A stretch of 64,000 nt of DNA, from positions 141,356 to 205,355 of the forward strand of contig JBAZNI010000002.1 in the NCBI GenBank assembly GCA_041649295.1, given 5' to 3'. The notes beneath the pieces were generated by a model, which saw only the letters and a list, made by a program, of their open reading frames with translations, did no database searches and was not told the origin of the DNA. The position numbers were made by a program, and so were the translations under genes. This DNA comes from Candidatus Pacearchaeota archaeon. GTDB lineage: Archaea > Nanobdellota > Nanobdellia > Pacearchaeales > GW2011-AR1. Below are positions 1-64,000 of the stretch, piece by piece; the stretch's first letter is position 1, and each line of letters opens with the position of its first letter.

Positions 1-354
1 CTGCTCGTTAAATAAATGGGGGTTGATAATTTTTATATTCTCAGGTATTTCTGAAATTATTTCATGATGGTCAAGAATGAAAACGTCTGTTTTAAGCAAT
101 TTAATTCTGTCGAGGCTGTTTGAGGCTAAATCTAAAAATAGGATTATTTTATTTTCGTCTAATTTCGACATTACTTGTTCTTCCAGTTGCTTGACAATTC
201 TTAATGAAAATTTTATGTTCAGCCTTTGCAAAGCCATTGTTATTATCGCTGCAGATGTTATTCCATCTGTGTCGTGATGGCTTATTATTTGCACTTCTTT
301 TTTTCCTGCTGCTTTATAGAATTGTTCAGCAATCTGTTTGATTGCATTTAACAT
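1..354 (-). CDS. DHH-family phosphoesterase (RecJ/GAN-like), N-terminal part; gene runs off the left edge
   Basis: Hand translation from ATG at 354: MLNAIKQIAEQFYKAAGKKEVQIISHHDTDGITSAAI...LFLDLASN...VFILDHHEI. This shows DHH motifs I-III. Open to position 1; starts 3 nt after the rps15 stop. Confidence 0.6.
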   Translation of the reverse strand, partial: MLNAIKQIAEQFYKAAGKKEVQIISHHDTDGITSAAIITMALQRLNIKFSLRIVKQLEEQVMSKLDENKIILFLDLASNSLDRIKLLKTDVFILDHHEIISEIPENIKIINPHLFNEQ

Positions 355-356
355 TT

Positions 357-737
357 TTACCTCTTTTTCTTTTTCTGATATTTTTCCATTTTTTTCTTTA
401 AACCAATGAATCTTACAATTTCTCTGTTTGCTCTTTTGTCCTGCTTGTTTTTTTCATAATGTTTTTCTATCTTTGACAGTTTTTTATTAACTAAGTCTAA
501 ATCTGTTTCATAAACGACTTTATGTTCTTTAAGTATTTTGGTTATTTTCTTGCCAAGCAACTTTGCTTTTTGGATTCCATATTTTTCTTTTAGAATAATC
601 CCGATTTTTGAAGGGGTATTTCCTTTTTTTCCAAGTTCAACTATTGTCTCTTCTATATTTTCTATACTTGTTCTTTCTGGTGTTTTCTTATTTACTTTTT
701 TCAATGGTTTTTTAGATTTTGTTTGCTTATATTCCAT
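357..737 (-). CDS. rps15: 30S ribosomal protein uS15 (S15P/S13e)
   Basis: 126 aa, basic. Segment GNTPSKIGIILKEKYGI and C-terminal helical part are typical of archaeal S15/S13e. Confidence 0.85.
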   Translation of the reverse strand: MEYKQTKSKKPLKKVNKKTPERTSIENIEETIVELGKKGNTPSKIGIILKEKYGIQKAKLLGKKITKILKEHKVVYETDLDLVNKKLSKIEKHYEKNKQDKRANREIVRFIGLKKKMEKYQKKKKR

Positions 738-756
738 AAATACTGTTCTTAACAGA

Positions 757-773
757 GGTTTAAAAAGGTTTGT
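757..773 (-). promoter_or_regulatory. BRE/TATA-like promoter box upstream of rps15 (minus-sense CAAACCTTTTTAAACCT)
   Basis: AT-rich TATA-like element about 25-35 nt upstream of the rps15 ATG. The identical 17-mer recurs upstream of tfb at 25622..25638. Confidence 0.45.
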
Positions 774-838
774 AATTCTTTTTTAATGGCTAACTAACAG
801 CAAAGTTTTTTAAAGCATTTGACTTTTGATTTTAGAAT

Positions 839-911
839 AGCCCTGTAGGATAGTGGTCAAGTCTACGAGCCTTTGGAGCTTGTGACCCAGGTTCGAATCC
901 TGGCGGGGCTA
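839..911 (+). tRNA. tRNA-Gln (anticodon TTG)
   Basis: Hand-folded cloverleaf: acceptor AGCCCTG/CGGGGCT (A1-U72 as in archaeal tRNA-Gln), anticodon stem CGAGC/GCTTG, loop CTTTGGA, T-arm CCAGG-TTCGAAT-CCTGG. Confidence 0.85.
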
Positions 912-995
912 TTGCCAGTATTCGAAGTGCTCATGAAGCAGAACTTCCTGGCAAATTATATTCTTGCGAATCTAATTAATCCTGGCGGGGCTATT
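896..995 (+). repeat. tRNA-3'-end duplication bracketing a conserved ~64-nt module (tRNA-Gln copy)
   Basis: AATCCTGGCGGGGCTATT occurs at 896..913 (end of tRNA-Gln) and again at 978..995. The 64 nt between them are about 85% identical to the module 3' of tRNA-Arg (28635..28698). Confidence 0.75.
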
Positions 996-1162
996 TTATT
1001 ATTAAACAAAGGGGATAAGCGGAGATTTATGATTTAAACATATAAACAGATTTTTAACTCTTAAAATTTACGAGTTTTTACCAAAAGGTATATATATAAT
1101 TTCTTTAAAATAATAGACTCTGATTTAGAGTTATATTGAATGAAAGGAGGTTAAAAAAAGAG

Positions 1163-2254
1163 ATGAAAAAAAATTTAGCAATTACTTTTCTTGTTTTATT
1201 CCTTATTTTATCACTGGCAACTTTTGTTTCAGCAGGTTGGTTTGGGATTACTGGAAAAGCAATAAGTGTAGACAAATATGTAAAAGGGCTTAAAGAACTT
1301 GATAATGGATTAGATTATGGTGTTGCTGGAGCAATAAGGACCACCAATGGACAGGTAGGTTTGTATGATTATTGTGAAGGCAATACTTTGCATGAGTCAT
1401 ATATAGCTAGGACTTATTTAGGATATGGATTAGCTAAATATCAAGAGCATGATTGTGCTTTAGATGAAGAATGTGTTAGCGAAGAGATTACTAATTCCCA
1501 ATATGCAGGAACCTCTGCAAAATGTCGAAAGAAAACAAACCCCCGATGCGAGGATTCAGATGATGAATCTGGAACTGCAAATACTGCAGGATATGTAATT
1601 GTAGTAAATTCTGCAGGCAGAGAAATATTATATGATGGGTATAATCGTGAGGGGAATATTGGCCCTGCTGGAAAAGTTATTGAATGGACTTGCAATCCCC
1701 AAACAAATGCAGCTGAAAGAAGGGATATTTCATGTGGGGAAAATTCAAGAGTGGCTCGTGGTTCTGTTACACCCGATTATAGCATTGTTGGACAGTCAGG
1801 AAATGGAAATTCACATAATGCATATTATTGTCATGATTTTGAGCCATCATGCGATTTATCTGCAGATAAAAAAACAGTAACTGGAATTGATTCTCTTGGA
1901 AATGAGTATAGTTATTCAGATAAGTGTGTTGGGGCAACTAGCTGGGATTATTCGTGCAATGGAGACAGCACAGGATATCAATTAGCGAGGGTTCCTTGTG
2001 GAGAAGTAGGATGTGATTCTAACACGGGGTTATGTAGATCAGATTATTGCACAGATTCAGATGGTTCTGATACTGAAAGAGCAGGAATTGTTAGAATAAA
2101 AAATTCTGCACATCTTGCAACAGATATTTGCGCAGGAAGAGATAGTGTTATTGAATTTTCTTGCAGCAGCCCAGAAAACGAATACTTTGAAGCAAGAAGA
2201 ATTGCATGTGCTAATGGGAAAGTTTGCAGAGCAGGAGCTTGCAGAACAGCTTAA
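1163..2254 (+). CDS. secreted cysteine-rich protein (Sec signal peptide)
   Basis: GGAGG at 1146..1150 then ATG at 1163. N-terminus MKKNLAITFLVLFLILSLATFVSA; many Cys and repeated C.DSD(G/D) motifs. No family recognised. Confidence 0.6.
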   Translation: MKKNLAITFLVLFLILSLATFVSAGWFGITGKAISVDKYVKGLKELDNGLDYGVAGAIRTTNGQVGLYDYCEGNTLHESYIARTYLGYGLAKYQEHDCALDEECVSEEITNSQYAGTSAKCRKKTNPRCEDSDDESGTANTAGYVIVVNSAGREILYDGYNREGNIGPAGKVIEWTCNPQTNAAERRDISCGENSRVARGSVTPDYSIVGQSGNGNSHNAYYCHDFEPSCDLSADKKTVTGIDSLGNEYSYSDKCVGATSWDYSCNGDSTGYQLARVPCGEVGCDSNTGLCRSDYCTDSDGSDTERAGIVRIKNSAHLATDICAGRDSVIEFSCSSPENEYFEARRIACANGKVCRAGACRTA

Positions 2255-2302
2255 TTAATTATTTTATTTCTACTTTTTCTTATTTTTTATTTTTGTATAG
2301 GG

Positions 2303-3067
2303 TTAGTGCCCTTTATATCTTCCCCGTAATTCTACTTTTGTAAGTTGTTCTAAGACTGGCTTGTAATTTTTAGAAATTTTGTAACCTTTTAAAATAGACT
2401 GATAGTATTTTTTCCAGTTCTGAAAATGTTTTGCTTCTAGTGCTTGTTTAATTAAATGCAAATCTACTGCTTTGTCTTCTAACCTGCTGCTGTGAAAACC
2501 TAATCCAAAATCAATAAACCATACCTGCTCGCTATCGCTCGCATTTTGCTGCTTCGAATTCGGCTCTGCCAGAATTCTCTTATTAGATTTCTTTAATAAA
2601 ATATTTTTTTTAAGTTTATATTCTGTGTTTGAGTTGTTATTTGTGTTATTTGAATTTTCTTTTTTTAGTTTTTCACCTTCTGATTTTTTTACAAGTATTA
2701 TATTTGAGGTTGTTAAATCTCCGTGAATTATTCCATTGTCGTGCAGTTTTGCAATTGACTCTCCTATTTGCTCGCATATTTTTTCTGCTTTTTTTATTTC
2801 TAAATTGTCTAAATGCTCTGATAATTTCTTGCCTTCAACATAAGGCATTTTTATTGTGTAAAAATCAGGAATAAAAAAGGGTTTTGGAGAGTTAATTATT
2901 TCAGAAGCGTTTATTAATAATTTTGCTTCTTTTTTTGTTCTTTGTTTTCTAATGCTGTCGTCGAGCTGTTTTAATCTATAACCTTTAGAAATCCTGTCTT
3001 TTATTATAAAATTATTTTCTTTTATTATTTTTGCTTCTGCACCCTGGGCAATTAATTTTTGTTTCAT
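2303..3067 (-). CDS. bud32: Bud32/PRPK-type atypical protein kinase (KEOPS subunit) with an Asn/Lys-rich insertion
   Basis: N-terminal LIAQGAEAKI, catalytic HGDLTTSNII, then FIDFGLG. About 55 low-complexity residues lie between the catalytic loop and DFG. Confidence 0.75.
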   Translation of the reverse strand: MKQKLIAQGAEAKIIKENNFIIKDRISKGYRLKQLDDSIRKQRTKKEAKLLINASEIINSPKPFFIPDFYTIKMPYVEGKKLSEHLDNLEIKKAEKICEQIGESIAKLHDNGIIHGDLTTSNIILVKKSEGEKLKKENSNNTNNNSNTEYKLKKNILLKKSNKRILAEPNSKQQNASDSEQVWFIDFGLGFHSSRLEDKAVDLHLIKQALEAKHFQNWKKYYQSILKGYKISKNYKPVLEQLTKVELRGRYKGH

Positions 3068-3120
3068 TGTATATGTTTAATAATAATAATCTTTAAATAT
3101 CTTTTTTATATTAATTTTAT

Positions 3121-4881
3121 ATGGGGTGTTTGAAGGAGAGGGGGTTAAGATATTTATTGTCTGGATTATTTTTATTAACACTTGTTTTCCTTAGTTTTAA
3201 TCTTGTTAGTGGATTAAACTGCACTACTGGATTATATTCGACAGATGATTTTTATTTTTGGAATCCAAATAATTCTATTTTATGGGCAGATAGAACTACA
3301 GAGGTTTGTTGCCCAGATAATGCCTGTGTTTCTGATGATGGGACATGTTATTTAAGCACGAAAGATACCTTAAACTTTGCTAATCTTCTTTATTTGAAAG
3401 GAGGGCTTAGCCCAAGGAGCAGTGATAACTGGGCTTATTGTTATTCTCGTGGAGGAAGAGATGGAGGAGAAGCAGATGATGCAAGCTGGATGGATTGTGA
3501 TATCTGGTATTCTGGCTGGTGTAAACATCCTCTTGTTTGCGGTTCAAATTCAGGGGTTAAGTCAGGTGAAACTGCAATTCATGGGGAATATTCTTTAACA
3601 GATATTAATCAAAGTAAATTTGAATGTTGCGGAGATGATGCAAATGAGTATCCATTAAACTATAGTGCAGGAGTTGTTTGTTGTGATAGTGATTCTGATT
3701 TAGTTGATTTAAATGGCAAGTGCCATTCTGCTTCTGGGGAGTTGACCAATTCAAAAGTTGATACAGAGATTAATGCTTTGACTTTTATTAATCTGCGTGA
3801 AGAGGAAAATTTAACTATTATTAACTATCATTTATCGCAGATATTTGGAAACTCTACAGGTTATGCAGGCCTAAATGGGGAAGAGATTACATTAAATATT
3901 TTATCTTATGTAACTCAAATACTCCCATTGGGAAGCACTTTATGCCATACAGGAAGCCAGTCTTTAGAAAGTGAAAGTGCAGACTGCTATGGCTACTCTC
4001 AGGCATTTGAGGTTTTAATTAAAAAAACAGGAATTCCTATAAGGATTGTTAATGTAAAAAACATTGGCTACATGCAAGGGCATACATTGACTGAAGTATA
4101 TTATAATAATTCATGGCATTTATTTGACCCAACATTTGCAACTTTCTTTTATACTAAAGAAAATTTCGATAGTACAGGAAATGTACTTTCATTTAAAGAA
4201 GTACTTACTAATGAAAATTTAATTGAAAACTGCTTCCAAATAAATACTACTATTTACAGCGGGAATTTTACAAGTACAATTGAGATAAGGAAAGTTCCTG
4301 AAGAGTATAAACATAAGCCAAATGTTTCTTTTACTTTAATGCAGTTTTACAGAGAAGCATTATCAACTTCTTTTCCAAATTCATACTTATTTGAAGGTAA
4401 AACAGTTTCATTTCCTTTAGAATTAAATTTAAGCTCTGGAAACTTATGGCTTGGAAGTGTTGACAGCTCTTTTTCAGATTTATCTAATTTAAAAACAGGA
4501 GACAAGTATACGCGTTATGCAGGAAATTGGCTCCTTGGAAAATTAATTCATTCAACCTATGTACATACTGCAATCTTGAATACGCCTGATAAAGGCAAGT
4601 TTAAATTAACTTATTATTTTGTGAGTGGCTCTTTTGAAAACCTGGAAATAACTGAACTTAAGGGAGCTATTGTTACAGGCATTTCTAAGGGGCCAGATTA
4701 TTATGAAATTGAAGGATATGTAAGGGAATCAGGAGCTATTCTGCTTGTTACTAATAAACAACCAGCAGATAATTCCTACAGCAATATTGCGGTTGTTGAT
4801 GCAATTCATGCTGAGTTTTTTGAGAGTAAAGAAATGTTAGCAGAAGGAGATTATAATTATCTATTAACTGCTCATTATTAA
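3121..4881 (+). CDS. secreted protein with transglutaminase-like cysteine-protease core
   Basis: N-terminal hydrophobic signal and Cys-rich N-terminal half. The core DCYGYSQAFEVLIKKTGIPIRIV...GHTLTEVYYNNSWHLFDPT fits the Cys-His-Asp transglutaminase-like pattern. Confidence 0.6.
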   Translation: MGCLKERGLRYLLSGLFLLTLVFLSFNLVSGLNCTTGLYSTDDFYFWNPNNSILWADRTTEVCCPDNACVSDDGTCYLSTKDTLNFANLLYLKGGLSPRSSDNWAYCYSRGGRDGGEADDASWMDCDIWYSGWCKHPLVCGSNSGVKSGETAIHGEYSLTDINQSKFECCGDDANEYPLNYSAGVVCCDSDSDLVDLNGKCHSASGELTNSKVDTEINALTFINLREEENLTIINYHLSQIFGNSTGYAGLNGEEITLNILSYVTQILPLGSTLCHTGSQSLESESADCYGYSQAFEVLIKKTGIPIRIVNVKNIGYMQGHTLTEVYYNNSWHLFDPTFATFFYTKENFDSTGNVLSFKEVLTNENLIENCFQINTTIYSGNFTSTIEIRKVPEEYKHKPNVSFTLMQFYREALSTSFPNSYLFEGKTVSFPLELNLSSGNLWLGSVDSSFSDLSNLKTGDKYTRYAGNWLLGKLIHSTYVHTAILNTPDKGKFKLTYYFVSGSFENLEITELKGAIVTGISKGPDYYEIEGYVRESGAILLVTNKQPADNSYSNIAVVDAIHAEFFESKEMLAEGDYNYLLTAHY

Positions 4882-4985
4882 AATATAATATCTTGCTAAT
4901 TTTTGTTTTTTTATATTGTTTAGATTCATTCTGAGATAGACTATCTGGCATACATATACCCTTTGCGAAGCAATGTATAATTTTT

Positions 4986-6353
4986 TTAAAACTTCATCAT
5001 TTTTCTTTTTCCGAACTTCTTTGCTAATTTCATCATTTGCTTTTGAGATAACTGGCTTGGGTCTGAAATGTCGCCTAAACTTCCTGTTGCAAATTCTTTT
5101 ATCATCTTGTATTGTTTTATTAGCTGCCTTATATCTGATGTAGATACTCCCGAACCCCTTGAAATTCTGCTTATTCTTGAAGTTTGTTTTTCTAATAATT
5201 CTGGATTTTCCTTTTCTTTGATTGTCATGCTTTTAATTGCATGTTTCCAATGCTTCATTTTTTCCTCTTGCCCACCAAGCAATTCTTCTGGAATTTTTGC
5301 TTTTCCAAATCCAGGTATAAGCTCAGTTATTTTGCTTAATGAACCCATACTACTCATAGAATCTAGTTGCTGATAAAAATCGTCCATTGTGAATTTTCCC
5401 TCTTCTAATCTTTTTTGCATTTTTTCCTGCTGTTTTTCATCTGTTACAGAACGAACCCTTTCTATTAGGGATTCCAAGTCCCCCATCCCCAACAGCCTTG
5501 ATACAAATGTTTTTGGGTTAAACTGCTCAATATCGTTTATGTGTTCTCCTGTTCCTATAAAATAAACAGGGGCATCTACTTCCTTGCATGCTGTTAAAGC
5601 TCCTCCTGCTTTTGCTGAAGAATCCATTCTTGTAATTATCACTCCGTTTATTCCTGCTGCTTCTTTAAATGCTTGAGCTTGTGTTTTAGCTGCTTGTCCT
5701 ATATCTGCAGCTATGATAAGAAGAACATTTGAAGGGTTGATCTCTTTTGATAATTTTTTAATTTCATCTGTTAAACTTTTTTCCAAAGCATCTCTTCCAG
5801 CAGAGTCAATTAAAACTAAGTCATATTTTTCAATTTCTTTTTCATATTTTTTATAAATTGTTACAGGATTTTTTTGCTCTTTTTCTGTAAATACCGGCAC
5901 TTCTACTTTTTTACCTAATTGTTCTAACTGTTCTGATGCTGCTGGACGATGAACATCTAATCCAAGAAGAGCAACTTTCTTGCCCCTTTTTTTGTAATAT
6001 GCTGCAAGTTTTGCAATTGTTGTTGTTTTCCCTGTTCCATACAATCCAACAAATAGTATCTTATCTTTTTTGCCAAGTTTTAATTCTTTTTTATCCCCCC
6101 CAATTATGTTCTGAATTTCATCATTCAGAAGTTTAATAAGATGCTCTTTTTTATCAATATTTTTAACATATTTCTCCCCTTCTTTTTTAATTTTGTCACT
6201 TAGTTCTTTTACTAACTGAACATTAACATCTGCCATAATTAGCGCCCTTTGCAAGTCCTTAACAACAGAATCAACTAAAGTCTTATCTACAAAAATTGCG
6301 CTTGTTATTTTATCCACGCTTTTCTTAAAAGCATTTCCGATAGCTTCTAACAT
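4986..6353 (-). CDS. srp54: signal recognition particle protein SRP54
   Basis: GLYGTGKTTT P-loop, DSAGR, a Met-rich M-domain and a basic C-terminus. Confidence 0.95.
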   Translation of the reverse strand: MLEAIGNAFKKSVDKITSAIFVDKTLVDSVVKDLQRALIMADVNVQLVKELSDKIKKEGEKYVKNIDKKEHLIKLLNDEIQNIIGGDKKELKLGKKDKILFVGLYGTGKTTTIAKLAAYYKKRGKKVALLGLDVHRPAASEQLEQLGKKVEVPVFTEKEQKNPVTIYKKYEKEIEKYDLVLIDSAGRDALEKSLTDEIKKLSKEINPSNVLLIIAADIGQAAKTQAQAFKEAAGINGVIITRMDSSAKAGGALTACKEVDAPVYFIGTGEHINDIEQFNPKTFVSRLLGMGDLESLIERVRSVTDEKQQEKMQKRLEEGKFTMDDFYQQLDSMSSMGSLSKITELIPGFGKAKIPEELLGGQEEKMKHWKHAIKSMTIKEKENPELLEKQTSRISRISRGSGVSTSDIRQLIKQYKMIKEFATGSLGDISDPSQLSQKQMMKLAKKFGKRKMMKF

Positions 6354-6498
6354 TGTATAATTATCAGTAAATTAGGGATTAATAAAGTTGCGGTTTTGCC
6401 CAATTTTGCCTTACTTAATCCTAAATATTCTTTCTGTGCCCAACGTTTTCCTCTATGAGTTAAGATAAATTTAAAAATGATCTAAAAATTAATTACCC

Positions 6499-7236
6499 AT
6501 GGTAAAAATAGATCCTAAAAAAATAGAATTAATAGATTATTTTCATAACCCGATGAAAAATCCAACCCTTTGTAATCCAGATTATAGAGAAATTTCAGAT
6601 TATGATTGTCTATTAGATACTTGCGCACACATAAAAGATATTGATAAATTATTATCAGGAATTCAATCGCCTGAAATAAAATGGATAGATTATTGTTGTG
6701 GAAGAGGAACAGCTTTGACACAGGGTACTTATAGATTTAATAGAAGAAATGGTGGACTTGTTTCATCTCTTGGGGCGGATATAAGAAGATTTGATGGTAA
6801 AAAATATGTAGATACTCCTCAATTTATTCAAGGTCAAACAGTATTTTATCAACATGATTTGGATGAGGGGGTTCTTGAAACTTTAAAGCCTGATCTTATC
6901 ACATGTATAAAAGGATTACTTTATACAAATGATCCATTAAAAGGGTTTGAACGTATGTATCATCAGTTAAATGAAGGAGGTTGTATGTTAGTGACTATTA
7001 ATACGGGTAATGAAGTGGATTATTTCAGAGATTTAACTACTGAAATGATGGGAATGTTGTTTGATAGAGCAGATATTGTTTCAAGAGCTGTCATGTTCCA
7101 AAAAGAAGTTGTGGTTTTCTTAAATAAACTAAGAGGTTGTAAAAAAGGATTAGACTTTGGTTTAGAATTAGAACAATCCTCAAGAGACCCATATCGCGGT
7201 TGGACTAGATGCAATTATACTTGGAGAGAAGAATAA
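6499..7236 (+). CDS. putative class I SAM-dependent methyltransferase
   Basis: Motif I-like WIDYCCGRGTALTQ and later LNEGGCMLV. Otherwise unrecognised. Confidence 0.45.
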   Translation: MVKIDPKKIELIDYFHNPMKNPTLCNPDYREISDYDCLLDTCAHIKDIDKLLSGIQSPEIKWIDYCCGRGTALTQGTYRFNRRNGGLVSSLGADIRRFDGKKYVDTPQFIQGQTVFYQHDLDEGVLETLKPDLITCIKGLLYTNDPLKGFERMYHQLNEGGCMLVTINTGNEVDYFRDLTTEMMGMLFDRADIVSRAVMFQKEVVVFLNKLRGCKKGLDFGLELEQSSRDPYRGWTRCNYTWREE

Positions 7237-7435
7237 AATAATTTCAAGTTTAACTCCTCCCAACAGAACCTAACTATTTAGTCATACGCCCTGTCGGAGC
7301 ATTGAACTAAAATAGCTCATAGTTATTCGGTTTATGTAAAAGATTTAACTTCAAGAATCTTGAAGTTTTTATTCTTGATAGTGCTCAAGATTTAAAAAAT
7401 CTTGACCTCCTAGGGTTAGATTACCCCACGAAATG

Positions 7436-8017
7436 TTAAACCAATCTTTTTACCCTATTTCTAATTTTTTCAGGGTATCTCTTTAAATAATTATTTAATT
7501 TTGACTTATCAATTTCCTTTTGAATATTCTTTAAGGCATCATCATCGATTTTTTGATTAAAAACGACCATATCAATAAAAGTTTTTTCTAAATCTGAGTA
7601 AGGCAGATAGAAATCGCCTTCCATAACGTGTTCAAAACCAAAGAAATATTTTTTATCTATGTTTCTTATCATAACATTTCTGCCCATTAAGCTTCTCACA
7701 CCCCTTCGAACTTTTTTTGTAGTTATAACGACTGGAATTGTTTCCTGCCCCCAAATTTTATGGTAACTTAAAGCACTTTGTAGTCCAAGATAAGCTGGTT
7801 TGAAAGAAAAAACCACTAAGGATATTTCATTATGTACACTATAAAATCCTTTTCCTATTTTTTTTATTTTTCCTTTCTTTAGCAGATTATAAACTAAGAG
7901 TTTAGCATAATTGCTGTTTTTTGTTTTCCCAACTATCCTTTCTATTGACTTAAAATCTACAACAGGGCTCTTTTCAAATAAACTTTCTATTTTTTCTAAA
8001 TGTATTTGTTTTCCCAT
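7436..8017 (-). CDS. AbiEi-like transcriptional regulator / type IV antitoxin candidate
   Basis: N-terminal winged-helix segment (LLVYNLLKKGKIKKIGKGFYSV). Overlaps the upstream AbiEii-like gene by 22 nt. Confidence 0.55.
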   Translation of the reverse strand: MGKQIHLEKIESLFEKSPVVDFKSIERIVGKTKNSNYAKLLVYNLLKKGKIKKIGKGFYSVHNEISLVVFSFKPAYLGLQSALSYHKIWGQETIPVVITTKKVRRGVRSLMGRNVMIRNIDKKYFFGFEHVMEGDFYLPYSDLEKTFIDMVVFNQKIDDDALKNIQKEIDKSKLNNYLKRYPEKIRNRVKRLV

Positions 8018-8649
8018 TTTCTTTTTATATAACTAATCATTTCGTCTGCAGAAGGAACCATGCCTTCAAGTAAGATAACCTTCAAGTTTTCCTCATCAAG
8101 CGGTTTTTTATAATTTTTAATTAAACCTCCAATTTCCTTTATTTTTTTGGGATTATCAACAATCCTTAGCAAAAAGAAAATATCCCATAAATCTCTAATT
8201 TTAAATCTTTTCAAATAAGTATTTGACTTTTCAATTAAAAAAGATTCTGGGGTTAAGCTGTATATTAAAAAAACATTGCCATCAGACATTTCATAATCGC
8301 AAATTATGCCTGAAATTTTCTGAAAAGTTGCTTCTAATCTAACCGAAACTCTTTCAAGTTCTAATTCAGCATAAACACTATTTTCTGAAATCTTCTCTTT
8401 TTTTATATCAAATCCCGCCTTGTTTAAATTTTCAAATAAACTTCCAAGCTTTTTCTTATCATTAGGAAGATAAAAATCTAAATCTTCAGAGAATCTATTT
8501 CCATTATAACATCTCCAAATGGCTGTTCCGCCATGCAAAACTGCTTTATCAAAAACAGAATAAACTTCCTTTATAATTAAATCCTGAGCATAAGCTATCT
8601 TTCTATGAATTTCTCGTTTCAGTTTCGTTTGCAAAGGTATTTTTACCAT
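7996..8649 (-). CDS. AbiEii/AbiGii-family nucleotidyltransferase toxin (DUF1814-like)
   Basis: LHGGTAIWRCYNGNRFSEDLDFYL matches the conserved GGTA...R.S.DLDF core of the family. A TATA-like ATATATAAATA lies about 25 nt upstream of the ATG. Confidence 0.7.
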   Translation of the reverse strand: MVKIPLQTKLKREIHRKIAYAQDLIIKEVYSVFDKAVLHGGTAIWRCYNGNRFSEDLDFYLPNDKKKLGSLFENLNKAGFDIKKEKISENSVYAELELERVSVRLEATFQKISGIICDYEMSDGNVFLIYSLTPESFLIEKSNTYLKRFKIRDLWDIFFLLRIVDNPKKIKEIGGLIKNYKKPLDEENLKVILLEGMVPSADEMISYIKRKWENKYI

Positions 8650-8716
8650 GATATCTACAAAAGTTATGTATTTATATATCTTTCGTTTATATAATAAATA
8701 CCCCCCCGCGAATCTT

Positions 8717-9979
8717 TTAATCCAGCCCTAAATTAGCAATAACTTCTTTTGGAGAGAAAACTTCTAGATTGTCGTATGTTTGACCTGTTCCTAAAAATAG
8801 AACTGGCTTTTTTGTTACATATCCAATTGACACAGCTGTTCCGCCTTTTTCATCTACATCGGCTTTTGTTAGAATAGTTCCGTCAATTTTAAATGCTTCA
8901 TCAAATGATTTAGCCTGTTCTGTTGCATCGTTTCCAGTAATTGATTCTGCTACAAATATCTTTAAGTCAGGAGAAGTAACGCGAACTATTTTTTCCATTT
9001 CTTTTAGCAAATTGCTTTGTGTATGCATTCTTCCTGCAGTATCAATTAAAACTGCTTTTATTCCATGTGATTTTGCATATTGTATTGCATCAAAGCCAAC
9101 TGCTGCAGGATCTGCCCCATATGACTGGCGGATTACCTTTAATCCTAGTTTTTCTCCGTGATTTTCAAGCTGTTCTATTGAGGCTGCTCTGAATGTATCC
9201 CCTGCTGCTAAAACAGATATAATCCCTTCACTTTTTAACATGTTTGCCACTTTTGCAATTGAAGTTGTTTTGCCACTTCCATTAATTCCGAAGAAAAGAA
9301 TTATAAACGGGCCTTTTTCAGCAGGTTTTTCTTTTATTCTTTTAACTATATCAAAAGGAGGCATGAGTATTTCTGAAAGAGATTCTTTTAAAGCTGTTTT
9401 TATTTCATTTTCAAGTTCTGATTTTTTAAGCTCTATATTTATTAGCTTTTTTTCCATATCTTCTTTTATTTTATCAACAACCTGCAAAGAAACATTATTT
9501 TCAAGCATTACTAATTCTAGTTTTTCAAAGAATTCATTAAATATGTCTTGAGATAGTCTTATTGTGCTAAATCCCCGGCTAAATTTTGAGAAAAACCGGA
9601 TATTTTCAGCAGGTTTCCCTTCTTCAATCTTTTTCTCAATTTTAACCTCGGGTTTCGCCTCTTTTGTTATGCTTAAAGGGGTGTTTGGCTTAATTTCAGG
9701 CGCCCTTAATTTAATTTTTTCTTCTTCTAATTCCTTTATTTCCCCTTCCAGTTCTTCAATCGCATGTTTTATCTCTTCTTTATTTTCTTCTTTATTTTCT
9801 TGTTTTTCTTCTTTAAATTCTTCCTGTTTTTTCCTTTCTTTTCTTTCAGAAGTCGTTTCTTTAGCTTTTTCACTTATTTTTTCTTCTTTACTTTCAACTA
9901 TATCTATCTCATCTACTTTTTCTTCTTTATCTCCTGCTCCAAGGAGTTTTCCTAATTTTTCCTTAAGAAATTTAAACAT
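8717..9979 (-). CDS. ftsY: signal recognition particle receptor FtsY
   Basis: Glu/Lys-rich acidic N-terminal domain, then an NG domain with GINGSGKTTS, DTAGR and TKADVD. Confidence 0.95.
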   Translation of the reverse strand: MFKFLKEKLGKLLGAGDKEEKVDEIDIVESKEEKISEKAKETTSERKERKKQEEFKEEKQENKEENKEEIKHAIEELEGEIKELEEEKIKLRAPEIKPNTPLSITKEAKPEVKIEKKIEEGKPAENIRFFSKFSRGFSTIRLSQDIFNEFFEKLELVMLENNVSLQVVDKIKEDMEKKLINIELKKSELENEIKTALKESLSEILMPPFDIVKRIKEKPAEKGPFIILFFGINGSGKTTSIAKVANMLKSEGIISVLAAGDTFRAASIEQLENHGEKLGLKVIRQSYGADPAAVGFDAIQYAKSHGIKAVLIDTAGRMHTQSNLLKEMEKIVRVTSPDLKIFVAESITGNDATEQAKSFDEAFKIDGTILTKADVDEKGGTAVSIGYVTKKPVLFLGTGQTYDNLEVFSPKEVIANLGLD

Positions 9980-10073
9980 GCTTTTACCAGTAGTTATTAA
10001 CTTATAAATTTGTCTGTTTGAGTGTATTTCTTACAACCATAATTATTTTAAATGAGCAAGTGTTTTTTGTTTA

Positions 10074-10634
10074 ATGATTACGTATAATGATATCTATGAA
10101 CTGCTTAGGAAAGAAAGGTATTCTGAGCAATTGCAACCAATTGGAAAGAAATTTATCTCTGATGTTTCATCTTATATATCTGAGAAGAAAAAAATAGCAA
10201 ATCAGCAGTCAGAGATGTTTTCTGATGAAATTGTTAAGGTAAAAAAACAGATTGAAAATTCAATGGCTATCTTTAATGAACTTATGCTTCTTCGAAAGAA
10301 AAAACTACTTAATCTTGTGTTTGTTGCTTCTGAAACCGGGATAAGCAAGAGAGATTTTGAAAACATGCTGGATTTTGAAAAAGAAATGTTTGATAAAGTA
10401 ATAGCCTCTGTTAAAGAATCTGAAAAAGCTATTAATTCCCAGTTTAATTATAACGGAGTTTTAGAGTTGTCAAATCTTAAATTAATCCATTTTTTAGAAA
10501 ATGTTGATGAATTTCTTGGATTAAAAGGAGAGTCTCAGGGCCCATTTAATAAAGGGGATATATCTAATGTTGACAGTAAAATTGCAGATATTTTAATTGA
10601 AGACAAGAAAGCAGAAATTGTAGTGGAAGATTAA
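10074..10634 (+). CDS. putative GINS subunit (Gins51/Gins15-like)
   Basis: 186 aa alpha-helical protein whose N-terminal pattern (YELLRKERYSEQLQPIGKKF..., ...LLRKKKLLNLV) resembles archaeal Gins51. Recognition by eye only. Confidence 0.5.
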   Translation: MITYNDIYELLRKERYSEQLQPIGKKFISDVSSYISEKKKIANQQSEMFSDEIVKVKKQIENSMAIFNELMLLRKKKLLNLVFVASETGISKRDFENMLDFEKEMFDKVIASVKESEKAINSQFNYNGVLELSNLKLIHFLENVDEFLGLKGESQGPFNKGDISNVDSKIADILIEDKKAEIVVED

Positions 10635-10716
10635 GTTTATTAATAATCTATGGTTTATAGTGCGGACACATTTTTTATACTTCTTATCACGCAAAAATTT
10701 ATCTAGCTAGCATAAA

Positions 10717-11907
10717 CTAATAGGCAATACCCTTGCATTGACTTAACTTATTTACCAGTTTTCTTTCTACTATCTTCTCTTCTTTCCCTGTTTTCATATC
10801 TCTTAAGGTATATTTTTTGCTTTTAACTTCTTTTTCTCCAATAATTACTGCATATGGAATTTTTTTTGAATTTGCAAATTCCAGTGCTTTGCTGACTTTA
10901 TTATAAAAAATTGTGCAGGGGATATTATCTTTTCTAAGCCAGTTGGACAAACTGATTGCTTTTTCGTCCTGATTGATTGAAACAATCAAGCAAGTTTGTT
11001 TTTTTTGTTTTAAGTTTGCTAGGGGTTCTATCCTGTCTAATCCAAAAGAAATTCCTGTTGATTCAATACCCTCAATTAAATAAGTTCCGCCTCCGCAAAT
11101 TGTTTCTTTGATTTTTTCTGTTTTAACTTCAAAAACAGTTTTAGTATAATATGATAACCCCCTTACTAAACTTGGCTGAAAATTAACTTTGATATTATAG
11201 TACCTGCAGTATTTTTTCAGCTTTTTTATTTCAGAATAACTTTCATACTTTTCAAAAAATGCCTCTTTATTTCTTAATATATCTAAAATTTTTTCTGCTT
11301 TTAATTTTTTCAGGTTGTTTTTAACTTCGTTCTCTGGCAACTTGTCTAATTTATCTATTTCTCTCAATATCTGATTTTTATTTTTTTCAGGCATTTTTTC
11401 TTTTTCTAGTATTTCATTAAGCAATTTCCTGCTGTTAATATTGATTATTGTTTTAATCCCTATTTTTTTAAATATTTCATTTACAACAGCAAGAACTTCT
11501 GCTTCGTCTTTAACAGTGCTGCCGATTGTATCTATATCGCATTGGATAAACTGCCTGAATCTGTTTCCGGTTACAGGTTCATCTCTGAAAACAGGCCCAA
11601 TTTGATACCGTTTATATGGGAGTTTTTTTCCTTTTGCAATTCTTTTAAGCTGAAAAGTAAATTCATATCTTAGTGCTAATTTTCTACTGCCTTTGTCTTC
11701 TAATTTAAAAATATCACTTACAGCTTCATCACTAGAATTTTCACCTTTAACAAATTCTTCATACTCTACAACAGGTGTTTCTGCTGGTTCAAAATTATAC
11801 CTTTCAAAAACATCCATTAGAATTTTCATTATTTCTGCTCTTTTAGTTGCTTCTTCTCCGGTATAATCTTTAAATCCTTTTACTGACTCCATTTTTACAT
11901 TCCTCAT
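10717..11907 (-). CDS. hisS: histidyl-tRNA synthetase
   Basis: GFKDYTGEEA, RYQIGPVFRDEPVTGNRFRQFIQCDID (class II motif 2) and GGGTY. The ORF-track start at 12015 runs through tRNA-His, so the start was moved to ATG 11907 (alternative 11892). Confidence 0.9.
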   Translation of the reverse strand: MRNVKMESVKGFKDYTGEEATKRAEIMKILMDVFERYNFEPAETPVVEYEEFVKGENSSDEAVSDIFKLEDKGSRKLALRYEFTFQLKRIAKGKKLPYKRYQIGPVFRDEPVTGNRFRQFIQCDIDTIGSTVKDEAEVLAVVNEIFKKIGIKTIININSRKLLNEILEKEKMPEKNKNQILREIDKLDKLPENEVKNNLKKLKAEKILDILRNKEAFFEKYESYSEIKKLKKYCRYYNIKVNFQPSLVRGLSYYTKTVFEVKTEKIKETICGGGTYLIEGIESTGISFGLDRIEPLANLKQKKQTCLIVSINQDEKAISLSNWLRKDNIPCTIFYNKVSKALEFANSKKIPYAVIIGEKEVKSKKYTLRDMKTGKEEKIVERKLVNKLSQCKGIAY

Positions 11908-11914
11908 TTTTAAG

Positions 11915-11987
11915 GGCGGAAGGGGAGAGTCGAACTCCCGTTTCTCGGACCACAACCGAACGTCATAGCCGTTAGACCACAACCGCC
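11915..11987 (-). tRNA. tRNA-His (anticodon GTG) with encoded G-1
   Basis: Anticodon stem TTCGG/CCGAG, loop TTGTGGT, T-arm GGGAG-TTCGACT-CTCCC, G-1 opposite C73. The acceptor stem GCGGTTG/CTTCCGC has two U-U mismatches. Confidence 0.75.
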
Positions 11988-12473
11988 ATTGTAAGTTGCT
12001 AATGTTTTTTGGCATTCAATTTCTTGACAGCTAACTTGGCACTTAACCTCTTGAAATATTAACGGGCATACATTTAATTTAGATAAATTAGATATAAAAA
12101 CATTACTTAAAATGTTATTTGAAAAATTGCCAGGATTAAAGTTACAACTAAAAAAAGCCCTACTTTGCACAATGGGCACAACTCCGGATTTTAGTTGAGT
12201 CAAATTTCATAAGAATATTATAAATGAGACATTTATAAGGTTTTTGCTCAGCCCTTATTTGACTATTTCTAATACTTATAGATTAAGAGATGTATAGGCA
12301 GAGCTCTGCCATAATCTAATCACTTTTAATTTAATATGGGTTAAAAACTCATTAGAGGCACTCGGCAAGCCTCCAGAGAGAGCTGAGCCGATTAGTTCAG
12401 TTCTCTTAAGATTTTTCTGTATTTCTTAACATTGATATCTGATTTTAACTTCTTATCTTCTTTATTTACCATT

Positions 12474-12899
12474 TTAAATTTTTATGCTCTTCATATTTAA
12501 CTTTATCATACCATTTAAACCTTGACTTCTTCTTTTTCTTTTCTTCGTTTTATCTTTCAGTTTATTTTCGACTACTCTTCCATGTATTACTCTACCTAAC
12601 ACATCTCGTTTAACCTTTCTTTTAAATTTATCATGAATATCCGCATGATGATTTGGGCATAATATTTTTAGATTAGATATGCGATTATCATCATTTTTCA
12701 TATTTAAATGGTGAACTTGTAAATGCTTATTATGATTGCAACCTTTCCACTCACATTTATTCTTTGCTCTTTCCATAAGTTGACGCCTTTTCTTAGCAGA
12801 AACAGGTTCCCTAACGTGACCCCCAATCATTCTTATTGTATCTCGCTTCCTAGGTATAACCTTTTTTAAATTACCAATTTCAAATAAACTTTTTGGCAT
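12474..12899 (-). CDS. HNH endonuclease
   Basis: CEWKGCNHNKHLQVHHLNMKNDDNRISNLKILCPNHHADIH is a classic HNH motif with flanking Cys/His; basic tails. Confidence 0.8.
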   Translation of the reverse strand: MPKSLFEIGNLKKVIPRKRDTIRMIGGHVREPVSAKKRRQLMERAKNKCEWKGCNHNKHLQVHHLNMKNDDNRISNLKILCPNHHADIHDKFKRKVKRDVLGRVIHGRVVENKLKDKTKKRKRRSQGLNGMIKLNMKSIKI

Positions 12900-12933
12900 A
12901 TAAAATACAAGAATTCAAACGATTTAAAGGTTA

Positions 12934-13545
12934 CTAAATTGGAGTAATTCCTGCATCAATTAACTCTTGTGCTCTATTTTCGCAAGAAGCAGAAACTACT
13001 GAGAAATTTTTATATGTATCTATTAAATACGACCCAGTTTTTGGTTTTTCCCAAGTATCTTCATCTGTTGGAGCTAAAACAAGACTAATATCATATAGTT
13101 TTCCGTTCCAACCGAGAATAACCCCTGCGTCATCTTCAATTTGCTCTTGCCAACTATAAGTTGAAGGGAAGCAATAGTAATAATTAACATTTTGATTTTG
13201 TTGATTTCCTAGAGTACAATCATAGTAAAGTGAAGTCATTTCTATTTTCTGCTCATCTAGCCATGTATCAGCTATTTCAAATGTTTCCCATCCAGAATTC
13301 TCAGGATATGTTGAATAAATACGAACTTTCACTTTATCAGGAATAACTCCACTAGGACACTCATTTGGAAATGTTTTTCCTGAAGGCAACTTATCTATAT
13401 CCTCTTTAATATTGCCTCCAATATTTCCTAAATTATATTTAAATAATTGAAAACTTCCAGGATAGACAAGAAAAGTAACAATTAAACTACCTGCCACAAA
13501 GATAGCTAACCATAATAAAATATCTTTAAAATCATAATGACTCAT
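12934..13545 (-). CDS. membrane-anchored hypothetical protein
   Basis: A single N-terminal TM (ILLWLAIFVAGSLIVTFLVY) followed by an extracytoplasmic domain. No family recognised. Confidence 0.5.
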   Translation of the reverse strand: MSHYDFKDILLWLAIFVAGSLIVTFLVYPGSFQLFKYNLGNIGGNIKEDIDKLPSGKTFPNECPSGVIPDKVKVRIYSTYPENSGWETFEIADTWLDEQKIEMTSLYYDCTLGNQQNQNVNYYYCFPSTYSWQEQIEDDAGVILGWNGKLYDISLVLAPTDEDTWEKPKTGSYLIDTYKNFSVVSASCENRAQELIDAGITPI

Positions 13546-13608
13546 AAAAAGACTAAGAACTCAAAGGTTTTAAGGTTTTCTAAAACTGAGTTTTTGCTAA
13601 AAAGCCCA

Positions 13609-13680
13609 AGCCTCCAGAGGGGATTGAACCCTCAACCTACAGTTTACAAAACTGCCGCTCTACCATTGAGCTATGGAGGC
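13609..13680 (-). tRNA. tRNA-Thr (anticodon TGT)
   Basis: Acceptor GCCTCCA/TGGAGGC, D-arm GCTC-AATGGTA-GAGC, anticodon loop TTTGTAA, T-arm GAGGG-TTCAATC-CCCTC. Confidence 0.9.
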
Positions 13681-13730
13681 TTAAGAAAAGGAAATGTTAA
13701 TAGTTTAAAAACCTTATTAGAATTAATTTT

Positions 13731-14234
13731 TTAGAAAACATGCTCTTCGATACTTAATTTATAATCGTGGATTTCATCTATAGAAAACCACAAGGCTAAT
13801 TCTCTTTTAGCATCTTCTTTGTTTTCAGAAGCATGAATTAGATTTGCAAGTGCTTTTTTAAGGTCTTTTGCATGGAGTTTAGAAGCGTGACAGAAATCTC
13901 CTCTTATTGTCCCTATATCTGCTTCTCCAGGATAGGTATTTCCCACTATTTTTCTTACCATTGCAATTGCATTACTTCCTTGTATAACCATTGCAATTAC
14001 CGGGCCAGAAGTTATATAGTTTAAAAGATATTCTCTGACATGCTTTCCATGCTTTTCTGCAATTGATTCCTGATAATGTTTTTCTGCCTGACTTTTAGTT
14101 GGGTTGGTCATTTTCATGCCAACAATTTTTAGCCCTCTTTGTTCAAATCTTTTAATTATTTCACCAATAAGCCCTCTTTGGACTCCATCAGGTTTTATAA
14201 GAATTAGTGTTTGTTCAATCATTTTATTTTCCAA
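13731..14234 (-). CDS. ndk: nucleoside diphosphate kinase
   Basis: TLILIKPDGVQRGLIGEIIKRFEQRGLKIVGMKM and the active-site region NLIHASE. The start could instead be the Met at residue 5. Confidence 0.9.
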   Translation of the reverse strand: MENKMIEQTLILIKPDGVQRGLIGEIIKRFEQRGLKIVGMKMTNPTKSQAEKHYQESIAEKHGKHVREYLLNYITSGPVIAMVIQGSNAIAMVRKIVGNTYPGEADIGTIRGDFCHASKLHAKDLKKALANLIHASENKEDAKRELALWFSIDEIHDYKLSIEEHVF

Positions 14235-14610
14235 GCATTTTATCTACTTTTCCTTCATCCCAAATATTACCATGGAGCGTTATCTCTCCTTCACTACTTA
14301 TAGAACCATCTGCTCTCACTTGCAACATTCTAGTAGTCCATGGAAATATTTCTGAAGCAGAATAATAATTATCAATACCAACAGGTTTACTAATTGGATG
14401 GTAAGGTGTAGCATAACCGATAATTACCTTTCTAGTAAAATCACATTTTCCAAGATAATTTATTTGAATTTGGCTTACTCCTTCTTCAGTTTCAAGAATA
14501 ATTGGTTTGTCATATCCTAAGCCAGTTAGGTCTTCCCAATTTCTCACTCGTTTAGGTTTTTCTCTAGCTACTAACATTTTCTTTTTCTTTAGATTTAGAT
14601 TCTTCAGCAA
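14224..14610 (-). CDS. hypothetical protein between rps3ae and ndk
   Basis: 128-aa ORF co-oriented with the flanking genes and overlapping both ends (probable start at the internal Met near 14577). No motif recognised. Confidence 0.4.
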   Translation of the reverse strand: MLKNLNLKKKKMLVAREKPKRVRNWEDLTGLGYDKPIILETEEGVSQIQINYLGKCDFTRKVIIGYATPYHPISKPVGIDNYYSASEIFPWTTRMLQVRADGSISSEGEITLHGNIWDEGKVDKMLGK

Positions 14611-15193
14611 CTTCTGTTTTTTTAGCTCTTTCTAATTCATAAAGTTCATGCTCTTTTAAATCTTCAATTCCAAGATGTTTTATTTCACAAATATTCAAAG
14701 GATATAATTTTCTAAGTTTTCCATTTAAATCCTTTTGAATCTGGTTGTTTATAACATCTTTTACAAGGGATTCAAATTCTTTTTCTTTAATGTAATTCCC
14801 TAAAAATTCTTTAGCTGATTTTTTCAAACTGGTTAAAACAGCTCTTGAAACTGGTTTTTTGGTTGTTATAAGGTATTTTATTCTTATCCTATGATCAGAA
14901 CATGGAGCTAAAAATGAATCTTCTGCATAATCAGTCCTTTTTCTCATTAGTCTTCTTATGTAGAATTCCTGCAAGGTTATTTTTTTCGGATTAGCTGAAG
15001 CTGTTTTTTCATCAGCAGTTATTTTTAAACTTAATTCAAGGGCCTTCCCTCTTAATATACTTGATAAATCAAATTTTATATATTTTCCATTTAATTCTTC
15101 AAGAGTTCCACTGTATACTTCCAATTCTTTTTTTATTATAGGTATTTCAACATCAAAAAATTTCTTTTTAATTAATTTTTTTGTTTTTGCCAT
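14564..15193 (-). CDS. rps3ae: 30S ribosomal protein eS1 (S3Ae)
   Basis: N-terminus AKTKKLIKKKFFDVEIPIIKKELEVYSGTLEELNGKYIKFDLS is typical of S3Ae; 209 aa. Confidence 0.9.
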   Translation of the reverse strand: MAKTKKLIKKKFFDVEIPIIKKELEVYSGTLEELNGKYIKFDLSSILRGKALELSLKITADEKTASANPKKITLQEFYIRRLMRKRTDYAEDSFLAPCSDHRIRIKYLITTKKPVSRAVLTSLKKSAKEFLGNYIKEKEFESLVKDVINNQIQKDLNGKLRKLYPLNICEIKHLGIEDLKEHELYELERAKKTEVAEESKSKEKENVSS

Positions 15194-15240
15194 TTGAAGA
15201 CAACCTACGGTTTTCTCTCACACACTTTCCCTTTATTTAG
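15194..15240 (+). repeat. tRNA-intron-like element (third copy, outside any tRNA)
   Basis: Plus strand TTGAAGACAACCTACGGTTTTCTCTCACACACTTTCCCTTTATTTAG. It shares AACCTACGGTTTTC with the tRNA-Arg intron and CTCTCACACAC with the tRNA-Leu intron, and abuts the rps3ae start codon on the opposite strand. Confidence 0.6.
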
Positions 15241-15257
15241 ATTTTTGTTTTCCATTT

Positions 15258-15566
15258 TTATTCCATAATTACTTTGCTTGCTCTTTTTCCTTTTTTAGCC
15301 TGATGTGATTTTTTGCATTCCTGGCAGGTGTAAACAAAAACATGTTTCTTTGTATTTTTTGTTTTTCTTTTCCATTTGTTAATTGCAGGCTTGCTGCCTC
15401 TGCCTTTGTTTCCTAATCCGGGAATTGCCCCTCTTAGTTTCATTCTTGTTAGCGAACCCCTTGTAAGAGTTCCCCTCTTAGTTCCTGTTGAGGTTAATTT
15501 TATCTTATGCTGAGTTTTCTTATTGCAAAAAGGGCAAAACCTGTTTGTTGTCTTTGGCTTTTTCAT
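15258..15566 (-). CDS. rpl44e: 50S ribosomal protein eL42 (L44e)
   Basis: Zinc-ribbon pairs CPFCNKKT ... CQECKK in a very basic 102-aa protein. Confidence 0.85.
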   Translation of the reverse strand: MKKPKTTNRFCPFCNKKTQHKIKLTSTGTKRGTLTRGSLTRMKLRGAIPGLGNKGRGSKPAINKWKRKTKNTKKHVFVYTCQECKKSHQAKKGKRASKVIME

Positions 15567-15654
15567 ATTAAATTTTGATTAGTTATTTATCAATTTGTAT
15601 CTGAAATAAGGTTTTTAAACGTTATTATTCGCTTTATTATTCTTTATAGATAGA

Positions 15655-15726
15655 TGGCCCTGCCCGGACTCGAACCGGGGTTATATCCACGTCAAGGATA
15701 TGTCTTAACCCCTGGACCACAAGGCC
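15655..15726 (-). tRNA. tRNA-Val (anticodon GAC)
   Basis: Acceptor GGCCTTG/CAGGGCC, anticodon stem TATCC/GGATA, loop TTGACGT, T-arm CCCGG-TTCGAGT-CCGGG. Confidence 0.85.
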
Positions 15727-15860
15727 ATTTTATAATTTAAATTTGAAGGTATATAATGCTAACTATTTAAATTTTTAATTTTATTTTACTTAGTAACTTA
15801 GTAATTTATTTAGTTAATAAGAAACATTTAAATATCAGGTTTTTTTATTTTCCTTGAGAG

Positions 15861-16001
15861 ATGATGAAAAAATACTTGCTACTTATTGAAGATGAGAAAC
15901 TTTGGGAGAAATTTAAGCTGACTATACAAAAGGATATTAATAGTGAAATTATGAATTTAATTAAAAGCAGGGTGTTAAAAGAGAGGAAAAATGCTGAATA
16001 A
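15861..16001 (+). CDS. small ribbon-helix-helix-like protein (46 aa)
   Basis: Hand-translated: MMKKYLLLIEDEKLWEKFKLTIQKDINSEIMNLIKSRVLKERKNAE, a beta-strand plus two helices. Overlaps the next gene by 11 nt; below the ORF-track size cutoff. Confidence 0.4.
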   Translation: MMKKYLLLIEDEKLWEKFKLTIQKDINSEIMNLIKSRVLKERKNAE

Positions 16002-17880
16002 AAAGGGAGAGTTTGATAAAAAGGGGCAAGTTACTATATTTATTATTATGGCAGTTGTAGTTGTTGCACTTATAGTTGGTTTTTTTGTTTTTAGAGATAG
16101 TATTTTTCCAGTAGATAATAAATCTGGATTTGCAGAAGTTTATAGCTTTTTTGATTCATGCATAGAGCAAAAAACAAGGCAGGGGTTGTCGATATCAGGT
16201 TATCAGGCAGGATATATAGAACTCCCTGAATTTAAGCCTGGAAGCGAGTATGCACCATTTTCTTCGCAACTAGATTTTGTTGGAAGTGGTGTGCCTTACT
16301 GGTTTTATCTTTCAAGTAACGGGGTTGTAAAAGAACAGGTTCCTTCTATGTCGCAGATTGAATCTCAGTTAGAAAATTATCTTAGTAATAAATTAAAAGA
16401 ATGCGATTTTTCAGATTTTAATAAAAGAGGAATTTTTGTTGAAGTTTCTGAAATGAATCCTAGTGTAAGAGTTAAAGATACAGAAGTTGCTGTTTCCATT
16501 ACTGGGAATTTAGTTGTTTCAGATAATGAGACAAGCTCAGTTAGAAAACACCATAGTGTAAATGTAAAAAGCAAGTTTGGCAAGTTTTATAATTTAGCAA
16601 GAGAAATTTATTCTAAAGAAACAAGCGAGGCGTTTTTAGAAAATTATGCAAGAGATGTTATGTATAATTATGCTCCTGTTACAGGTACAGAGATTTCATG
16701 CTCGCCTTTGATGTGGAATCCGCAAGAGGTTACAGAAGATATAATAAATGGGCTGTCTGCAAATATCGGAGCTTTGAAATTAGATGGAAGTTATTATGAT
16801 TTGAAAAATAAAGAGAATAAATATTTTGTAGTTGATATTAAAACTGATGATAGTGTTTCATTTATGTATAATCCTGACTGGCCAACTAAAATTGAAGTAT
16901 GGCCTGTTGAATCTGGAACAATGATTGCAGAGCCTGTTGGACTAGAACAAGGTATGGGGATACTGGGATTTTGTTATGTGCCTTATCATTTTGTTTATGA
17001 CATTTATTTTCCCACCTTAATTCAGATATACGATGATGATGAAATTTTCCAATTTCCTGTTGCAGTTCTTATTGATAAGAGTAAGCCAAGAAATGAGTTG
17101 TCTTTAGGTGAAATTAGTGAAATAGAAGGAACAATAGATGAAATCTGCAATTATAAGGAAAGTAAAATAGATGTTTATACTTATGACGCAGAAATTAATC
17201 CTGTTGAAGCATCTATTGATTTCCAGTGCCTGAATCAGAAATGTTATATTGGAAAAACACAAGTTGCAAATGGCGGAATTTTATCAACAGACTTCCCGCA
17301 GTGCGTTAATGCAAAAATTATTGCAAGAGCTGATGGGTATTTAACAAGTGAAAGGATATTCTCAACTAATTTGCCCGGACAGGTTGATTTGTTAATGGAC
17401 AAGCTGTATGAATTAACATTAGATGTTGAAATTGGAGGAAGAGAAGCAGGGGATAATTTGGTAGTTGTTAATTTCCAGAGCACTTCAAATACATTTAGTG
17501 TTATTTATCCGGATCAAAATAAGGTTAAATTAGCTGAAGGAGATTATAATATTAGTGTTCAGGTGTTTGGAAAATCTTCGTTATTTATTCCTGAAAGTTC
17601 AACAAGGCAATGTGTAGAAGTTCCTGCTCCAGGTTTGTTGTCTGGAATTTTTGGAAGAACTACAGAAAATTGCTTTGACATTACTCTTCCAAGCCAGAAT
17701 ATTGATAATGCTCTTGTTGCAGGCGGAAGATTAAATGAGTATATACTTGAATCTGAACTAAAAGGAAAAACAAGGGCTGAGATTAATGTGCCTGCACTTC
17801 CAACTCCAAATAGTTTAGAGCAGTTGCAGAAAAATTATGAACTAGTTAATACAAATAGTTTAGGATGGAATATTAAATGA
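15991..17880 (+). CDS. large extracellular protein with class III (prepilin-type) signal peptide
   Basis: N-terminus MLNKKGEFDKKGQ-VTIFIIMAVVVVALIVGFFVF has a KGQ cleavage-type motif followed by a hydrophobic helix. ATGA overlap with the downstream giant gene. Confidence 0.6.
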   Translation: MLNKKGEFDKKGQVTIFIIMAVVVVALIVGFFVFRDSIFPVDNKSGFAEVYSFFDSCIEQKTRQGLSISGYQAGYIELPEFKPGSEYAPFSSQLDFVGSGVPYWFYLSSNGVVKEQVPSMSQIESQLENYLSNKLKECDFSDFNKRGIFVEVSEMNPSVRVKDTEVAVSITGNLVVSDNETSSVRKHHSVNVKSKFGKFYNLAREIYSKETSEAFLENYARDVMYNYAPVTGTEISCSPLMWNPQEVTEDIINGLSANIGALKLDGSYYDLKNKENKYFVVDIKTDDSVSFMYNPDWPTKIEVWPVESGTMIAEPVGLEQGMGILGFCYVPYHFVYDIYFPTLIQIYDDDEIFQFPVAVLIDKSKPRNELSLGEISEIEGTIDEICNYKESKIDVYTYDAEINPVEASIDFQCLNQKCYIGKTQVANGGILSTDFPQCVNAKIIARADGYLTSERIFSTNLPGQVDLLMDKLYELTLDVEIGGREAGDNLVVVNFQSTSNTFSVIYPDQNKVKLAEGDYNISVQVFGKSSLFIPESSTRQCVEVPAPGLLSGIFGRTTENCFDITLPSQNIDNALVAGGRLNEYILESELKGKTRAEINVPALPTPNSLEQLQKNYELVNTNSLGWNIK

Positions 17881-20800
17881 AAATTAAATTATTTTTAGGA
17901 ATTGCATTTTTATTAGTTTTGACTTTAACAATTGTATCTGGAGCATCTACTTTTGAAGGGGATAAATACAATAGTTTTGGAGGAAGCAGTTACACTTATT
18001 CATCTCCACAATATACTCAACCAGGATTTATGGGAAGTGATTCAGGTTATTACGGGCTTTATCCTGGATATGACAGAGAAACATGCCAGGCAAGAATGGA
18101 CTTTTTAATTCAAATTGCTCCTGGAGGCTGCACTCCTGCAGTTGTAAGAAGTGATTTATTAGCTGAGCAAGATGTTGCTGTTTTCTGTAAATTGCAGGCA
18201 TTACAGATAAACCCATTTATTGATACTACTACTATTAGAAATTTAGTTATTACACATAGAGGAAATCTTCCTGAAGGTGTTTCTGGTGTAGGTTATCACC
18301 GCCCTCAAATAGCGCTTACTAATGGATATAATGAACAAGGATTTTTTACTTTGGATAATATTGGGTATGCTGTTATTAAAATAAAACAGCAGCCAGATGA
18401 AAGAAAATTACTTGATTCTGTTTCTGGAAATTTAACTATTAAGGTTCAGTATGATGCGTCTAATACTTTTGGAATGGGAAAGAGCGAGTTAATTTCTCCT
18501 GCACTTTCACTAGAAGAGTGGCAGGCAGATTACCCTAAATATGGAATTATGAACGGGCAGGTTTATTTAAGAGTAGAATCAATAGAAGAAGAAAATGTAA
18601 GAGTTTCTGTTTATAGGGATTTTAATACTAAAATTGATACTATTAATCTTAAAAGAGGAGAAACTTCTGCTGAGAAATATCTTTCAGGATTTAATTGCGC
18701 AGCTGCTTATACAATAAGTGTAGGAGATAGTATTGCTCCAAGACCTAAAGCTAAAATTAATTTTCAAGGAGATGTATATGATGTTTATCAAGGAGAGAAA
18801 TTTGCAGATGGAGTTTGTATCGTTGATAAGATTTCGCCAGGAGTTTTAGGAACAGGAAGTGTTACAGGAAAATGCTATAATAAACAATTTGTACTAAGGT
18901 TAAATCAAAAACCAGTTCAATTAGAAGTTGATGGCACTACAAAAGAAATTGCAGTTGGAAGCAAGATAAAAGAAGGAGTTTATTTAGCAGGTTCTGGCAT
19001 TTATCTTGATACAAAATTTGTTTTATTATTTAAGGGAGCAAGCTATGATTCTGCTTCAAAAATAACTGCTCAGAAAAATGTTGATTTAATAAAAAAACAA
19101 GGAACTAGTGTAGAATTAACTGATAAAGATAAATATGTTGTTCTTGTAATTGATGAATTGGGTATTGGTGGAAGTCAGATTAATAGTGGAATTAAATTTG
19201 TAGAGTTAAAAGTTGCAGATAACTTTGTTTCTGATAATCCTGATTTTGAAAATTCTTTTTCTTCTGCAATAGGTTATTATGAAGAAGTTGAGGATAATTA
19301 TGGAGAATTTGAAACTATGGATAATGAAAATTATGAGATTTATGGGGTTGTTGCTTTAGATGAAGCGAGTTCATTTGCAAGCAACGTGTGGAAAAAAGAA
19401 ACTGCTGTAGAACTTGCGCAAAAATTAAAAGATAAATATAATGTTGTTTCAAGTGTTCTTTTAACAGAAACTAATTTTGATTATTCTGAATCTGCTTCTG
19501 TTATTGATGTAAATGATTTAAGTTATAGTATTTCTTTAGAATCTGTTGATGAACCTGAAGAAAAAGATTACGCTGTTTTAATAGAAATTGATGGAGCTCT
19601 TGCGCCTCCTGTTAAGAGAGAAGGCACTGTATTATTTGATAATATTAAAGTTGATTCTTTTACAAATAAAGAAGTTAAAATAACTGGAAAATGTGCTGAT
19701 AAAGATGTTGGCGAGACATTGAAATTGGCAGAGACAAAAGAAATATGCGGGAAGATAATTTATGTAAAACAAATTAATTATAATTCTTATGCTAAGATTT
19801 CTTTTGAACCAATAACAAGAAGATTAGGAAGTGAAGTTAATATTAGTTATTCAATTGGAATTGAAAAAAGAGCAATAGAGCTTAATCCTGAAAAAGCTGC
19901 AGAGAGAATTAAAAAATTAAATGAGAGCATAGCAAAATGGACAAATATTAACAAGAATTTAGGAGATGTTGTTAAGACAATGAAAACAGCGTGCTTTGCA
20001 ACAACAGCTGCTTTGCAAGTTAAGAATTTGTTTGGAAATTTAGGAGGAAAAGCAATTGCAAGAAATTCTGTAATGACTTCTGATAATGGATGGAACCAGA
20101 AATGCACTGATATAGTTGCTGAAAATCCAAGTATAAGTTTTGATAAATGTATAAAAGATAATGCAGATAAAATTGAAAGTGATGTTGAAGCAAGATACAA
20201 AGCAATACAAGAAGTAAATAATGCAATAAAAGAAATTGAATCTAATTTGCCTGCACAAGACGGAATTCTTAATACAAAAGTAATTGATACAGAAGCTTCT
20301 TTAGATAAAACAATTAAAAATATTCAGTCTGAGTTTGGGAATGATGCTACCTATAAAGATAAAGTTGCAATGCTTAATAAAGAAACATTAAGTTATGATG
20401 AAGCAAGAGAAATCTGGGTTAATTTGAAACTGCAGAGAGAAAGTGCAAGTGAGGTTTTAAAGTTATCTTCTAAAACTTCTTTAGAGAATACATTCAAAAG
20501 CATAGAAGCTATTCAAAAAAGAGAAAGTGTTAAAGATAAATTAGAAGCAGGAAGTGTGACTGATAATTTTGTTTTTGGAACAATAGAAACAGACAAAAGT
20601 GCAAAAGTAATTCCTTATTCTGGTTCTGTTGCTGAAAAAGATTTAGTTAGTGGGGGGGTTATAATATCAAAAGGAAAACCTGTTGGAGGAGTAACTGTTG
20701 GAGCTTCTAACTATATGGTTGAACTAGTTAATACTGGAGAGAATAAATATAAAGTTGCTAAAGGTGATGATAATACTGCTCATATTTATGAAATAGGAGA

Positions 20801-23603
20801 TAGTGGCAATATTATTTCAGCTATTAAAACAGATAACCCTGTTTATGATGAGATTATTGCTTTATCTTTTCAGAAGTTTGATTCTACTTCGTATAATAAC
20901 AAGTGGAGCAGTCCTAAGGTTAGGTATTATGAAACAGGGGTGTATAAGGGAATGCCTGCTGTTGTTCCTGTTGATGCTAGCAAAGGTTGGTATGCTGGGA
21001 CAAAACCTGTTCTTGCTGGTTTTGGAGATTCAACAACATTCCAGGAATCTGGAAGAGTTTCAAGTTTCTGGGTTTGTAATGTTGGTGAAAATGGAAGAGA
21101 GCAGTTTAATTCAGGATTAGGAGATGATGTTTGTGAGCAGTTTAATGTTGGAACAGGACAGTCATTCAGCACTTTCCCTGGACTTTCTGAAGCAGATGCA
21201 AGTTCTATTATTAAACAGGCAATGGCTGCACTAGAAGATGCTGCAAGAAATTATAAATCTGGACTTAAGAAAGTAAGTATAAGGGGTAAAACTTATGATG
21301 TAGATGATCCTGCTGTTGCTATTTCAGGAACAAGGTGTACTGATTTTATGTCTGCTAGAGATTGTCAGATAATGTTTAATGTTTGTGACCCGGTTATATG
21401 TCCAAGTTCAAGATGTAATTTAGGAGGAAGTTATTATGTAGATGATGTTGTTCAGAGTGGAATTGTTGGGAGTATTTTCTTATGCCTTCCAAATTATAAA
21501 GAAGGAATTTTCATACCTGTTTGCCTTACAGGAATTCATGCAGGAATTGAAAACTGGATTTCAATAATGAGTGCGTCGAGAGATTGTTTGCAAGAATCAA
21601 TTGATAGTGGAAGATATGTTGGAATTTGTGATGAGATAACTGCAATTTACAAATGCGAATTTTTCTGGAAGCAGTTTTCTCCTTTAATGAATAATATTAT
21701 TCCTAAGTTATTAGAAAGGTTATCTGGAAATAGTGTTAGAGGAGGAGGAGAATATCTTAGTGTTCAGTCTGCGTGGGATAATATGCAGAGTTCTATTAAT
21801 TATTTCAAGAATGAATATGGAGTTAATGCAATGAAAGCATTTAGAGCTCGTTCAACAGATGAAGTTGGAACAGAAGTTTGCAAGTCATTTATTTCATTTA
21901 AATATGCAAATAAATTTGAGACTTTAATAGAGCCTGACTCGCCTTCACAATATAGTGCTTGGTTTACAGAAATTCAGCAGACAACTGCAACAATACCTGC
22001 AATTTCTCAATATAAAGTTTATTATCATATTTATGCAGGAAATGATGCTGGAATTTACTATTCTGTTTATTTGAAAAACAGAGCTGGAGAGACATTTTAT
22101 GATAATACTGGTTATCTTAATGTTGTTGCTTCGGGATATATAAACAAGGGAGAGTATGTTGATATTGCAAAAGACTTTACAGCACCTTCTGGTTTCAAGG
22201 AATTATGCATTAGAGTTAATGGACAAGATGATTGTGGTTTTAAACAAGTATCTACTTCATTTGCACTTAATTATCTTAGAGATAAATATGTTCAGAGTGA
22301 AGCAACTGAGCAAATTACTAAAGAAGATGACTGCATATCTGGAACGCCGAATGCAGCAGCTGTATTATTAACTCCAAATATTCAGGCAGGTGTTGAAGAA
22401 AGTATTAATACTAATATTTATGAAAGAGGAATTATAAGAGTTTGTTCTACTGAAAATCCTGGTTCAACAACAGAACCTTCACGATGGGAAAAAGTAGGTT
22501 ATTGCACTGATAGTAAAGTTGGATGCTGGTTAGATACAGAATCTATTAGCAATGCAATAACTTCTGGAAATGTAGGTGTTAAAGATGCAACACTTGCAGA
22601 AATTCAGGCACTTGTAGATGAGCAGAAACAAGAGGAAAAAGCTGGAAGAGTCTATACTGATTTAGAAATAGCAAATGCACTAACAGAAGTTAGAAATAAA
22701 ATTCCTAATGTAAAAACAGAAGAAGAAGCTAGTGATTTAATTGTAGAATTAGAAACAATTGAAAATTCTCCAAGTATACTTGTGGAAAAACAAAGAGCTG
22801 AAATAATATTCCTTAAGGCAAAAACTAAAAGAGCACTTAGTGAGCAGCTTTGGAAAGAAGTTCAGGCAGGATTAGCTGTTAAAAGAGTTAATGATTATGC
22901 AGCGACTGGAAAAGAAAATCCAGAGGCTCCTGCGACGCCAGAGACACCCGAGACGCCTGAGACACCTGTTGAAACAGGGCTAAATGACGAAGTTCCAGAA
23001 GTTTTACAACCTTTATTCTTAGAAGTCTCTGAAAAAACAGGAGTTCCAGCAGCATTAATAGCAGCAATTTCAAATCAAGAGTGTAGTGATCTTTGGGGTG
23101 ATGCTCAAACAGATCCAACAAAAATAATTGATTTAATAGATAATGATAAGATTCCTGCAAGCAGAGATATTTGTAATTACAATAATAAATACAATGTATT
23201 TGGCCCGATGCAATTTAGGATTGGTAAAGCGTATTTGAAAGAACATGGTATGGAAATTTATCAAACTACTCCTGATGGAAAACCAAATCCCAATGTTGGA
23301 ACATGGGAAGGTTATGTATCTAACACAGCAGAATTATTAGAAATTGATGAAGAAGCACTCAGCCCATTAATTATTCGACATTCAGTATATGCTGCTGCTA
23401 TAAAATTAAAAAAAGATGCGGGAAGTCCTACTGATTGGACAGAAGCAGAAATTAAAGAAGCTGCGAAAGGATATTTTGGGGCTTGTACAGCAGAACAGAC
23501 TATTGGCGGGAAAAAAGTTACAGTTAATTATTGCGATGATATTATTTCTAAATATAATAAGTATAAGGTATTAAAAGAATCTACTCCTTTTCTTATTGCT
23601 TAA
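17877..23603 (+). CDS. giant secreted protein (1908 aa) with C-terminal lytic-transglycosylase (SLT/GH23)-like domain
   Basis: Sec signal MKIKLFLGIAFLLVLTLTIVSGAS, a Cys-rich central region, a PEAPATPETPETPETP linker, then VPAALIAAISNQECS...GPMQF resembling the SLT E-S...G-L-M-Q core. Confidence 0.7.
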   Translation: MKIKLFLGIAFLLVLTLTIVSGASTFEGDKYNSFGGSSYTYSSPQYTQPGFMGSDSGYYGLYPGYDRETCQARMDFLIQIAPGGCTPAVVRSDLLAEQDVAVFCKLQALQINPFIDTTTIRNLVITHRGNLPEGVSGVGYHRPQIALTNGYNEQGFFTLDNIGYAVIKIKQQPDERKLLDSVSGNLTIKVQYDASNTFGMGKSELISPALSLEEWQADYPKYGIMNGQVYLRVESIEEENVRVSVYRDFNTKIDTINLKRGETSAEKYLSGFNCAAAYTISVGDSIAPRPKAKINFQGDVYDVYQGEKFADGVCIVDKISPGVLGTGSVTGKCYNKQFVLRLNQKPVQLEVDGTTKEIAVGSKIKEGVYLAGSGIYLDTKFVLLFKGASYDSASKITAQKNVDLIKKQGTSVELTDKDKYVVLVIDELGIGGSQINSGIKFVELKVADNFVSDNPDFENSFSSAIGYYEEVEDNYGEFETMDNENYEIYGVVALDEASSFASNVWKKETAVELAQKLKDKYNVVSSVLLTETNFDYSESASVIDVNDLSYSISLESVDEPEEKDYAVLIEIDGALAPPVKREGTVLFDNIKVDSFTNKEVKITGKCADKDVGETLKLAETKEICGKIIYVKQINYNSYAKISFEPITRRLGSEVNISYSIGIEKRAIELNPEKAAERIKKLNESIAKWTNINKNLGDVVKTMKTACFATTAALQVKNLFGNLGGKAIARNSVMTSDNGWNQKCTDIVAENPSISFDKCIKDNADKIESDVEARYKAIQEVNNAIKEIESNLPAQDGILNTKVIDTEASLDKTIKNIQSEFGNDATYKDKVAMLNKETLSYDEAREIWVNLKLQRESASEVLKLSSKTSLENTFKSIEAIQKRESVKDKLEAGSVTDNFVFGTIETDKSAKVIPYSGSVAEKDLVSGGVIISKGKPVGGVTVGASNYMVELVNTGENKYKVAKGDDNTAHIYEIGDSGNIISAIKTDNPVYDEIIALSFQKFDSTSYNNKWSSPKVRYYETGVYKGMPAVVPVDASKGWYAGTKPVLAGFGDSTTFQESGRVSSFWVCNVGENGREQFNSGLGDDVCEQFNVGTGQSFSTFPGLSEADASSIIKQAMAALEDAARNYKSGLKKVSIRGKTYDVDDPAVAISGTRCTDFMSARDCQIMFNVCDPVICPSSRCNLGGSYYVDDVVQSGIVGSIFLCLPNYKEGIFIPVCLTGIHAGIENWISIMSASRDCLQESIDSGRYVGICDEITAIYKCEFFWKQFSPLMNNIIPKLLERLSGNSVRGGGEYLSVQSAWDNMQSSINYFKNEYGVNAMKAFRARSTDEVGTEVCKSFISFKYANKFETLIEPDSPSQYSAWFTEIQQTTATIPAISQYKVYYHIYAGNDAGIYYSVYLKNRAGETFYDNTGYLNVVASGYINKGEYVDIAKDFTAPSGFKELCIRVNGQDDCGFKQVSTSFALNYLRDKYVQSEATEQITKEDDCISGTPNAAAVLLTPNIQAGVEESINTNIYERGIIRVCSTENPGSTTEPSRWEKVGYCTDSKVGCWLDTESISNAITSGNVGVKDATLAEIQALVDEQKQEEKAGRVYTDLEIANALTEVRNKIPNVKTEEEASDLIVELETIENSPSILVEKQRAEIIFLKAKTKRALSEQLWKEVQAGLAVKRVNDYAATGKENPEAPATPETPETPETPVETGLNDEVPEVLQPLFLEVSEKTGVPAALIAAISNQECSDLWGDAQTDPTKIIDLIDNDKIPASRDICNYNNKYNVFGPMQFRIGKAYLKEHGMEIYQTTPDGKPNPNVGTWEGYVSNTAELLEIDEEALSPLIIRHSVYAAAIKLKKDAGSPTDWTEAEIKEAAKGYFGACTAEQTIGGKKVTVNYCDDIISKYNKYKVLKESTPFLIA

Positions 23604-23627
23604 TCAAACCTGTTCGAATCCAAATTA

Positions 23628-23774
23628 TGCGAGGGACAGGATTCGAACCTGCGTAGGCACTAAGCCAGCAGATTTCTCAAGTTTCTCTTACTCCTATAAA
23701 GGAAGGTGTGTGAGAGGAAACCTTGGTTTCCTTCATCTTGAGTCTGCTTCGTTTGACCACTCCGACACCCTCGC
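23628..23774 (-). tRNA. tRNA-Leu (anticodon CAA) with 63-nt intron after position 37
   Basis: Acceptor GCGAGGG/CCCTCGC, anticodon stem GCAGA/TCTGC, loop CTCAAG|intron|A, long variable arm TGGCTTAGTGCCTAC, T-arm GCAGG-TTCGAAT-CCTGT. Intron at 23674..23736. Confidence 0.85.
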
Positions 23775-24077
23775 GCGGGATATTGAAATAAAGTGTATAT
23801 GCTTAAAAAACTATCTCTTGATAAAATAATAAACAGCTCAAAACAGCCTCCGGCAAGTTTTTCGCTTAGAAACAAATAAGTTAATGTGAAGAAGATAATT
23901 CGATTTTCCCACGATATCTTAAGTTTTCAGCGGAGAAATCTGGCGAAGCTGATTTCGGAGCAGATAGTTAAATAGAAGCTAAATTTAATTATTCACATTA
24001 AACTTCAACAAGTTTTTTATAAATTCTAATATTAGTAGTATAAATATCATTTTAATGTCCTGCTTGTAGAAGCGTAT

Positions 24078-24506
24078 TTAGTAAGCTTTTCTGATTACAA
24101 CTAGTGCAATCAAAACCAATATAATCAGAATTAGAATTACTAGAATTATTGGCATTATCCAGATTAAGTTTTTATTTGTTTCAGAAGCAGGTAAATCTAA
24201 ACCACAAGCTTGTCCATATTCATAACTTTTTATTCCGTTCCAAGTTACACTTCTTCTTAGCCTGTTATTTATACATTCCCAGTCACTATATTTATTTCTT
24301 AGGTTTTCTTCATAATCATTTTCATCAGATAATTTATCTTTTATCTGCCTGCATTCATTTTCATTATCTTCAGGACTATCAATAATAAAGTTAGTAGTTA
24401 CAGGGTCACTCCATATAATACTAGCACAACTCAAATTTATAGTTAAAACTAGCAAGAAACCAATGCATGTTAAGAGTAAGCTTGTTTTTAGTGTTTTTTG
24501 TATCAT
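24078..24506 (-). CDS. membrane protein (N-terminal signal/TM and C-terminal TM anchor)
   Basis: 142 aa with hydrophobic N- and C-terminal segments. A TATA-like GGTTTAAATATCC lies about 40 nt upstream. Confidence 0.5.
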   Translation of the reverse strand: MIQKTLKTSLLLTCIGFLLVLTINLSCASIIWSDPVTTNFIIDSPEDNENECRQIKDKLSDENDYEENLRNKYSDWECINNRLRRSVTWNGIKSYEYGQACGLDLPASETNKNLIWIMPIILVILILIILVLIALVVIRKAY

Positions 24507-24647
24507 TTTAGCGCCACTCTACATAAATGCCTCTAAAACAGGATATTTAAACCTTATGTTTGGTGTAATTGGTTAGTGGTTACAATAGAAAGGTTTAAAA
24601 GGGTTTTTATAAAATTAATCTGCTAATTTCATTACCTAAATATAGGT

Positions 24648-25583
24648 TTATTTTTTTACTTTTGAGCCTTTTTTCTCTATTTCAGAAATCTTCATTTTTT
24701 CATCTAAGCCAAGTTTTTCAAACAGCTCTTTGTATCTGTTCCTTATTGTAACCTCTGTAATCCCTGCTACATCTGCAACTTCTCTCTGTGTTTTTTTCTC
24801 GTCGTTAAGGAGAGCTGCTACATATAGTGCTGCAGCTGCAATTCCTGCAGGGCCTCTTCCAGATGTTAATTCTTCTTCATCTGCTTTTTTTAGTATTTTA
24901 AGAGCGTGCTGTTGTGTTTTAGGTGATAAATGGAGTATACTTGAGAATCTTGAAATGTAGTCATTTGGAGCAGAAGCAGCAACTTTAATTGGCATTCTTC
25001 TTATTATGAATCTGTATGTTCTTCCAATTTCTTTTCTTTCTATATCTGAAGCGTGTGCAATTTCATCTAATGTTCTTGGAATGTTGTAAGAACGGCATGC
25101 TGCGTAAATACAAGCAGCTATAACAGATTCCATGCTTCTTCCTCTTACAAATCCTCTTTGCAGAACATAATTGTAAATTCTTGCAGCCTCATCCCCCACG
25201 ACATTTGGAAGATTTAAGAAAGCTGAAACTCTTCTAAGCTCTGCCATTGCTAATCTTAAATTTCTTTCAATACTTGTAGAAACTCTTTCCTGCCATTTTT
25301 TTAATCTTAAGAATTTTCTTGTTTGTTTTGTATCTAGTTTGTAAATATCAGAAATCTCTCCTACATTTGTTGTTAATCCTTTGTCAAATTTCTGCATTGA
25401 CATTGGAGCTCCTCCTCTTCCTTTTTTCTCTGATTTGTCAAATTTTCCAGATAAATCAATTCCAGTATCAACCATTTTTTCTTCAATAAGAAGTCCACAA
25501 TCATTGCAAATCAACTCTCCTTTTTCGTCGTCATAAGTAAGGTTAATGCTGTTACATTCAGGACATCGCTTTATATTTGGCAT
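24648..25583 (-). CDS. tfb: transcription initiation factor B (TFIIB homologue)
   Basis: N-terminal Zn-ribbon CPECNS...CNDCG and two cyclin-like repeats (RGRSMESVIAACIYAACR, GRGPAGIAAAALYVAA). Confidence 0.95.
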   Translation of the reverse strand: MPNIKRCPECNSINLTYDDEKGELICNDCGLLIEEKMVDTGIDLSGKFDKSEKKGRGGAPMSMQKFDKGLTTNVGEISDIYKLDTKQTRKFLRLKKWQERVSTSIERNLRLAMAELRRVSAFLNLPNVVGDEAARIYNYVLQRGFVRGRSMESVIAACIYAACRSYNIPRTLDEIAHASDIERKEIGRTYRFIIRRMPIKVAASAPNDYISRFSSILHLSPKTQQHALKILKKADEEELTSGRGPAGIAAAALYVAALLNDEKKTQREVADVAGITEVTIRNRYKELFEKLGLDEKMKISEIEKKGSKVKK

Positions 25584-25621
25584 TTTAAGTTAAGTAGATA
25601 GTTTTATAAAGGTAATATAGA

Positions 25622-25638
25622 AAGGTTTAAAAAGGTTT
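25622..25638 (-). promoter_or_regulatory. BRE/TATA-like promoter box upstream of tfb
   Basis: AGGTTTAAAAAGGTTTG is identical to the 17-mer upstream of rps15 and lies about 40-55 nt upstream of the tfb ATG at 25583. Confidence 0.45.
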
Positions 25639-25710
25639 GGATTACGATGGATTTGTGTAATGAGTAAATTAGAACAAAAAGAATTTAAATCCTAGAACCA
25701 GTTTAAATAT

Positions 25711-26004
25711 ATGAAAAGAGGATTTGACTTCTGGGATTTTCTTATTTTTATTGGGGTAATTATAATTCTTGGATGGGCTTTATTAAAAACATTAGGAATT
25801 ATTAATTCTCCAATTTGGTTGGAAATGATGCCTTATTATGGGGCAGGATTAGCAGGGCTTGGGGGCGCATATAAGCTTGGGAAAATAATGAATGGTGTTG
25901 AAAGATTACTTAGAATAGAAGAGAGATTTAATAAACTAGAACATACCCATAATATGTGCATAGATGGAAAGTTAAATGGGAGTCCATACAAAGGCAAACA
26001 TTAA
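25711..26004 (+). CDS. small membrane protein
   Basis: 97 aa with two hydrophobic helices (FWDFLIFIGVIIILGWALL; MPYYGAGLAGLGGAY). Confidence 0.45.
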   Translation: MKRGFDFWDFLIFIGVIIILGWALLKTLGIINSPIWLEMMPYYGAGLAGLGGAYKLGKIMNGVERLLRIEERFNKLEHTHNMCIDGKLNGSPYKGKH

Positions 26005-26011
26005 TCTATTT

Positions 26012-26380
26012 TTAATCAATTAGAATACCTTGAACAGAACCTTCTTGACTTGGGCGGTTTGTTATTCTTACTTTTCTATTGTCTTCTGTTTCAATAATTG
26101 CTCCTTTTGTAAGAACATTTTGTCTTGCTAAGAAACGATTTGAAGGTGTTTCAATAACATTTTTTATAGAATATACTTTTGTTTTGTGTGTTTTTGGATC
26201 AGTGACATTTACTTTATTTGCTCCCAGTAAAACTGATTTTTCATTTCCCCCTCTTGTTCTTATTGTTTTTCTTTTAGTTTCTTTTAGTTTCACGATTCTT
26301 GGCTGTCTGACTAATTCATACTTTTTCTTTTTTTTGCTCCTATGATATTTCCCACCGGTTGTTTTTCTTCCATAATCCAT
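26012..26380 (-). CDS. rps8e: 30S ribosomal protein eS8 (S8e)
   Basis: GRKTTGGKYHRSKKKKKYE...TRGGNEK...VIETPSNRFLARQNVLTKGAII is typical of S8e. Confidence 0.9.
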   Translation of the reverse strand: MDYGRKTTGGKYHRSKKKKKYELVRQPRIVKLKETKRKTIRTRGGNEKSVLLGANKVNVTDPKTHKTKVYSIKNVIETPSNRFLARQNVLTKGAIIETEDNRKVRITNRPSQEGSVQGILID

Positions 26381-26514
26381 ATTGATTTATCAAAAAGTTG
26401 ATTTAAATATCTTTCTAGCAAGAAATTTATCAGATAATACGAGATTAATTTGCTGTTTTTATAAAAATTTTTATACATACAAAGATTTAAAAACTTTTGA
26501 ATTTAGATGAGAGT

Positions 26515-26766
26515 ATGGCAAATGGAATTGAAAGACCTCTCGACCTTTTAAACAATTCGAAGGGAAAAGAAATTTTGGTCCAATTGAAAGGAGAAAAGCA
26601 GTTCGTAGGAACTTTGCTTGCATTTGATATCCACATAAATATTGTGCTGGATAATGCAAAAGAAATGCAGGACGGCGAATTAAAAAGAAGTTATGGACTA
26701 ACATTTTTAAGAGGAGATACAATTGTGTTTATATCTCCAGCTTCGCGTGTTGGGAAGTCTGATTAG
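26515..26766 (+). CDS. Sm-like (LSm) RNA-binding protein
   Basis: RPLDLLNNSKGKEILVQLKGEKQFVGTLLAFDIHINIVLDNAKE...FLRGDTIVFIS shows Sm1 and Sm2 motifs. Start moved to ATG 26515; the track start is a TTG. Confidence 0.85.
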   Translation: MANGIERPLDLLNNSKGKEILVQLKGEKQFVGTLLAFDIHINIVLDNAKEMQDGELKRSYGLTFLRGDTIVFISPASRVGKSD

Positions 26767-26866
26767 TTGTCCTTTTTTTTAATTTATGGATGCCTGTTTC
26801 TAGGTGTCTAATAGATAGTGAGAACTTTATTGGAAATGTTTTTAAACAAGCTATTTATTTAATGAA

Positions 26867-27262
26867 ATGAAAAAAAAACAGAGAATATCAGTTTTGTTTG
26901 TGGATGATTCATATATTGCTGTCAATTCATGGAGGGGGGTATTAGAAAGCAGGGGTTATGATGCGATTTCCTATTCTAACTTTGAGGATGCAACAAACGC
27001 TATTGAAGATGGTTTGGAATTTGATATTGCTATTGTTGACAGAGGTGAGGAAAGAGCAGATGGTTCTCTTAGTTGTTCGTCTGGAGATGCTCTGATTCAA
27101 TTAATTGGCAATAAGTTCCCTGGCAAACCAGTTATTCCGATTTCAGGATATGCTACTGATTGTCCTTATACAAACATTCCTGTTCTTGTAAAACCATTTT
27201 TTGTAGATGAGTTTGAAAGAACAATAGCTCAAATTGTTTTAAATACTGGGTTAGGAAGATAA
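26867..27262 (+). CDS. stand-alone response-regulator receiver domain protein
   Basis: A CheY-like pattern: VLFVDDS, IAIVDR and PVIPISGY. No kinase gene is nearby. Confidence 0.6.
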   Translation: MKKKQRISVLFVDDSYIAVNSWRGVLESRGYDAISYSNFEDATNAIEDGLEFDIAIVDRGEERADGSLSCSSGDALIQLIGNKFPGKPVIPISGYATDCPYTNIPVLVKPFFVDEFERTIAQIVLNTGLGR

Positions 27263-27329
27263 GTCTTATATAGAACAAGATTTCTTTTGCTTTCATTAAA
27301 TTTATTAATATTGTTTTCTTGTAAATAAT

Positions 27330-28232
27330 ATGGCAGATAAAATTAAAGTTGTTTTTTTAGGAAGTGGAAGTGCTGTGCCGACAGCTGAAAGAAATCACCC
27401 AGCTGTGCTTTTAAAATACAAAAATGAGAATATTTTATTTGATTGCGGAGAAGGAACTCAAAGGCAGTTTAGGAAAGCAAAAATAAGTATTTGTAAATTA
27501 ACAAAATTATTCATAACACATTGGCATGGAGACCATGTTTTGGGAATACCAGGATTATTGCAAACACTTGCTTTCAATGATTATAACAGGAAACTTCAGA
27601 TTTACGGGCCAAAAGGAACTAAAAAATATCTTGATGAAATATTTAAAATTTTTATGCCTGTGAAAAAGATTTATTTTGAAGTTAGAGAATTGGATGGAGG
27701 AACTGCTTTTGAAACAATTGATTTTAAAATTTTATCTCATACCGTAAGACATAATACTCCTTGTTTAGCTTATAGTTTTATTGAAAAAGGCAATTTAAGA
27801 ATTGACAAGAAGAAATTAGATAAATTGAACATTGGAAATTCTCCGTTAATTAAAAAGTTAAAAGAAGAAAAAGATGTGGTTATTAAGGGCAAGAAATTAA
27901 AATTTAAGGATTTAACTTATCGACAGATGGAGAAAAAAATTGTCATTATGTCAGATACAAAGTATTTTAACGGCATAGAAAAAATTCCTGAAGATGCAGA
28001 TTTGCTTGTTATAGAATCAACTTATTTAGATGAAGAAGAACTTGCAAATGATAATTATCATTTAACTGTTTTACAAAGTGCTAATATTGCAAAAAAAGCA
28101 AAAGTAAAAAAATTGATTTTAACTCATTTAAGCCAGAAGCATCAAAAAAATAAAGATGAATTTATTAAAATAGCTAAGAAGCATTTTAAAAATTCAGATG
28201 TTGCTGAGGATTTAATGAGTGTAGAGGTATAA
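27330..28232 (+). CDS. rnz: ribonuclease Z (tRNA 3' endonuclease)
   Basis: Metallo-beta-lactamase signature ITHWHGDHVLGIPGLL, the N-terminus VVFLGSGSAVPT, and a length of 300 aa. Confidence 0.9.
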   Translation: MADKIKVVFLGSGSAVPTAERNHPAVLLKYKNENILFDCGEGTQRQFRKAKISICKLTKLFITHWHGDHVLGIPGLLQTLAFNDYNRKLQIYGPKGTKKYLDEIFKIFMPVKKIYFEVRELDGGTAFETIDFKILSHTVRHNTPCLAYSFIEKGNLRIDKKKLDKLNIGNSPLIKKLKEEKDVVIKGKKLKFKDLTYRQMEKKIVIMSDTKYFNGIEKIPEDADLLVIESTYLDEEELANDNYHLTVLQSANIAKKAKVKKLILTHLSQKHQKNKDEFIKIAKKHFKNSDVAEDLMSVEV

Positions 28233-28233
28233 A

Positions 28234-28437
28234 ATGGCAGGCAATAATAGTTATGATCCTCTTCGTAGTTTTGTTTTTCAAGTAGTTATTGGCGAAAAGG
28301 AGTATGTTAGAAGGGACAATAATCCGGATGTTGCTGATAGAAATATAGTGGAATTCCACAGTAAAACTGCCCCAATTGTCACTAATACTTCTAGGGGGGA
28401 AAGTTTAACCGGAGCTTATGAGAATTATAGTGTTTAA
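28234..28437 (+). CDS. hypothetical small protein (67 aa)
   Basis: Starts 1 nt after the rnz stop. No motif recognised. Its 3' end participates in a 29-nt tandem duplication. Confidence 0.3.
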   Translation: MAGNNSYDPLRSFVFQVVIGEKEYVRRDNNPDVADRNIVEFHSKTAPIVTNTSRGESLTGAYENYSV

Positions 28438-28500
28438 CCAGAGCTTATGAGGTTTAGCAATTCAAAATGTTTATATATGATTTTTTGGTTGTATTTTTGA

Positions 28501-28634
28501 GCTCCCGTAGCTCAGCCTGGATAGAGCGATAGCCTTCTAGTGATGTGGGAAAACCTACGGTTTTCCTAACACTACCTTTCCCTTAAGGTAGAGAAGAAAG
28601 CTATAGGTCGCAGGTTCGAATCCTGTCGGGAGCA
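28501..28634 (+). tRNA. tRNA-Arg (anticodon TCT) with 59-nt intron after position 37
   Basis: Acceptor GCTCCCG/CGGGAGC, D-arm GCTC-AGCCTGGATA-GAGC, anticodon stem ATAGC/GCTAT, loop CTTCTA|intron 28540..28598|A, T-arm GCAGG-TTCGAAT-CCTGT. Confidence 0.85.
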
Positions 28635-28790
28635 TTAACGGATTCGAAGTGCTCATGAAGCAAAGCTTCCTGGCAACTTATATTCTGTGAATCTAAGTAA
28701 TCCTGTCGGGAGCATTAACGGATTCGAAGTGCTCATGAAGCAAAGCTTCCTGGCAACTTATATTCTGCGAATCTAAGTAATCTTGCAGGA
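28619..28790 (+). repeat. two tandem 80-nt units (tRNA-Arg 3' end plus 64-nt module) and a degenerate third start
   Basis: Units 28619..28698 and 28699..28778 differ at one position (CTGTGAATC versus CTGCGAATC). Each begins with AATCCTGTCGGGAGCA; a third AATCTTGCAGGA start at 28779 is degenerate. Confidence 0.85.
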
Positions 28791-28906
28791 TATCTAGTTT
28801 ATCAATTATAAAAGTAGAAAGAATTAATTACAGAAATTAAACTTCTTTATAGATTATTAAGTAAAGGATAATAGTAATTTAAAAAGGAAGTATTTTTTTA
28901 TTTTTT

Positions 28907-29226
28907 ATGGCAGAAGAAATAATAAAACACCCATGTATATCTGGTTTTCCTTTTATTAAATTATCAGAAATACAAGAAGGTAGAAAAATGAGCTCTGGAT
29001 TACGCGATGAAGTTGAAGTAATTGCTTGTTCCCCAGTTGAAGTTAGAGGGGGTCTTATTTTAATGTTCTTTTTGAAGAAGATGACAGGGTATTTATTCGC
29101 ACTATGATGGGTAGGTCTGATAAGGTAACGGGTGTATGGGTTTATGCTCGGGATGAAATAACAGAGTTAAAAGAAGCAGACCCAAATTATAAAAAAACCC
29201 AGAGTATTCTAAATAGGGTTGCTTGA
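28907..29226 (+). pseudogene. possible frameshifted or split small gene
   Basis: The 66-aa ORF (28907..29107) continues sensibly in another frame through a T-run near 29065 (...FEEDDRVFIRTMMGRSDKVTGVWVYARDEITELKEADPNYKKTQSILNRVA, stop at 29226). Confidence 0.3.
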
Positions 29227-29338
29227 TATTATAAGAAAAGCTATAAGAGGTACTAACCAGATAATAAAATGTTATCATCTTGTTATAATTTATCAGGAAA
29301 TTCAAATATTTTATAAAGCTGATATTCTTAAGTACTTT

Positions 29339-29929
29339 ATGGAACAAAAGGGGGAGGATACTAAAGTATATTCATTAAGCCCTGTTGTTACTCGAATAAG
29401 GCAGTTAAATAATAATTATGTTGCAGTTGCTATTTATTTAGGGATATTATTGATTCTTGTTGAAATTTTTGCCTTATTTCTTTTAGATTTAAGCACTTTA
29501 TTAGCACTTATATTTGGAGTATTTTTAATTATATGTTATGCAGTTGCATTATTCTTTCTTTTAGACCCTGAATTTTTGACTGAAATAAATAAAACAAAAG
29601 TTATTTCTTACCATCCTTCTCAAATTATTGCAGAACGCCAACCAGTGGTTAAAGAGCAACAGGCTCCGATTATCAAAGAGCAGATAAGGTATGTTGAAGT
29701 TCCTCGCGAAAAGATTGTTGAGAAGATTGTAGAAGTACCCAGGAAAAAATTAGTTATTCCTAAGTATGAATTTATCGGAAGTTCTGAAACTAAAGTATAT
29801 CATAAGAGGTCATGCAGATTTAGGAAGTTAATAAAAAGAAAATACCAAGTAAACAGCAATGATATAAAATACTTTACTTCAAAAAAGTATACCCCCTGCA
29901 AGGTTTGCTTGAAAAATAGTAAAAAGTGA
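29339..29929 (+). CDS. membrane protein with C-terminal Ada-like zinc-binding motif
   Basis: Start moved to ATG 29339. Two TM helices; the C-terminus KVYHKRSCRFRKL...KKYTPCKVC resembles the Ada metal-binding module. Confidence 0.5.
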   Translation: MEQKGEDTKVYSLSPVVTRIRQLNNNYVAVAIYLGILLILVEIFALFLLDLSTLLALIFGVFLIICYAVALFFLLDPEFLTEINKTKVISYHPSQIIAERQPVVKEQQAPIIKEQIRYVEVPREKIVEKIVEVPRKKLVIPKYEFIGSSETKVYHKRSCRFRKLIKRKYQVNSNDIKYFTSKKYTPCKVCLKNSKK

Positions 29930-29995
29930 TTTAATAATTTCTGTTAAAATTAAACAACAATATATTTAAATAATTGATAGGCTCTTTGATTTTGT

Positions 29996-30067
29996 GCGCG
30001 GATGGCACAATGGTACTGCGTTCGCCTGCAGAGCGAATTTTCCTGGGTTCGATTCCCAGTCCGCGCT
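29996..30067 (+). tRNA. tRNA-Cys (anticodon GCA)
   Basis: Acceptor GCGCGGA/TCCGCGC, anticodon stem TTCGC/GCGAA, loop CTGCAGA, T-arm CTGGG-TTCGATT-CCCAG. Confidence 0.85.
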
Positions 30068-30075
30068 TTTTTAAA

Positions 30076-30483
30076 ATGAAACAAAAGTCAATCTCACTGG
30101 TTCTCTTTTATGATTGTAAGGGGAATATATTGATTCAGGATAGGAGAGAGAATAGTAAATTCGGAGAAGATTATAATTTATTTGGAGGTAAAATTTTGGA
30201 AGGGGAAACTCCGGATGAAGCAATAATCCGGGAAGTTAAAGAGGAATTGGGGTATAATTTAAAACAATTTAGGTTGTTTAATTATGTCAGCAAATACGTA
30301 GCATGCTTAGACACTCAACTTGAACGGTTTGTTTTTCTTGCTTTGATGCCTTCTTTAGATGAGTTTAAATGTGTTGATGGAAGAGCAGAAATAATTCGAA
30401 TTGAAGATAGTTTTGATTTAAAATTAATCCCCGGAAATGAGGGGTTATTGAGAGAGATTTATGAACATTTTAAAAATGGCTAA
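30076..30483 (+). CDS. NUDIX hydrolase
   Basis: Nudix box GGKILEGETPDEAIIREVKEELG. The track start at 29974 overlaps tRNA-Cys, so the start was moved to ATG 30076. Confidence 0.8.
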   Translation: MKQKSISLVLFYDCKGNILIQDRRENSKFGEDYNLFGGKILEGETPDEAIIREVKEELGYNLKQFRLFNYVSKYVACLDTQLERFVFLALMPSLDEFKCVDGRAEIIRIEDSFDLKLIPGNEGLLREIYEHFKNG

Positions 30484-31250
30484 TTATTTAATTTTTTCCT
30501 ATAATGCCGCTCAATTGCCAAAAGAATTGTGGTTGAAATAACACAAAAAACAAAGATATAGAGAAAACTACTGCTTTTTGTAAAACTATATGCTCCAGCA
30601 TTTACATTTTCAGGGCTAATGCTTGTTATTAAAGAGCCACCATTGGTTTTTTTGTTTAAGATACCAATAGCGCCCCCAGTCAAACTCACTTCTCCCCATG
30701 CTCCGGTTGTTTTGCCATCACTTACTTTAACATTATAAACACCATTGGGAGCAATTAATCTTAATTCTGCTGACTCTCCGATATTTAATTCAATTGTTTT
30801 TTCTCCTATTGTATCTCCAATAGCAACTTGAATTTTTTCATTGTAAAAGGTATTCCCAGTATTTGTTATTTTTAATATATCTTCATTTAATTCAAAATTA
30901 ACCATTTCTTTTTCTTTTATACTAAAGATAGTCGTTGCTTTTTCCCCTTCTTCTTCTTCTGCGATTATTTTCCACATTCCCCCAAGAGTATTTTCACCAA
31001 GAGAAACTTCAACAAACTCATTTGTTTGAATGTCTTTAGTTATTTGGTTTTTTATAGAATCTTCAAAAACAACAAATATCTGTTTATTAATTGGATTGCT
31101 ATTTTCATCAAGAAGAGATACTTTTAATGTTATATTATTTCCTGCTCCAAATTCTTCACCCATTGTAAAAATTTCTATTTTAGATAAATCTGCAAATACT
31201 GCAGGCAATAGAATAATCATAGCAAATATAACTACTGATAATTTTTTATC
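30480..31250 (-). CDS. secreted protein with C-terminal membrane anchor
   Basis: Signal MDKKLSVVIFAMIILLPAVFA, and a C-terminal TM FLYIFVFCVISTTILLAI followed by basic residues. Confidence 0.5.
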   Translation of the reverse strand, partial: DKKLSVVIFAMIILLPAVFADLSKIEIFTMGEEFGAGNNITLKVSLLDENSNPINKQIFVVFEDSIKNQITKDIQTNEFVEVSLGENTLGGMWKIIAEEEEGEKATTIFSIKEKEMVNFELNEDILKITNTGNTFYNEKIQVAIGDTIGEKTIELNIGESAELRLIAPNGVYNVKVSDGKTTGAWGEVSLTGGAIGILNKKTNGGSLITSISPENVNAGAYSFTKSSSFLYIFVFCVISTTILLAIERHYRKKLNN

Positions 31251-31335
31251 CATATTTAAATAAAATGGGAACATTATATAAACATTTCTTAAACTTTTAA
31301 TAAACTATTTAAATCAAACTTTTCTTTATTTAACA

Positions 31336-33348
31336 ATGGGAAAGGAGGGGGCTGCACTTATTATCAGTATTATGTTGCTGGGGGTTGTTTGTGCACTTTC
31401 TTTTACAGATACTGGTCAGGAGAATTTCAGCTTTGGAATTTATAATAATACAGAATATAATGGGAGTGCGATTATTTTATGTCCTGGAAATTTATCCGGA
31501 ACTTATACAAGCAAAATTTTTGATGCAGAAGTTGGGTCTATCTGGAAGGATTTAGCCTGGCAAAAAAAGAGTTACAACCCTTATAATTCTTCATTAACTT
31601 CAGTTTTTCATTCAAGAAGAAATAGATCTGAGGTTTTTAACCTCGATAACATTTATTATTCAGCAGATATGAGGGACTTAAATAAAAATCTTTACCTTAA
31701 TTTTTCAGCCACTTTACTGGATAATTCAGTGATTAAGTTTTATGCTAAGAAAAGCAAGGGATTAACTATTGGGATTTATTCACAGGATGATCCATCTGGA
31801 AGCACCGCTCTTGGGAATCTTTCTATTACTTCTGTGTCTGGCGAGTGGTATAATATAACATTGAATATATCAAGCCCTACAAGTAATATTTGGATTGGAG
31901 AGGGAAGTAAAAGTGAAAAAAATCCAAAAGATGACTTTGATTATATTTTTGCAGAAGTTCCCGGAACAAATATAACACTTTTGGCAAGAAACTGTTCTCA
32001 AGATAATTGCTCTGATAGCATATGGCAAGAGATTAATTTTTCTAATATTCAATTATCCGGCAGATATTTTCAATATATAATATTTTTTGAAAGTCCGGAT
32101 AAAACTATAACTCCTTATTTTCAAGGAATTGAATTTAATTATACAATTATTAATTTTCCGCCAATTATTTATATTTATTCTCCAGAAGAAAGAATTTATG
32201 AGTATAATGAGTCTTTAAGTTTGAATTTTAGCGTTAGTGATGAAGATAACAATCTTGATAGTTGCTGGTATAATCTAGAGGGCGAAGAAAATATTAGTTT
32301 AGTTAACTGCCAAAATATTACATTTAATCTTTCCGAGGGCAATCATGTTCTTTTTTTGTATGCTAATGACAGTTATGGCGAGGAAGCAAATAATTCTGTC
32401 AATTTTTCAGTAAGCATACCTGTTGCAATCCCTATTACTAGAGATTTAAGCGGAGGAGGGGGGGGCAGCGGTGGCGGAAGTAGTGGTGGCGGAAGTAGTG
32501 ACGGAAATTTGGGAAATAACTTTGATGAGAGTGTGATAAACAGCAGTTTGGAGGATTTAATAATTAGTAATTTAAGTTTTGTAAATATTCCCAGTGTGCT
32601 TGTAAATCCTGGAGAATCTAAAGAATTAAGGTTGATTGCTAGAAATACCGGAGAGAACTATCTTAATCTTTGCAAATTAAAAGGGACAGGGGCATATAAT
32701 TCATGGATAACTTCTAATGAATTGGGGAATATAAACAGCGGACAATCTTATGAATTCATATTTAATTTAAATATTCCAGAATCAACTTCTCCTGGAGAAT
32801 ATTATCCAAGAATTGTGGTTGAATGTGAGAAATCATCAGAATCAACAGAATTTGTAATTAATGTTCTTGATAAAAAATTAGAGTTTGATTTAGTTGAAGC
32901 AAGAAGAATTGATAAAGGAAATATTAAAGTTAAGTATATAATGAAAGAATCTTCTGGTATTAATCAGGAGGTTAAAATCCAGTTTTTATTTTATGATTCT
33001 GAAAATCAAAAAATTACAGAGTATTATGATGATAAGTTCATCGCCGCTGGTTCAGAAAATGAGTTTGAATCTTTAATCCCTATAAACAGTGATATTGAGG
33101 GTTCTGTAAGCCTGCTTATTAATTTTAATTCGGAAATTTACTCTAGTTTTGTCCAGGAAAATGTTATGATAGGCTCTCCTATAAGTGGTTTTGCAATTTT
33201 TTCAAGAGCATCTGGAAGAGGTATAACCCTTAGTGTTGTTTTTGCAGTTATCTTCTTAATTTTTGCAACTATCTTAATTATAAGGATTTATAACTTTAGA
33301 AAAAGAGCTGGGCATATAAGGGGCTATAGAAAAAGGAAAAAGCATTAG
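31336..33348 (+). CDS. large surface protein, sequon-rich, Gly/Ser linker, C-terminal TM anchor
   Basis: N-terminal hydrophobic segment, more than 20 N-x-S/T sequons, the linker SGGGGGSGGGSSGGGSS, and a C-terminal TM ITLSVVFAVIFLIFATILII plus a basic tail. Confidence 0.55.
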   Translation: MGKEGAALIISIMLLGVVCALSFTDTGQENFSFGIYNNTEYNGSAIILCPGNLSGTYTSKIFDAEVGSIWKDLAWQKKSYNPYNSSLTSVFHSRRNRSEVFNLDNIYYSADMRDLNKNLYLNFSATLLDNSVIKFYAKKSKGLTIGIYSQDDPSGSTALGNLSITSVSGEWYNITLNISSPTSNIWIGEGSKSEKNPKDDFDYIFAEVPGTNITLLARNCSQDNCSDSIWQEINFSNIQLSGRYFQYIIFFESPDKTITPYFQGIEFNYTIINFPPIIYIYSPEERIYEYNESLSLNFSVSDEDNNLDSCWYNLEGEENISLVNCQNITFNLSEGNHVLFLYANDSYGEEANNSVNFSVSIPVAIPITRDLSGGGGGSGGGSSGGGSSDGNLGNNFDESVINSSLEDLIISNLSFVNIPSVLVNPGESKELRLIARNTGENYLNLCKLKGTGAYNSWITSNELGNINSGQSYEFIFNLNIPESTSPGEYYPRIVVECEKSSESTEFVINVLDKKLEFDLVEARRIDKGNIKVKYIMKESSGINQEVKIQFLFYDSENQKITEYYDDKFIAAGSENEFESLIPINSDIEGSVSLLINFNSEIYSSFVQENVMIGSPISGFAIFSRASGRGITLSVVFAVIFLIFATILIIRIYNFRKRAGHIRGYRKRKKH

Positions 33349-33727
33349 TTTTTTAGTGTGTAGAATGTAATAAATAATTTCGGGGGGAAATGCAAGGCAA
33401 CTATAATTTATTTTTAATTGACTTATTTTTGTAGCATTAACATTCCCATTTATTTTTAGTTTCTGTACAAACTTAATCAATAGTTCTTTCTTGCATTGAT
33501 TTTAAATCAATTTTGTGTTGCTTATGAGATGCGGGTTTTTGGAATGAACTTTGATATGTTTGATACGATTCTACAGGATGCCGGATAACATAGCAAGTAT
33601 CCACAACTGTTTTCATAACTGCTCTAACTATTCTTTTCATTTTATTTTTTATGCTTGTTTATTAATAAACATTTGTGTATTACAAGAACTTGTAAAAATT
33701 TAAAAACTTCTTGTAGTTACTAAGTGC

Positions 33728-35380
33728 ATGTATATTGTTAAGCAGGTTATTAATGGCGGAGAGTATTATTATATTCGGAGGAGTGTTAGGGAGGGGGACA
33801 AAGTTAAATCTAAACTTGTTTGTTATGGTGGCAAAACAAAAGAAGATGCAGAGAAAAAGCTGAAGGAATTGGAAGGAGAAAGGATTAAAAACAAAGAATT
33901 CAATGAACCAACAATGAATGAGAAAAACTTAACAATTGATGAGCTTGCTAATTTTTGCAAAGCTAAGGGGTTTATTTTCAGAAGTTCAGATATTTACGGA
34001 GGTTTGTCTGGATTTTGGGATTTTGGGCCACTTGGTGTAGAATTATTTAATAATATAAAACAAGATTGGTGGAATTTCTTTGTAAGGGAGCGAGAGAATA
34101 TGGTTGGAATGGACGGTTCTATCATTTCTCATCCAAGGACATGGAAAGCTTCTGGACATTTGGCAAGTTTTTCTGATGTTGCAGTTATATGCAAGAAATG
34201 CGGAAAATCAACTAAGTTAGATAAAAGCGAAGTTGGAAAAGCTAGTTGTGATTGTGGGGGAGATTATGATGTTAAAGGAGAGTTTAATTTAATGTTTAAA
34301 ACTTCAATAGGAGCTTTAGAGCCTATGGAAGCGTATCTTCGAGGAGAAACTGCACAAGGGATGTTTTTGGATTTTAAACTTATACAGCAAACCTCAAGAC
34401 AACAGCTACCATTTGGAATTGCGCAAATAGGAAAATGTTTTAGAAATGAAATTGCTCCGCGAGATTTTTTATTTCGTTCACGAGAATTTAATATTGGAGA
34501 ATTTGAATTTTTTATTAATCCAGAAGATAAAAAATGCGATTTATTAACTAAAGAACAATTGAAACTTAAATTTAATTTTTTAGATGATGAAACACAGAAA
34601 TCTGGAAGTGATAAATTGAAACAAGTTGAAATTGGAGATATTTTAAAAAAAGGCAAGTTAGACGAATGGCATGCTTACTGGTTAGCAGAGCAGATTAAAT
34701 GGTTTTATTCTTTAGGGTTATATGAGATAAAAATCAGAGAGCATACAAAAGAAGAGCTTAGCCATTATAGTTCTGCAACTTTTGATGTTGATTATGCATA
34801 TCCTTTTGGCAGCAAAGAACTTGGAGGAATTGCAAACAGAGGGCAGTATGATTTAACACAGCATCAGAAAGAAAGCAAGGAAAGCATGGAAATATTCGAC
34901 GATAAAACTAAAACTAAAGTTATTCCTAAAGTTATTGAACCTACATTTGGAATAGAGAGAGTATTTTTAGCTGTTTTGACAAAAGCATATAATTTTGACA
35001 AAGAAAGAGGAAATGTTGTCCTTAAAATTCCTGCTAAATTATCTCCTGTAAAAGCAGCTGTTTTTCCTATAATTAAAAAACCAGAATATGAGAAAATATG
35101 CGAGGATATTGTCAAAGATTTAAAAGAAGAGTGGAATGTCGCTTATGATAAATCTGGTAGTATTGGGAGAAGATATGCGCGAAATGATGAAATTGGAACT
35201 CCAATGTGCATAACAATTGATGAGCAAAGTTCTGAAGACAAATCTGTCACAGTAAGATGGAGAGATAATGCCGAGCAGATAAGGGTGAAAATAAAAGATT
35301 TAAGAGAGATGATGAGAAGAGTAATTAATGGCGAGGATATCTTTAATTTTGGAAAAAGAGTGGATACTAGAAAGAAATAA
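33728..35380 (+). CDS. glyS: glycyl-tRNA synthetase (archaeal/eukaryal alpha2 type) with ~60-aa N-terminal extension
   Basis: SSDIYGGLSGFWDFGPLGVEL, FRNEIAPRDFLFRSREF and a C-terminal anticodon-binding domain. A TATA-like AAATTTAAAAA about 25 nt upstream of ATG 33728 supports the long form. Confidence 0.9.
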   Translation: MYIVKQVINGGEYYYIRRSVREGDKVKSKLVCYGGKTKEDAEKKLKELEGERIKNKEFNEPTMNEKNLTIDELANFCKAKGFIFRSSDIYGGLSGFWDFGPLGVELFNNIKQDWWNFFVRERENMVGMDGSIISHPRTWKASGHLASFSDVAVICKKCGKSTKLDKSEVGKASCDCGGDYDVKGEFNLMFKTSIGALEPMEAYLRGETAQGMFLDFKLIQQTSRQQLPFGIAQIGKCFRNEIAPRDFLFRSREFNIGEFEFFINPEDKKCDLLTKEQLKLKFNFLDDETQKSGSDKLKQVEIGDILKKGKLDEWHAYWLAEQIKWFYSLGLYEIKIREHTKEELSHYSSATFDVDYAYPFGSKELGGIANRGQYDLTQHQKESKESMEIFDDKTKTKVIPKVIEPTFGIERVFLAVLTKAYNFDKERGNVVLKIPAKLSPVKAAVFPIIKKPEYEKICEDIVKDLKEEWNVAYDKSGSIGRRYARNDEIGTPMCITIDEQSSEDKSVTVRWRDNAEQIRVKIKDLREMMRRVINGEDIFNFGKRVDTRKK

Positions 35381-35781
35381 TTGACTTGAATTTGATAATC
35401 ATAATATTGCTCTTATAGAAATTTGTAATAATAAAATAAAAAAGAAAAAGATAAAAATCAAAAAGAAAAATAAAATTTGATAATATATAAAAATAAATAA
35501 TAAAATATGAAGTAAATTCTTACTTCTTTTTTTTCTTAGCAGCTTTTTTCTTAGCCATTGTTTTACCTCCTTAGATAAATGTTAATATAGAATCAATTAA
35601 ATTGATACTAATAAAACTAATTTTAATTATTTTTTTCCTCCTTTTATTTTATATTTTAAGCACTTCTTCTTTATAAATTTATGCCTTTAACAATTTCTTC
35701 CGTCGCTAAAATTCTAAATTTTTTTTATTTTTTTTATTAAATAACAGAAAAAATTAAAAAGTATAAATCCTAGAAATAATT

Positions 35782-36141
35782 ATGGCAAGTAAAAAATCTG
35801 AATGCATTTTTTGCAAAATAGCCTTAAAAGAGATTCCTGCTGAAATTATTTATGAAAACAACAGCTTTATTTCCTTCCCAGATGTTAATCCCAAGGTAGA
35901 AGGGCATACTTTAATTATACCAAAAAAGCATTTTGAAACCTGTATTGATATTCCGTCGTCATTAGGTGAAGAGCTTCTTGATGCAATTAAGAACACAGCT
36001 GAAATAAGGATTAAGCAGGGGGCTGATGGGTTTAATATTCTCCAAAATAATGGGAAAGCTGCAGGGCAGATTGTAATGCACGCCCATTTTCATCTTCTGC
36101 CGATAAGAAATGGGGGTAGAAAGATTAATTTGCCATTTTAA
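35782..36141 (+). CDS. HIT-family (histidine triad) nucleotide hydrolase
   Basis: CIFCKI near the N-terminus and the histidine triad VMHAHFHLLP. Confidence 0.85.
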   Translation: MASKKSECIFCKIALKEIPAEIIYENNSFISFPDVNPKVEGHTLIIPKKHFETCIDIPSSLGEELLDAIKNTAEIRIKQGADGFNILQNNGKAAGQIVMHAHFHLLPIRNGGRKINLPF

Positions 36142-36211
36142 ACTTATATTTGTGTAAAGTGAACCTTACATATTTGGCAATCTTTAAATATGGATAAAAC
36201 TTATTTTTATA

Positions 36212-37063
36212 ATGAAAAACATTGTCGTGGGATATATAACCTCGATATCGGGAATGGAAAAAGAGGATAAAATTTTCTTTAAACTTGCTAAAGAAAAAGG
36301 AATTGAATTAGTGAGATTTAATATTTATGAAGATTTGGATGAAAAACAGCTTGAGGAGAAGGTTAAGAAATGTGATATATTCTATAGCAGCACTGCAGAA
36401 GATTTTGTTGTTGAGTTTATAAAAACTATAGAGGAAATTGGCAAAAAGGTTATCCCCAGTTCAGAAGCTTATTATTACTGCGAGGATAAATGGATGCTAT
36501 TTCTTAAGTGCAGAGAGCATAAAATTCCTGTTCCCGAGACAATTCTTTTATCAGAGCATATTCCCACTGCCAAAAAAGAATTGAAAAATTTTGGCCAATG
36601 GCCAGTAATATTAAAAAGGGTTTCTGGGACAATGGGGCAGTTTGTTGAAAAAGCAGACAATCTTTCTGAATCTGAAAAAATAATAAAAAAATTTTGGATT
36701 AAGGGAAGCGAAAGACTGCCGATTATTGCCCAAGAGTTTATTAGTTCTCCTTCATATAGAGTCACAACTATTGGGGATAAAATTGTTCAAACAGCTTTAA
36801 AAGAGAATAAAGGATGGAAATCAACAGGAGTTTATGCAAGCAAGTTTAAGCGATTTGAGGTGGATAAAGAACTTAATAGCATTATAAAGAAAACAAAAAA
36901 AATCGTAAAAATAGACATATGTGGAATGGACTTTTTGAAACAAAATGGAAGGTGGATTCTTCTTGAAGTTAATTCAGAGCCGGCATTTGATTTTTTCTTA
37001 AATGACGAAGAAATGCTCGTTAATGAAACAATTAATTTTTTAAAAAAAGAATCTAGGCGTTAA
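36212..37063 (+). CDS. ATP-grasp enzyme (RimK/LysX-like ligase)
   Basis: 283 aa. WPVILKRVSGTMGQFV and the C-terminal LLEVNSEPAF are typical of RimK-type ATP-grasp folds. Confidence 0.7.
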   Translation: MKNIVVGYITSISGMEKEDKIFFKLAKEKGIELVRFNIYEDLDEKQLEEKVKKCDIFYSSTAEDFVVEFIKTIEEIGKKVIPSSEAYYYCEDKWMLFLKCREHKIPVPETILLSEHIPTAKKELKNFGQWPVILKRVSGTMGQFVEKADNLSESEKIIKKFWIKGSERLPIIAQEFISSPSYRVTTIGDKIVQTALKENKGWKSTGVYASKFKRFEVDKELNSIIKKTKKIVKIDICGMDFLKQNGRWILLEVNSEPAFDFFLNDEEMLVNETINFLKKESRR

Positions 37064-37810
37064 TCATCTATAAATTTTATGAAGTTTTTTAAGGGTTTTT
37101 AGATTTATTTCAGCAGTTATTATCCCCTCTTTGTGGACTATTTTGCTTAGTATTCTGTGCGGATCAGCTATTGCAGAATAAGAAACTTGAAATTTCGAAT
37201 CCATAACTGGATTGCAGAGTGCAACATAACAGATATTTTCAAAAGCTCTTGCCATGATTAAAGATTCAAGCAGTTTTATTTCTCTTTCTTTATGCTCCTG
37301 GTCATGCGCTTTTGTTTCATACCACCATTGAGATGGGCAGAAGATTATTTCTGCACCTGCCTGCTTCATTTTTTTAAAAAGTTCTGGAAATGCCAAATCC
37401 CAGCATAATGCCAGCCCTATTTTTGCGAAATCTGTTTTAAAAACTCTAATTCTTTTTCCAGCAGATGTTTTGTCTCCATAGAGGTTTATTTTTTTGTAGA
37501 ACCCCTTTATTTTTCCACACCTATCAATTAATATAGCAAGATTATAAGTTTTATTTTTAATCATAATATCTTCACTGATTACACACCAGATTGAATGTTT
37601 TTTGCATTCTTCTTTTATCGAAACAATGAATGGATGTTTTAAATCAAGCACTTTTGTTTTATGCACGCAAGATTCTGGAAAGCAAACAATATCGGCACCA
37701 GCTTCTTTAGCTAATCTTATGTATTTTTTTATTTTTTCGACGTTATTTTTTTTAGAAAGATCAAAATATTTTATCTGGGCAACAGCAATAATAGGTTTTT
37801 TATCTTTCAT
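37064..37810 (-). CDS. carbon-nitrogen hydrolase (nitrilase superfamily)
   Basis: Glu-Lys-Cys triad context: DIVCFPES, YKKINLY and GLALCWDLAFPE. Confidence 0.8.
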   Translation of the reverse strand: MKDKKPIIAVAQIKYFDLSKKNNVEKIKKYIRLAKEAGADIVCFPESCVHKTKVLDLKHPFIVSIKEECKKHSIWCVISEDIMIKNKTYNLAILIDRCGKIKGFYKKINLYGDKTSAGKRIRVFKTDFAKIGLALCWDLAFPELFKKMKQAGAEIIFCPSQWWYETKAHDQEHKEREIKLLESLIMARAFENICYVALCNPVMDSKFQVSYSAIADPHRILSKIVHKEGIITAEINLKTLKKLHKIYR

Positions 37811-37854
37811 ATTTTAGATAGAAGTTCCGAATTTATAAACTTCTCTACTGGATA

Positions 37855-38133
37855 TTAGTTTAAGAAGAACTCTTCATCATCCTTATTTTTTTTACCTAAT
37901 TTGGTTTCTTTATTACTTGAGCTGTGGAGATTGTTTATATTTTTTCTGTATTTTATTGAATATAACAATATAACTACAATCCAAAAGAAAGAGACTATTC
38001 CAATTGCTATGTTTGTTATTATATTGGTTATATCTTTTGAGACAATAAAGAATATTAGGATTCCTGTTGAAAGAAAGGAAGCAACAGCCATTAAATCAAA
38101 AAATATCGGAGAATTAGCATTTTTTTTCAGCAT
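37855..38133 (-). CDS. small membrane protein
   Basis: 92 aa with two hydrophobic helices. No family recognised. Confidence 0.35.
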   Translation of the reverse strand: MLKKNANSPIFFDLMAVASFLSTGILIFFIVSKDITNIITNIAIGIVSFFWIVVILLYSIKYRKNINNLHSSSNKETKLGKKNKDDEEFFLN

Positions 38134-38242
38134 AGATTTTACAGGATATAGAGGTTTATAAAGATAATGCTACTTTTTTTAAATTTGCCTGATTTTTGTA
38201 AATTAATTAACTTTTTAAATAAACCTTGTTTCAATTTTATAT

Positions 38243-38315
38243 GCCTGCGTAGCTCAGTTGTTAGAGCGCCGCTCTCATGAGGCGGAGGTCGAGGGTTAAA
38301 TTCCCCCCGCAGGCA
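38243..38315 (+). tRNA. tRNA-Met or tRNA-Ile2 (anticodon CAT) with atypical T-arm
   Basis: Acceptor GCCTGCG/CGCAGGC, anticodon stem CCGCT/GGCGG, loop CTCATGA. The T-arm GAGGG-TTAAATT-CCCCC has an A-C mismatch and lacks the usual C56. Confidence 0.7.
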
Positions 38316-38379
38316 TTTTATGGCAAAATTAGATTTGCATAATAAAATAACTTTTAAACTCTGATTTCTTTAATAATAC

Positions 38380-38601
38380 ATGGTTTTTGAAGAAGTAGCA
38401 TCAAGTTTAGGGCCAGATTTTGCTGAAAGTTTTAATTCAATTGCGACAATTTTGCAAATTATTGGCGGTATTTTTGGGATTTATGTTATATTCTGGGCAA
38501 TAAATCTTTTTATTAATTTTAGAAAGAATAAAACCCTGAAGAATATATTAAAGAATACAGAAGAAATAAATGCCAAACTTGGCAAATTACTTAAGAAATA
38601 A
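38380..38601 (+). CDS. small membrane protein
   Basis: 73 aa with one central TM (IIGGIFGIYVIFWAINLFI). Confidence 0.35.
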   Translation: MVFEEVASSLGPDFAESFNSIATILQIIGGIFGIYVIFWAINLFINFRKNKTLKNILKNTEEINAKLGKLLKK

Positions 38602-38606
38602 TATTA

Positions 38607-38933
38607 TTATTTTTTAGTGAGTGTGATATCTATTGTAGAAACATTTATCTTCTTATTTTCTTCATTTTCAAATTTATCAGTTCCGATTTTTATAGAATCC
38701 TCTAACTCTATGTTTTCCTGCTCTTTGAATCTTTTTTTAGTAACCTCGGCAATATCTACCCCTCTTGAAATAAACTTCCCTCTTGCTTTGATTGTAACCT
38801 CTGGATTTTCCTTTAATTGCATAATTGTTGCAATTACATATTTCATAAATGGCTTGTCTCCTATAAAAACCCGGTTTGTTTCAGATGTTTTTGTAACTAT
38901 GCCTGCTTCTTTGTTGTGCTTCTTTTTTTCCAT
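38607..38933 (-). CDS. albA: DNA/RNA-binding protein Alba
   Basis: NRVFIGDKPFMKYVIATIMQLKENPEVTIKARGKFISRGVDIAEV matches the Alba core. Confidence 0.85.
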   Translation of the reverse strand: MEKKKHNKEAGIVTKTSETNRVFIGDKPFMKYVIATIMQLKENPEVTIKARGKFISRGVDIAEVTKKRFKEQENIELEDSIKIGTDKFENEENKKINVSTIDITLTKK

Positions 38934-38935
38934 TT

Positions 38936-39124
38936 TTATCCTGCTTTTTTATTTCTTTTAATCCTCGATATATAGCCTGCTATTTTATTTCTTGTACCTA
39001 TATCTGGCAGGTTATATATTTTTAGCAGTTCTTTGTTTTTTTCAAAATTCACACTAAATTCAGGAGTTCTTGCAACCAATGTTTTTGCAGTCTTCTTTAT
39101 TGCTTTTGATTTTATCCGGCCCAT
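38936..39124 (-). CDS. rps17e: 30S ribosomal protein eS17 (S17e)
   Basis: MGRIKSKAIKKTAKTLV...NKIAGYISRIKR is typical of S17e; 62 aa. Confidence 0.9.
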   Translation of the reverse strand: MGRIKSKAIKKTAKTLVARTPEFSVNFEKNKELLKIYNLPDIGTRNKIAGYISRIKRNKKAG

Positions 39125-39222
39125 TATGTTTTAATCTCTTGTTCAGCATATTTAAATTTTTCCATATTCTTAAATTTTTAAATTTTGCGAAGTTTTATAT
39201 ATACTGGCTTATTCTCCTAATT

Positions 39223-39801
39223 ATGGCTAAAAAAACTGGAAAATTAAAAGATAAATCCTGCAAAAGTTCGAAAAATCATACAAAGGAAAAGATAATTGCA
39301 AGGTTTTCTGGAGACTCAGTTATAAGTTCTTCTAAGGGTGCAAGGGATTTATACAGCAGAAGTTTTTTTGGAGAGTATATTGATGGCAAAATTCATTATT
39401 CTTTTGTAGAAGCGTTATACCTTATTGGCAAAAATAAAATTGAAGTTTATGATAATACTAAAAAGATTAGTTTTAACCTCTTACTGGATAAGTGCAAGAA
39501 AGTTGATAAAAAAATTCAGATTAAGTATATTGTTTATAAAGATTTGAGAGATAGAGGATATCTTTTGAAAACTGCGCTTAAGTTCGGGGCGGACTTTAGG
39601 GTTTATGATAAGGGGGCTTATCCTGGCAAGGAGCATGCTAAATGGATACTTTACCCTGTTAATGAGAATTCTGAATTAACCTGGCACGAGTTTTCTGCTA
39701 AAAATCGTGTGGCTCATAGCACAAAAAAGAACCTTTTAATAGCAATTGTTGATAGTGAAGGAAGCATTATTTATTATGAAATTGCTTGGATTAGGCCTTA
39801 A
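39223..39801 (+). CDS. endA: tRNA-splicing endonuclease
   Basis: SFVEALYL, VYKDLRDRGYLLKTALKFGADFRVYDKG and HAKWIL match the EndA catalytic domain. Start moved from 39070 to ATG 39223. Confidence 0.85.
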   Translation: MAKKTGKLKDKSCKSSKNHTKEKIIARFSGDSVISSSKGARDLYSRSFFGEYIDGKIHYSFVEALYLIGKNKIEVYDNTKKISFNLLLDKCKKVDKKIQIKYIVYKDLRDRGYLLKTALKFGADFRVYDKGAYPGKEHAKWILYPVNENSELTWHEFSAKNRVAHSTKKNLLIAIVDSEGSIIYYEIAWIRP

Positions 39802-39857
39802 TTTTACCTATTCGCTCTTATAATAAACTTTATAATGTATATCCTATAAATATAATT

Positions 39858-40856
39858 ATGGAATTTTCCAATGCAGGGAATGTTGTAGACCAAAAAGAGA
39901 AGATGATGCAGTTTATTGAAACGTGCGGGCCTACAATTCCAGTTAGGATGGCAAATTATCTTCGGGTGGATTCTATAATTGTTTCTGCAATGCTTTCAGA
40001 ATTATTATCTGAGAAAAGACTGGTATTAAGCCATATGAGAGTTGGAAATTCTCCTATTTATTTCATGAAAGGGCAGGAATTTAAACTGGAAAATTTCTCC
40101 CAGTATCTTTCAAGCAAGGAAAGAGAGGCATTTGAAATGCTTAAAGATAATTCAGTGCTGGATGATGAAAAAATGCTTCCAGCTATCAGAGTTGCCTTAA
40201 GAGCTATTAAAGATTTTGCATTTTCTTTTAATTGCAATGGAAAGACATATTGGAGATACCTTAAGGTTAATGAAGATAAAGCAGTTGAATTAATTAATTC
40301 TGGATTAACAGTTCTAAAACAGATATCAGAACAAATATCAGTGCAGAAACCGGCCTTTTTAATTCAAAGGGGCATTGAAACTAATTATCAGGGAGAAGTT
40401 GCAGTGAAACATGAGGGAATTGAAGTTGAAAAAAAACAGGCAGAGTTTGTCAGCCCTTTTGATGCAGGGGCAAAAGATAAAGAGAAGTCAGAGTTTATTC
40501 AAGAATTGGAAATTAAACCTATTATTAAAGTAATAAGAAAGGCAAGGGCAAAACCAAAATCTAATTTTGAAATTAAGATTAACAAGTTTATTGAAGAGAG
40601 TAAATTGGAAATTTCTGAAAACCTTAAAAATAAGAAAAAAGAGATTATTGGGGTTATTAGATTTAATGGCAGGGAGCACCTTTTTATTGCAAAAGATAAA
40701 AAAATAATAAATGAATCTGATATTAACTCTTTACTAAAATCTGGAAAGAAAATGAAACTGCCTATACTTCTTGTTTCAGAAGGAGAGCCAAATAAAAAAG
40801 CAATAGAAGGGATAGATTATTTTAAAAGCCTTATTAGTTACAGGAAGCTGGCATAG
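39858..40856 (+). CDS. hypothetical protein with N-terminal winged-helix-like domain
   Basis: 332 aa. The N-terminus (IPVRMANYLRVDSIIVSAMLSELLSEKRLVLSHMRVGNSPIYF) looks like a wHTH. No family assignment. Confidence 0.4.
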   Translation: MEFSNAGNVVDQKEKMMQFIETCGPTIPVRMANYLRVDSIIVSAMLSELLSEKRLVLSHMRVGNSPIYFMKGQEFKLENFSQYLSSKEREAFEMLKDNSVLDDEKMLPAIRVALRAIKDFAFSFNCNGKTYWRYLKVNEDKAVELINSGLTVLKQISEQISVQKPAFLIQRGIETNYQGEVAVKHEGIEVEKKQAEFVSPFDAGAKDKEKSEFIQELEIKPIIKVIRKARAKPKSNFEIKINKFIEESKLEISENLKNKKKEIIGVIRFNGREHLFIAKDKKIINESDINSLLKSGKKMKLPILLVSEGEPNKKAIEGIDYFKSLISYRKLA

Positions 40857-40920
40857 GCAATCACTATTTTAGAGTTAATTTAACATAAGGGTTTATAAAT
40901 ACGAATTTTTATGAAAAGAT

Positions 40921-41676
40921 ATGGAAGTAATAGAAATACAAGACATAAAAACGCGGGTAGGAGTTGCATCTACTGTTAGGGCTAATGATTTAATTCCAGT
41001 TTATGTTGAGGGTGTTAAAAGATTTTTAAGAGATAATCTATCTATGGGAGAGGAATGGGTTAAAACTGCTAGAGGCAGATTATATAACTTTTCTGGAAAA
41101 AGTGGAGAGGGGGATATTCTTGGTTCAAGTGCAGATATGGGTGTTGCTATTGCAACATTTTTCCCAGAATTTCCTTTAATTACTGGACAACAGCTTTTAA
41201 GACTATATTTAAAAATAGGGAATAAAAATCCTTCTGGACATGTTTATATTGATTTTGGTGTTCAAATTAATGGCAAACCAAGATTTAACCAAATTCAAGC
41301 AGAAATACTTTTAAAAGATTTTAAATCAAGAGGGATAGATGTTGGAGAGGGGAGAGTTCCAGATTTTAATCAGCTAAGGTTAGTAGCAGATGAAAATTGT
41401 GGATTAGCTTATAGATTAGCAGAAGATGTCATAGCAGAGAATATTGTTGCTGTTTCAGCGTATCCATTTGGAACTAGAGTTGGTAAAGATGGATTGTTCG
41501 GGGCTTATCTTGACGGGGATGGTAGCTGGTACGCTATTGTTGGGGGCTTGCCTAGCTCTGGCTCCGTTGGTCAGATGGTTCGTTATGACACCAAAGGCGT
41601 CGTGCCAAAAAAATTAGACACCTCTAGCGATAATTTGGTGGATAAACTAACACGAGATTTCATTAAAAGATTTTAG
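40921..41676 (+). CDS. hypothetical protein, paralogue of 55809..56612, with A-depleted hypervariable-looking C-terminal patch
   Basis: 251 aa, no signal peptide. Collinear similarity to the 267-aa protein (ILGSS/ITGSS, LRLVADENCGLAYRL/HRLDGNFPYGVAISL, G.dG..W patch, TSSDNL/TSADLL tail). Confidence 0.5.
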   Translation: MEVIEIQDIKTRVGVASTVRANDLIPVYVEGVKRFLRDNLSMGEEWVKTARGRLYNFSGKSGEGDILGSSADMGVAIATFFPEFPLITGQQLLRLYLKIGNKNPSGHVYIDFGVQINGKPRFNQIQAEILLKDFKSRGIDVGEGRVPDFNQLRLVADENCGLAYRLAEDVIAENIVAVSAYPFGTRVGKDGLFGAYLDGDGSWYAIVGGLPSSGSVGQMVRYDTKGVVPKKLDTSSDNLVDKLTRDFIKRF

Positions 41677-41962
41677 AAATATTTTTAAGTTTTCTTTTTT
41701 TATTAATATTCCTAACCATCTGGTTAGGCCACACGTCAGTTTATTAAGACATTATTTGAGTTTATCTTAAATTATTAAGAAAAATAAATGTTAGGAATAT
41801 GGAAAATAAAATTAAACAATTTACAAAAGGACAAATTAGCTTAAAAAGTTATTATATAATTTTTAAGGTGGGCAGGCATATTCAATGTGGGCAGATACAT
41901 ATAATCTAAGGAATATATTCACAAAACAAATGATTTAAATATTTCTGTTTATGATGTTTATT

Positions 41963-44431
41963 ATGGCAGAATATAACTTTAACGCAATTGAGAAAAAGTG
42001 GCAGAAGAAATGGGAATCTGGAAAGGTGTTTGAAGTTAAAGAAGACAGCAAAAAAAAGTATTATGTTCTAGAGATGTTTCCATATCCATCTGGGAGCGGG
42101 TTGCATATGGGACATGCTTTTAATTATACTATTGGAGATATATATGCCAGATTTAAAAGAGCAAATGGGTTTAATGTTCTTTATCCTATGGGATATGATG
42201 CTTTAGGGTTGCCTGCTGAAAATGCGGCGATAAAAGCAGGAGAACATCCTAAGAAATTTACAGATAAAGCAATTGCTAATTTTATTAAACAACAAACAGG
42301 ATTAGGGTTAAGCTATGACTGGAGCAGAATAATAAGGACTTGCGAACCTGAGTATTATAAATGGAATCAATATTTCTTTTTGAAATTTCTTGAAAAAGGA
42401 TTAATATATAGAAAAAAAGCTCCTGTTAATTATTGCAGAAAGTGCGATACTGTTCTTGCAAATGAGCAAGTGCATAATGGAAAATGCTGGAGACATGAAG
42501 ATACTAATGTAGAGATAAAACATCTTGAACAGTGGTTTATTAAGACAACAGATTATGCAGACGAATTATTAGATAAAGTTGATGATTTAAAATGGCCTGA
42601 TAGAATCAAGGCAATGCAGAAAAACTGGATTGGCAGGTCTCATGGAACAGAAATTTTTTTTGAAATAAACGGAGAAAAATGGGCAATATTTACAACACGC
42701 CCAGATACAATTTATGGAGTTACATTTATGGTTATATCTGCACAACACCCGAGATTAATGGAATTAACTACTAAAGAACAAAAATCAAAAGTCGAATTTT
42801 TTCTAAAAAAGATTAAATCAACAAGTGAAAAAGATATGGAAGAACTTGAAAAAGAAGGGGCATTTACAGGCAGTTATGCTATTAATCCTGTTACTGGAGA
42901 TAAGCTCCCAGTTTATACTGGAAATTTTGTTGTTGCTGATTATGGTAGTGGTATGGTTATGGCTGTTCCTGCCCATGACCAAAGAGATTTTGAATTTGCA
43001 AAAAAATATAAACTTCCTATTAAAGTTGTGATTCAGCCAGATGCTTATGAATTAGATGGCAGTAAGATGTCGCGAGCTTATACTTCTGACGGAAGGTTAG
43101 TTAATTCTGGAGAATTTAATGGATGGAGTAACAGAGAGGCAATTGATGAAATTACTAAATATTTTGCTAAGAAAAAATTAGGAAGCAAGTCAATCCAGTT
43201 TAAATTAAGAGATTGGCTGGTTTCAAGACAGAGGTATTGGGGAACACCAATACCAATTATTTACTGTGAAAAGTGCGGGTTAGTTCCTGTTCCTGAAAAA
43301 GAACTTCCGGTTAAACTGCCTGAAGATATAAAATTTGGAAAAGGAAACCCCCTTTTGACAAGTGATAAATTTGTTAATGTTAAATGCCCTAAGTGCGGTG
43401 GAAAAGCAAAAAGAGAAACAGATACTATGGATACATTTTTTGATTCTTCATGGTATTTTTTAAGGTATTGTGATTCTAAAAATGGGAAAGAACCATTTTC
43501 AAAACTAAAAGCAAAATATTGGATGCCTGTGGATCAATATATCGGGGGAGCTGAACATGCGTGCATGCATTTAATATATGCTAGATTTTTCACAAAAGTT
43601 CTTCGCGATTTGGGTTTTTTGGATTTTGATGAGCCATTTATAAAATTATTTAATCAGGGCATGCTGCATGGGGAAGATGGAGCAGTTATGTCAAAATCCC
43701 GTGGCAATGTTGTGCTGCCTGAGGAAATTTCAAAAACATATGGAATTGATACTGCAAGGTTATTTTTAGTTTCTTTAGCTTCTCCAAGTAAAGATATTGA
43801 ATGGAGTGATAAAGGAGTTAAAGGGAGTTTTAAATTTGTTAATAAAGTTTTGGATTATTTTAAAAAACCAAATAAAGGAAAATCTTCTAAAAGGTTAGAG
43901 AGTAAATTAAACAAGACTATTAAAGAGATAAGTCAGGGTATAGAAGAGTTTAATTATAATATTGCAGTTATAAAATTAAGACAGTTGTTTGAGACTATTG
44001 AATTAGAAGAGAGCGTGTCTAAAAAGGATTTAGAGTCTTTTTTAAAATTGCTGTCTGTTTTCTGCCCGCATATAGCAGAAGAAATATGGGAAAAGTTTGG
44101 CAATAAGGGATTTATTTCTTTACAAAAATGGCCTGTTGCAGACGAGAGCAAGATTGATGAAAAATTAGAACTGGCTGAAAAATCTGCTGAAAAAACAATA
44201 CAAGATATTAATAATATTATTAATCTAGTTAAAGATAAAACTGGAAAAGAACCTGATAAAATATACATCTATACTCTTCCAAATGAGACTATTAATTATG
44301 ATTCTGAACTTTTAAATGAGAGGTTTGGCAAAGAAGTTAAGGTTTATGCAGTTAATGATAAGAATAAGTATGACCCAGAAGAAAAAAGCAAAAAGGCAAA
44401 ACCAGGCAAGCCGGGAATTTTTGTGGAATAG
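41963..44431 (+). CDS. leuS: leucyl-tRNA synthetase (bacterial-type architecture)
   Basis: KWQKKWE, MFPYPSGSGLHMGHAFNYTIGD and VMSKSRGN (KMSKS). The N-terminal layout resembles bacterial LeuRS. Start moved to MAEYNF. Confidence 0.95.
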   Translation: MAEYNFNAIEKKWQKKWESGKVFEVKEDSKKKYYVLEMFPYPSGSGLHMGHAFNYTIGDIYARFKRANGFNVLYPMGYDALGLPAENAAIKAGEHPKKFTDKAIANFIKQQTGLGLSYDWSRIIRTCEPEYYKWNQYFFLKFLEKGLIYRKKAPVNYCRKCDTVLANEQVHNGKCWRHEDTNVEIKHLEQWFIKTTDYADELLDKVDDLKWPDRIKAMQKNWIGRSHGTEIFFEINGEKWAIFTTRPDTIYGVTFMVISAQHPRLMELTTKEQKSKVEFFLKKIKSTSEKDMEELEKEGAFTGSYAINPVTGDKLPVYTGNFVVADYGSGMVMAVPAHDQRDFEFAKKYKLPIKVVIQPDAYELDGSKMSRAYTSDGRLVNSGEFNGWSNREAIDEITKYFAKKKLGSKSIQFKLRDWLVSRQRYWGTPIPIIYCEKCGLVPVPEKELPVKLPEDIKFGKGNPLLTSDKFVNVKCPKCGGKAKRETDTMDTFFDSSWYFLRYCDSKNGKEPFSKLKAKYWMPVDQYIGGAEHACMHLIYARFFTKVLRDLGFLDFDEPFIKLFNQGMLHGEDGAVMSKSRGNVVLPEEISKTYGIDTARLFLVSLASPSKDIEWSDKGVKGSFKFVNKVLDYFKKPNKGKSSKRLESKLNKTIKEISQGIEEFNYNIAVIKLRQLFETIELEESVSKKDLESFLKLLSVFCPHIAEEIWEKFGNKGFISLQKWPVADESKIDEKLELAEKSAEKTIQDINNIINLVKDKTGKEPDKIYIYTLPNETINYDSELLNERFGKEVKVYAVNDKNKYDPEEKSKKAKPGKPGIFVE

Positions 44432-44464
44432 AAATGTTTTTAAACTGTTTAAATATAAAAAATT

Positions 44465-45355
44465 ATGAGTTATAAATTGCCAGATGGAATAAGTATAGAA
44501 CAATTAGGAGAGAGTCTTCTTTCATCTTATTTACTGGATTCAATAGTAGAACCCTTTAAAGGAGGGAGACTTGGTACCCATTCTGATTATGAGTATGTTT
44601 ATCCTGACCCAAATGCTTATTATAATAATGGAAGTCCAGAAGATAGGGTTAAATTCCATGATGCTTTAGCGTATTTAATTGACAAAAGTGGAGAATTTCT
44701 TTCTCTTGATGAAAGAAATAGAGAAAGAAAATTAACAGGTGTAACTAAACTTATAAGACACTTTTTAGGTGGAAATCCTTGCTGGGATTATGTTTTAAAA
44801 GATGAAACTCGTTCATTGTTACCAAAAACAGATGAGGATCTTAAGTCTCCAGAACAAATAAAAAATTATAGAGAAGAGCATGAGTCCTTAAAAATGAGGA
44901 TAGCTTCTGGAGTTTCGTTTCTTCTAACTCACGGAGATCAGAGTATCCCCCTTATTTTTAAACTTAGAATTCCTCCAAGTACCCTTGCCTTGGAGGGGTG
45001 GGTTAATTTGGTTGGGCGAGGAGGATGCAATGCTTTTGATCTTTTTGCATATCTTCATACACTAATGCAGGGATATGGTAGTGGTGAAAATTGTTTATGG
45101 GGCGAATCTTATGTTGAAGGGTTGAGATATGGGGATATAACTCCTTTTTTACAAGGTGGAGATGTTAACAATTTTTTTAATGCACGAACACCTGGGCAGA
45201 CAGTATTTAATTTAGGCTCTAATTTATCACATTTACCAACAATTTTGGCAACAGAAACACCCAAATATCTTGACGCAACTCAAAGAGATAGTCTTTGCAG
45301 AAATATTTGTGATGATTTGAGAAAATCAGTTTATGCAGACATATCTGCTGATTAA
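44465..45355 (+). CDS. hypothetical protein
   Basis: 296 aa, no signal peptide, scattered Cys. No family recognised. Confidence 0.45.
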   Translation: MSYKLPDGISIEQLGESLLSSYLLDSIVEPFKGGRLGTHSDYEYVYPDPNAYYNNGSPEDRVKFHDALAYLIDKSGEFLSLDERNRERKLTGVTKLIRHFLGGNPCWDYVLKDETRSLLPKTDEDLKSPEQIKNYREEHESLKMRIASGVSFLLTHGDQSIPLIFKLRIPPSTLALEGWVNLVGRGGCNAFDLFAYLHTLMQGYGSGENCLWGESYVEGLRYGDITPFLQGGDVNNFFNARTPGQTVFNLGSNLSHLPTILATETPKYLDATQRDSLCRNICDDLRKSVYADISAD

Positions 45356-45554
45356 TATTATTCTTTTAAATAATGCCTATTTTGCCATTTTTCAGATATT
45401 TTCAAAAAAATCTTTGTAATAGTTTGTTAATTAAAAAATAAATCTACATATTTCAATTTGTAGTATATAACACTTATTGATATCAAGAATATTAACTGAA
45501 TTATTAATCTAACAAAACAGATAGGTTTAAAACGTTTCTTTAGAATTAAAATTT

Positions 45555-46652
45555 ATGCACTACCATTTAATCTTAACTCCGGACTGCGATTCGCAATGCA
45601 GGTATTGCTATGGAAAATCAATGAAAGAAGAAAATAATCTTTCAAAAACATGGAAGTTTGATTTTAGCTGTCCAAATAAATGGGATGTAGATATTCAAAA
45701 ATTAAAAAAATTTATTGACAATGACAAAGATGCAGTTATTATTTTTTATGGAGGAGAACCATTATTGCAAATTGAAAAAATTAAAGAGATTATCGATAAA
45801 ATTAATGTTCCTTTTAGGATGCAGACAAATGGAAAACTGCTTGATAAGTTACCGATTAAATATCTGAATAAAATTGACAAGATACTTATTTCTCTTGACG
45901 GAAGTAAGGAAAGAACAGATTATAACAGAGGATACGGAACATTTGACAAGGTTATTTTTAATATTAACAAAATAAAATCTGAAGGTTATAAAGGAGAGTT
46001 AATTGCAAGAATGACAATTTCAGAATTTCCTGATGTTTATGAACAGGTTAAAAATTTAGTAGATTTAGGATTTAAATCTATACACTGGCAGTTAGATGCT
46101 GGTTTTTATAAGTGCGATTTTAGCGAAGATAAATTTTCTAGATTTGTTGAAGAATATAATAAATCTGTCAGCAAATTAATTAGTTATTGGATAGATGAAA
46201 TAAGCAAAGGAAATTTTATCAGAATATATCCTTTTGTTGCAATTGTAGATTCTTTGTTAAAAAATGAAAAAACTTTGCTTCGTTGCGGAGCAGGACATTC
46301 TGGTTATGCTATTTGTCCTAATGGAGAAATAGTTGCATGTCCAATTATGAATTGTATTAAGGATTTTGAAGCAGGAGATTTAGATTTTAATTTTAATGAA
46401 TTGAAGAAATTTACAATTAATGAATGTTCTGAATGTGATATCAGAGATATTTGTGGTGGCAGATGTTTGTATTGGAGAAAAGCTAAACTCTGGGATAAAA
46501 AAGGAGATGGACTAATCTGCAATACAATTAAACATTTAGTCAGTGAATTAAAAAATAAAATTCCAGAAATTAATAGATTAATTGATAATAACACGGCAAC
46601 TAAAAATGATTTTGAATATGAAAAGTATTTTGGCCCTGAGATAATTCCTTAG
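45555..46652 (+). CDS. radical SAM enzyme with SPASM-type C-terminal Cys cluster
   Basis: CDSQCRYC (CX3CX2C) at the N-terminus, and C-terminal CGAGHSGYAICPNGEIVACP...CSECDIRDICGGRC. Confidence 0.85.
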   Translation: MHYHLILTPDCDSQCRYCYGKSMKEENNLSKTWKFDFSCPNKWDVDIQKLKKFIDNDKDAVIIFYGGEPLLQIEKIKEIIDKINVPFRMQTNGKLLDKLPIKYLNKIDKILISLDGSKERTDYNRGYGTFDKVIFNINKIKSEGYKGELIARMTISEFPDVYEQVKNLVDLGFKSIHWQLDAGFYKCDFSEDKFSRFVEEYNKSVSKLISYWIDEISKGNFIRIYPFVAIVDSLLKNEKTLLRCGAGHSGYAICPNGEIVACPIMNCIKDFEAGDLDFNFNELKKFTINECSECDIRDICGGRCLYWRKAKLWDKKGDGLICNTIKHLVSELKNKIPEINRLIDNNTATKNDFEYEKYFGPEIIP

Positions 46653-46726
46653 GGAGTAATATCCTTGGAATAATGGTAAAACACGTATAATTTATTGTTT
46701 TGCTATTGACTCTCAACTTATAAAAT

Positions 46727-47566
46727 TCAATAACTAAATTTTATCCCCTTTGCTTTTTTAATAATTCCTACTCTGTTTTCTGGAATCGGTTCTTTGTCTG
46801 TGAGTTTCATATAGTCAAGAACTTTTTTCTTTTTTTGTTTTATAGTTAAATCATTAGACAGACACGGGCCTCCAATACATCCTCCATAACAAAAAGTTAT
46901 ATCGAGAAATCTTATTTTTTTATTTGGATTATCTAAGAATTTTTTAACATTTTTAATTCCGTCGACTATTCCACATTCTTCTTTTTTAATTATCCCCTTA
47001 AGATGAGCTGTTTTTGATAACCCGCCTGATAACGGATAAACTTTTGTGTAATCATTATAAAATCTGTCAAATCTAATTTCATTATTTTTATTTTCTTTTA
47101 TTTTATATTTTTTAAACAATCCTTTTAGTTGCTGGTAATCAATAATATAATCAACAAATTTTGAATTTTCTGCTTCTAACTTTTTATAATTGCACGGAGA
47201 AATAAAAATTGTTTTGTGGCCAGGATAAATTTTTTTACATATTTTTGCAGTTGCTATCATAGGGCTGTCAACTTTTATTAGATTGCTTTTATACTGGGGA
47301 TATTCTTTTTTTATATACTCACTAATTCCCGGGCATGTAGATGAAATAAGAAGTTTTTTTGAATTTTCAATTTGTTTATGATACTCTCTGTTAATCATTT
47401 TTGCACCAAATGTAATTTCTGTTACTTTGTCAAAACCTAACTTTTTTAACTGACTGATGATACTAGGATAATTAAATTCTGAAACAAAACTTGGAGCAAT
47501 CATTGCAACCATCAGTTTATTATTCTTTAATTCTTGTTCTATTTTAGAAATATCATTTTTATTCAT
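46727..47566 (-). CDS. minimal [FeFe]-hydrogenase H-domain-like protein (Fe_hyd_lg_C / Nar1-like)
   Basis: H-cluster-like motifs SSTCPG (L1-like, single Cys), SPCNYKKLE (PCxxKxxE) and FCYGGCIGGP (CxxGCxxGG). No N-terminal ferredoxin domain. Start moved to the internal MNKND. Confidence 0.65.
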   Translation of the reverse strand: MNKNDISKIEQELKNNKLMVAMIAPSFVSEFNYPSIISQLKKLGFDKVTEITFGAKMINREYHKQIENSKKLLISSTCPGISEYIKKEYPQYKSNLIKVDSPMIATAKICKKIYPGHKTIFISPCNYKKLEAENSKFVDYIIDYQQLKGLFKKYKIKENKNNEIRFDRFYNDYTKVYPLSGGLSKTAHLKGIIKKEECGIVDGIKNVKKFLDNPNKKIRFLDITFCYGGCIGGPCLSNDLTIKQKKKKVLDYMKLTDKEPIPENRVGIIKKAKGIKFSY

Positions 47567-47582
47567 TTCTTTAATATTATTT

Positions 47583-47795
47583 TTAACCTCTTTTTCCTTT
47601 TTTCTGCCTTGAAAAAATATCAACAAGGGCATCATCACATTTAGATGTGGCAGTTGAGGGGGAATTAGAAAATGTTATACAGCTTCTTCTTACAATATCC
47701 TCGACTTGTTCTTTCAAGGTTAAAAGATTTTTTTTAGCTCTTTTGTTTAAAATCTTTTCTTCCTGCTCATCAATATTAATTATAATTTTAGTCAT
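47583..47795 (-). CDS. small ribbon-helix-helix-like protein
   Basis: MTKIIINIDEQEEKILNKRAKKNLLTLKEQVEDIVRRS fits an RHH pattern. Lies directly upstream of the hydrogenase-like gene. Confidence 0.4.
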   Translation of the reverse strand: MTKIIINIDEQEEKILNKRAKKNLLTLKEQVEDIVRRSCITFSNSPSTATSKCDDALVDIFSRQKKGKRG

Positions 47796-47796
47796 T

Positions 47797-48258
47797 TTAT
47801 CCAAAAACAATTAGATAATTTAAAAGGGTAGCAAAACTTACCCATAGCAAGTAAGGTATGATAAGATAAAATGAAGTTTTATTTATTTTATAAGTTACTG
47901 CCAGCATTAGAACTATAGAAATCCAGAGAAGCAGTATTTCAATTAAAGAAGCAAAAGGGCTTTTTAGTTTGAAAAATAAAAAGCTCCAGAGAATATTAAG
48001 AACAAGATTTATGCTAAAAATAACAGCAACTACCTTTTTCTGATGCTTTTTTGCTCTTGTTAATGAGATATACATAGAAACTGCTATTAAAACAAATAAA
48101 ATTGTCCATGCAATAGGAAAAACATAACTTGGAGGGGTGATTGAAGGCTTTATAGATTCGTACCATGCCCCGATTTCTGTGAACATACTTCCTATTAGAG
48201 CAGTTAAAAAAACAGCTGTAACTGCTATTAATAAGTATTTTAAGTTAATCTTTCTCAT
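47797..48258 (-). CDS. tspO: TspO/MBR family tryptophan-rich sensory protein
   Basis: Five TM helices. WYESIKPSITPPSYVFPIAWTILF is typical of TspO. Confidence 0.8.
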   Translation of the reverse strand: MRKINLKYLLIAVTAVFLTALIGSMFTEIGAWYESIKPSITPPSYVFPIAWTILFVLIAVSMYISLTRAKKHQKKVVAVIFSINLVLNILWSFLFFKLKSPFASLIEILLLWISIVLMLAVTYKINKTSFYLIIPYLLWVSFATLLNYLIVFG

Positions 48259-48387
48259 TTTCTTCTTTTTACATTTATTATAAATCTGATTACTTTTTTA
48301 AAGGTTTAGATTTACTTGGTATTTTTCAGCAGATATTTTATGGTAGAGTTTGGGATTATTATTTATTTAATATAGAGCAAATTGCTG

Positions 48388-49194
48388 TTAAAAACTAGGA
48401 TATTTTTTTAACTGAGGCCATTTGTCTTCTAAACTTTTAGCTTCTTTTTGAAATATTATTCCAATAGGAATTTTTCCTTTTTTTGAGTTGTAATCAAATT
48501 CATCTGATAACTCATTTGCTTTTTTTATGTCTTTATTATCAGGTATTTTATACATTAACTTGTCTAAATCATTCATTTCTTTGTTGAATATAAGACATCT
48601 TTGCATTATCTCTATGTATGAAAATCCCTTATGGTTCATTGCTTTTTCAATAATTTCTGCTGTCCTGTTTATGTCCATAGCATTTGCTCTTGCTACAAAT
48701 GTTGCTCCTGATGCCAAAGCTAATTTAATTGGATTAATTGGATGGCTGAATTCTCCTAATGGCTCTGACTTTGTTTTATATCCTATTTGAGATGTAGGTG
48801 TTGCCTGCCCTGTTGTCAGTGAAAATGACTGGTTATCATGAACAATAAAAGTCATGTCCTGATTATGCCTGAATGCATGTATAAAATGCTCCATTCCTTC
48901 TGCATAAGTATCTCCATCACCTGCAAATCCAATTACTTTTAATTTTGGATTTCCTAAAGTTATTCCCATTGCTATTGGCAGTACTCTTCCGTGCAATCCG
49001 TAAATTCCGCTTAAATTCAGATAATCAAACATCTTGGCATGGCATCCAATTCCCGTAACAATTGCAAAGTTTTCCTGTTTTTCTCCTTTCTGAATTAAAC
49101 TAGAAATTGCTTTTTTAACAGCTTCTAATATCATATAGTTAGAACATCCTGGGCACCATGTGAATTCGTTGTTTGTTTTTAGATTTGTGGTCAT
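48388..49194 (-). CDS. 2-oxoacid:ferredoxin oxidoreductase beta subunit (TPP-binding)
   Basis: WCPGCSNY, GIGCH and GFAGDGDTYAEG (TPP motif GDG). Confidence 0.9.
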   Translation of the reverse strand: MTTNLKTNNEFTWCPGCSNYMILEAVKKAISSLIQKGEKQENFAIVTGIGCHAKMFDYLNLSGIYGLHGRVLPIAMGITLGNPKLKVIGFAGDGDTYAEGMEHFIHAFRHNQDMTFIVHDNQSFSLTTGQATPTSQIGYKTKSEPLGEFSHPINPIKLALASGATFVARANAMDINRTAEIIEKAMNHKGFSYIEIMQRCLIFNKEMNDLDKLMYKIPDNKDIKKANELSDEFDYNSKKGKIPIGIIFQKEAKSLEDKWPQLKKYPSF

Positions 49195-49445
49195 TTTAAT
49201 TTTACTCCTGAAATTCCGAATAGTAATTTAAATTTATTTTTATCTTTATTAAAAAATTTAATACCTTCATTAGTAGAGATAATTACACCTTTTTTAAAAA
49301 TCCAAATTCTTATATAATATCCATTAATTTGTTTAGGTTTCACAAATTTATTTATCCTATATTCTTTTTTTCCAATTTCAATTTCAGTTGACTTAAAGCT
49401 GTCATTTCCAATTCCAATTTCTGCATATACTTTTTCTTTTTTCAT
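49191..49445 (-). CDS. small Cys-free protein translationally coupled between the OFOR subunit genes
   Basis: 84-aa ORF with ATGA-type overlaps at both ends. Lys-rich and without Cys, so not a ferredoxin-type delta subunit. Confidence 0.4.
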   Translation of the reverse strand: MKKEKVYAEIGIGNDSFKSTEIEIGKKEYRINKFVKPKQINGYYIRIWIFKKGVIISTNEGIKFFNKDKNKFKLLFGISGVKLK

Positions 49446-50968
49446 TTCAGCCTCTTGGCAATTTCAAGATTTAATTCGTCTGAGTAAAAAGGACGGCTGT
49501 CATATTTTAGGATTCTGTTTTTTTCTTCTATTTTAATTCCTGTTTTTTCTCTTATTAATCTGCCTAGCTGTCCTGTTGAATTTTGTTCAACAAGCAGAAC
49601 ATTTTTTGATTTTTCAATTTCTTTTCTTATTTCATCAGATATTGGTTTTAAATATAACACCTGGAGGAATTTGCAGTCTAAGCCTTCAATTGCATCTAGG
49701 ACAACTGTTTTTGTTGAGCCCCAGCCAATTATAAGATTTTTTGAATTTTTATTTCCAAATATTTTAATCATTTCAAAATTTTCAACTTCTTTTTTTATCT
49801 GCCTGTATTTTTTTATTCTGTTATCTGCGCCAATTTTTGCAGTTTCTGCATCTTCTTTTGTATTCCCATATTCATCATGCTCATAACTTGATGCTCTTAC
49901 AATTGTTTTGCCTGGAATAGCTCTATTTATTTTTACATCTAAGATTTTATTAGGTTTGCTGTTTGTTGAAAATTCTCCTTCTGCTAAATGCTTGTCACTT
50001 AGTATTATCGAAAGTGTTTTGAATTTTTCAGCAAGATACAGGGCTTCATTTGTTTTTTCTATACATTCTATAGGGTCTCCAGGAGCTATTACTACTCTTG
50101 GGAATTCTCCATGTCCTGCTCTTAGCGCAACATCTAAATCAGATTGGCAAGTGTAAGTTGGAACTCCTGTTCCTGGACCAGGACGGCTTGCTAAATAGAC
50201 TGTTAAGGGAATTTCAGATATGCCTTGAAAACTTAAAGCTTCTGTCATTAAATCAAAACCTCCTCCACTGGTTCCAACCATTACTCTGCTTCCGGTGAAA
50301 CTTGCACCTAACGCAGCATTTACAGCAGATATTTCACTTTCTGGCTGGAAAACTAGCAAGTTATTTTTTATTTGATTAGAAGCGAGTTCATGCATAACTC
50401 CTGTTGCAGGAGTCATTGGGTATGAAAAATATAAATCTAATTTTGAATTAATTGCTCCTTGTGAAATTCCTTGATTTCCTGTTAGTATCATTAATTTATT
50501 CTGTGATTTCTTCAAGTTAAATTTTTCTTTTTCACTGTCATAGCCTTTTTCAGCTGCTTCAGATGCTTCCAGACTATTAAATTGTTTTTTTACTTCTGCT
50601 ATTAAGAATTTTTTATCTACTCCAAGAATTTTTATTAGTGCTCCTGCGAGAGCAATATTTGCATTTAATCCTAAATCGCAAAATTCTTCACAACTAAGTA
50701 TTATTCCTGATTTTTTTAGCTCTTTTTTATGCATTTCAACAGTTTTTTTATCTAGCGCGACTATTATATCAATTTTTGATTCAATGCTTCCAATTCTCTT
50801 ATCACTTATTGAAAGGACATTGAAGTTATGCCCCCCTCTTATTAAGGACGGATAGTCTCTATAATTAAAGGTAAAATATCCATAATCTGACATTACTTTT
50901 GAAACTATTTCTGACAGCTTGTTTATACCCTGTCCTGCTTTTCCACCTATAAGAATTGTCAGCCTCAT
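49442..50968 (-). CDS. 2-oxoacid:ferredoxin oxidoreductase, fused gamma-alpha subunit
   Basis: The N-terminal gamma-like IGGKAGQGIN...LIRGGHN is followed by the alpha-like GNQGISQGAI...SYPMTPATG. Confidence 0.9.
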   Translation of the reverse strand: MRLTILIGGKAGQGINKLSEIVSKVMSDYGYFTFNYRDYPSLIRGGHNFNVLSISDKRIGSIESKIDIIVALDKKTVEMHKKELKKSGIILSCEEFCDLGLNANIALAGALIKILGVDKKFLIAEVKKQFNSLEASEAAEKGYDSEKEKFNLKKSQNKLMILTGNQGISQGAINSKLDLYFSYPMTPATGVMHELASNQIKNNLLVFQPESEISAVNAALGASFTGSRVMVGTSGGGFDLMTEALSFQGISEIPLTVYLASRPGPGTGVPTYTCQSDLDVALRAGHGEFPRVVIAPGDPIECIEKTNEALYLAEKFKTLSIILSDKHLAEGEFSTNSKPNKILDVKINRAIPGKTIVRASSYEHDEYGNTKEDAETAKIGADNRIKKYRQIKKEVENFEMIKIFGNKNSKNLIIGWGSTKTVVLDAIEGLDCKFLQVLYLKPISDEIRKEIEKSKNVLLVEQNSTGQLGRLIREKTGIKIEEKNRILKYDSRPFYSDELNLEIAKRLK

Positions 50969-51075
50969 TTTAACCTATAAGTATGTTTTTGTTGGTATAT
51001 AAAATTAATTATGTCTGTTTTTAGAAGGTAAGTTATTTAAACGTGTTTTTGTTTTTATGATTGAAAAGAGTGAAA

Positions 51076-52599
51076 ATGGAAAGCAAATTTTGGAAAAAAC
51101 AAGAGAGGAAAATTGTTATGCATGGGAGCGATATGAATATAATTGAAAGTTGTGTTGATAGGCATGCACTTTTTAATCCAAATAAAACTGCTTTTGTATT
51201 TCAGTCATATGGAAAAGTTGTGAAATATTCTTACAAAGAGATTTATGAAAAGGTTAATCAATTTGCGAATTTGCTTGAAAATTCTAAAGTTAAAAAAAAT
51301 TCCCGCGTGTTTGTGTTTTTGCCAAAAGTCCCGGAAATGTATATTTCTATTTTAGCTGTTATAAAACAAGGAAGCATTGCAGCACCTTTATTTGAAGCAT
51401 TTCAGACAGATGGCTTAGAGTTAAGATTAAGAAAAGGAGATGCAGATGTTTTGATAACAAATAAACTATTAGCAAAAAGATTAAAGCATAAAATTAAGGG
51501 AATGAAAGTTTTTGTTGTTGATTCTCAAATATTTAAAAATAAATTGAAAAAACAGAGCAGTTATTTTAATTGTGTTTTAAAAAATAAAAAATCAACTGCT
51601 TTGATGATGTTTACTTCTTCAACTGCAGGAACTCCTGTTGCAGGTGTAGAAATTTCACATTATGGATTAGTTCAACAGCATTATACTGCAGAATTAGTTT
51701 TAAGACTAAACAAGCAAAGCAACTACTGGTGTACTGCCCACCCAGGATGGGTTACAGGAACTATTTACGGATTAATTGCCCCTCTTTCAATAGGATGCAC
51801 AAATTATGTTTTAGAAGAGCATTTTGATGCAAAAATGTGGATTGGTTTTTTAAAGAAAAATAATATAACAACATTATACACTGCTCCTACTGCACTTAGA
51901 CTGCTTAATGGAAATGTGAAAAAATCTGATTTTAAACATCTTAAAGTTTTGGCAAGTGTTGGAGAAGCACTTACAGAATCGACATTTAACTCTTATAAAA
52001 AATTAGGCATTAGAATAACAGATACATACTGGCAAACTGAAACAGGTGCTATGGTAATTGCCAATTATGACTCTTCTAAATTTACAATGGGAAAAGCAAT
52101 TCCAGGATTAAAAGTTTTGATAAATAAGGGGACTATTGCACTAAGACCAAAATGGCCTTCAATGATGACAGGAATTTACAAGCATAAAAAAATGTACAGA
52201 AGTTATTTTAAGAACAAATTATTTATTACCAATGATACTGCAAAAAAGGATAAAAAAGGTTATTTTTATTTTATAGCAAGAAGTGATGATATAATTAAAA
52301 CTTCTGGCGAACGTGTGAGTCCTATAGAAATTGAGTCTGTTTTATTATCTTATAAAAGTATTAAAGAAGCAGCAGTTATTGGTGTTCCAGATGAAATTAA
52401 AGGAAGTATTTTGAAAGCATTTATTGTTTTGAAAGATAAAGTTAAAGAAAGTGATAAATTAAAAATGCAGATAAGCGAGTTTGTAAAAAAATATTATGCA
52501 GGGCATTCTTATCCTAAAATTATTGAGTTTGTTAAATCTCTTCCTAAAACTAATTCTGGTAAAATTATAAGAATGAAGTTGAGAGAGATGGAAAGTTAG
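51076..52599 (+). CDS. AMP-forming acyl/acetyl-CoA synthetase family protein
   Basis: YWQTETG, GYFYFIARSDDIIKTSGERVSPIEIE and SGKIIRMKL. The A3 P-loop (FTSSTAGTPVAG) is degenerate. Confidence 0.8.
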   Translation: MESKFWKKQERKIVMHGSDMNIIESCVDRHALFNPNKTAFVFQSYGKVVKYSYKEIYEKVNQFANLLENSKVKKNSRVFVFLPKVPEMYISILAVIKQGSIAAPLFEAFQTDGLELRLRKGDADVLITNKLLAKRLKHKIKGMKVFVVDSQIFKNKLKKQSSYFNCVLKNKKSTALMMFTSSTAGTPVAGVEISHYGLVQQHYTAELVLRLNKQSNYWCTAHPGWVTGTIYGLIAPLSIGCTNYVLEEHFDAKMWIGFLKKNNITTLYTAPTALRLLNGNVKKSDFKHLKVLASVGEALTESTFNSYKKLGIRITDTYWQTETGAMVIANYDSSKFTMGKAIPGLKVLINKGTIALRPKWPSMMTGIYKHKKMYRSYFKNKLFITNDTAKKDKKGYFYFIARSDDIIKTSGERVSPIEIESVLLSYKSIKEAAVIGVPDEIKGSILKAFIVLKDKVKESDKLKMQISEFVKKYYAGHSYPKIIEFVKSLPKTNSGKIIRMKLREMES

Positions 52600-52656
52600 G
52601 TAAAAAGATTTATTAATGTTATTTTGCTGGTTAAATTATAAAAGGAGGTGATAAAA

Positions 52657-53046
52657 GTGACTTTAGGTGCTGTTGAAATTATGGCTCTGATTGTTGTTAT
52701 TTTAGGAGCTGTAAAAATAATTACTTTTTTAATAAAACCAAGTGCATGGATGCCTGTTGTTGAAAAGGCGTATAGGTGGCCGATATTGACAATGATTGTA
52801 TCCCTTGTTTTAGCTGTAATAGTTCTTAACTACTTAATGGAAGCTGGAATTACAATTGTCCAAATATTTGCAGTTGTCCTTTTTATTGCTCTTTTAGCCT
52901 GGGTAAGTTTAGCATCTTATTCAAAAGATGTGGTTGCTATGGGCAGAAAAGTGCTTAAAGATAGAGCATTTTTAAAAAAGGCATGGGTATCAATTGTTAT
53001 TTGGGTAATACTTGGAGCTTTGGTTGTTAATCAATTGTTTTTTTAG
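52657..53046 (+). CDS. membrane protein
   Basis: Four hydrophobic helices. GGAGG at 52644..52648 favours the GTG at 52657 over the track start at 52648. Confidence 0.45.
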   Translation: MTLGAVEIMALIVVILGAVKIITFLIKPSAWMPVVEKAYRWPILTMIVSLVLAVIVLNYLMEAGITIVQIFAVVLFIALLAWVSLASYSKDVVAMGRKVLKDRAFLKKAWVSIVIWVILGALVVNQLFF

Positions 53047-53135
53047 GTTTGAATATTCTTCTTTTTATTTTTATTTACTTATCTTTATTTTTTGATTATG
53101 AAAAAATTTATATATGTGGATTGTCTAGGTTTATT

Positions 53136-53387
53136 ATGGAAAAAGAAATAGGAAGAATAACTCATTTTTTTGATAAAGTTAGCGTAGCAGTGATTGAGCT
53201 TAGCCATACTGTCAGGGTTGGGGATGTTATTCATGTAAAAGGTTCAACAACCGACTTTATACAAAAGATAGATAGTATGCAAATTGAGCATGAGGAAATT
53301 GAAGAAGCAAATTCTGGAGATGCAATTGGGTTAAAAGTAGATGAGAAAGTGCGCCCCGGGGATAGGGTTTTATTAGTGCAGAAGTAA
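53136..53387 (+). CDS. stand-alone EF-Tu domain-2-like beta-barrel protein
   Basis: MEKEIGRITHFFDKVSVAVIELSHTVRVGDVIHVKG...GDAIGLKVDEKVRPGDRVLLV. The upstream part of the track ORF is hydrophobic and was trimmed. Confidence 0.5.
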   Translation: MEKEIGRITHFFDKVSVAVIELSHTVRVGDVIHVKGSTTDFIQKIDSMQIEHEEIEEANSGDAIGLKVDEKVRPGDRVLLVQK

Positions 53388-53428
53388 GATGATAGATTTA
53401 ATTAGTCTTTTAATTTTAAATAATTATT

Positions 53429-53917
53429 ATGAATAATCCCAATTTAGATAGGATAATGGAACAACAGGAGATAGAGAATCTTATTGCAAATACCCCTATT
53501 GCAGGCAAAGTAGAAGTTGAGAAATATCATGATGAAATTAAAAGAAGATTAGATAGTGGGGTAATTATTCCAGTTATGGGAAATACACATAGAGCTCTTC
53601 ATTTACAGATGTGGATTAAGGCATTTTTTATATATAATTCTTGCGAAAATCATACTATAGGCGGAGAATGTTTTGTTTCTGGACCAAATTGTGATGTAGT
53701 AGCTCGAGGTTGCAATCGAATTCATAATTGCAGAAGCAAAGATTTTCTTGAAGGATTAACATGTGAAAATGAAAGATTTGATATATGGTATGCTAGTGAA
53801 TATGGGACTAAGAACACAGCAGAAGATGCTTATACCAGAAGTATTTTAGCTCGGGCGAGGGAAGAAGCAGAATATTTTTTTGGCAGAGAATTAGAACAAG
53901 TACGTTTGAATATTTAA
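53429..53917 (+). CDS. hypothetical Cys-rich protein
   Basis: 162 aa with several Cys (CENH, GGECFVSGPNCD, RGCNRIHNC). No family recognised. Confidence 0.4.
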   Translation: MNNPNLDRIMEQQEIENLIANTPIAGKVEVEKYHDEIKRRLDSGVIIPVMGNTHRALHLQMWIKAFFIYNSCENHTIGGECFVSGPNCDVVARGCNRIHNCRSKDFLEGLTCENERFDIWYASEYGTKNTAEDAYTRSILARAREEAEYFFGRELEQVRLNI

Positions 53918-55614
53918 CTTATAACTGCTTTTATCCTTCTTATTCCTGCAGCTGCTGATTCTTCTTTGATTATTTTGAACTTTCCTATTTCTCTAGTGTT
54001 TTTTACATGCGGGCCTGTGCAGATTTCTTTGCTGAAATCTCCAATTGTATAAACTGTCACTATTTCTGGATATTTTGCACTAAATACTGCTTGAGCACCA
54101 TGCTCTATTGCTTTTTTCAATGGTAGCTGCTCTACTTTAACATTTATCGCTTTTTTTATTTGTTCATTGACTAATGCTTCTATTTTTGCTATTTCATTTT
54201 CTGTAATAGCTCGCGGGAAATTAAAGTCAAATCTTAATCTTTCTGAAGTTATATTTGAGCCTTTTTGATGTATATTTTTATCTTTTAGAACTATTTTAAG
54301 CGCCCTATTTAATAGGTGGGTTGCTGTATGCAGTTTTGTCGTTGTCTCTGAATTATCCGCCAGTCCTGACTTAAAAGTTCCCTGATTTATTCTGGATAAT
54401 TCTTGGTGTTTTTTAGCTTCATTTTCATATCCGTTTAAATCAACTTTCACTTTTTTTTCTATTGCCAATTCTTTTGTTATTTCAATTGGAAATCCATAAC
54501 TCTGGAAGAGGAGGAAAGCGTCTTTTCCATTAATTATCTTATCTTTTGCTAATTCATTGAATTTTTTCATTCCGGAATTTAATGTCTGATTGAATTTGAC
54601 TTCTTCTTTTTCAAGTTCTTCATAAATTTTTTCTCTATTTTGATTTAATTCAACATAATCCGGGTAAATTTCAAAAACTTTATCAACAATTCTTTTTATC
54701 TGGTTTTTTTCAGAAGCTTCCAGCTTTTTAATATTTACTACTGCTCTTCGTATTAATCTTCTTAATACATATCCCTGCCCGGTATTTGAAGGAGTTATCC
54801 CTTCTCCAATAATAAAAACAGATGCTTTTATATGGTCTGCAATTATTCTCATTTCTTTTTTATTATCTTTATATTCTTTTTTTGAAATATTTTCTATTTC
54901 ACTAATCATCGGTTTGAACAGAGATGTTTCATAGTTGTCCTTTGTGTTGTTTAAAAGTGCAAGTGTCCTTTCAACACCCATGCCGGTGTCAACATTTTTT
55001 TGTTTTAGCTCTTTATATTCCCCTGATTTTTCTTTGTTATACTGCATAAATACATTATTCCAGATTTCTATTTCATTTACGAATATTTCTGTGTCTGGTC
55101 CGCAAGGGCCAGTTTCTCCTGCTGGACCCCACCAATTGTCATTTTTTCCAAGAAATTTTATTTTATTTATTCCCAAAGATTTCCATATTTTTTCACTTTC
55201 AGTATCTTTTTCTGCAGTTTCATCCCCTTTAAAACAACTTACAGAAATTTTTTCTTTTTTAATTTTTAATATTTTTGTTAAAAACTCAAAACTATAACTT
55301 ATTGCTTCTTTTTTCCAGTAATCTCCTAAACTCCAATTACCAAGCATTTCAAAGAAAGTATGGTGGCATTCATCTCCTACTTCATCAATATCTCCTGTTC
55401 TTATGCATTTTTGGATACTGCATAACTTTTTTCCAAGCGGATGTTTTTGCCCCAATAAATAAGGAACTAATGGATGCATGCCTGCTGTTGTAAAAAGCAC
55501 TGTAGGGTCATTTTCAGGTATTAGGGATGCATATGGTATTGTTTTATGCCCTTTAGAATTAAAGAAACTTAGATATGATTTTATTAATTCCTGCCTTGTT
55601 TTAATGTACTTCAT
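53914..55614 (-). CDS. alaS: alanyl-tRNA synthetase, bacterial-type, short form (566 aa, no C-Ala domain)
   Basis: N-terminus SYLSFFNSKGHKTIPYASLIPENDPTVLFTTAGMHP...HHTFFEMLGNWSLGDY parallels bacterial AlaRS. Editing-domain motifs HTATHLL and CTGPHV are present. The protein ends right after the editing domain. Confidence 0.9.
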   Translation of the reverse strand: MKYIKTRQELIKSYLSFFNSKGHKTIPYASLIPENDPTVLFTTAGMHPLVPYLLGQKHPLGKKLCSIQKCIRTGDIDEVGDECHHTFFEMLGNWSLGDYWKKEAISYSFEFLTKILKIKKEKISVSCFKGDETAEKDTESEKIWKSLGINKIKFLGKNDNWWGPAGETGPCGPDTEIFVNEIEIWNNVFMQYNKEKSGEYKELKQKNVDTGMGVERTLALLNNTKDNYETSLFKPMISEIENISKKEYKDNKKEMRIIADHIKASVFIIGEGITPSNTGQGYVLRRLIRRAVVNIKKLEASEKNQIKRIVDKVFEIYPDYVELNQNREKIYEELEKEEVKFNQTLNSGMKKFNELAKDKIINGKDAFLLFQSYGFPIEITKELAIEKKVKVDLNGYENEAKKHQELSRINQGTFKSGLADNSETTTKLHTATHLLNRALKIVLKDKNIHQKGSNITSERLRFDFNFPRAITENEIAKIEALVNEQIKKAINVKVEQLPLKKAIEHGAQAVFSAKYPEIVTVYTIGDFSKEICTGPHVKNTREIGKFKIIKEESAAAGIRRIKAVIS

Positions 55615-55808
55615 AATTCTGATAAGAATAAGATGTTTAAAAATTTATTTAAGCGAACAGGAGAGCAGTTTATTACATATATTTATTTATCAATAAGAAG
55701 ACTAAATATTTGATACGGGTTTTTATTAGAAATATCTTTTTGTTATGTTATTGCCTTAAATTCTCAAGTATATAAATGTTTAAAAAATCTTTTCTTTATT
55801 GAAAATCT

Positions 55809-56612
55809 ATGTTGGATAAAATTTTAAACACAGCAGAGGACTTAGTAATAATCGGCAAGTCAGGAACAAAAGGCAAATATGTTTTTGCTTTTCCACTAGA
55901 AGGAAAAGTTGCAAAACACTATTTTGATAAAACTCTTGCAGATGGAGAAGAAAGAAACGTAGCTGGTTTTAAAGAGTACTGGCAATTTGATGATAAAACA
56001 GGATTAATAACTGGCTCAAGCACTTTTTTAGCTTTAAGACTTGATGAAGCAGTTAGAGCAGATGGTTTTTGGATACCAGATATAGAAGAAGCATTATTTT
56101 TAGATAAAGAAAGAAGATTAACAAATGGAGTTTACAGAGATTATGGATTAGCTGTTTTTAATGATGGGGGACCTAATCAAAAAGTGGCAAATGAAATTAT
56201 TAGTAAATCTGGGAATAGAGACCTGCCATTAATTATCCCTTTTAAAGATATGACCCACAGACTAGATGGAAATTTCCCTTATGGTGTTGCAATTTCTTTA
56301 GTTGATAATCCTTCTGGATTAAAATCAGGAGAACAAGCGCAGAAAATTTTAAGCAGGTCTAATTATGTTGGAGATTCTGGGGCGTGCGGGGTTTGTCGCT
56401 ACAGGGGTGGCGATTGGCTTGCTAGCTTGGACGAGTTAGGCGTCTCTGGCTCCTGTGGTCGGGGGGATTTTTTGTGTGGCGAAGCCACAAGCGCTGATTT
56501 GTTAAGTGCCCATGATGGTTTACTTGAGAGGGAATATAACACTAAATTAATTCAATTGCAAGAAGAAAGAGAGGAAAGAGAAAAAAGTTTTTTAGAATCT
56601 TTTAAAAAATAA
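55809..56612 (+). CDS. hypothetical protein, paralogue of 40921..41676, with A-depleted hypervariable-looking C-terminal patch
   Basis: 267 aa, no signal peptide. The patch encodes GDSGACGVCRYRGGDWLASLDELGVSGSCGRGDFLCGE using codons rare elsewhere in the window. Confidence 0.5.
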   Translation: MLDKILNTAEDLVIIGKSGTKGKYVFAFPLEGKVAKHYFDKTLADGEERNVAGFKEYWQFDDKTGLITGSSTFLALRLDEAVRADGFWIPDIEEALFLDKERRLTNGVYRDYGLAVFNDGGPNQKVANEIISKSGNRDLPLIIPFKDMTHRLDGNFPYGVAISLVDNPSGLKSGEQAQKILSRSNYVGDSGACGVCRYRGGDWLASLDELGVSGSCGRGDFLCGEATSADLLSAHDGLLEREYNTKLIQLQEEREEREKSFLESFKK

Positions 56613-56639
56613 GTATATAAGCAATTTGCAGATTTTATT

Positions 56640-56981
56640 TTAGCCTAATTCGTCAAGTTTTCTCTGTATTTCTCTTAACTGTGATTCAATGTCAGAATCT
56701 TCTTTTAAATCCCTTTTTTGTTTTACCTGTACCTGGATTTTTTTTGCTTCTTCAATTTTATGGGTTGTTGGGACTTCTTTTAGGAGTTCAAAGATTGCTT
56801 CTTTTATTTCTGATATTTCATTTTTTAATTTTATCTTAAGCATAATTTCTTTTTTTCTTAATAATCTGTATTCCTTTAATCTTTTTATTGTTGCAAGTAT
56901 CTCTGCTTCAGTTTTCAATATTTCTTTTCTAATTTGCACTGCTTCAGAATAACCAATTTTTGCATAAACAGGTTCATCCAT
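56640..56981 (-). CDS. coiled-coil protein
   Basis: 113 aa with heptad-like Glu/Lys/Ile-rich sequence. Co-oriented 4 nt after the upstream gene. Confidence 0.45.
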   Translation of the reverse strand: MDEPVYAKIGYSEAVQIRKEILKTEAEILATIKRLKEYRLLRKKEIMLKIKLKNEISEIKEAIFELLKEVPTTHKIEEAKKIQVQVKQKRDLKEDSDIESQLREIQRKLDELG

Positions 56982-56985
56982 TTTC

Positions 56986-57633
56986 TTAAACTTTTGTGAA
57001 TAAATCTTGATCTATTTTTTCAAGATTTGATTTAATAATTTCTAATTCCCCTTCCCATTGACTTAATTCTCTTTCTTCACTTGATTTAAGCTCTTTAATC
57101 CCCTTTAAAGTAAAATCTAGTTCAGAAAGCTTTATTTTTATTTCGTTAAATTTTGAAATTGCTTTTTCAAATTTGTCAAGCTTAACAAACAGCTGTTCTT
57201 GCCCCCTTATTTTTTGGGCAAACTGGAATGTTTCTTTTTGATTCCCATCAGATTCAAAATTACTGATTCTTCTTTCCGGATTTGGGTGAATCATTAAAGA
57301 ACCAACTGTTTTGTGACTTGGCAACTCTTCTATTTCTTTTGTTCTGCTTCCAATTGCAGAATATTTTTTAAACTGCTCCGGGGGTTTTGGAGATTCTATA
57401 AATTCGCTTTCTTCATTTATAGCCTGTTTTATTGTATTTTGGTTAATTTCATCCCCTAAGTTTGATTTTGGGAATTTTGGCAATGCAGGAAGATAATCAG
57501 AGGGTTCCTGATCTTCTTCATATTCTGTCTCATCTTTTGGCAATGCAGGAATTTTAGGATATTCTCTTGAACTTGGCAATGCAGGAAGAGTTTCTATTTC
57601 ATCCCCCCTCTTTTTTTTCCAAAATAAGCCCAT
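56986..57633 (-). CDS. protein with three (L/I)PALP repeats and a C-terminal coiled coil
   Basis: 215 aa. LPALPSS, IPALPKD and LPALPKF are each encoded by the same 14-mer; the C-terminal half is helical. Confidence 0.45.
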   Translation of the reverse strand: MGLFWKKKRGDEIETLPALPSSREYPKIPALPKDETEYEEDQEPSDYLPALPKFPKSNLGDEINQNTIKQAINEESEFIESPKPPEQFKKYSAIGSRTKEIEELPSHKTVGSLMIHPNPERRISNFESDGNQKETFQFAQKIRGQEQLFVKLDKFEKAISKFNEIKIKLSELDFTLKGIKELKSSEERELSQWEGELEIIKSNLEKIDQDLFTKV

Positions 57634-57752
57634 ATTATATTTCTCTTTTATATATTATAATATTGTATAAACTATCGCTATGTTTAAAAATCTATCTATA
57701 TGTTTTTACATGCAATAGATGAATTTTTAAACTTATTTTTTGTTAATAGTTT

Positions 57753-58553
57753 ATGGCTAATGATAAGGCAAATATTTCTGTAAAAGATGTTAAAACAGAA
57801 TTTCTTAGAGAGATTGCTTTATCTATTGCAGGAAAAAATGCAGGGGCAATGGTTGATTTGCTTATCGGAAAGGAAAATGTGAATGAATTTATTATTGCAA
57901 AAAAACTTGGGTTGACAATAAATCAGGTTAGGAATATCCTGTATAAACTATCTGATGAGGGGCTTGTTTCTTTTATAAGAAAAAAGGACAAGAAAAAAGG
58001 GTGGTATACATATTTTTGGACATTTGACGATGATAAATCTCTTTCTTTGCTGAAAAAAAGTTTATTGGATGAAATTTCCCGGCTACAAGGTCAGCTAAAA
58101 AGCAGGGAAATTAAACAGTTTTATATTTGTAAAACCTGCAATGTTGAATTGACAGAAGAGAATGCCATGCTTCATGATTTTACATGCCCTGAATGTGGAG
58201 AGATTTATGGGGCTTCTGACAGCTCTTCAGCAATCAGCGAGATAGAATCAAGCATTAATAAACTTCGAAAAAGACTTGAAAAAATAGATTTTGAGCTTAA
58301 TATTATAAAAATTGAAAAAGAAAAGAAAGCAGTAAAACGTGCAGTAAAAGCAGAAAGAGCAGCTAAAGAACTAAGAAAACAGAAAAGAGATGAAAGAGCT
58401 GCAAAAAAGATAAGGGAAAATGTGCAGATTAAAAAGATTCATAAGGTAAATTTTAGAAAGAAGCAGACAAAATACAAGGTTATTAAAAAGGCAAAAAAAT
58501 CTCCAAAAAAATCTGCCCTTAAAAACCGCAAAAAACAGCAGAGAAAAAAATAA
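57753..58553 (+). CDS. tfe: transcription factor E (TFE-alpha, TFIIE-alpha homologue) with Lys-rich tail
   Basis: A winged helix (EFIIAKKLGLTINQVRNILYKLSDEGLVSF), the Zn-ribbon CKTCN...CPECG, and a long basic C-terminal extension. Confidence 0.8.
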   Translation: MANDKANISVKDVKTEFLREIALSIAGKNAGAMVDLLIGKENVNEFIIAKKLGLTINQVRNILYKLSDEGLVSFIRKKDKKKGWYTYFWTFDDDKSLSLLKKSLLDEISRLQGQLKSREIKQFYICKTCNVELTEENAMLHDFTCPECGEIYGASDSSSAISEIESSINKLRKRLEKIDFELNIIKIEKEKKAVKRAVKAERAAKELRKQKRDERAAKKIRENVQIKKIHKVNFRKKQTKYKVIKKAKKSPKKSALKNRKKQQRKK

Positions 58554-58576
58554 AAAATTAAGATAATAATCAAAAA

Positions 58577-59326
58577 ATGGGCGAAAATCTTAGAATCTAT
58601 ACAAAAAGAAATCTTAAACATGGTTTTTTTGAAAAATTTTTGTATAATTTTTCTGTAACAAAACAGATAATAACCGCAAACATTATTTTATTTATACTTT
58701 TTACTACTTTGCTGACTATTAATTCGGGTTTTATAGATTATATTGCTCTCAAACCAAGCGATGTTGCTGGGGGAAAATATCTTTGGACATTTGCAACAAG
58801 TATGTTTATGCATGCTCCTGCAGCATTAATATTTCCATTCAGTCTGCTTTCGTTCCACCTTTTAATTAATATGTTTGTTCTTATTTCACTTGGAAGTTTT
58901 TGTGAAAAAATAATTGGTAGAAAGAGGTTTTTATGGTTTTATATTATTGCAGGGTTAGTCTCGGGAGCAGTATTTGTTCTACTTTCTGTGTTTTTTGCAA
59001 ATTTTCCTTTTTGGGAAAAAGTTTTTGGAAGTCCTGAAATTGCAGGAGTTGGTGCGAGTGGAGCAATATTTGCTGTTGCTGGACTGCTTATGGTGTTAAT
59101 TCCAAAATTGAAATTTACAGTAATCTTTTTCCCATTTTTTTCACTTCCTGCTTATGTAATGATTCCTTTAGTTTTATTTGCAACTTGGGGGGTTTCAGCA
59201 GCAAGCGGGCTGCCTGTTGGAAATACAGCCCATTTCGGAGGATTTTTAACCGGGGTTATTTACGGAGTTTATCTTAGAAAAAAATATTCAAAAAAAATTA
59301 AAATATTAAACAGGTATATTGGATGA
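58577..59326 (+). CDS. rhomboid-family intramembrane serine protease
   Basis: Multi-TM protein with HLLINM, the catalytic GASGAIFAV, and AHFGGFLTG. Confidence 0.8.
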   Translation: MGENLRIYTKRNLKHGFFEKFLYNFSVTKQIITANIILFILFTTLLTINSGFIDYIALKPSDVAGGKYLWTFATSMFMHAPAALIFPFSLLSFHLLINMFVLISLGSFCEKIIGRKRFLWFYIIAGLVSGAVFVLLSVFFANFPFWEKVFGSPEIAGVGASGAIFAVAGLLMVLIPKLKFTVIFFPFFSLPAYVMIPLVLFATWGVSAASGLPVGNTAHFGGFLTGVIYGVYLRKKYSKKIKILNRYIG

Positions 59327-60090
59327 TAAGAAGAAAGAAGCGCATTGAAAGAGGCAAAGATTTTTTTGGCATCAGAAAAAAGTATTTTGAAAGTTTTAAA
59401 TTTTTAAAATCAATTGATAACTATCTTGCAATGTCTTTTGCGCTGTTTTTATTTTTATTTGCTTTTGGGTTTTTGGCGTTTTTTATACTGCCTGATTCTA
59501 TTTTAAATTATCTTCTTGAGTTTGTTTCGAAATGGATTAAAGAACTGTTAGAACAGACAGAAGGAAAGGGATTTTTTGAAATGTGGTGGTACATATTTGC
59601 GAATAATCTTAGTATAGGTTTTTTTTCAGCGTTTTTAGGAATTTTCTTAGGGATACCTACTTTGTTTTTTCTCTTTTTTAACGGAGCAGGTATTGGGTTT
59701 GTTTCAGGAATTGTTGCTAATGAAGAAAATCTGATAAGCTTATTAACTTTGCTTCCTCACGGGGTATTTGAAATTCCAGCAATACTTATTTCGTTTGCTT
59801 TGGGAATTAAGCTGGGATACTCCCCAATTTTAAGGCTTATTAAGACATATTATAAAAATGCAGATGATTTTTTAATTGCGCTCTTTTTTATTTTGCTGTT
59901 TCCGCTGATTGTTATTTTTAGTCTTCCTTTATTTATTATTGCTGCTGTGTTTACTATGAATAACTTTAGTTTAAGAAAAAAATTTCTTCATGATTTAGCA
60001 AGCTCAATTCAAGTATTTTTTCTTATTGTTGCCCCTTTATTTATAATTGCAGCAATAATTGAAAGCGCCTTGATTGTCTTTTGGAGTTAA
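59323..60090 (+). CDS. SpoIIM-like (DUF95) membrane protein
   Basis: IFANNLSIGFF, FFNGAGIGFV and LLPHGVFEIPAILISFALG are typical of the family. ATGA overlap with the rhomboid gene. Confidence 0.6.
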   Translation: MIRRKKRIERGKDFFGIRKKYFESFKFLKSIDNYLAMSFALFLFLFAFGFLAFFILPDSILNYLLEFVSKWIKELLEQTEGKGFFEMWWYIFANNLSIGFFSAFLGIFLGIPTLFFLFFNGAGIGFVSGIVANEENLISLLTLLPHGVFEIPAILISFALGIKLGYSPILRLIKTYYKNADDFLIALFFILLFPLIVIFSLPLFIIAAVFTMNNFSLRKKFLHDLASSIQVFFLIVAPLFIIAAIIESALIVFWS

Positions 60091-60277
60091 CAAATAATTT
60101 ATGTAATAATCCATAACAACCTTGTTTATGTTTTTTAATACTGATAGGAGAATATTTACTTTTTATTTTAGTTTATTATTTATTCTTAACCCTAAACATT
60201 AATGATAGATTTTCTTCACATTAACCTTTTATTTTTAGTACAATAATATTTATAAATGATTAAATCCAGGAGAAATT

Positions 60278-60622
60278 ATGGAGATTAGAGAATCTGGATT
60301 ATGGTGGATGGTAAAAAATCCTTATCAATTAGACACTAATCATACTATTTTATTAGCACGTGACTTTAAAAATGGTGGTGTGTCTGAGGAGGGATTTACT
60401 AGAGAAGAAGTAAAACAAATTGTGCCTCAAGTAGAGAAAATGTTTAGACGTTGTTTTTATAAAAGATCGTATGGGTATACATTAGTAACTGTTAATGGAG
60501 AACAATTTTATGTTTGTGTAGATGAATCATCGGTTAGAATTCCTCAAGGATCAAATATGAAGGGAATTAGAACTTCAAATGACAATGAAATTCCTACATT
60601 TGAACGTGGACTAAAAGATTAA
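60278..60622 (+). CDS. hypothetical protein
   Basis: 114-aa ORF with a TATA-like element upstream. No motif recognised. Confidence 0.35.
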   Translation: MEIRESGLWWMVKNPYQLDTNHTILLARDFKNGGVSEEGFTREEVKQIVPQVEKMFRRCFYKRSYGYTLVTVNGEQFYVCVDESSVRIPQGSNMKGIRTSNDNEIPTFERGLKD

Positions 60623-61728
60623 AACCACTCTTTTAGTCTTTTTTGCTTTCCAAACTGACTTAATAAAACTGAATTATTTGTGTAATGTTCTATTGGGATA
60701 GTTAATCGTTTTTGGATGTCGTTGAGAGCTTCTTTTAGTGTTTGAAATTTACTAAAGGGCTGTTTAAACGCGCCTCTTGCATTTTCTCTCAAGATTCCTA
60801 CCCCTAACGGAACATCATAAGTTGGAAGAACTTCTCTGAAAAATATACAGGAACACTGGCGATTTATTTTTATTAGATATTCACACAATGCAAGGCGGTT
60901 TGCATAATAAGCTCCTGTAACATTTGCTGCGTAGTTTTTTCTTCTGTAAAAACCTTCATAATCTTTCCATATTCCTAAATCTTTTGTAGAAATTTCTATA
61001 ACTTCAAATGAAAATTTATCAGGTAATAGCAGGATTTCATAATGATTTCCCAAGTATTCTGAATTAAACACCTGAAAATCGTTAATCTCATTAAAAAAGC
61101 GAATTTTTTTAAGCATTTCTTTTGAAAGAGTATCATCAACAGCAGTTATTGCCCATTTTGTTGGAACTAGTTTTCTGTTTTCTTTTAAACCTAAGAGTCC
61201 TGCTGAAAGAATCTTTATGATATTGCTTACCTCTAATTTATAATTATACAATTCTTTTATCCCCTCTGCTGATTTTAGTTTTGTATCTGATGAAATATAG
61301 TCTGCTTTTGGATGTATTTTGGGGTTTTCCTCTAAGTTTATATCTTCTAATGGTGCAGGATTTCCAATAATTGGGACAGAAAACTCTTTTATCTCATAAC
61401 TTGCTGGAGATTTTTGGAGGAAAAATTCTGCAGAAACAGATTTTCTTGCAAGTGCTACTTGGTTTAATGCAGAAGTTAGTTTAGTAATTTTTTTTGGCTT
61501 TATATCTGCTTTAAATCTTGCATAAAGCAGTTGTTTTCTGTAATTAATAATTTCTTTCATAGAAGCATTTTTTTCATACCATTTTTCAGGAGAGGAAAAA
61601 TCTTCTGTATCTCCAGATTTAACAGGGGACAATATTCCTGCATAAACTTTTGGGTACCCTTCTCTCCCTATAAATATCTCTGGAGGAGTGCTTCCTTTAA
61701 ATTGTTTTTTGTTAAGAAATTCTTCCAT
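60619..61728 (-). CDS. Nre-family putative DNA repair protein
   Basis: N-terminal FKGSTPPEIFIGREGYPKVYAGILSP and the overall length fit archaeal Nre (DUF650/651) proteins. Confidence 0.7.
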   Translation of the reverse strand: MEEFLNKKQFKGSTPPEIFIGREGYPKVYAGILSPVKSGDTEDFSSPEKWYEKNASMKEIINYRKQLLYARFKADIKPKKITKLTSALNQVALARKSVSAEFFLQKSPASYEIKEFSVPIIGNPAPLEDINLEENPKIHPKADYISSDTKLKSAEGIKELYNYKLEVSNIIKILSAGLLGLKENRKLVPTKWAITAVDDTLSKEMLKKIRFFNEINDFQVFNSEYLGNHYEILLLPDKFSFEVIEISTKDLGIWKDYEGFYRRKNYAANVTGAYYANRLALCEYLIKINRQCSCIFFREVLPTYDVPLGVGILRENARGAFKQPFSKFQTLKEALNDIQKRLTIPIEHYTNNSVLLSQFGKQKRLKEWF

Positions 61729-61823
61729 AAATATTATTATGATTTTATATCTGTTTTCTTTTATTCAAAAATATCTAAAGCGTTAATACACTTTTTTTCA
61801 TTAGATTTAGGTATTTTATGGAA

Positions 61824-62021
61824 CTAATTCTTTAAATCACTTATTCCAAGCATTAGAAATAAAAGTCCTATCATTATTATGAACCAGACTATTCCCCCTT
61901 TAAGGAATTCCCATGCTGCTGTTCCAAAATTCCAGAATCCCAGATTTTGAGTGTATGCCCATAAAAATATTGCAACTACAATCAAAATCAGTCCTGCCAA
62001 AATTTCAAGCCATTTATTCAT
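61824..62021 (-). CDS. small membrane protein
   Basis: 65 aa with two TM helices. Confidence 0.4.
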   Translation of the reverse strand: MNKWLEILAGLILIVVAIFLWAYTQNLGFWNFGTAAWEFLKGGIVWFIIMIGLLFLMLGISDLKN

Positions 62022-62277
62022 ATAATATTATTATTTTCTGCATTTAAAAAGATATTTATAATAGACAAGATATTTCATTTACTTTTTAATTTATTTAGCA
62101 ACCCTTTTTTTTCTCATTTTTTAGTTTATATAACTGTTATGAAATCTTGTATAAACTGTATGTTGTCTTGGATTGCTTTGGCATTGCAGACCCTTTAATG
62201 TATATAATCTAGCAATTAACTTCAAAGAGTATTGAAGTCTTCAAATTATTTATAAAGGTGGTTTGCTATTGGTTTGT

Positions 62278-64000
62278 ATGAAAAAATTACAATTGCTTAA
62301 TGTATTGCTGATTGTTTGTATAGCAATATTTGCAATTCTTGTATTTAGCATTTTTCAGCAACAACCTGATTCTGGAACTGAGAAAATCAATAAATTTAAT
62401 TCTTATAAAGAGCTGGCTGAATTTGTGAATAAATCGAGTTCTTCTTATTATAGCTATTATGGCAGAGAAGGTATAGGAGGCATGGAAATACCTAATGCAG
62501 TTATGGAGGAGAAAGACAGCAGTTCTGAATCTGGCGGAGCAGGGGATTATTCTGCCACTAATATACAAGTAGAGGGTGTTGATGAGCCAGATATTGTAAA
62601 AAATGACGGAAAATATATTTATGCTGTTTCTGGAAATAAAGTATTCATTATTAATGCTTATCCTGCAGAATCTATGGAAATTATTTCTGAAATAAATTTA
62701 AACAAAAGTGTTAGTAATATATTTATTAATGGAAATAAATTAGTGATTTTTTCAAATGGGCATAATTATATTCCTTATGTTGCAGATTGTGCTGTTGATA
62801 GTGCTGGAATGATGAAGGACTGCGGAGGTTATTCAGAGTCTTCAACTATTGCCTCTGTTTATGATATATCTGACAAAGAAAATCCAGAACTTGAAGATGA
62901 ATTTTCTTCAGATGGTTATTATGTTGATGCAAGAATGATTGATAAATATGTTTACTTAATTTCTTCAAAATACATTTATACAGACAATATTTTTATGCCA
63001 AGTTTTTCAGCTAATGGTATTAAAGAAACTGTTTCTGCAAGTGATGTGTACTATTTTGGATATTCAGATAATAATTATGTATTTAATTCAATTATGGCAA
63101 TAAACTTAGATAATGGAGAGTATGAAAGCAAAGTCTATCTCACAGGGGGTTCAACTTCTTTGTATGTTTCTGAAAATAGTATTTATTTTACTACTATTAA
63201 ATCTATAGGTTATCATGAGATTATAGATAAGAGGATTGAAGAAGTTTATTTTGAAATACTTCCCAACTCTGAAATATCAGAAATAAAAAATATTCTTGAT
63301 TCAGATGAAGAAGATTATAAAAAATACAATAAAATTGAGGAAATTATATATGAATATTCTAATTCATTAACTGGAGAGGAAAAAGATAAATTTGATTCTG
63401 ACTTAAAGGATAAAATAGAAGAATTTCAGATTAAAATTTCTAAAGAATTAGAAAAGACAATTGTGCATAAAGTAAGCATTGATGGAAGTGAGATTAATTA
63501 TAAAGGAAGTGGAGAAGTTCCTGGGCAAGTTTTGAATCAGTTTTCAATGGACGAGTACCGGGGAAATTTTAGAATTGCAACTACTACTGGCAATACTTGG
63601 AGCGAAACAAGCTATAACCACCTCTATGTTTTAGATGAAGATTTAAAGATAATTGGAAAAATTGAAGATTTAGCTAAAGGTGAAAGAATTTATTCTGTTC
63701 GTTTCTTGGGAAGCAAGGCATATATGGTTACATTTAGGCAGGTGGACCCTTTATACGTAATTGATTTATCTGATTCTGAAAACCCTGAAGTTTTGGGTTA
63801 TCTTAAGGTAACAGGATATTCGAGTTATCTTCATCCTTATGACGAAAATCATATAATTGGTGTGGGAATGGAGGCAAATGAACAGGGAAGAACTCAAGGG
63901 ATGAAAATCGCTTTGTTTGATGTTTCTGATTTTGAAAATCCAAAGGAAATGAGCAAATATGAAGTTGAAGGGGTGTGGAGTTATTCGCCTGCGTTATATG
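62278..64000 (+). CDS. secreted beta-propeller domain protein (Beta_propel family), 3'-truncated by the window edge
   Basis: Hand translation from ATG 62278: MKKLQLLNVLLIVCIAIFAILVF...DYSATNIQVEGVDEPDIVKNDGKYIYAVSGNKVFIINAYP...FRQVDPLYVIDLSD. Absent from the ORF track because it has no stop in the window. Confidence 0.75.
   Translation, partial: MKKLQLLNVLLIVCIAIFAILVFSIFQQQPDSGTEKINKFNSYKELAEFVNKSSSSYYSYYGREGIGGMEIPNAVMEEKDSSSESGGAGDYSATNIQVEGVDEPDIVKNDGKYIYAVSGNKVFIINAYPAESMEIISEINLNKSVSNIFINGNKLVIFSNGHNYIPYVADCAVDSAGMMKDCGGYSESSTIASVYDISDKENPELEDEFSSDGYYVDARMIDKYVYLISSKYIYTDNIFMPSFSANGIKETVSASDVYYFGYSDNNYVFNSIMAINLDNGEYESKVYLTGGSTSLYVSENSIYFTTIKSIGYHEIIDKRIEEVYFEILPNSEISEIKNILDSDEEDYKKYNKIEEIIYEYSNSLTGEEKDKFDSDLKDKIEEFQIKISKELEKTIVHKVSIDGSEINYKGSGEVPGQVLNQFSMDEYRGNFRIATTTGNTWSETSYNHLYVLDEDLKIIGKIEDLAKGERIYSVRFLGSKAYMVTFRQVDPLYVIDLSDSENPEVLGYLKVTGYSSYLHPYDENHIIGVGMEANEQGRTQGMKIALFDVSDFENPKEMSKYEVEGVWSYSPALY

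Follow-up and report, generated by a model that had tools for sequence, protein, structure and literature searches.

Introduction

Mobile DNA in archaea and bacteria lands chiefly at tRNA genes. To our knowledge, the elements described so far as using them are kilobase-sized and carry an integrase or a Cas1-type enzyme of their own. The origin of the disrupted tRNA genes of archaea is an open evolutionary question. Casposons target the 3'-distal part of tRNA genes and depend on the T-loop region, which adjoins the duplicated segment; they generate a 14-15 bp target duplication as well as tandem arrays whose members, found in both orientations, are separated by the shared duplication only (PMC5137440, PMC4779613). 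Among short elements, MITEs are defined by terminal inverted repeats (TIRs) and short duplications (PMC3184786).

The subject of this report is a 64,000-nt stretch of DNA, referred to below as the window, from the tiny genome (~31% G+C) of a Pacearchaeote (DPANN). Two of its tRNA genes are followed by a short core, X, with the appearance of a miniature insertion element, not described before, that is specific for the ends of tRNA genes. The reading preferred here, to which a probability of roughly 0.45 is given, is that X is a non-autonomous module whose insertion is aimed at the T-arm/3' ends of tRNA genes and duplicates the tRNA end while the gene stays intact. It is based on the presence of the same core behind two different tRNA genes, each time followed by that gene's own 3' end; on the homology of X to an oppositely oriented segment in a distant genome, with compensatory changes in its pairs; and on the recurrence of the arrangement at other tRNA genes, the empty orthologous sites and the casposon precedent. 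A miniature non-autonomous element using tRNA 3' ends had been among the suggestions of the first-pass annotation of this DNA; the tie to tRNA 3' ends is observed, whereas mobility, which is the best reading, is what we infer.

The Units behind tRNA-Arg(TCT) and tRNA-Gln(TTG)

The tRNA-Arg(TCT) gene (28501..28634, + strand) is intact (Rfam RF00005, 56.5 bits) and contains an intron of ~61 nt at the canonical position 37/38. ARAGORN missed it with default settings and called it 'SeC' with the intron option; a control scan for BHB motifs recovered its canonical intron motif, atagcCTTC(TAG)t...aGAAG(AAA)gctat. The last 16 nt of the gene, from T-loop A58 to the discriminator (AATCCTGTCGGGAGCA; 28619..28634, +), defined by direct reading and alignment and designated R1, are followed by a 64-nt module (28635..28698, +) composed of a tRNA-proximal spacer, TTAACGGATTCGAA (28635..28648, +; inverted-repeat test p=0.007), and the 50-nt two-hairpin core X (copy 1; 28649..28698, +; nhmmer E=1e-16). 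Then comes R2, an exact second copy of the tRNA-Arg 3' end (28699..28714, +; 16/16 nt), and a second 64-nt module (28715..28778, +) with its own copy of TTAACGGATTCGAA (28715..28728, +) and X copy 2 (28729..28778, +; nhmmer profile). The two modules, delimited by direct reading, have a single difference, T28689 in the first versus C28769 in the second. The array ends with R3' (AATCTTGCAGGATATC; 28779..28794, +), a degenerate distal repeat matching R at 9/16 positions, which is itself a near-palindrome (AATCTTG/CAGGATA). The tandem 80-nt units recorded in the first-pass annotation, each a module plus a 16-nt tRNA end, are borne out by this reading and by Tandem Repeats Finder (period 80, 2.0 copies, 98% matches, score 321), and so is the degenerate third start that it had placed at 28779.

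A single unit is present behind the intact tRNA-Gln(TTG) gene (839..911, +; Rfam, 61.4 bits). Here R1 is AATCCTGGCGGGGCTA (896..911, +; direct reading and alignment), and the 66-nt module (912..977, +) consists of the spacer TTGCCAGTATTCGAA (912..926, +; p=0 of 300 shuffles; hairpin z=-3.7) and X copy 3 (927..977, +; nhmmer E=9e-15), which has 51 nt and shares 88-90% identity with the Arg copies. The tRNA-Gln 3' end then recurs exactly as R2 (978..993, +; 16/16 nt), and the T-run TTTTATTATT (994..1003, +; direct reading) comes next. Alignment of the Arg and Gln modules gave 85% identity overall, and the earlier statement that a module about 85% identical, followed by the tRNA-Gln 3' end, lies at this place was correct. 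Equally well founded were the claims that the duplicated end is that of the cognate tRNA, starting at T-loop position 58, and that the duplication spans 16-18 nt, as the repeats do at both window loci. Two conserved strings of the module occur exactly three times each in the window, as against 0.00-0.01 occurrences expected by chance. The module is multi-copy and non-coding, as had been proposed. Behind the other six tRNA genes of the window no downstream copy of their own 3' end was found.

It had also been suggested that the downstream copy of the tRNA end could be an alternative 3' exon; in that case the splicing endonuclease would excise R1 and the module as a T-loop intron. An EndA gene is indeed present (39070..39801), and the T arm of tRNA-Arg can form a strict BHB-like motif with hairpin 2 of X (28618/28682; h=6, h'=2). 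At tRNA-Gln this motif is absent, with a bulge of 4 nt instead, so no BHB is conserved between the two loci; moreover, the number of BHB motifs lies within the range of shuffled sequences, none was seen when the inserts of the relatives were inspected by eye, and the ligated product of the Arg-specific motif is not a tRNA, while the gene upstream is already complete. EndA processing into an alternative exon is, on these grounds, highly improbable. Another idea, that the units are decayed copies of a whole tRNA, was prompted by unit lengths that roughly follow those of the tRNAs and was rejected, as the pieces resembling the T arm stand in inverted direction or in the wrong succession.

An Independent Sequencing Run

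The same arrangement at both loci is present in the Logan contigs of an independent run, SRR8542065. These contigs are interrupted at precisely the points where such a tandem repeat forces a k=31 graph to end: at tRNA-Arg they end 31 nt into the repeat and restart 30 nt before the base specific to unit 2. They include the unit-2-specific C and the entire Gln unit. Since the breaks fall where predicted and both of these features are recovered, the succession of tRNA ends and modules is not an assembly artefact. The Logan contigs also display an A67/G67 difference at the tRNA-Gln end, for which an empty-site allele and a low-coverage error at the tip of a contig are possible explanations.

The Conserved Core X and Its Relatives in Other Pacearchaeota

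The 64-nt module had been taken as the conserved unit. This does not hold, as the first 14-15 nt differ between the Arg and the Gln loci; judged by alignment, the conserved unit is the smaller core X of ~50 nt. Relatives were reached through the conserved TFIIB-S8e-LSm-RNase Z neighbourhood in other Pacearchaeota. One of them, an 856-kb contig (L037/L028) whose RNase Z is 58% identical to that of the window, carries behind tRNA-Leu(CAA) the succession repeat-module-repeat-module-repeat, with the repeat CTAGCACCCACA and modules of 92 nt that are ~10% diverged from each other. When both strands were compared by local alignment, positions 17-62 of the window module matched the reverse complement of this tRNA-Leu module, with identity at 37 of 45 ungapped positions and a score of 58 (shuffle mean 15.5); identity between X and the insert in the tandem array of this distant Pacearchaeote amounts to 80-82%. 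A profile built from five X copies found exactly five places in 149 kb of Pacearchaeota DNA, with E-values from 1e-16 to 2e-10 (6e-14 and 2e-10 for the two L037 tRNA-Leu copies). The pattern TTAWATTC-N3-4-GAATYTAA is confined, within the same 149 kb, to these modules and to the insert behind L037 tRNA-Arg. In the window X and the tRNA share a strand, and in L037 they lie on opposite strands; the orientation of X does not vary within either genome, a constancy that counts against the insertion reading. By homology, then, X is a family common to very distant genomes and present in both orientations relative to the tRNA. The first-pass annotation had proposed a search for the 64-nt core in related genomes; the L037 copies behind tRNA-Leu are accompanied by tRNA-end repeats, and the conserved piece is X and not the 64-nt sequence.

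The arrangement was also found at other tRNA genes. In L037, tRNA-Arg(TCT) is followed by an insert of ~180 nt and a second copy of its own 3' end, and in L035 tRNA-Ala(GGC) has one unit, with the repeat CGGCAGGTCCA and a 78-nt insert. A survey of 20 tRNA genes from five Pacearchaeota genomes showed repeat-insert-repeat at 5 of these genes, the unit-bearing tRNAs (window Arg and Gln, L037 Leu (×2) and Arg, L035 Ala) belonging to three of the genomes. In all five cases in which a copy of the tRNA end lies downstream, an insert is present directly 5' of it; an uninterrupted spare copy was not seen in this set. The orthologous tRNA-Arg genes of L026 and L035 have no unit, so that empty sites do exist in relatives, and that of L033 has an inverted T-loop copy alone. 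Two observations count against the insertion reading: no empty-site allele turned up in the same species, and the repeats are 16-18 nt long at both window loci versus 11-15 nt in L037 and L035, a comparison in which T-rich trailers blur the right-hand boundary of the repeat and the distal repeat at tRNA-Arg is degenerate.

Searches on a larger scale with the pattern TTCGAAGNNNNCATGANNNNNNNCTTCCTGG through 185,579 species-representative genomes, JGI metagenome contigs and IMG/VR returned 22 chance matches, located in high-GC coding DNA; this pattern was derived from the window copies only, would miss X of the L037 type and says nothing about absence elsewhere. In viral contigs, searches for both tRNA-end strings, for a tRNA with an inverted T loop and for the X palindrome yielded chance matches in coding regions, unrelated palindromes or nothing.

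The Hairpins of X

DNA folding predicts two adjacent hairpins in every copy of X and on both strands, with z-scores from -2.5 to -4.8 (for copy 1, z=-3.5 on the + strand and -4.8 on the - strand). In copy 1, folding and covariation place hairpin 1 at ~28650..28675 and hairpin 2 at 28676..28698 (+). In an alignment of five X sequences, 96% of the cells of 20 proposed pairs are paired, compared with 22-44% in slid controls. Five of these pairs have compensatory double changes (G-C to A-T, G-C to T-A, and C-G to G-C or A-T), and none has a one-sided change of the G-U type. As the compensation is exclusively of the Watson-Crick kind and X occurs in both orientations, this points to a structure that matters as DNA, or as RNA regardless of the strand. 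The covariation comes from five sequences of two lineages only, which counts against the insertion reading.

The helices proposed in the first-pass annotation fared unequally. Its GAAG...CTTC helix is real, in the form GAAGC/GCTTC and with covariation, while TGCT/AGCA is not preserved in the relative. The supposed outer helix ATTCG...CGAAT joins a flank to one arm of a hairpin that had been overlooked, CTTATATTC-TGT-GAATCTAAG. A single RNA fold for the entire 64-nt module was considered and rejected, the minimum-energy folds of the Arg and Gln modules being different and the X hairpins alone being common to them. In Rfam 15, searched at gathering thresholds and at permissive E-values, tRNA was the only family recovered, the sub-threshold matches being due to chance (E 0.14 to 9).

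Hairpins held by compensatory changes might be kept by the host for its own use, X acting as a trailer in pre-tRNA termination or 3' processing or as a protein-binding DNA palindrome, with the repeats being incidental. No T-run separates the tRNA from X, which is therefore probably transcribed together with the tRNA; in the case of tRNA-Gln, the T-run comes after R2; in addition, the RNase Z gene is situated directly upstream of tRNA-Arg. A host function of this kind is nevertheless very unlikely: most tRNA genes, including the orthologous tRNA-Arg in relatives, do without X, an RNA made in L037 would be the complement of that made in the window, no G-U pairs are used, no Rfam family was found, and the copy of the tRNA end would be left unexplained.

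When the 5' 30 nt of each of six modules were aligned to the reverse complement of the 3' 30 nt, no terminal inverted repeats were detected; the best matches were 5-11 nt long and had p-values of 0.04-0.55 against shuffles. The absence of TIRs counts against the insertion reading.

The Spacer and the Inverted Copies of the T Arm

The 14-15-nt spacer between R1 and X differs between the Arg and Gln loci, and at each of them it corresponds to the inverted local T loop plus the 3' strand of the T stem. The Arg spacer contains GGATTCGAA, which reads as the T loop and the first part of the T-stem 3' strand in reverse complement. At tRNA-Gln, GCCAGTATTCGAA (914..926) is the reverse complement of TTCGAATCCTGGC of that tRNA at 12 of 13 positions, and the spacer behind L037 tRNA-Leu has an inverted match of 20/23 over the entire T arm. 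According to DNA folding, the spacer and the tRNA pair as a hairpin of 9-13 bp around the acceptor 3' strand (z=-2.9 for the Arg spacer and T arm). In both orientations X is found between a tRNA-proximal, T-loop-like TTCGAA and the spare tRNA end. The T-arm-like spacer keeps to the tRNA side while X flips between genomes, so that the whole module is not one rigid element; this, too, counts against the insertion reading. Another possible reading of each unit is an incomplete copy of the tRNA's T arm and acceptor strand, broken near the 3' side of the T loop.

Inverted copies of the T loop also occur by themselves. One of them (GGATTCGAAC on the tRNA strand; 23611..23621, +; p=0), without X and without a tRNA-end repeat, lies 6 nt past the 3' end of tRNA-Leu(CAA) (23628..23774, minus strand). 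The lone copy behind L033 tRNA-Arg fits the variant loop of its own tRNA (TTCAAAT versus ATTTGAA). Within the window, X or an inverted T-loop copy is present only at the three tRNAs with the T arm GGTTCGAATCC. The precise limits of the homology between the Arg and Gln units are ATTCGAA and AATCCTG, which both T arms contain; homology-guided copying could thus also explain the spread of X, a point against the insertion reading.

These features invite an explanation that needs no dedicated enzyme. The palindromic T arm would provoke template switching during replication or repair, leaving direct-inverted-direct copies with filler DNA between them, and the filler, X, would then have spread between tRNA loci by microhomology-guided repair through the T-arm strings that they share. 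The layout agrees with it, the spacer being inverted and the next piece being a direct copy; so do the inverted T-loop copies that stand alone behind the window tRNA-Leu and L033 tRNA-Arg, the ATTCGAA and AATCCTG borders of the Arg/Gln homology and the fact that neither TIRs nor an enzyme gene was found. Random filler, on the other hand, would not persist as X has, which is 80% conserved, with compensatory changes and in both orientations, between otherwise very distant genomes. Anchors of seven nucleotides are also poor substrates for repeated ectopic copying, and the identical architecture recurs at five tRNA genes in three genomes. Template switching as the sole cause is for these reasons considered unlikely, and insertion of X at tRNA ends remains the preferred reading.

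Genomic Surroundings

The surroundings of the modules are ordinary core genome. The neighbouring genes encode S15, RIO kinase, SRP54, FtsY and aminoacyl-tRNA synthetases, and further neighbours encode TFIIB, S8e, an LSm protein, a NUDIX protein, EndA, pyruvate:ferredoxin oxidoreductase and TFIIE. Homologues of the window's RNase Z bear the source labels Pacearchaeota or Nanoarchaeota. Pfam searches of ~50 window ORFs and PHROGs searches of 10 detected no integrase, transposase or Cas1. The statement of the first-pass annotation that no integrase or transposase is present was right for these ORFs, and the result counts against the insertion reading. No connection to a nearby reverse transcriptase was found, and retro-mobility by this route was rejected. 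Extension of the contig beyond the window revealed no additional tRNA gene or X copy.

The tRNA-end repeat may be either an att site or a target-site duplication. Were it an att site, the units could be scars of larger integrative elements, such as viruses or plasmids with tyrosine integrases that use the tRNA 3' end as att; X would then be a deletion remnant of the arms of the element, or what was left by excision through an internal att copy, and its make-up would be close to that of a minimal cis-mobilisable element. The classic integrase signature consists of exact direct repeats that begin in the T loop and comprise the tRNA 3' end (PMC3293823, PMC9897764), tandem accretion at one tRNA is known for integrase elements, and the inverted T-arm copy beside R1 creates a site with inverted arms of 9-13 nt and a spacer of 9-10 nt. 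Identical deletions would, however, be required each time for one 50-nt core to end up with unchanged boundaries at two tRNAs and in two genomes, and recombination at att fixes the orientation, whereas X is inverted relative to the tRNA in L037. A switch from Gln to Arg by crossover at AATCCTG would give a chimeric, dead tRNA, of which none was seen. The window contains no integrase, and scans of viral contigs for both att strings gave chance matches in coding DNA. An origin as scars of larger elements consequently appears quite unlikely.

A Proposed Model for Insertion at tRNA Ends

Under the preferred reading, X, non-coding and ~50 nt long, would be inserted, now or in the recent past, by an enzyme supplied in trans. 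The target would be the 3' side of the T-loop region in tRNA genes with the T arm AGGTTCGAATCCT, and the last 12-18 nt of the tRNA gene would be left on both sides of the insert. This could come about through staggered cuts, one in the T loop and the other just past the discriminator, followed by fill-in, or through conservative recombination with a donor bearing the same tRNA end. The upstream copy would complete an intact tRNA, and the downstream copy would be a dead fragment. The inverted T-arm copy at the tRNA-proximal junction might have arisen as fold-back filler, or it might offer the enzyme a second half-site. Tandem arrays would arise when X inserts again at the proximal site, which is still intact, or when the repeats recombine unequally, with subsequent decay of the most distal repeat, as at tRNA-Arg, where the degenerate distal repeat fits growth of the array at the tRNA-proximal end. 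In this model we infer that X is mobile, that the duplication is coupled to the insertion, and of what kind the enzyme is.

A more far-reaching version, regarded here as doubtful, sees in X a new kind of miniature DPANN mobile element. Such an element would recognise the tRNA T arm as DNA and insert in either orientation, rebuilding the tRNA by duplication of its 3' end through a ruler-like staggered cut, as made by Cas1-family or other integrases, but without TIRs; the lone inverted T-loop copies behind other tRNAs would then be excision footprints. If this were the case, spare tRNA 3' fragments and T-loop insertions would be made continuously and would constitute raw material for non-canonical T-loop introns and split tRNA genes.

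If the insertion reading is true, a hairpin module of 50 nt makes use of the tRNA target at a miniature scale, leaving the tRNA intact and multiplying in tandem, in genomes with almost no other mobile DNA, and a testable route leads from insertion to tRNA gene fragments and T-loop interruptions. Even if the units were driven by repair only, the T arm would be a fragile palindrome that shapes the flanks of tRNA genes in reduced genomes.

Comparison with Known Systems

Full-text literature searches on tRNA-end duplications, on miniature att-flanked elements, on repeats of DPANN or Pacearchaeota and on T-loop insertions brought up casposons, integrase elements, reviews of MITE and REP sequences and studies of disrupted tRNA genes, but no description of this arrangement. 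Casposons are the closest working model, being alike in the duplication of the tRNA 3' end, the dependence on the T loop, the tandem arrays and the occurrence in both orientations. They are, however, kilobase-sized, possess TIRs and encode Cas1 and PolB, whereas here the insert has 50-64 nt, is 100 times smaller than a casposon, lacks TIRs and has no Cas1 in the window. Moreover, the casposon duplication overlaps only the last 5 bp of the tRNA, while the one described here starts inside the T loop.

With the att duplications of integrases and with minimal cis-mobilisable elements, the units share the exact tRNA-end repeat, the regenerated tRNA, the displaced fragment and the tandem accretion. 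Known examples of those elements measure kilobases and have a fixed orientation, whereas the unit of 80 nt is far below the usual size of integrating DNA; the inversion of the core in L037, the presence of one core at two tRNA ends and the lack of an integrase in the window are further differences.

MITEs, REP sequences and elements derived from IS200/IS605 resemble X in that they are short, multi-copy and non-coding, form hairpins and depend on an enzyme in trans. Neither the TIRs nor the short duplications by which MITEs are defined were found at X. Elements of the REP/IS200 type, like X, have no TIRs and rely on DNA hairpins, but they make no target duplication and have no tie to tRNA genes, whereas X has the tRNA-end repeat. 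When X is read in a common orientation, its left flanks, CGAA (window) and GCTA (L037), have no target tetranucleotide in common.

The non-canonical introns of archaeal tRNA genes, together with intron transposition, are similar in that they include insertions in or beside the T loop of tRNA-derived sequence and related inserts in different tRNAs, and the archaeal tRNA fragments that lie beside intact genes are comparable to the spare ends described here (PMC3293823, PMC4090602). The units differ from them in having no conserved BHB and in carrying the insert in the spare 3' fragment, not in the functional gene.

Gene neighbourhood of tRNA-Arg and variation at the tRNA-Gln end

The gene order TFIIB, S8e, LSm and RNase Z, with tRNA-Arg(TCT) nearby (24648..28634 in the window), is kept across contigs of Pacearchaeota. 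In three of these, L026, L033 and L035, RNase Z is followed just downstream by tRNA-Arg on the same strand, and in L037 tRNA-Arg lies 1.5 kb from RNase Z on the opposite strand. Thus, the tRNA that bears the array is usually located directly downstream of the gene of a tRNA 3'-processing enzyme.

At the tRNA-Gln locus, two contigs assembled by Logan from the independent run SRR8542065 (L025 1..20 and L030 1..30) were compared with each other and with the window (890..911). The acceptor strand of tRNA-Gln ends in CCTGGCAGGGCT in one of the two, with A67 forming a Watson-Crick pair with U6, versus CCTGGCGGGGCTA in the other and in the window, with G67 forming a wobble pair. This difference may reflect population heterogeneity at the insertion site, possibly an empty-site allele, or a low-coverage error.

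Inverted T-loop copies and hairpin inserts at other tRNA genes

Some tRNA genes that lack the module have their own T loop repeated in inverted orientation a few bases past the 3' end. One such copy (23611..23621) lies beside tRNA-Leu(CAA) (23628..23774, minus strand), and another is found at a module-free tRNA gene of the Pacearchaeota contig L033 (11311..11325), where it follows the variant loop of its own tRNA (TTCAAAT vs ATTTGAA). Footprints are one possible reading of these lone copies, others being half-sites and trailer hairpins.

In the relatives, the inserts behind tRNA-Arg of L037 (12290..12376) and tRNA-Ala of L035 (13860..13891), both on the tRNA strand, open with a hairpin of the same loop, GAATGAAATGAA, on unlike stems, CTATT/AATAG in the former versus ATCAAC/GTTGAT in the latter. 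This hairpin may represent another type of module that is conserved at the 3' ends of tRNAs.

Intron-bearing tRNA genes

Two tRNA genes of the window, tRNA-Arg(TCT) (28501..28634) and tRNA-Leu(CAA), contain introns of approximately 60 nt at the canonical position; the inner helix of the tRNA intron motif is very weak (h'=1). Neither gene was called by ARAGORN run without the intron option, and with this option tRNA-Arg(TCT) was wrongly labelled SeC(tca). In L033 a LAGLIDADG-like ORF (11748..12547; weak Pfam matches) ends inside or beside an intron-containing tRNA gene, Lys(ttt) according to ARAGORN, and is possibly what remains of a homing endonuclease at this tRNA gene.

Other genes and a short viral sequence match

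A 1908-aa ORF (17877..23603, plus strand) converges on tRNA-Leu, its stop codon being separated from the tRNA 3' end by only 24 nt; the ORFs at the equivalent position in relatives span 2100-2600 aa and bear SLT or lysozyme-like domains. In an otherwise housekeeping region, an AbiEii-type nucleotidyltransferase toxin gene (7996..8649, minus strand; Pfam E=9e-14) and a small ORF upstream of it (7436..8017) are likely to form a toxin-antitoxin pair.

In a 167-kb IMG/VR viral contig of 52% G+C (L044, 2582..2622), AATTTAACGGATTCGAA comes after a phage tRNA-Tyr with encoded CCA. The string shares the 14-mer TTAACGGATTCGAA with the spacer behind tRNA-Arg of the window, a sequence match that is probably due to chance, because the search pattern fixed nine of its bases.

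Approximately 2.2-3.2 kb past the right end of the window, adjoining a ribosomal protein operon, lies a gene for a 343-aa reverse transcriptase (L041 4494..5525), for which the analysis detected no connection with the tRNA modules. It resembles the group II intron reverse transcriptases, with a score under the cut-off (146 bits vs 300), and may be of the diversity-generating type, which is common in DPANN.

Follow-up and report, generated by a model that had tools for sequence, protein, structure and literature searches.

A short, adenine-poor and GC-rich patch near the 3' end of an AT-rich archaeal gene is, judged by homology, the variable region (VR) of a target gene of a diversity-generating retroelement (DGR). 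The gene lies in a stretch of 64 kb of Candidatus Pacearchaeota DNA, the whole of which is referred to here as the window, and encodes a protein of 251 amino acids. A template repeat (TR) and a reverse transcriptase (RT) were demonstrably once present in cis and were then deleted, leaving recognisable remnants behind. We consider it probable that the patch is a DGR VR together with an adjoining invariant, hairpin-forming segment, that its cis TR and RT have been deleted, and that the VR is now frozen. The mechanism is well known, and the locus is an unannotated target family caught after the loss of its cis machinery. The features on which this reading is built are collected in Table 1.

Table 1. 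Positions of the target genes, variable regions, hairpins and cassette remnants in the window, and of the intact cassette beyond its end.
Feature	Position	Strand	Evidence
Gene of 251-aa DGR variable (target) protein, intact ORF	40921..41676	+	homology to genes adjoining TR and RT
VR by homology, 85 nt (residues 192-219, LFGAYLDGDGSWYAIVGGLPSSGSVGQM, and first base of next codon)	41494..41578	+	homology to TRs of orthologous cassettes
Invariant post-VR segment (IMH-like, encodes VRYDTKGVV)	41579..41606	+	codon-aligned comparison, 11 loci
Post-VR hairpin TGACACC-AAA-GGCGTCG	41586-41602	+	folding of 11 loci
Target-TR spacer remnant (5' part)	41708..41770	+	blastn, 82-89% identity to L001, L008 and L009 spacers
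Spacer hairpin CCTAACCA-TC-TGGTTAGG	41711-41728	+	alignment of 8 spacers
TATA-like element TTTATTAA	41740-41747	+	within spacer remnant
Deletion junction GTTTATCTTAA	41760-41770	+	3' end of spacer remnant
RT 3'-end pseudogene remnant (~RT residues 283-336 of ~345), frameshift and in-frame stop	41762..41914	+	tblastn, blastn
VR2 of 267-aa protein (gene 55809-56612)	about 56379-56461	+	best placement of L014 TR at 56379
Hairpin TGTGGC-GAA-GCCACA of 267-aa gene	56475-56489	+	folding
Intact DGR: 203-aa target, TR-B (about 5640 to 5548), RT-B (343 aa)	L010:4494-6412 (~65.3-67.2 kb in window numbering)	minus	

The patch stands out first by its composition. A base count over 41482-41606 gives 20 A in 125 nt (16%) and a GC content of 54.4%, against 34% A and 34% GC in the rest of the ORF and 32.4% A and 31% GC over the whole window; 125-nt segments with 20 A or fewer make up just 1% of those in the window, and most of them fall on the non-coding strand of minus-strand genes. 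A first-pass annotation had put the content at about 20 A in 125 nt (about 16%), which the recount reproduces exactly, and had listed a set of codons and the peptide GKDGLFGAYLDGDGSWYAIVGGLPSSGSVGQMVRYDTKGVVP, all of which are present in the patch. Its contrast in codon usage is equally real, with C-ending codons taking 12 of 42 positions in the patch (29%) and 11 of 209 in the remaining gene (5%; Fisher p = 3.8e-5), and with CGT as the single arginine codon of the patch while AGA is used 11 times elsewhere. Glycine accounts for 10 of the 42 patch codons. When every ORF of at least 100 aa was scanned in 28-codon windows with a score combining low A and C-ending codons, this patch and 56379-56462 were the top outliers, two presumed shadow frames aside: comparable or higher scores were reached only at 62461-62544 (minus) and 61600-61683 (plus), both of which lie opposite long ORFs and which we take to be such frames. 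The surrounding genes are archaeal and include those for Alba, S17e, a tRNA-splicing endonuclease and TFIIE.

The product of the gene is identical to WC533_04730, a 'hypothetical protein' encoded on a 206,804 bp contig of a Candidatus Pacearchaeota MAG, and has no sequence match in Pfam, NCBIfam or the PDB. Its 42 homologues all derive from metagenomes or DPANN MAGs, and the genomic contexts of these relatives place the protein. In five of six homologue contexts (L001, L004, L005, L008 and L009) the order is target, TR and RT, with an RVT_1 RT of ~345 aa located 260-650 nt 3' of the homologue and, directly 5' of each RT start, a repeat of 82-85 nt of the target's variable stretch. These TRs are rich in AAY codons and are 85 nt long in L001, L008 and L009. 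The sixth context (L006/L007) holds an RT truncated to 154 aa, which shows that the same cassette decays elsewhere in nature. The Pfam lists for the neighbourhoods of L001, L004, L005, L008, L009 and L010 show no Avd-like gene.

Differences between VR and TR that are confined to adenines are the defining signature of DGRs, and the relatives carry it without exception. Across eight VR/TR pairs, taken from the five loci with the complete order (family A), from L010 (family B) and, twice, from L014 (the 267-aa family), 116 of 116 mismatches fall at TR adenines, so that 116 of 194 adenines and none of 477 other bases are changed. The protein alignment carries the same imprint. A conserved body is followed in the 42 homologues by the stretch VGKNGLFRAYLxxxGxWxAxxxxLxxSxDxGRVVRYDAEGV, where invariant columns are interleaved with columns of 7-12 residue types corresponding to the NNY-codon set. 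The hypervariable columns coincide with TR codons bearing A at position 1 or 2, for which the mean column entropy is 2.21 bits, as against 0.64 bits elsewhere.

Compared with these heterologous TRs, the VR of the window gene shows the expected bias. It contains 11% A, whereas the 85-nt TRs of L001, L008 and L009 contain 30-32% (24-32% over the six TRs compared). When the L008 TR is placed along the whole window its best site is position 41494, and there 19 of 27 TR adenines differ from the VR but only 8 of 58 non-A positions do (Fisher p = 4e-7); over the heterologous TRs the enrichment of changes at A ranges from p = 4e-7 to 6e-5. Codons that are AAC or AAT in the TR appear in the VR as GAC, GAT, AGC, ATT, GGC, TCC, GTT and others, and the NNC codons of the patch exist because the AAC and AAT codons of the TR were changed. 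The VR sits near the 3' end of the ORF (residues 192-219 of 251) and is followed by the invariant segment with its hairpin. The suggestion of the first-pass annotation that the patch is a targeted hypervariable region is thus borne out by homology to genes that are flanked by TR and RT and whose VR/TR differences are at A only. It follows that A depletion and NNC codons spotted by eye in an AT-rich gene can flag a VR even where TR and RT are missing.

The 3' part of the patch is GC-rich because of the invariant hairpin segment at 41579-41606. In families A and B the consensus hairpin is CGACGCC-GAA-GGCGTCG, and each of the 11 loci has its hairpin at the same distance of 9 nt from the VR end; the stems of the 267-aa family, TGTGGC-GAA-GCCACA and GTGTTGC-GAA-GCAACAC, carry compensatory changes. 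The copy in the window has one stem mismatch, one G.T pair and an altered loop, amounting to three G/C-to-A/T changes relative to the consensus. It can still fold, at -7.0 kcal/mol, and the hairpin of the intact cassette L004 is no better. It corresponds to the hairpin or cruciform known from DNA downstream of DGR VRs, an analogue of which has been reported inside a coding extension for archaeal AvpA (PMC5006420).

What sets the locus apart from its relatives is found downstream of the target gene. No TR-like copy of the VR was detected on either strand of the 64-kb window by a repeat search, by blastn-short or by a scan in which mismatches at TR adenines were free, and none matching the VR was found in the 7.7 kb past the window end, where TR-B does not match. 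No RT gene was found in the window when ORFs of 150 aa or more were screened for YxDD, and tblastn detected a remnant only. The sole ORF flagged by the screen, of 1908 aa (17877-23600) and containing YVDD, has no Pfam match and was rejected as an RT. With no linked RT gene and no matching TR, the locus does not hold a complete functional cassette.

Remnants of that cassette are nevertheless legible. The 274-nt gap between the target gene and leuS opens with a spacer remnant reading ATTCCTAACCATCTGGTTAGGCCACACGTCAGTTTATTAAGACATTATT..GTTTATCTTAA, in which CCACACGTCAG stands 3' of the spacer hairpin and 5' of the TATA-like element. An alignment of 8 spacers reveals invariant columns and, in L010B and L014, a compensatory change of the hairpin from A-T to G-C, and we infer that the remnant represents the promoter or a 5' element of the former TR-RT transcript. 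Directly beyond it, tblastn with the L010 RT (RT-B) aligns 41763-41840 and 41849-41914 (E = 1.5e-5 each, 46-64% identity) with RT-B residues 286-311 and 315-336, the two segments being in different frames with a stop between them, and blastn to RT 3' ends covers 41762-41909 with E = 1.5e-18. In L008 the microhomology TTTAYYTTAA occurs in the spacer as TTTACTTTAA and in the RT as TTATTTTAA, at the corresponding points. The spacer remnant is joined to the RT 3' remnant at this same motif, and therefore ~1.08 kb was deleted between short direct repeats, a stretch that in L008 spans what remains of the spacer, the complete TR and RT codons 1-282. The locus documents base by base the death of a DGR cassette through a microhomology deletion that its target gene survived. 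The view that any mutagenic machinery would have to act in trans on this gene does not hold for its history, as a TR and an RT of its own formerly stood in cis with the gene, and remnants of both spacer and RT remain.

An intact DGR lies close by. An ENA contig (L010), found via the window protein at 60622-61728 (minus) and 99.89% identical to window positions 56026-64000, joins the end of the window contig to the beginning of the 565-kb contig of the MAG, and carries the DGR ~1.3-3.2 kb past the window end, ~24 kb downstream of the VR of the 251-aa gene. TR-B differs from its own VR at 14 positions, all of them adenines; this is exactly the one VR that it has, and nothing in the window matches it. 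RT-B has the motifs YVDD and GNLTSQ, is ~65% identical to the family-A RTs, and is MFA5019465.1 of the same MAG; it is identical in NCBI, JGI and ENA, while the exact 203-aa protein is recorded from ENA only. The 203-aa target and the 251-aa protein belong to the same superfamily (hhalign 96.3%). The first-pass annotation had named the absence of any DGR components from the genome as evidence that would speak against it; the intact cassette in L010, with its RT recorded from the same MAG, shows that such components are present.

Four other accounts of the patch can be weighed against a frozen VR. That it is unrelated to retro-mutagenesis, being instead a Gly/Ser-rich or constrained segment or else acquired or gene-converted GC-rich DNA, is very unlikely. 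Its many glycine codons do raise GC, and the post-VR part is GC-rich through the conserved hairpin and not through mutagenesis, but synonymous choice shifts too (in the C-ending codons and in CGT for AGA), the differences from orthologous TRs are adenine-specific, the orthologous loci possess TR and RT with A-only mismatches throughout, and spacer and RT remnants flank the 251-aa gene itself; no RNA-family or foreign-DNA signal was found. Lower still, and close to negligible, is the chance that the intact neighbour, TR-B with RT-B, diversifies this VR. Its proximity in an ENA assembly from a 99.9%-identical strain, and the kinship of its 203-aa target, whose post-VR hairpin and GGCAGRRTGG end of the VR are also those of the 251-aa gene, are set against a best placement of TR-B in the window with 31 of 64 non-A positions mismatched, which is random level and which moreover falls at VR2 of the 267-aa gene and not at the VR of the 251-aa gene (VR1). 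The codons after the conserved TGG also differ in number (11 vs 15), and TR-B already has a perfect VR of its own, and only one. TR-B and RT-B would appear to serve their own 203-aa target and to be incapable of templating the VR of the 251-aa gene.

More weight attaches to a VR that is still live and diversified in trans, from a matching TR elsewhere in the genome, perhaps on its own or next to a further paralogue, and by an RT such as RT-B, with the retained post-VR segment and hairpin guiding homing, although we judge this unlikely as well. At least one intact DGR is present in the genome, its RT being close to those of family A; remote DGR targets are known (PMC8144416); a paralogue of the 267-aa family on another contig of the same MAG indicates that DGR-target families are dispersed; the ORF, post-VR segment and hairpin of the 251-aa gene are retained; and the TR search covered ~72 kb (the 64-kb window and 7.7 kb beyond) of a genome that is 770 kb or larger. 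A pattern derived from 41494-41578 in which each base may be itself or A (WWRWWMRRRRMWWAWMWWRAMRRRRAWRRWARMWRRWAMRMWAWWRWWRRRRRMWWRMMWARMWMWRRMWMMRWWRRWMARAWRR) describes the TR that would be required, and a degenerate VR-derived pattern with conserved positions fixed had no match in genome and metagenome contig collections from which the source VR itself is absent. Among the best 120 of 6981 RT protein matches none was identifiable as WC533. Against a live VR stand the demonstrable deletion of its cis TR and RT, the unrelated sequence and other length of TR-B as the sole TR within reach, the lack of a second family-A protein labelled from the MAG among the 42 homologues, the three G/C-to-A/T changes in the window hairpin, and a VR that is identical in three assemblies while a flanking site varies. 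These assemblies are the NCBI/JGI MAG, ENA ERZ27247363 (L012) and Logan SRR8542065 (L013). Over 20.8 kb of L012 and 4.2 kb of L013, the differences from the window are a 9-nt poly-T indel and a single SNP in the gene, at 41234 (S105F), which is not in the VR; the Logan contig crosses the VR without a break. The three may go back to one sample or to related ones, a weakness in the case for stasis, and consensus assemblies mask minority variants. The narrower proposal that the VR is rewritten in trans from an unlinked TR using another cassette's RT is more doubtful again; if true, it would mean that, once individual cassettes have decayed, DPANN genomes share one RT, or a few, among scattered targets and TRs.

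A frozen relic is the most likely state of the locus because its TR and RT are deleted, the neighbouring TR does not match, and the VR shows no differences among assemblies. As comparison with relatives shows, in this family a DGR-type RT copies the TR RNA with misincorporation opposite adenines, and the cDNA replaces the VR, converting AAC and AAT to NNC and NNT, so that A is lost and C-ending codons are gained in an AT-rich gene. The ~1.08 kb deletion between TTTAYYTTAA repeats removed the TR together with RT codons 1-282 and fused the spacer to what is now a decayed RT end. Under the reading of a frozen VR, the sequence would since have stayed as the last round of diversification left it, with the protein working at a single fixed specificity. 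The intact ORF and a VR still at 54% GC may mean that the loss was recent, or that the VR is still being refreshed.

The second outlier of the composition scan belongs to a gene for a protein of 267 aa, a member of a second, distinct but homologous DGR-target family. This family is DGR-linked elsewhere: in L014 an RT and a single TR accompany two targets in tandem, and the mismatches are at A only. No TR or RT adjoins the 267-aa gene within the window. The first-pass annotation had regarded the two window proteins as paralogues, and they are indeed homologous, but only distantly so (hhalign 96.9%, 23% identity). It had further described conserved flanks around a divergent patch, and here the relationship is reversed: BLASTP finds similarity in the patch only (E = 0.025), which is thus the most similar part, and the flanks are related at the profile level only. 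The possibility that VR1 and VR2 share a single TR was rejected, as they are identical at 49 of 85 positions and each is nearer to the TR of a different family. On the MAG's 565-kb contig, WC533_00625 is an 83%-identical paralogue of the 267-aa protein that differs from it at VR or hypervariable positions.

In the ENA and Logan assemblies, contigs break off within the 267-aa gene or shortly past it. A reading of these breaks as a sign of hypervariability at VR2 was rejected, since VR2 is identical in L010 and the mismatches lie at 56166-56258; the breaks are probably due to the paralogue, 83% identical, that the genome also carries. The window and L010 differ at 9 positions, all within these 93 nt, upstream of VR2 and near a contig end, and the cluster may be a chimeric join with paralogue sequence.

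Prediction of the structure of the 251-aa protein with AF2 from a 34-sequence alignment gave a confident model (pLDDT 80.9, pTM 0.82), for which Foldseek against PDB and BFVD returned nothing with E < 0.7. The weak and insignificant matches include the C-type lectins CD23 (2h2r_A, TMt 0.36), EMBP (9dkz) and MBP-C (1bv4_A), and AvpA, Mtd and TvpA are absent from the PDB and BFVD matches. The protein may plausibly have a C-type lectin fold. The protein is probably a ligand-binding surface or adhesion protein with one fixed specificity. At position 41234 the window has C (Ser105), whereas two near-identical assemblies have T (Phe105), and Phe is nearly invariant in the family, within an NPFG motif; Ser105 is either a consensus error of the MAG or a substitution at a conserved residue of an orphaned target.

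DGRs of DPANN archaea have been described previously (PMC4372165), as have internal VRs and coding-region hairpins for archaeal AvpA (PMC5006420) and remote targets and inactive DGRs (PMC8144416). The closest parallels to the present locus are the AvpA-type DGRs of Nanoarchaeota and other DPANN archaea (Paul et al. 2015, PMC4372165; Handa et al. 2016, PMC5006420), with which it and its relatives share a DPANN host, a target of ~250 aa, the order target-TR-RT, a VR of ~28 codons near but not at the C-terminus, a TR rich in AAY codons, an invariant strand whose coding sequence directly follows the VR, and a hairpin or cruciform in the coding extension. Nevertheless, no resemblance in sequence was detected between the 251-aa protein and AvpA or any chain in the PDB, the AvpA motifs GxxVVVYAH, HPxxxPFxG and RFxGV are not seen in it, the C-type lectin matches of its model are insignificant, and TR and RT are deleted here, all of which are departures from AvpA-type systems.

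The prototype DGR, that of the Bordetella phage BPP-1 (Mtd/TR/Brt), offers a further comparison. In both, the changes from TR to VR are A-specific, AAY codons occur, the VR occupies the 3' end of its target and is closely followed by a GC-rich segment and a hairpin whose loop is of the GAA(A) type, and the RT has a GxxxSQ motif (GNLTSQ in RT-B). Unlike in BPP-1, no Avd gene was seen in the flanks of the cassettes examined, the host is a cellular archaeon, the TR follows a conserved spacer of 130-270 nt and stands ~25 nt before the start of the RT, and the homology between VR and TR ends abruptly at TGG, with no long IMH/IMH* pair. In having a VR-like target away from an RT and no VR polymorphism across samples, the locus resembles the inactive or degenerate DGRs and remote targets of Roux et al. 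2021 (PMC8144416), but it differs from them in that the loss can be reconstructed base by base and the orphan state results from deletion and not from remote targeting.

While these findings leave the understanding of DGRs unchanged, they are useful for annotation and for the study of DGR turnover in DPANN archaea. They reveal an unannotated DGR-target superfamily in Pacearchaeota, with at least four members in the source genome (251, 267, 274 and 203 aa), that shares a spacer or promoter-like element and a covarying post-VR hairpin.

Several further observations were made in passing. The first ~80 nt 3' of the target are conserved across three target families (spacers of L001, L004, L005, L008, L009, L010 and L014, and window positions 41708-41770), with a hairpin CCTARCCA..TGGYTRGG that carries a compensatory change, GGCCACA and the TATA-like TTTATTAA, and more structured segments precede the TR; this conserved spacer is probably a promoter together with the 5' part of the DGR RNA. 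At L001:10757-10967 and L008:7562-7790, right after the stop codon, the first ~50 nt and last ~55 nt of the target are repeated around a run of N, which may represent a second tandem target whose interior was not assembled (L014 likewise has two targets in tandem), or else an artefact of scaffolding brought about by heterogeneity of the VR. The 1908-aa ORF (+ strand) has a GC-rich, T-poor stretch at ~22831-23053, near its C-terminus. An element of ~64 nt (TTCGAAGTGCTCATGAAGCARARCTTCCTGGCAAMTTATATTCT...) occurs 3' of tRNA-Gln (838-989) and of an intron-containing tRNA at 28501-28634 (28501-28790), with the tRNA 3' end (AATCCTGKCGGG...) repeated at the boundary of every copy; at the second site there are two copies in tandem, 99% identical. 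These tRNA-adjoining elements may be remnants of insertion or attachment sites, or an unknown small RNA.

Follow-up and report, generated by a model that had tools for sequence, protein, structure and literature searches.

Diversity-generating retroelements (DGRs) work through an RNA with a template repeat (TR), which is reverse-transcribed by a dedicated reverse transcriptase (RT), for example in phage BPP-1. The RT miscopies template adenines, and the cDNA then replaces the variable region (VR) of a target gene. On its 3′ side this replacement is bounded by an IMH-like motif, and a nearby hairpin assists it. DGRs have been reported as prevalent in Pacearchaeota and Woesearchaeota (PMC6349945). 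RT motifs, as described in the available part of PMC5737381, are placed near RT genes, and in that part RT-10 is the only one tied to a DGR.

The window, by which we mean the whole 64,000-nt stretch of DNA that was analysed, contains a DGR target gene with the following elements.

55809..56612, plus strand: DGR target (variable-protein) gene, T1-type, 267 aa (MFA5020386.1 / WC533_04805)
56379..56461, plus strand: variable region VR1, 83 nt, codons 191-218, sharing the register of TR/VR pairs from 10 loci
56457..56469, plus strand: IMH-like 3′ boundary; VR1 reads GGTCGGGGGGATT, with one T-to-G change relative to the family
56475..56489, no strand assigned: hairpin/cruciform TGTGGC-GAA-GCCACA, 6-bp stem and GAA loop, within the coding sequence (C223-T227)

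No TR or RT adjoins ORF 55809..56612. It is an orphan or non-adjacent DGR target. The family of the 267-aa protein is found in DPANN only, with 122 representative relatives (clusters at 50% identity). No Pfam or NCBIfam family matches the protein, and the target proteins, which lack any such family, gave no FGE-sulfatase or DUF1566 match. Target 1 of locus L001, which has a TR and an RT alongside, is 56% identical to it. No synteny was found between the neighbouring genes in the window and those of the other loci.

An earlier note, made from the sequence alone, had drawn attention to an adenine-depleted patch with rare codons at 56371..56497 and had read it as a DGR variable region. The depletion was borne out. 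The patch has 16 A in 127 nt (12.6%, against 32% in the window) and a G+C content of 60%, against 31% window-wide. No other 127-nt stretch of the 64 kb has so high a G+C content (top 0.008% among 127-nt windows), and the patch ranks within the lowest 0.2% for A. The second richest, and the sole other stretch in the window with a G+C of at least 52%, is 41476..41625. The concentration of rare codons was likewise confirmed. The median synonymous-codon fraction is 0.20 for residues 188-230 and 0.56 for the remaining gene (Mann-Whitney p=7e-7), GC3 is 0.53 within the patch and 0.17 elsewhere, and the synonymous fraction stays under 0.07 for every one of CGC, CGG, GCG, GCC, GTC, and TCC. The "RGG.W" core that was pointed out in the peptide survives in part: the family keeps R197 and W203 throughout, but both glycines occupy hypervariable positions. 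An FGE-type "RGGSW" motif is not a defining feature of the family. A hidden RNA gene in the G+C-rich patch was ruled out, as no Rfam match falls there.

Relatives of the gene are found in loci that have kept their retroelement. In 11 loci (L001, L002, L010, L013, L014, L015, L018, L027, L028, L033, and L035), a relative of the 267-aa gene, or of the 251-aa type described below, is accompanied by a TR of about 90 nt just upstream of an RVT_1 RT. The VR/TR mismatches are exclusively at TR adenines in all 11. A twelfth locus, L004, has a TR over 50 nt only, with 84% identity, and the strict adenine-only scan gave no pair for it. The full RT-16 motif (RF03019) was detected at 56-108 bits in 12 of 12 tested RT-bearing cassettes, and an arm of its first hairpin is repeated just 3′ of the TR. 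In the cassettes for which gene lists were available, there is no ORF between target and RT, and thus no avd-like gene between them; the RT-16 RNA and the TR occupy the gap. Other relatives (L008, L009, L021, L023, L030, and L034) are orphans with no RT within kilobases. The hairpin is broken in some orphan relatives (L020 and L021), so that fossil VRs do exist in the family of the 267-aa protein. A search with the L001 RT matched 7478 relatives.

VR1 carries the adenine signature of these systems. Compared with a heterologous consensus TR, it is changed at 20 of 25 A sites and at 12 of 58 non-A sites (Fisher p=5e-7). The enrichment of differences at A sites is also significant in every one of 10 comparisons with individual TRs. 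In a 72-sequence family alignment, the entropy of TR-A codon columns is 2.82 bits, compared with 1.10 bits for the others (p=1.5e-5). The variable columns hold mostly D, G, Y, S, N, C, and V, which are the residues reachable from AAY. The patch is homologous in relatives with TR/RT neighbours, and it is not conserved base-for-base at TR-adenine codons among orthologues. The reading of the patch as a DGR variable region is thus supported both by homology and by its own cis features. We consider it highly probable that the segment at 56379..56461 is a product of DGR adenine mutagenesis. Copying from a DGR TR explains its adenine poverty, its retention of a TR's G+C-rich non-A bases in a genome of 31% G+C, and its variation at positions one and two of those codons that read AAY in the template.

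The 3′ end of VR1 has the elements expected of a homing boundary. At the IMH-like motif, VRs of the family have the consensus GGTCGGGTGGATT, where the TRs have GGTCGAATGGCTC. The contrast of GGG in the VR with GAA in the TR has also been described for Nanoarchaeota DGRs (PMC4372165). The hairpin that the earlier note had seen is real, but its coordinates were off by one base (56475..56489, not 56476..56490). Across 27 VR tails, 88% of the cells in the hairpin are paired, and compensatory double changes occur in five of the six pairs. The covariation score reaches 0.358, compared with 0.141 in shuffles. In all subfamilies the stem begins 18 nt past the start of the IMH-like motif. The IMH-like motif and hairpin of VR1 match features published for Nanoarchaeota DGRs (PMC4372165, PMC5006420).

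AF2 models were obtained with pLDDT values of 97.6 (267-aa protein) and 96.6. The predicted topology consists of two helices followed by strands with large inserts, and the VR would lie on the last strands. In the model this topology resembles a C-type-lectin fold with inserts. When the domain alone was submitted to Foldseek, nearly all of the top 50 PDB matches were C-type-lectin-like, among them langerin, CD23, Mincle, CLEC5A, Ly49, and Dectin-1, none of them significant (E 0.17-1.3, TM 0.22-0.46). AvpA (5IOO) was absent from these best 50 PDB matches, and Foldseek gave no match in the viral structure library. Profiles A1, A3, and A4 gave no meaningful E-value against PDB chains and no match to AvpA, Mtd, or TvpA.

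The second G+C-rich stretch belongs to a cassette around a 251-aa gene, which lies 14 kb upstream of the VR1 gene. This cassette is decayed. Its elements are the following.

40921..41676, plus strand: second DGR target gene, P2-type, 251 aa (MFA5020371.1 / WC533_04730)
41491..41573, plus strand: fossil variable region VR2, which has lost its own TR by deletion
41569..41601, no strand assigned: degenerate IMH-like motif and hairpin; the VR2 end reads GGTCAGATGG
41709..41775, plus strand: 5′ relic of an RT-16 RNA (RF03019), with a first hairpin CCTAACCA/TGGTTAGG, then CCACACGTCAGTTTATTAAG; aligned to L001
41760..41932, plus strand: RT pseudogene, last ~60 codons, with one frameshift and one in-frame stop

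The 251-aa protein has 42 homologues, and those in L002 and L004 are followed by RT-16, TR, and RT. The two patches had been called paralogous. Profile comparison bears this out as a distant homology: the 251-aa and 267-aa (T1) families are homologous over 154 columns (hhalign 95.6%, E=1.2e-8). In the in-frame alignment of the patches, 48 of 83 bases are identical. The earlier concern that the two are too divergent for one template is resolved, as they belong to two different target/TR lineages. VR2 differs from the L002 TR at 20 of 27 A sites, against 9 of 56 non-A sites (p=3.7e-7), and is identical in three assemblies. Its G+C content is 55% and its A content 16%; the G+C content of VR1 is 62%. 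Since a fossil VR is still G+C-rich, composition alone cannot separate a live VR from a dead one. The counterpart of the IMH-like motif of VR2 in L002/L004, and in an intact cassette beyond the window, is GGCAGGGTGG. The VR2 hairpin, GACaCC-AAA-GGCGTC (41587..41601), has one stem mismatch.

The segment at 41709..41775 scored 19 bits in cmscan (E=1.8), which is under the gathering score of 50 bits, and its alignment to RT-16 is confident only for the 5′ hairpin and the CCACACG segment. For these reasons we call it a relic and not a member of RT-16. The RT pseudogene lies directly upstream of the LeuRS gene (41951). A tblastn search with the L001 RT matched it with E=2e-5. An HMM of 120 DPANN DGR RTs matched the window solely at 41760..41932, where HMM positions 278-308 (i-E 1.5e-4) and 302-335 (i-E 6.5e-5) are colinear. 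The statement in the earlier note that no reverse transcriptase is visible in the window is thus not fully accurate, as the C-terminus of a pseudogenised RT is present.

An intact cassette lies a short distance past the end of the window. The ENA contig k141_1443620 overlaps the window at 56260..64000 with 100% identity and carries a target, RT-16, TR, and RT at window-equivalent positions 65.3-67.2 kb. This is about 1.3-3.2 kb past the window end and about 9.6 kb downstream of ORF 55809..56612. The RT (window-equivalent 66204..67235) is a 343-aa RVT_1 protein with YVDD and LGNLTSQ, and RT-16 scores 106 bits. The VR of this cassette lies at about 65.7-65.8 kb in window-equivalent positions, and the TR/VR pair differs at 16 adenine sites and nowhere else in the repeat. 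A DGR-type RT, which the earlier note had suggested looking for in the genome, is thus present intact on a contig that overlaps the window.

The NCBI-derived window and the independent ENA assembly ERZ27247363 carry the same VR1 sequence, so there is no sign of turnover at the consensus level. The window differs from the ENA contig at nine positions within 56166..56258, which were rejected as VR variation, since all are outside the VR. They match the residues of a paralogue and reflect assembly chimerism or gene conversion. A Logan contig of SRR8542065 begins at 56496, past VR1. The paralogue, MFA5019584.1 (WC533_00625), is from the same MAG and sits on another, 565-kb contig; the two known contigs of the genome total about 0.77 Mb. 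It differs from the 267-aa protein at 12 of 190 N-terminal residues, 10 of 27 VR residues, and none of the 10 residues that make up the IMH/hairpin segment. TR-A codons account for nine of the ten differences within the VR (p=0.0075), which points to past diversification.

The template of VR1 was sought with an adenine-tolerant ungapped scan using 60-nt pieces of both patches. No TR for either patch was found in the 64-kb window, where every position has, for VR1, at least seven non-adenine mismatches per 60 nt; the earlier remark that no A-rich template repeat is visible there stands. The search of the genome that had been suggested was realised over about 77 kb (the window plus some 13 kb of ENA contig that follow it), and no VR1 TR was found in this span. 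The ENA extension was judged by alignment to its one TR and by gene content, not by a scan for the VR1 pattern. No VR1 TR was found in the 3.6 kb beyond the window (L039), and the neighbouring TR aligns only to its own VR. By gene content, the next 9.6 kb of the contig (L041) hold a ribosomal-protein operon and no other RT. The pattern expected of a cognate TR of VR1 is TGCNGGNNTNNTCGCNNCNGGNNTNNCNNTTGGNNTGCTNNCTNGNNCNNNNNNNNCNNCTCTNNCTCCNNTGGTCG. We infer that VR1 was written by a T1-type TR that does not adjoin it and is either elsewhere in the genome (e.g. beside WC533_00625) or already lost.

How this patch came about, and whether it is still diversified, can be read in several ways. The null of the earlier note was a conserved Gly/Cys-rich structural motif with unusual codons and no link to a retroelement. 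G191, R197, W203, and S213 are indeed nearly invariant in the patch, and the absence of a Pfam family would fit a motif of this kind. However, the positions between these invariant residues are the most variable ones and coincide with TR-adenine codons, the homologues have TR copies and RTs alongside, and the codon bias tracks the template sequence, not amino-acid need. We regard this null as refuted by the TR/RT neighbours, the adenine signature, and the entropy at TR-A codons, and it retains practically no credence. It is also very improbable that VR1 is diversified by the intact neighbouring cassette with that cassette's own TR, despite the position of the cassette on the same contig, its active-looking TR/VR pair, and the documented existence of non-adjacent DGR targets (PMC5758913). 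In an adenine-tolerant local alignment this TR scored 164 with its own target and only 23 and 26, the level of chance, with the 267-aa and 251-aa genes. It also differs from VR1 in repeat length and register. The alignment rules it out as the template of VR1 or VR2. The neighbouring RT may act in trans with a different TR.

A stronger case can be made that VR1 is itself a fossil, written by a past DGR whose TR is gone, and is now an ordinary, slowly drifting coding segment. We rate this as a real prospect, somewhat short of an even chance. It would account for the failure to find a cognate TR either in the window or in the stretch of ENA contig that follows it. The same window holds a proven fossil in VR2, with its deleted TR and RT pseudogene, and orphan relatives, listed above, occur elsewhere. 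VR1 is the same in two assemblies, and its IMH-like motif has one substitution. On the other hand, the VR1 hairpin is perfect, whereas that of VR2, L020, and L021 is damaged. The paralogue shares the variant IMH-like motif and the hairpin, yet differs at TR-adenine codons, a pattern which suggests that diversification continued after the duplication of the VR1 gene and the paralogue. Moreover, the TR search spanned about 77 kb, and the 565-kb contig with the paralogue lies outside it. As the cis elements of VR1 are intact, we lean slightly towards the view that the VR1 gene, as a non-adjacent target, can still be serviced or has been serviced recently. A more elaborate form of this proposal is tentative, and we think it rather less likely than not to be right: ORF 55809..56612 would be live, a non-adjacent target within a DGR network of several loci, its VR rewritten from a TR elsewhere or by an RT that serves several TR RNAs in trans. 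RT-16 would then be the 5′ handle of the template RNA, with the TR bracketed by an alternative long-range stem that may be compared with the a1/a2 repeats of retron RNA. Such a network would comprise at least four loci, namely the decayed cassette (40.9-41.95 kb), the orphan target, the intact cassette, and the paralogous target on the other contig.

Adenine depletion and the rare codons that the template imposes thus make a DGR VR recognisable in an AT-rich genome from the raw sequence alone. Within 26 kb, one ultra-small archaeal genome presents three DGR stages: one cassette is intact, one target is an orphan that keeps its cis elements intact, and one cassette is reduced to an RNA stub with an RT pseudogene. 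This is a concrete case for how DGRs are lost, and for the question of whether their targets outlive them or receive remote service. A DPANN-specific family of ~260-aa targets (122 clusters at 50% identity) gains a confident structural model. The Rfam motif RT-16 gains a genomic role, as it directly abuts the TR.

One close likeness is to the DGRs of Nanoarchaeota and other DPANN (PMC4372165). The cassette order (target, TR, RT) is shared, the VR is near and not at the C-terminus, and several DGR loci per small genome are common to both. IMH and IMH* differ as GG and AA in both, with TGGGGT/TGGAAT in Nanoarchaeota and TCGGGT/TCGAAT here. A hairpin with a GRA trinucleotide loop lies inside the target gene, as it does in Nanoarchaeota, where RT-less VR sites have also been read as fossils or remote targets.

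AvpA (PDB 5IOO; PMC5006420), with 256 aa, is close in size to the 267-aa and 251-aa proteins. The 267-aa target family has no detectable sequence similarity to it (E up to 10). As in AvpA (PMC5006420), the VR here is short, with about 27 residues, and behind it comes a C-terminal extension (about 45 residues) with a predicted helical structure. The coding sequence of this extension contains the hairpin, and the template codons are rich in AAY, in AvpA (PMC5006420) as well as here.

With BPP-1 (Mtd/TR/Brt; PMC5758913), the locus shares adenine mutagenesis, an IMH boundary, and AAY template codons. In BPP-1 a GC-rich inverted repeat downstream promotes homing (PMC5758913), a likeness to the hairpin here, which differs in being coding and in having a 3-nt loop. 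The cassettes described here also differ from BPP-1 in having no ORF between target and RT. BPP-1 has an RT-10 motif 3′ of the TR (PMC5737381), whereas here the RT-16 RNA is 5′ of the TR. The conserved non-coding element 3′ of the 251-aa gene corresponds to the 5′ end of the RT-16 motif (RF03019). In Treponema denticola, tvpA and related genes are non-adjacent DGR targets (PMC5758913), which is the situation proposed for ORF 55809..56612. The difference is that the servicing TR of this ORF was not found in about 77 kb, so its remoteness is a hypothesis. The system as a whole is of a known kind, an archaeal DGR, and the known picture of how DGRs work is unchanged by it.

The window as a whole is 32% A and 31% G+C. 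Positions 56371..56497 contain 16 A in 127 nt (12.6%) and are 60% G+C, the highest value of any 127-nt stretch in the 64 kb. The sole other stretch of at least 52% G+C, 41476..41625, is the second patch of the earlier note. In ORF 55809..56612, which holds the first patch, the median synonymous codon fraction is 0.20 for residues 188-230 and 0.56 for the other codons (p=7e-7), with GC3 at 0.53 and 0.17, respectively. Composition and codon fractions both confirm the A-poor, rare-codon patch described earlier at 56371..56497. The tRNA and Rfam search placed no family under either patch. Other A-poor stretches (9678-9944, 15341-15490, 26232-26378, 38869-38999) are T-rich (47-63% T), not G+C-rich like the two patches, and are therefore ordinary strand-asymmetric AT-rich sequence. 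Rfam tRNA matches at 28501-28634 (+, 134 nt) and 23628-23774 (-, 147 nt), neither reported by ARAGORN, are probably intron-containing archaeal tRNA genes.

The 267-aa product of the ORF is MFA5020386.1 at NCBI (WC533_04805; Candidatus Pacearchaeota MAG, 206.8-kb contig). No Pfam or NCBIfam family matches it; representatives clustered at 50% identity include 122 relatives. Aligned with its close homologues, it is well conserved over the first 190 residues, and within residues 191-217 the invariant G191, R197, W203, A205, S213, and G217 are interleaved with highly variable columns.

The first readable homologue contig, from a JGI metagenome (L001), is a textbook cassette of a diversity-generating retroelement (DGR). 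It has two paralogous targets, each with an 83-nt repeat; a third copy of the repeat, rich in A (AAC/AAT codons), precedes an RVT_1 gene by 40 nt. All differences between variable region (VR) and template repeat (TR) fall on TR adenines. We fetched 35 loci and scanned those with a reverse transcriptase (RT) systematically for TR/VR pairs. A TR of about 90 nt lies just 5′ of the RT in 11 of them (L001, L002, L010, L013, L014, L015, L018, L027, L028, L033, L035); per 60 nt, TR and VR disagree at 9-17 adenine sites and at no more than one other position. The strict scan gave no pair in L004, L007, or L029; in L004, which has an RT, the TR is visible solely as a 50-nt repeat, 84% identical. Entropy in a 72-sequence alignment is 2.82 bits in columns with an adenine at either of the first two consensus TR codon positions, and 1.10 bits elsewhere (p=1.5e-5). 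The residues filling these TR-A columns are D, G, Y, S, N, C, and V.

The VR of the 267-aa gene was anchored on the 3′ end common to family VRs:

56379..56461, + strand: VR1

With a consensus built from ten heterologous TRs as reference, VR1 departs from 20 of the 25 template adenines and from 12 of the 58 remaining bases (p=5e-7); each of the ten TRs taken singly also shows the enrichment. Its 3′ end is GGTCGGGGGGATT, compared with GGTCGGGTGGATT in family VRs and GGTCGAATGGCTC in TRs. The same contrast of GG (VR, IMH) and AA (TR, IMH*) at this boundary is published for Nanoarchaeota DGRs (PMC4372165). The hairpin TGTGGC-GAA-GCCACA, already seen in the earlier note, is confirmed and placed at 56475..56489. 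The stem starts 18 nt after the start of the IMH-like motif, a register constant in all subfamilies, and its sequence differs by subfamily (GTGGC/GCCAC; GTGTTGC/GCAACAC; GCGCC/GGCGC; GACGCC/GGCGTC). Over 27 sequences, 88% of the cells are paired, compensatory double changes occur at five of the six pairs, and covariation scores 0.358 (0.141 in shuffles). A GRA-loop hairpin within the target gene is a trait of archaeal DGRs (PMC5006420, PMC4372165). The proposal that 56371..56497 is a DGR variable region is supported, as regards origin, by the TR/RT context of the family, the adenine-site signature, the IMH-like end, and the hairpin.

The AlphaFold2 model of the 267-aa protein, based on the 72-sequence alignment, has a pLDDT of 97.6 and a pTM of 0.92. 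The predicted fold begins with a β-hairpin and a helix, followed by two helices and a long strand, and continues through a helix/strand insert of about 75 residues. The C-terminal part is predicted to contain three strands holding the VR and the IMH-encoded strand, then a 39-residue helix. With a domain-only model (pLDDT 96.6), the top 50 Foldseek PDB hits are nearly all C-type-lectin-like, CLEC5A included, and all of these matches are non-significant (E 0.17-1.3, TM up to 0.46). CLEC5A was the comparator used for AvpA, a protein of 256 aa with its VR at 181-203 and a C-terminal extension, helical by prediction, whose coding DNA holds the hairpin (PMC5006420); the 267-aa protein parallels it in size, VR place, and hairpin position. 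Profile searches of PDB sequences did not retrieve AvpA (5IOO), Mtd, or TvpA. The protein is likely of the C-type-lectin class. No signal peptide or transmembrane segment was seen by eye.

The second patch lies in ORF 40921..41676 (251 aa, MFA5020371.1), a distant homologue of the 267-aa protein (hhalign 95.6%, E=1.2e-8, 154 columns). In two loci with closer relatives (L002, L004), a TR and then an RT lie downstream. Relative to the L002 TR, VR2 (41491..41573) is changed at 20 of 27 adenine sites and 9 of 56 other sites (p=3.7e-7). VR1 and VR2 have 48 of 83 bases in common. The earlier reservation that the patches are too different for one shared template is answered by two TR lineages, because each VR is closer to its own lineage than to that of the other. 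Downstream of VR2 we found:

about 65 nt, 3′ of the 251-aa gene: RNA stub, near-identical to the start of the intergenic RNA of intact cassettes
41760..41852 and 41831..41932: RT remnant, last ~60 codons, split by one frameshift and containing a stop
41951 onward: LeuRS gene

The intergenic RNA of intact cassettes is the Rfam motif RT-16 (RF03019), which scores 93 bits in L001 and 56-108 bits in eleven others; in every one it ends a few bases or less from the TR start. The window stub scores 19 bits, with the alignment restricted to the 5′ hairpin. In the six-frame translation of the window, an HMM of 120 DPANN RTs has its only matches at the two remnant pieces, 41760..41852 and 41831..41932, which together correspond colinearly to positions 278-335 of the 340-position model. 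A stub and a C-terminal RT remnant followed by LeuRS indicate, at the sequence level, that this cassette is a decayed DGR from which the remaining RT-16, the TR, and ~80% of the RT gene were lost by deletion. The degenerate IMH-like motif of VR2 (GGTCAGATGG) and its hairpin with a stem mismatch are consistent with decay. VR2 is identical across three assemblies. Over 20.7 kb, the window differs from the ENA/Logan assemblies by a 9-nt length change (T-rich, 35718-35726) and one C/T SNP (41234) and nothing else; the SNP gives S105F in the 251-aa target, outside VR2.

In a Nanoarchaeia MAG (L007 2080-3755), the target gene leads directly to a 3′ end of TR type (GGTCGAATGGCTCAG...), after which comes the RT; C-terminal tail, hairpin, and RT-16 are missing. 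This looks like deletion through VR-TR recombination, a second route of DGR decay. Right after the target in L002 (7556-7790) and L004 (10750-10967), the first ~55-63 nt of the gene recur, followed by an N run and a repeat of its last ~55-80 nt; a second, tandem target gene may have collapsed here, or scaffolding may have gone wrong around the hypervariable repeat.

In the cassettes with RT-16 (L001 region 11617-11955 and its equivalents; relic at window 41709-41730), the 5′ arm CCTAGCCAT of the first hairpin of that RNA could pair with either of two partners: the local 3′ arm ATGGCTGGG, or a near-copy of this 3′ arm, ATGGCTAGG, which lies 10-20 nt past the TR and right before the RT start. 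Across 12 cassettes (L001, L002, L004, L010, L013, L015, L018, L027, L028, L033, L035, L039), local pairing gives 93 Watson-Crick and 10 G-U of 108 cells, and distal pairing 96 and 4. L027 has a concerted change in the 5′ arm and the distal copy (CCCTGCCAT / ATGGCAGGG) and an unchanged local arm. This co-change and the distal pairing make it conceivable that a long-range stem, alternative to the local one, brackets the TR.

Same-organism assemblies were located through the flanking proteins of the window. ENA contig k141_2666218 (ERZ27247363) has its last base at window 56067, k141_1443620 begins at 56026 and is 100% identical over 56260-64000, and a Logan contig of SRR8542065 begins at 56496. 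All break within or at the edge of ORF 55809..56612, in a segment duplicated in the same-MAG paralogue MFA5019584.1. Nine substitutions in k141_1443620 were rejected as VR variation, since they lie at 56166..56258 and reproduce paralogue residues (GG to RE, K to E, D to E, MT to VA); they reflect assembly chimerism or gene conversion between the paralogues. Past the window end, the ENA sequence carries, in window-equivalent coordinates:

65317..65928: 203-aa target
65951..66091: RT-16, 106 bits
~66090..66181: TR
66204..67235: intact RT, 343 aa, with YVDD and LGNLTSQ motifs

This complete cassette (65317-67235; L039 399-2317 minus strand, L041 9114-11032) is 1.3-3.2 kb past the 3′ end and adjoins a ribosomal-protein operon. 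The earlier note had counted a genome devoid of RT against a DGR; here an intact RT is present in the same organism. The TR and its own VR differ at 16 adenine sites and no others. The 203-aa target has borderline local similarity to the 251-aa protein near the VR of the latter (BLASTP E=0.006), and nothing further. As a template of VR1 or VR2 this TR was rejected, as it does not align (scores 23 and 26 vs 164 for its own target).

We lean slightly towards VR1 lying in a non-adjacent target that is serviceable or was recently serviced. Its hairpin is perfect, whereas that of the fossil VR2 and those of two long orphan loci (L020, L021) are damaged. MFA5019584.1, encoded on a 565-kb contig, differs from the 267-aa protein at 12 of 190 N-terminal, 10 of 27 VR, and 0 of 10 IMH/hairpin residues, and nine of the ten VR differences are in TR-adenine codons, which also argues against a fossil. 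Because both copies have the variant IMH-like motif (GRGDF in both proteins) and differ in the VR at such codons, the simplest reading would be that diversification continued after the IMH-like mutation and after the duplication. That VR1 is nevertheless a fossil is a serious, if somewhat less than even, prospect. No cognate TR for 56379..56461 was found in ~77 kb (window scan; ENA extension by TR alignment and gene content), the VR1 sequence is identical in two assemblies, and orphan relatives that lack RT and TR alike are frequent (L008, L009, L021, L023, L030, L034). The same ambiguity was described by Paul et al. for RT-less VR sites (PMC4372165).

Mildly new here are a clear DGR decay intermediate within the window, three DGR-related loci inside 26 kb, and the consistent position of RT-16 directly 5′ of the TR; the motif description in its source paper places it near RT genes (PMC5737381). 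DGRs are known in Nanoarchaeota (PMC4372165) and reported as prevalent in Pacearchaeota and Woesearchaeota (PMC6349945). Non-adjacent targets are documented, and many CPR/DPANN VR classes are still unclassified (PMC5758913). Present activity of VR1 remains a candidate, and since DPANN DGRs and non-adjacent targets are already documented, the case in this window belongs to a known kind of DGR.
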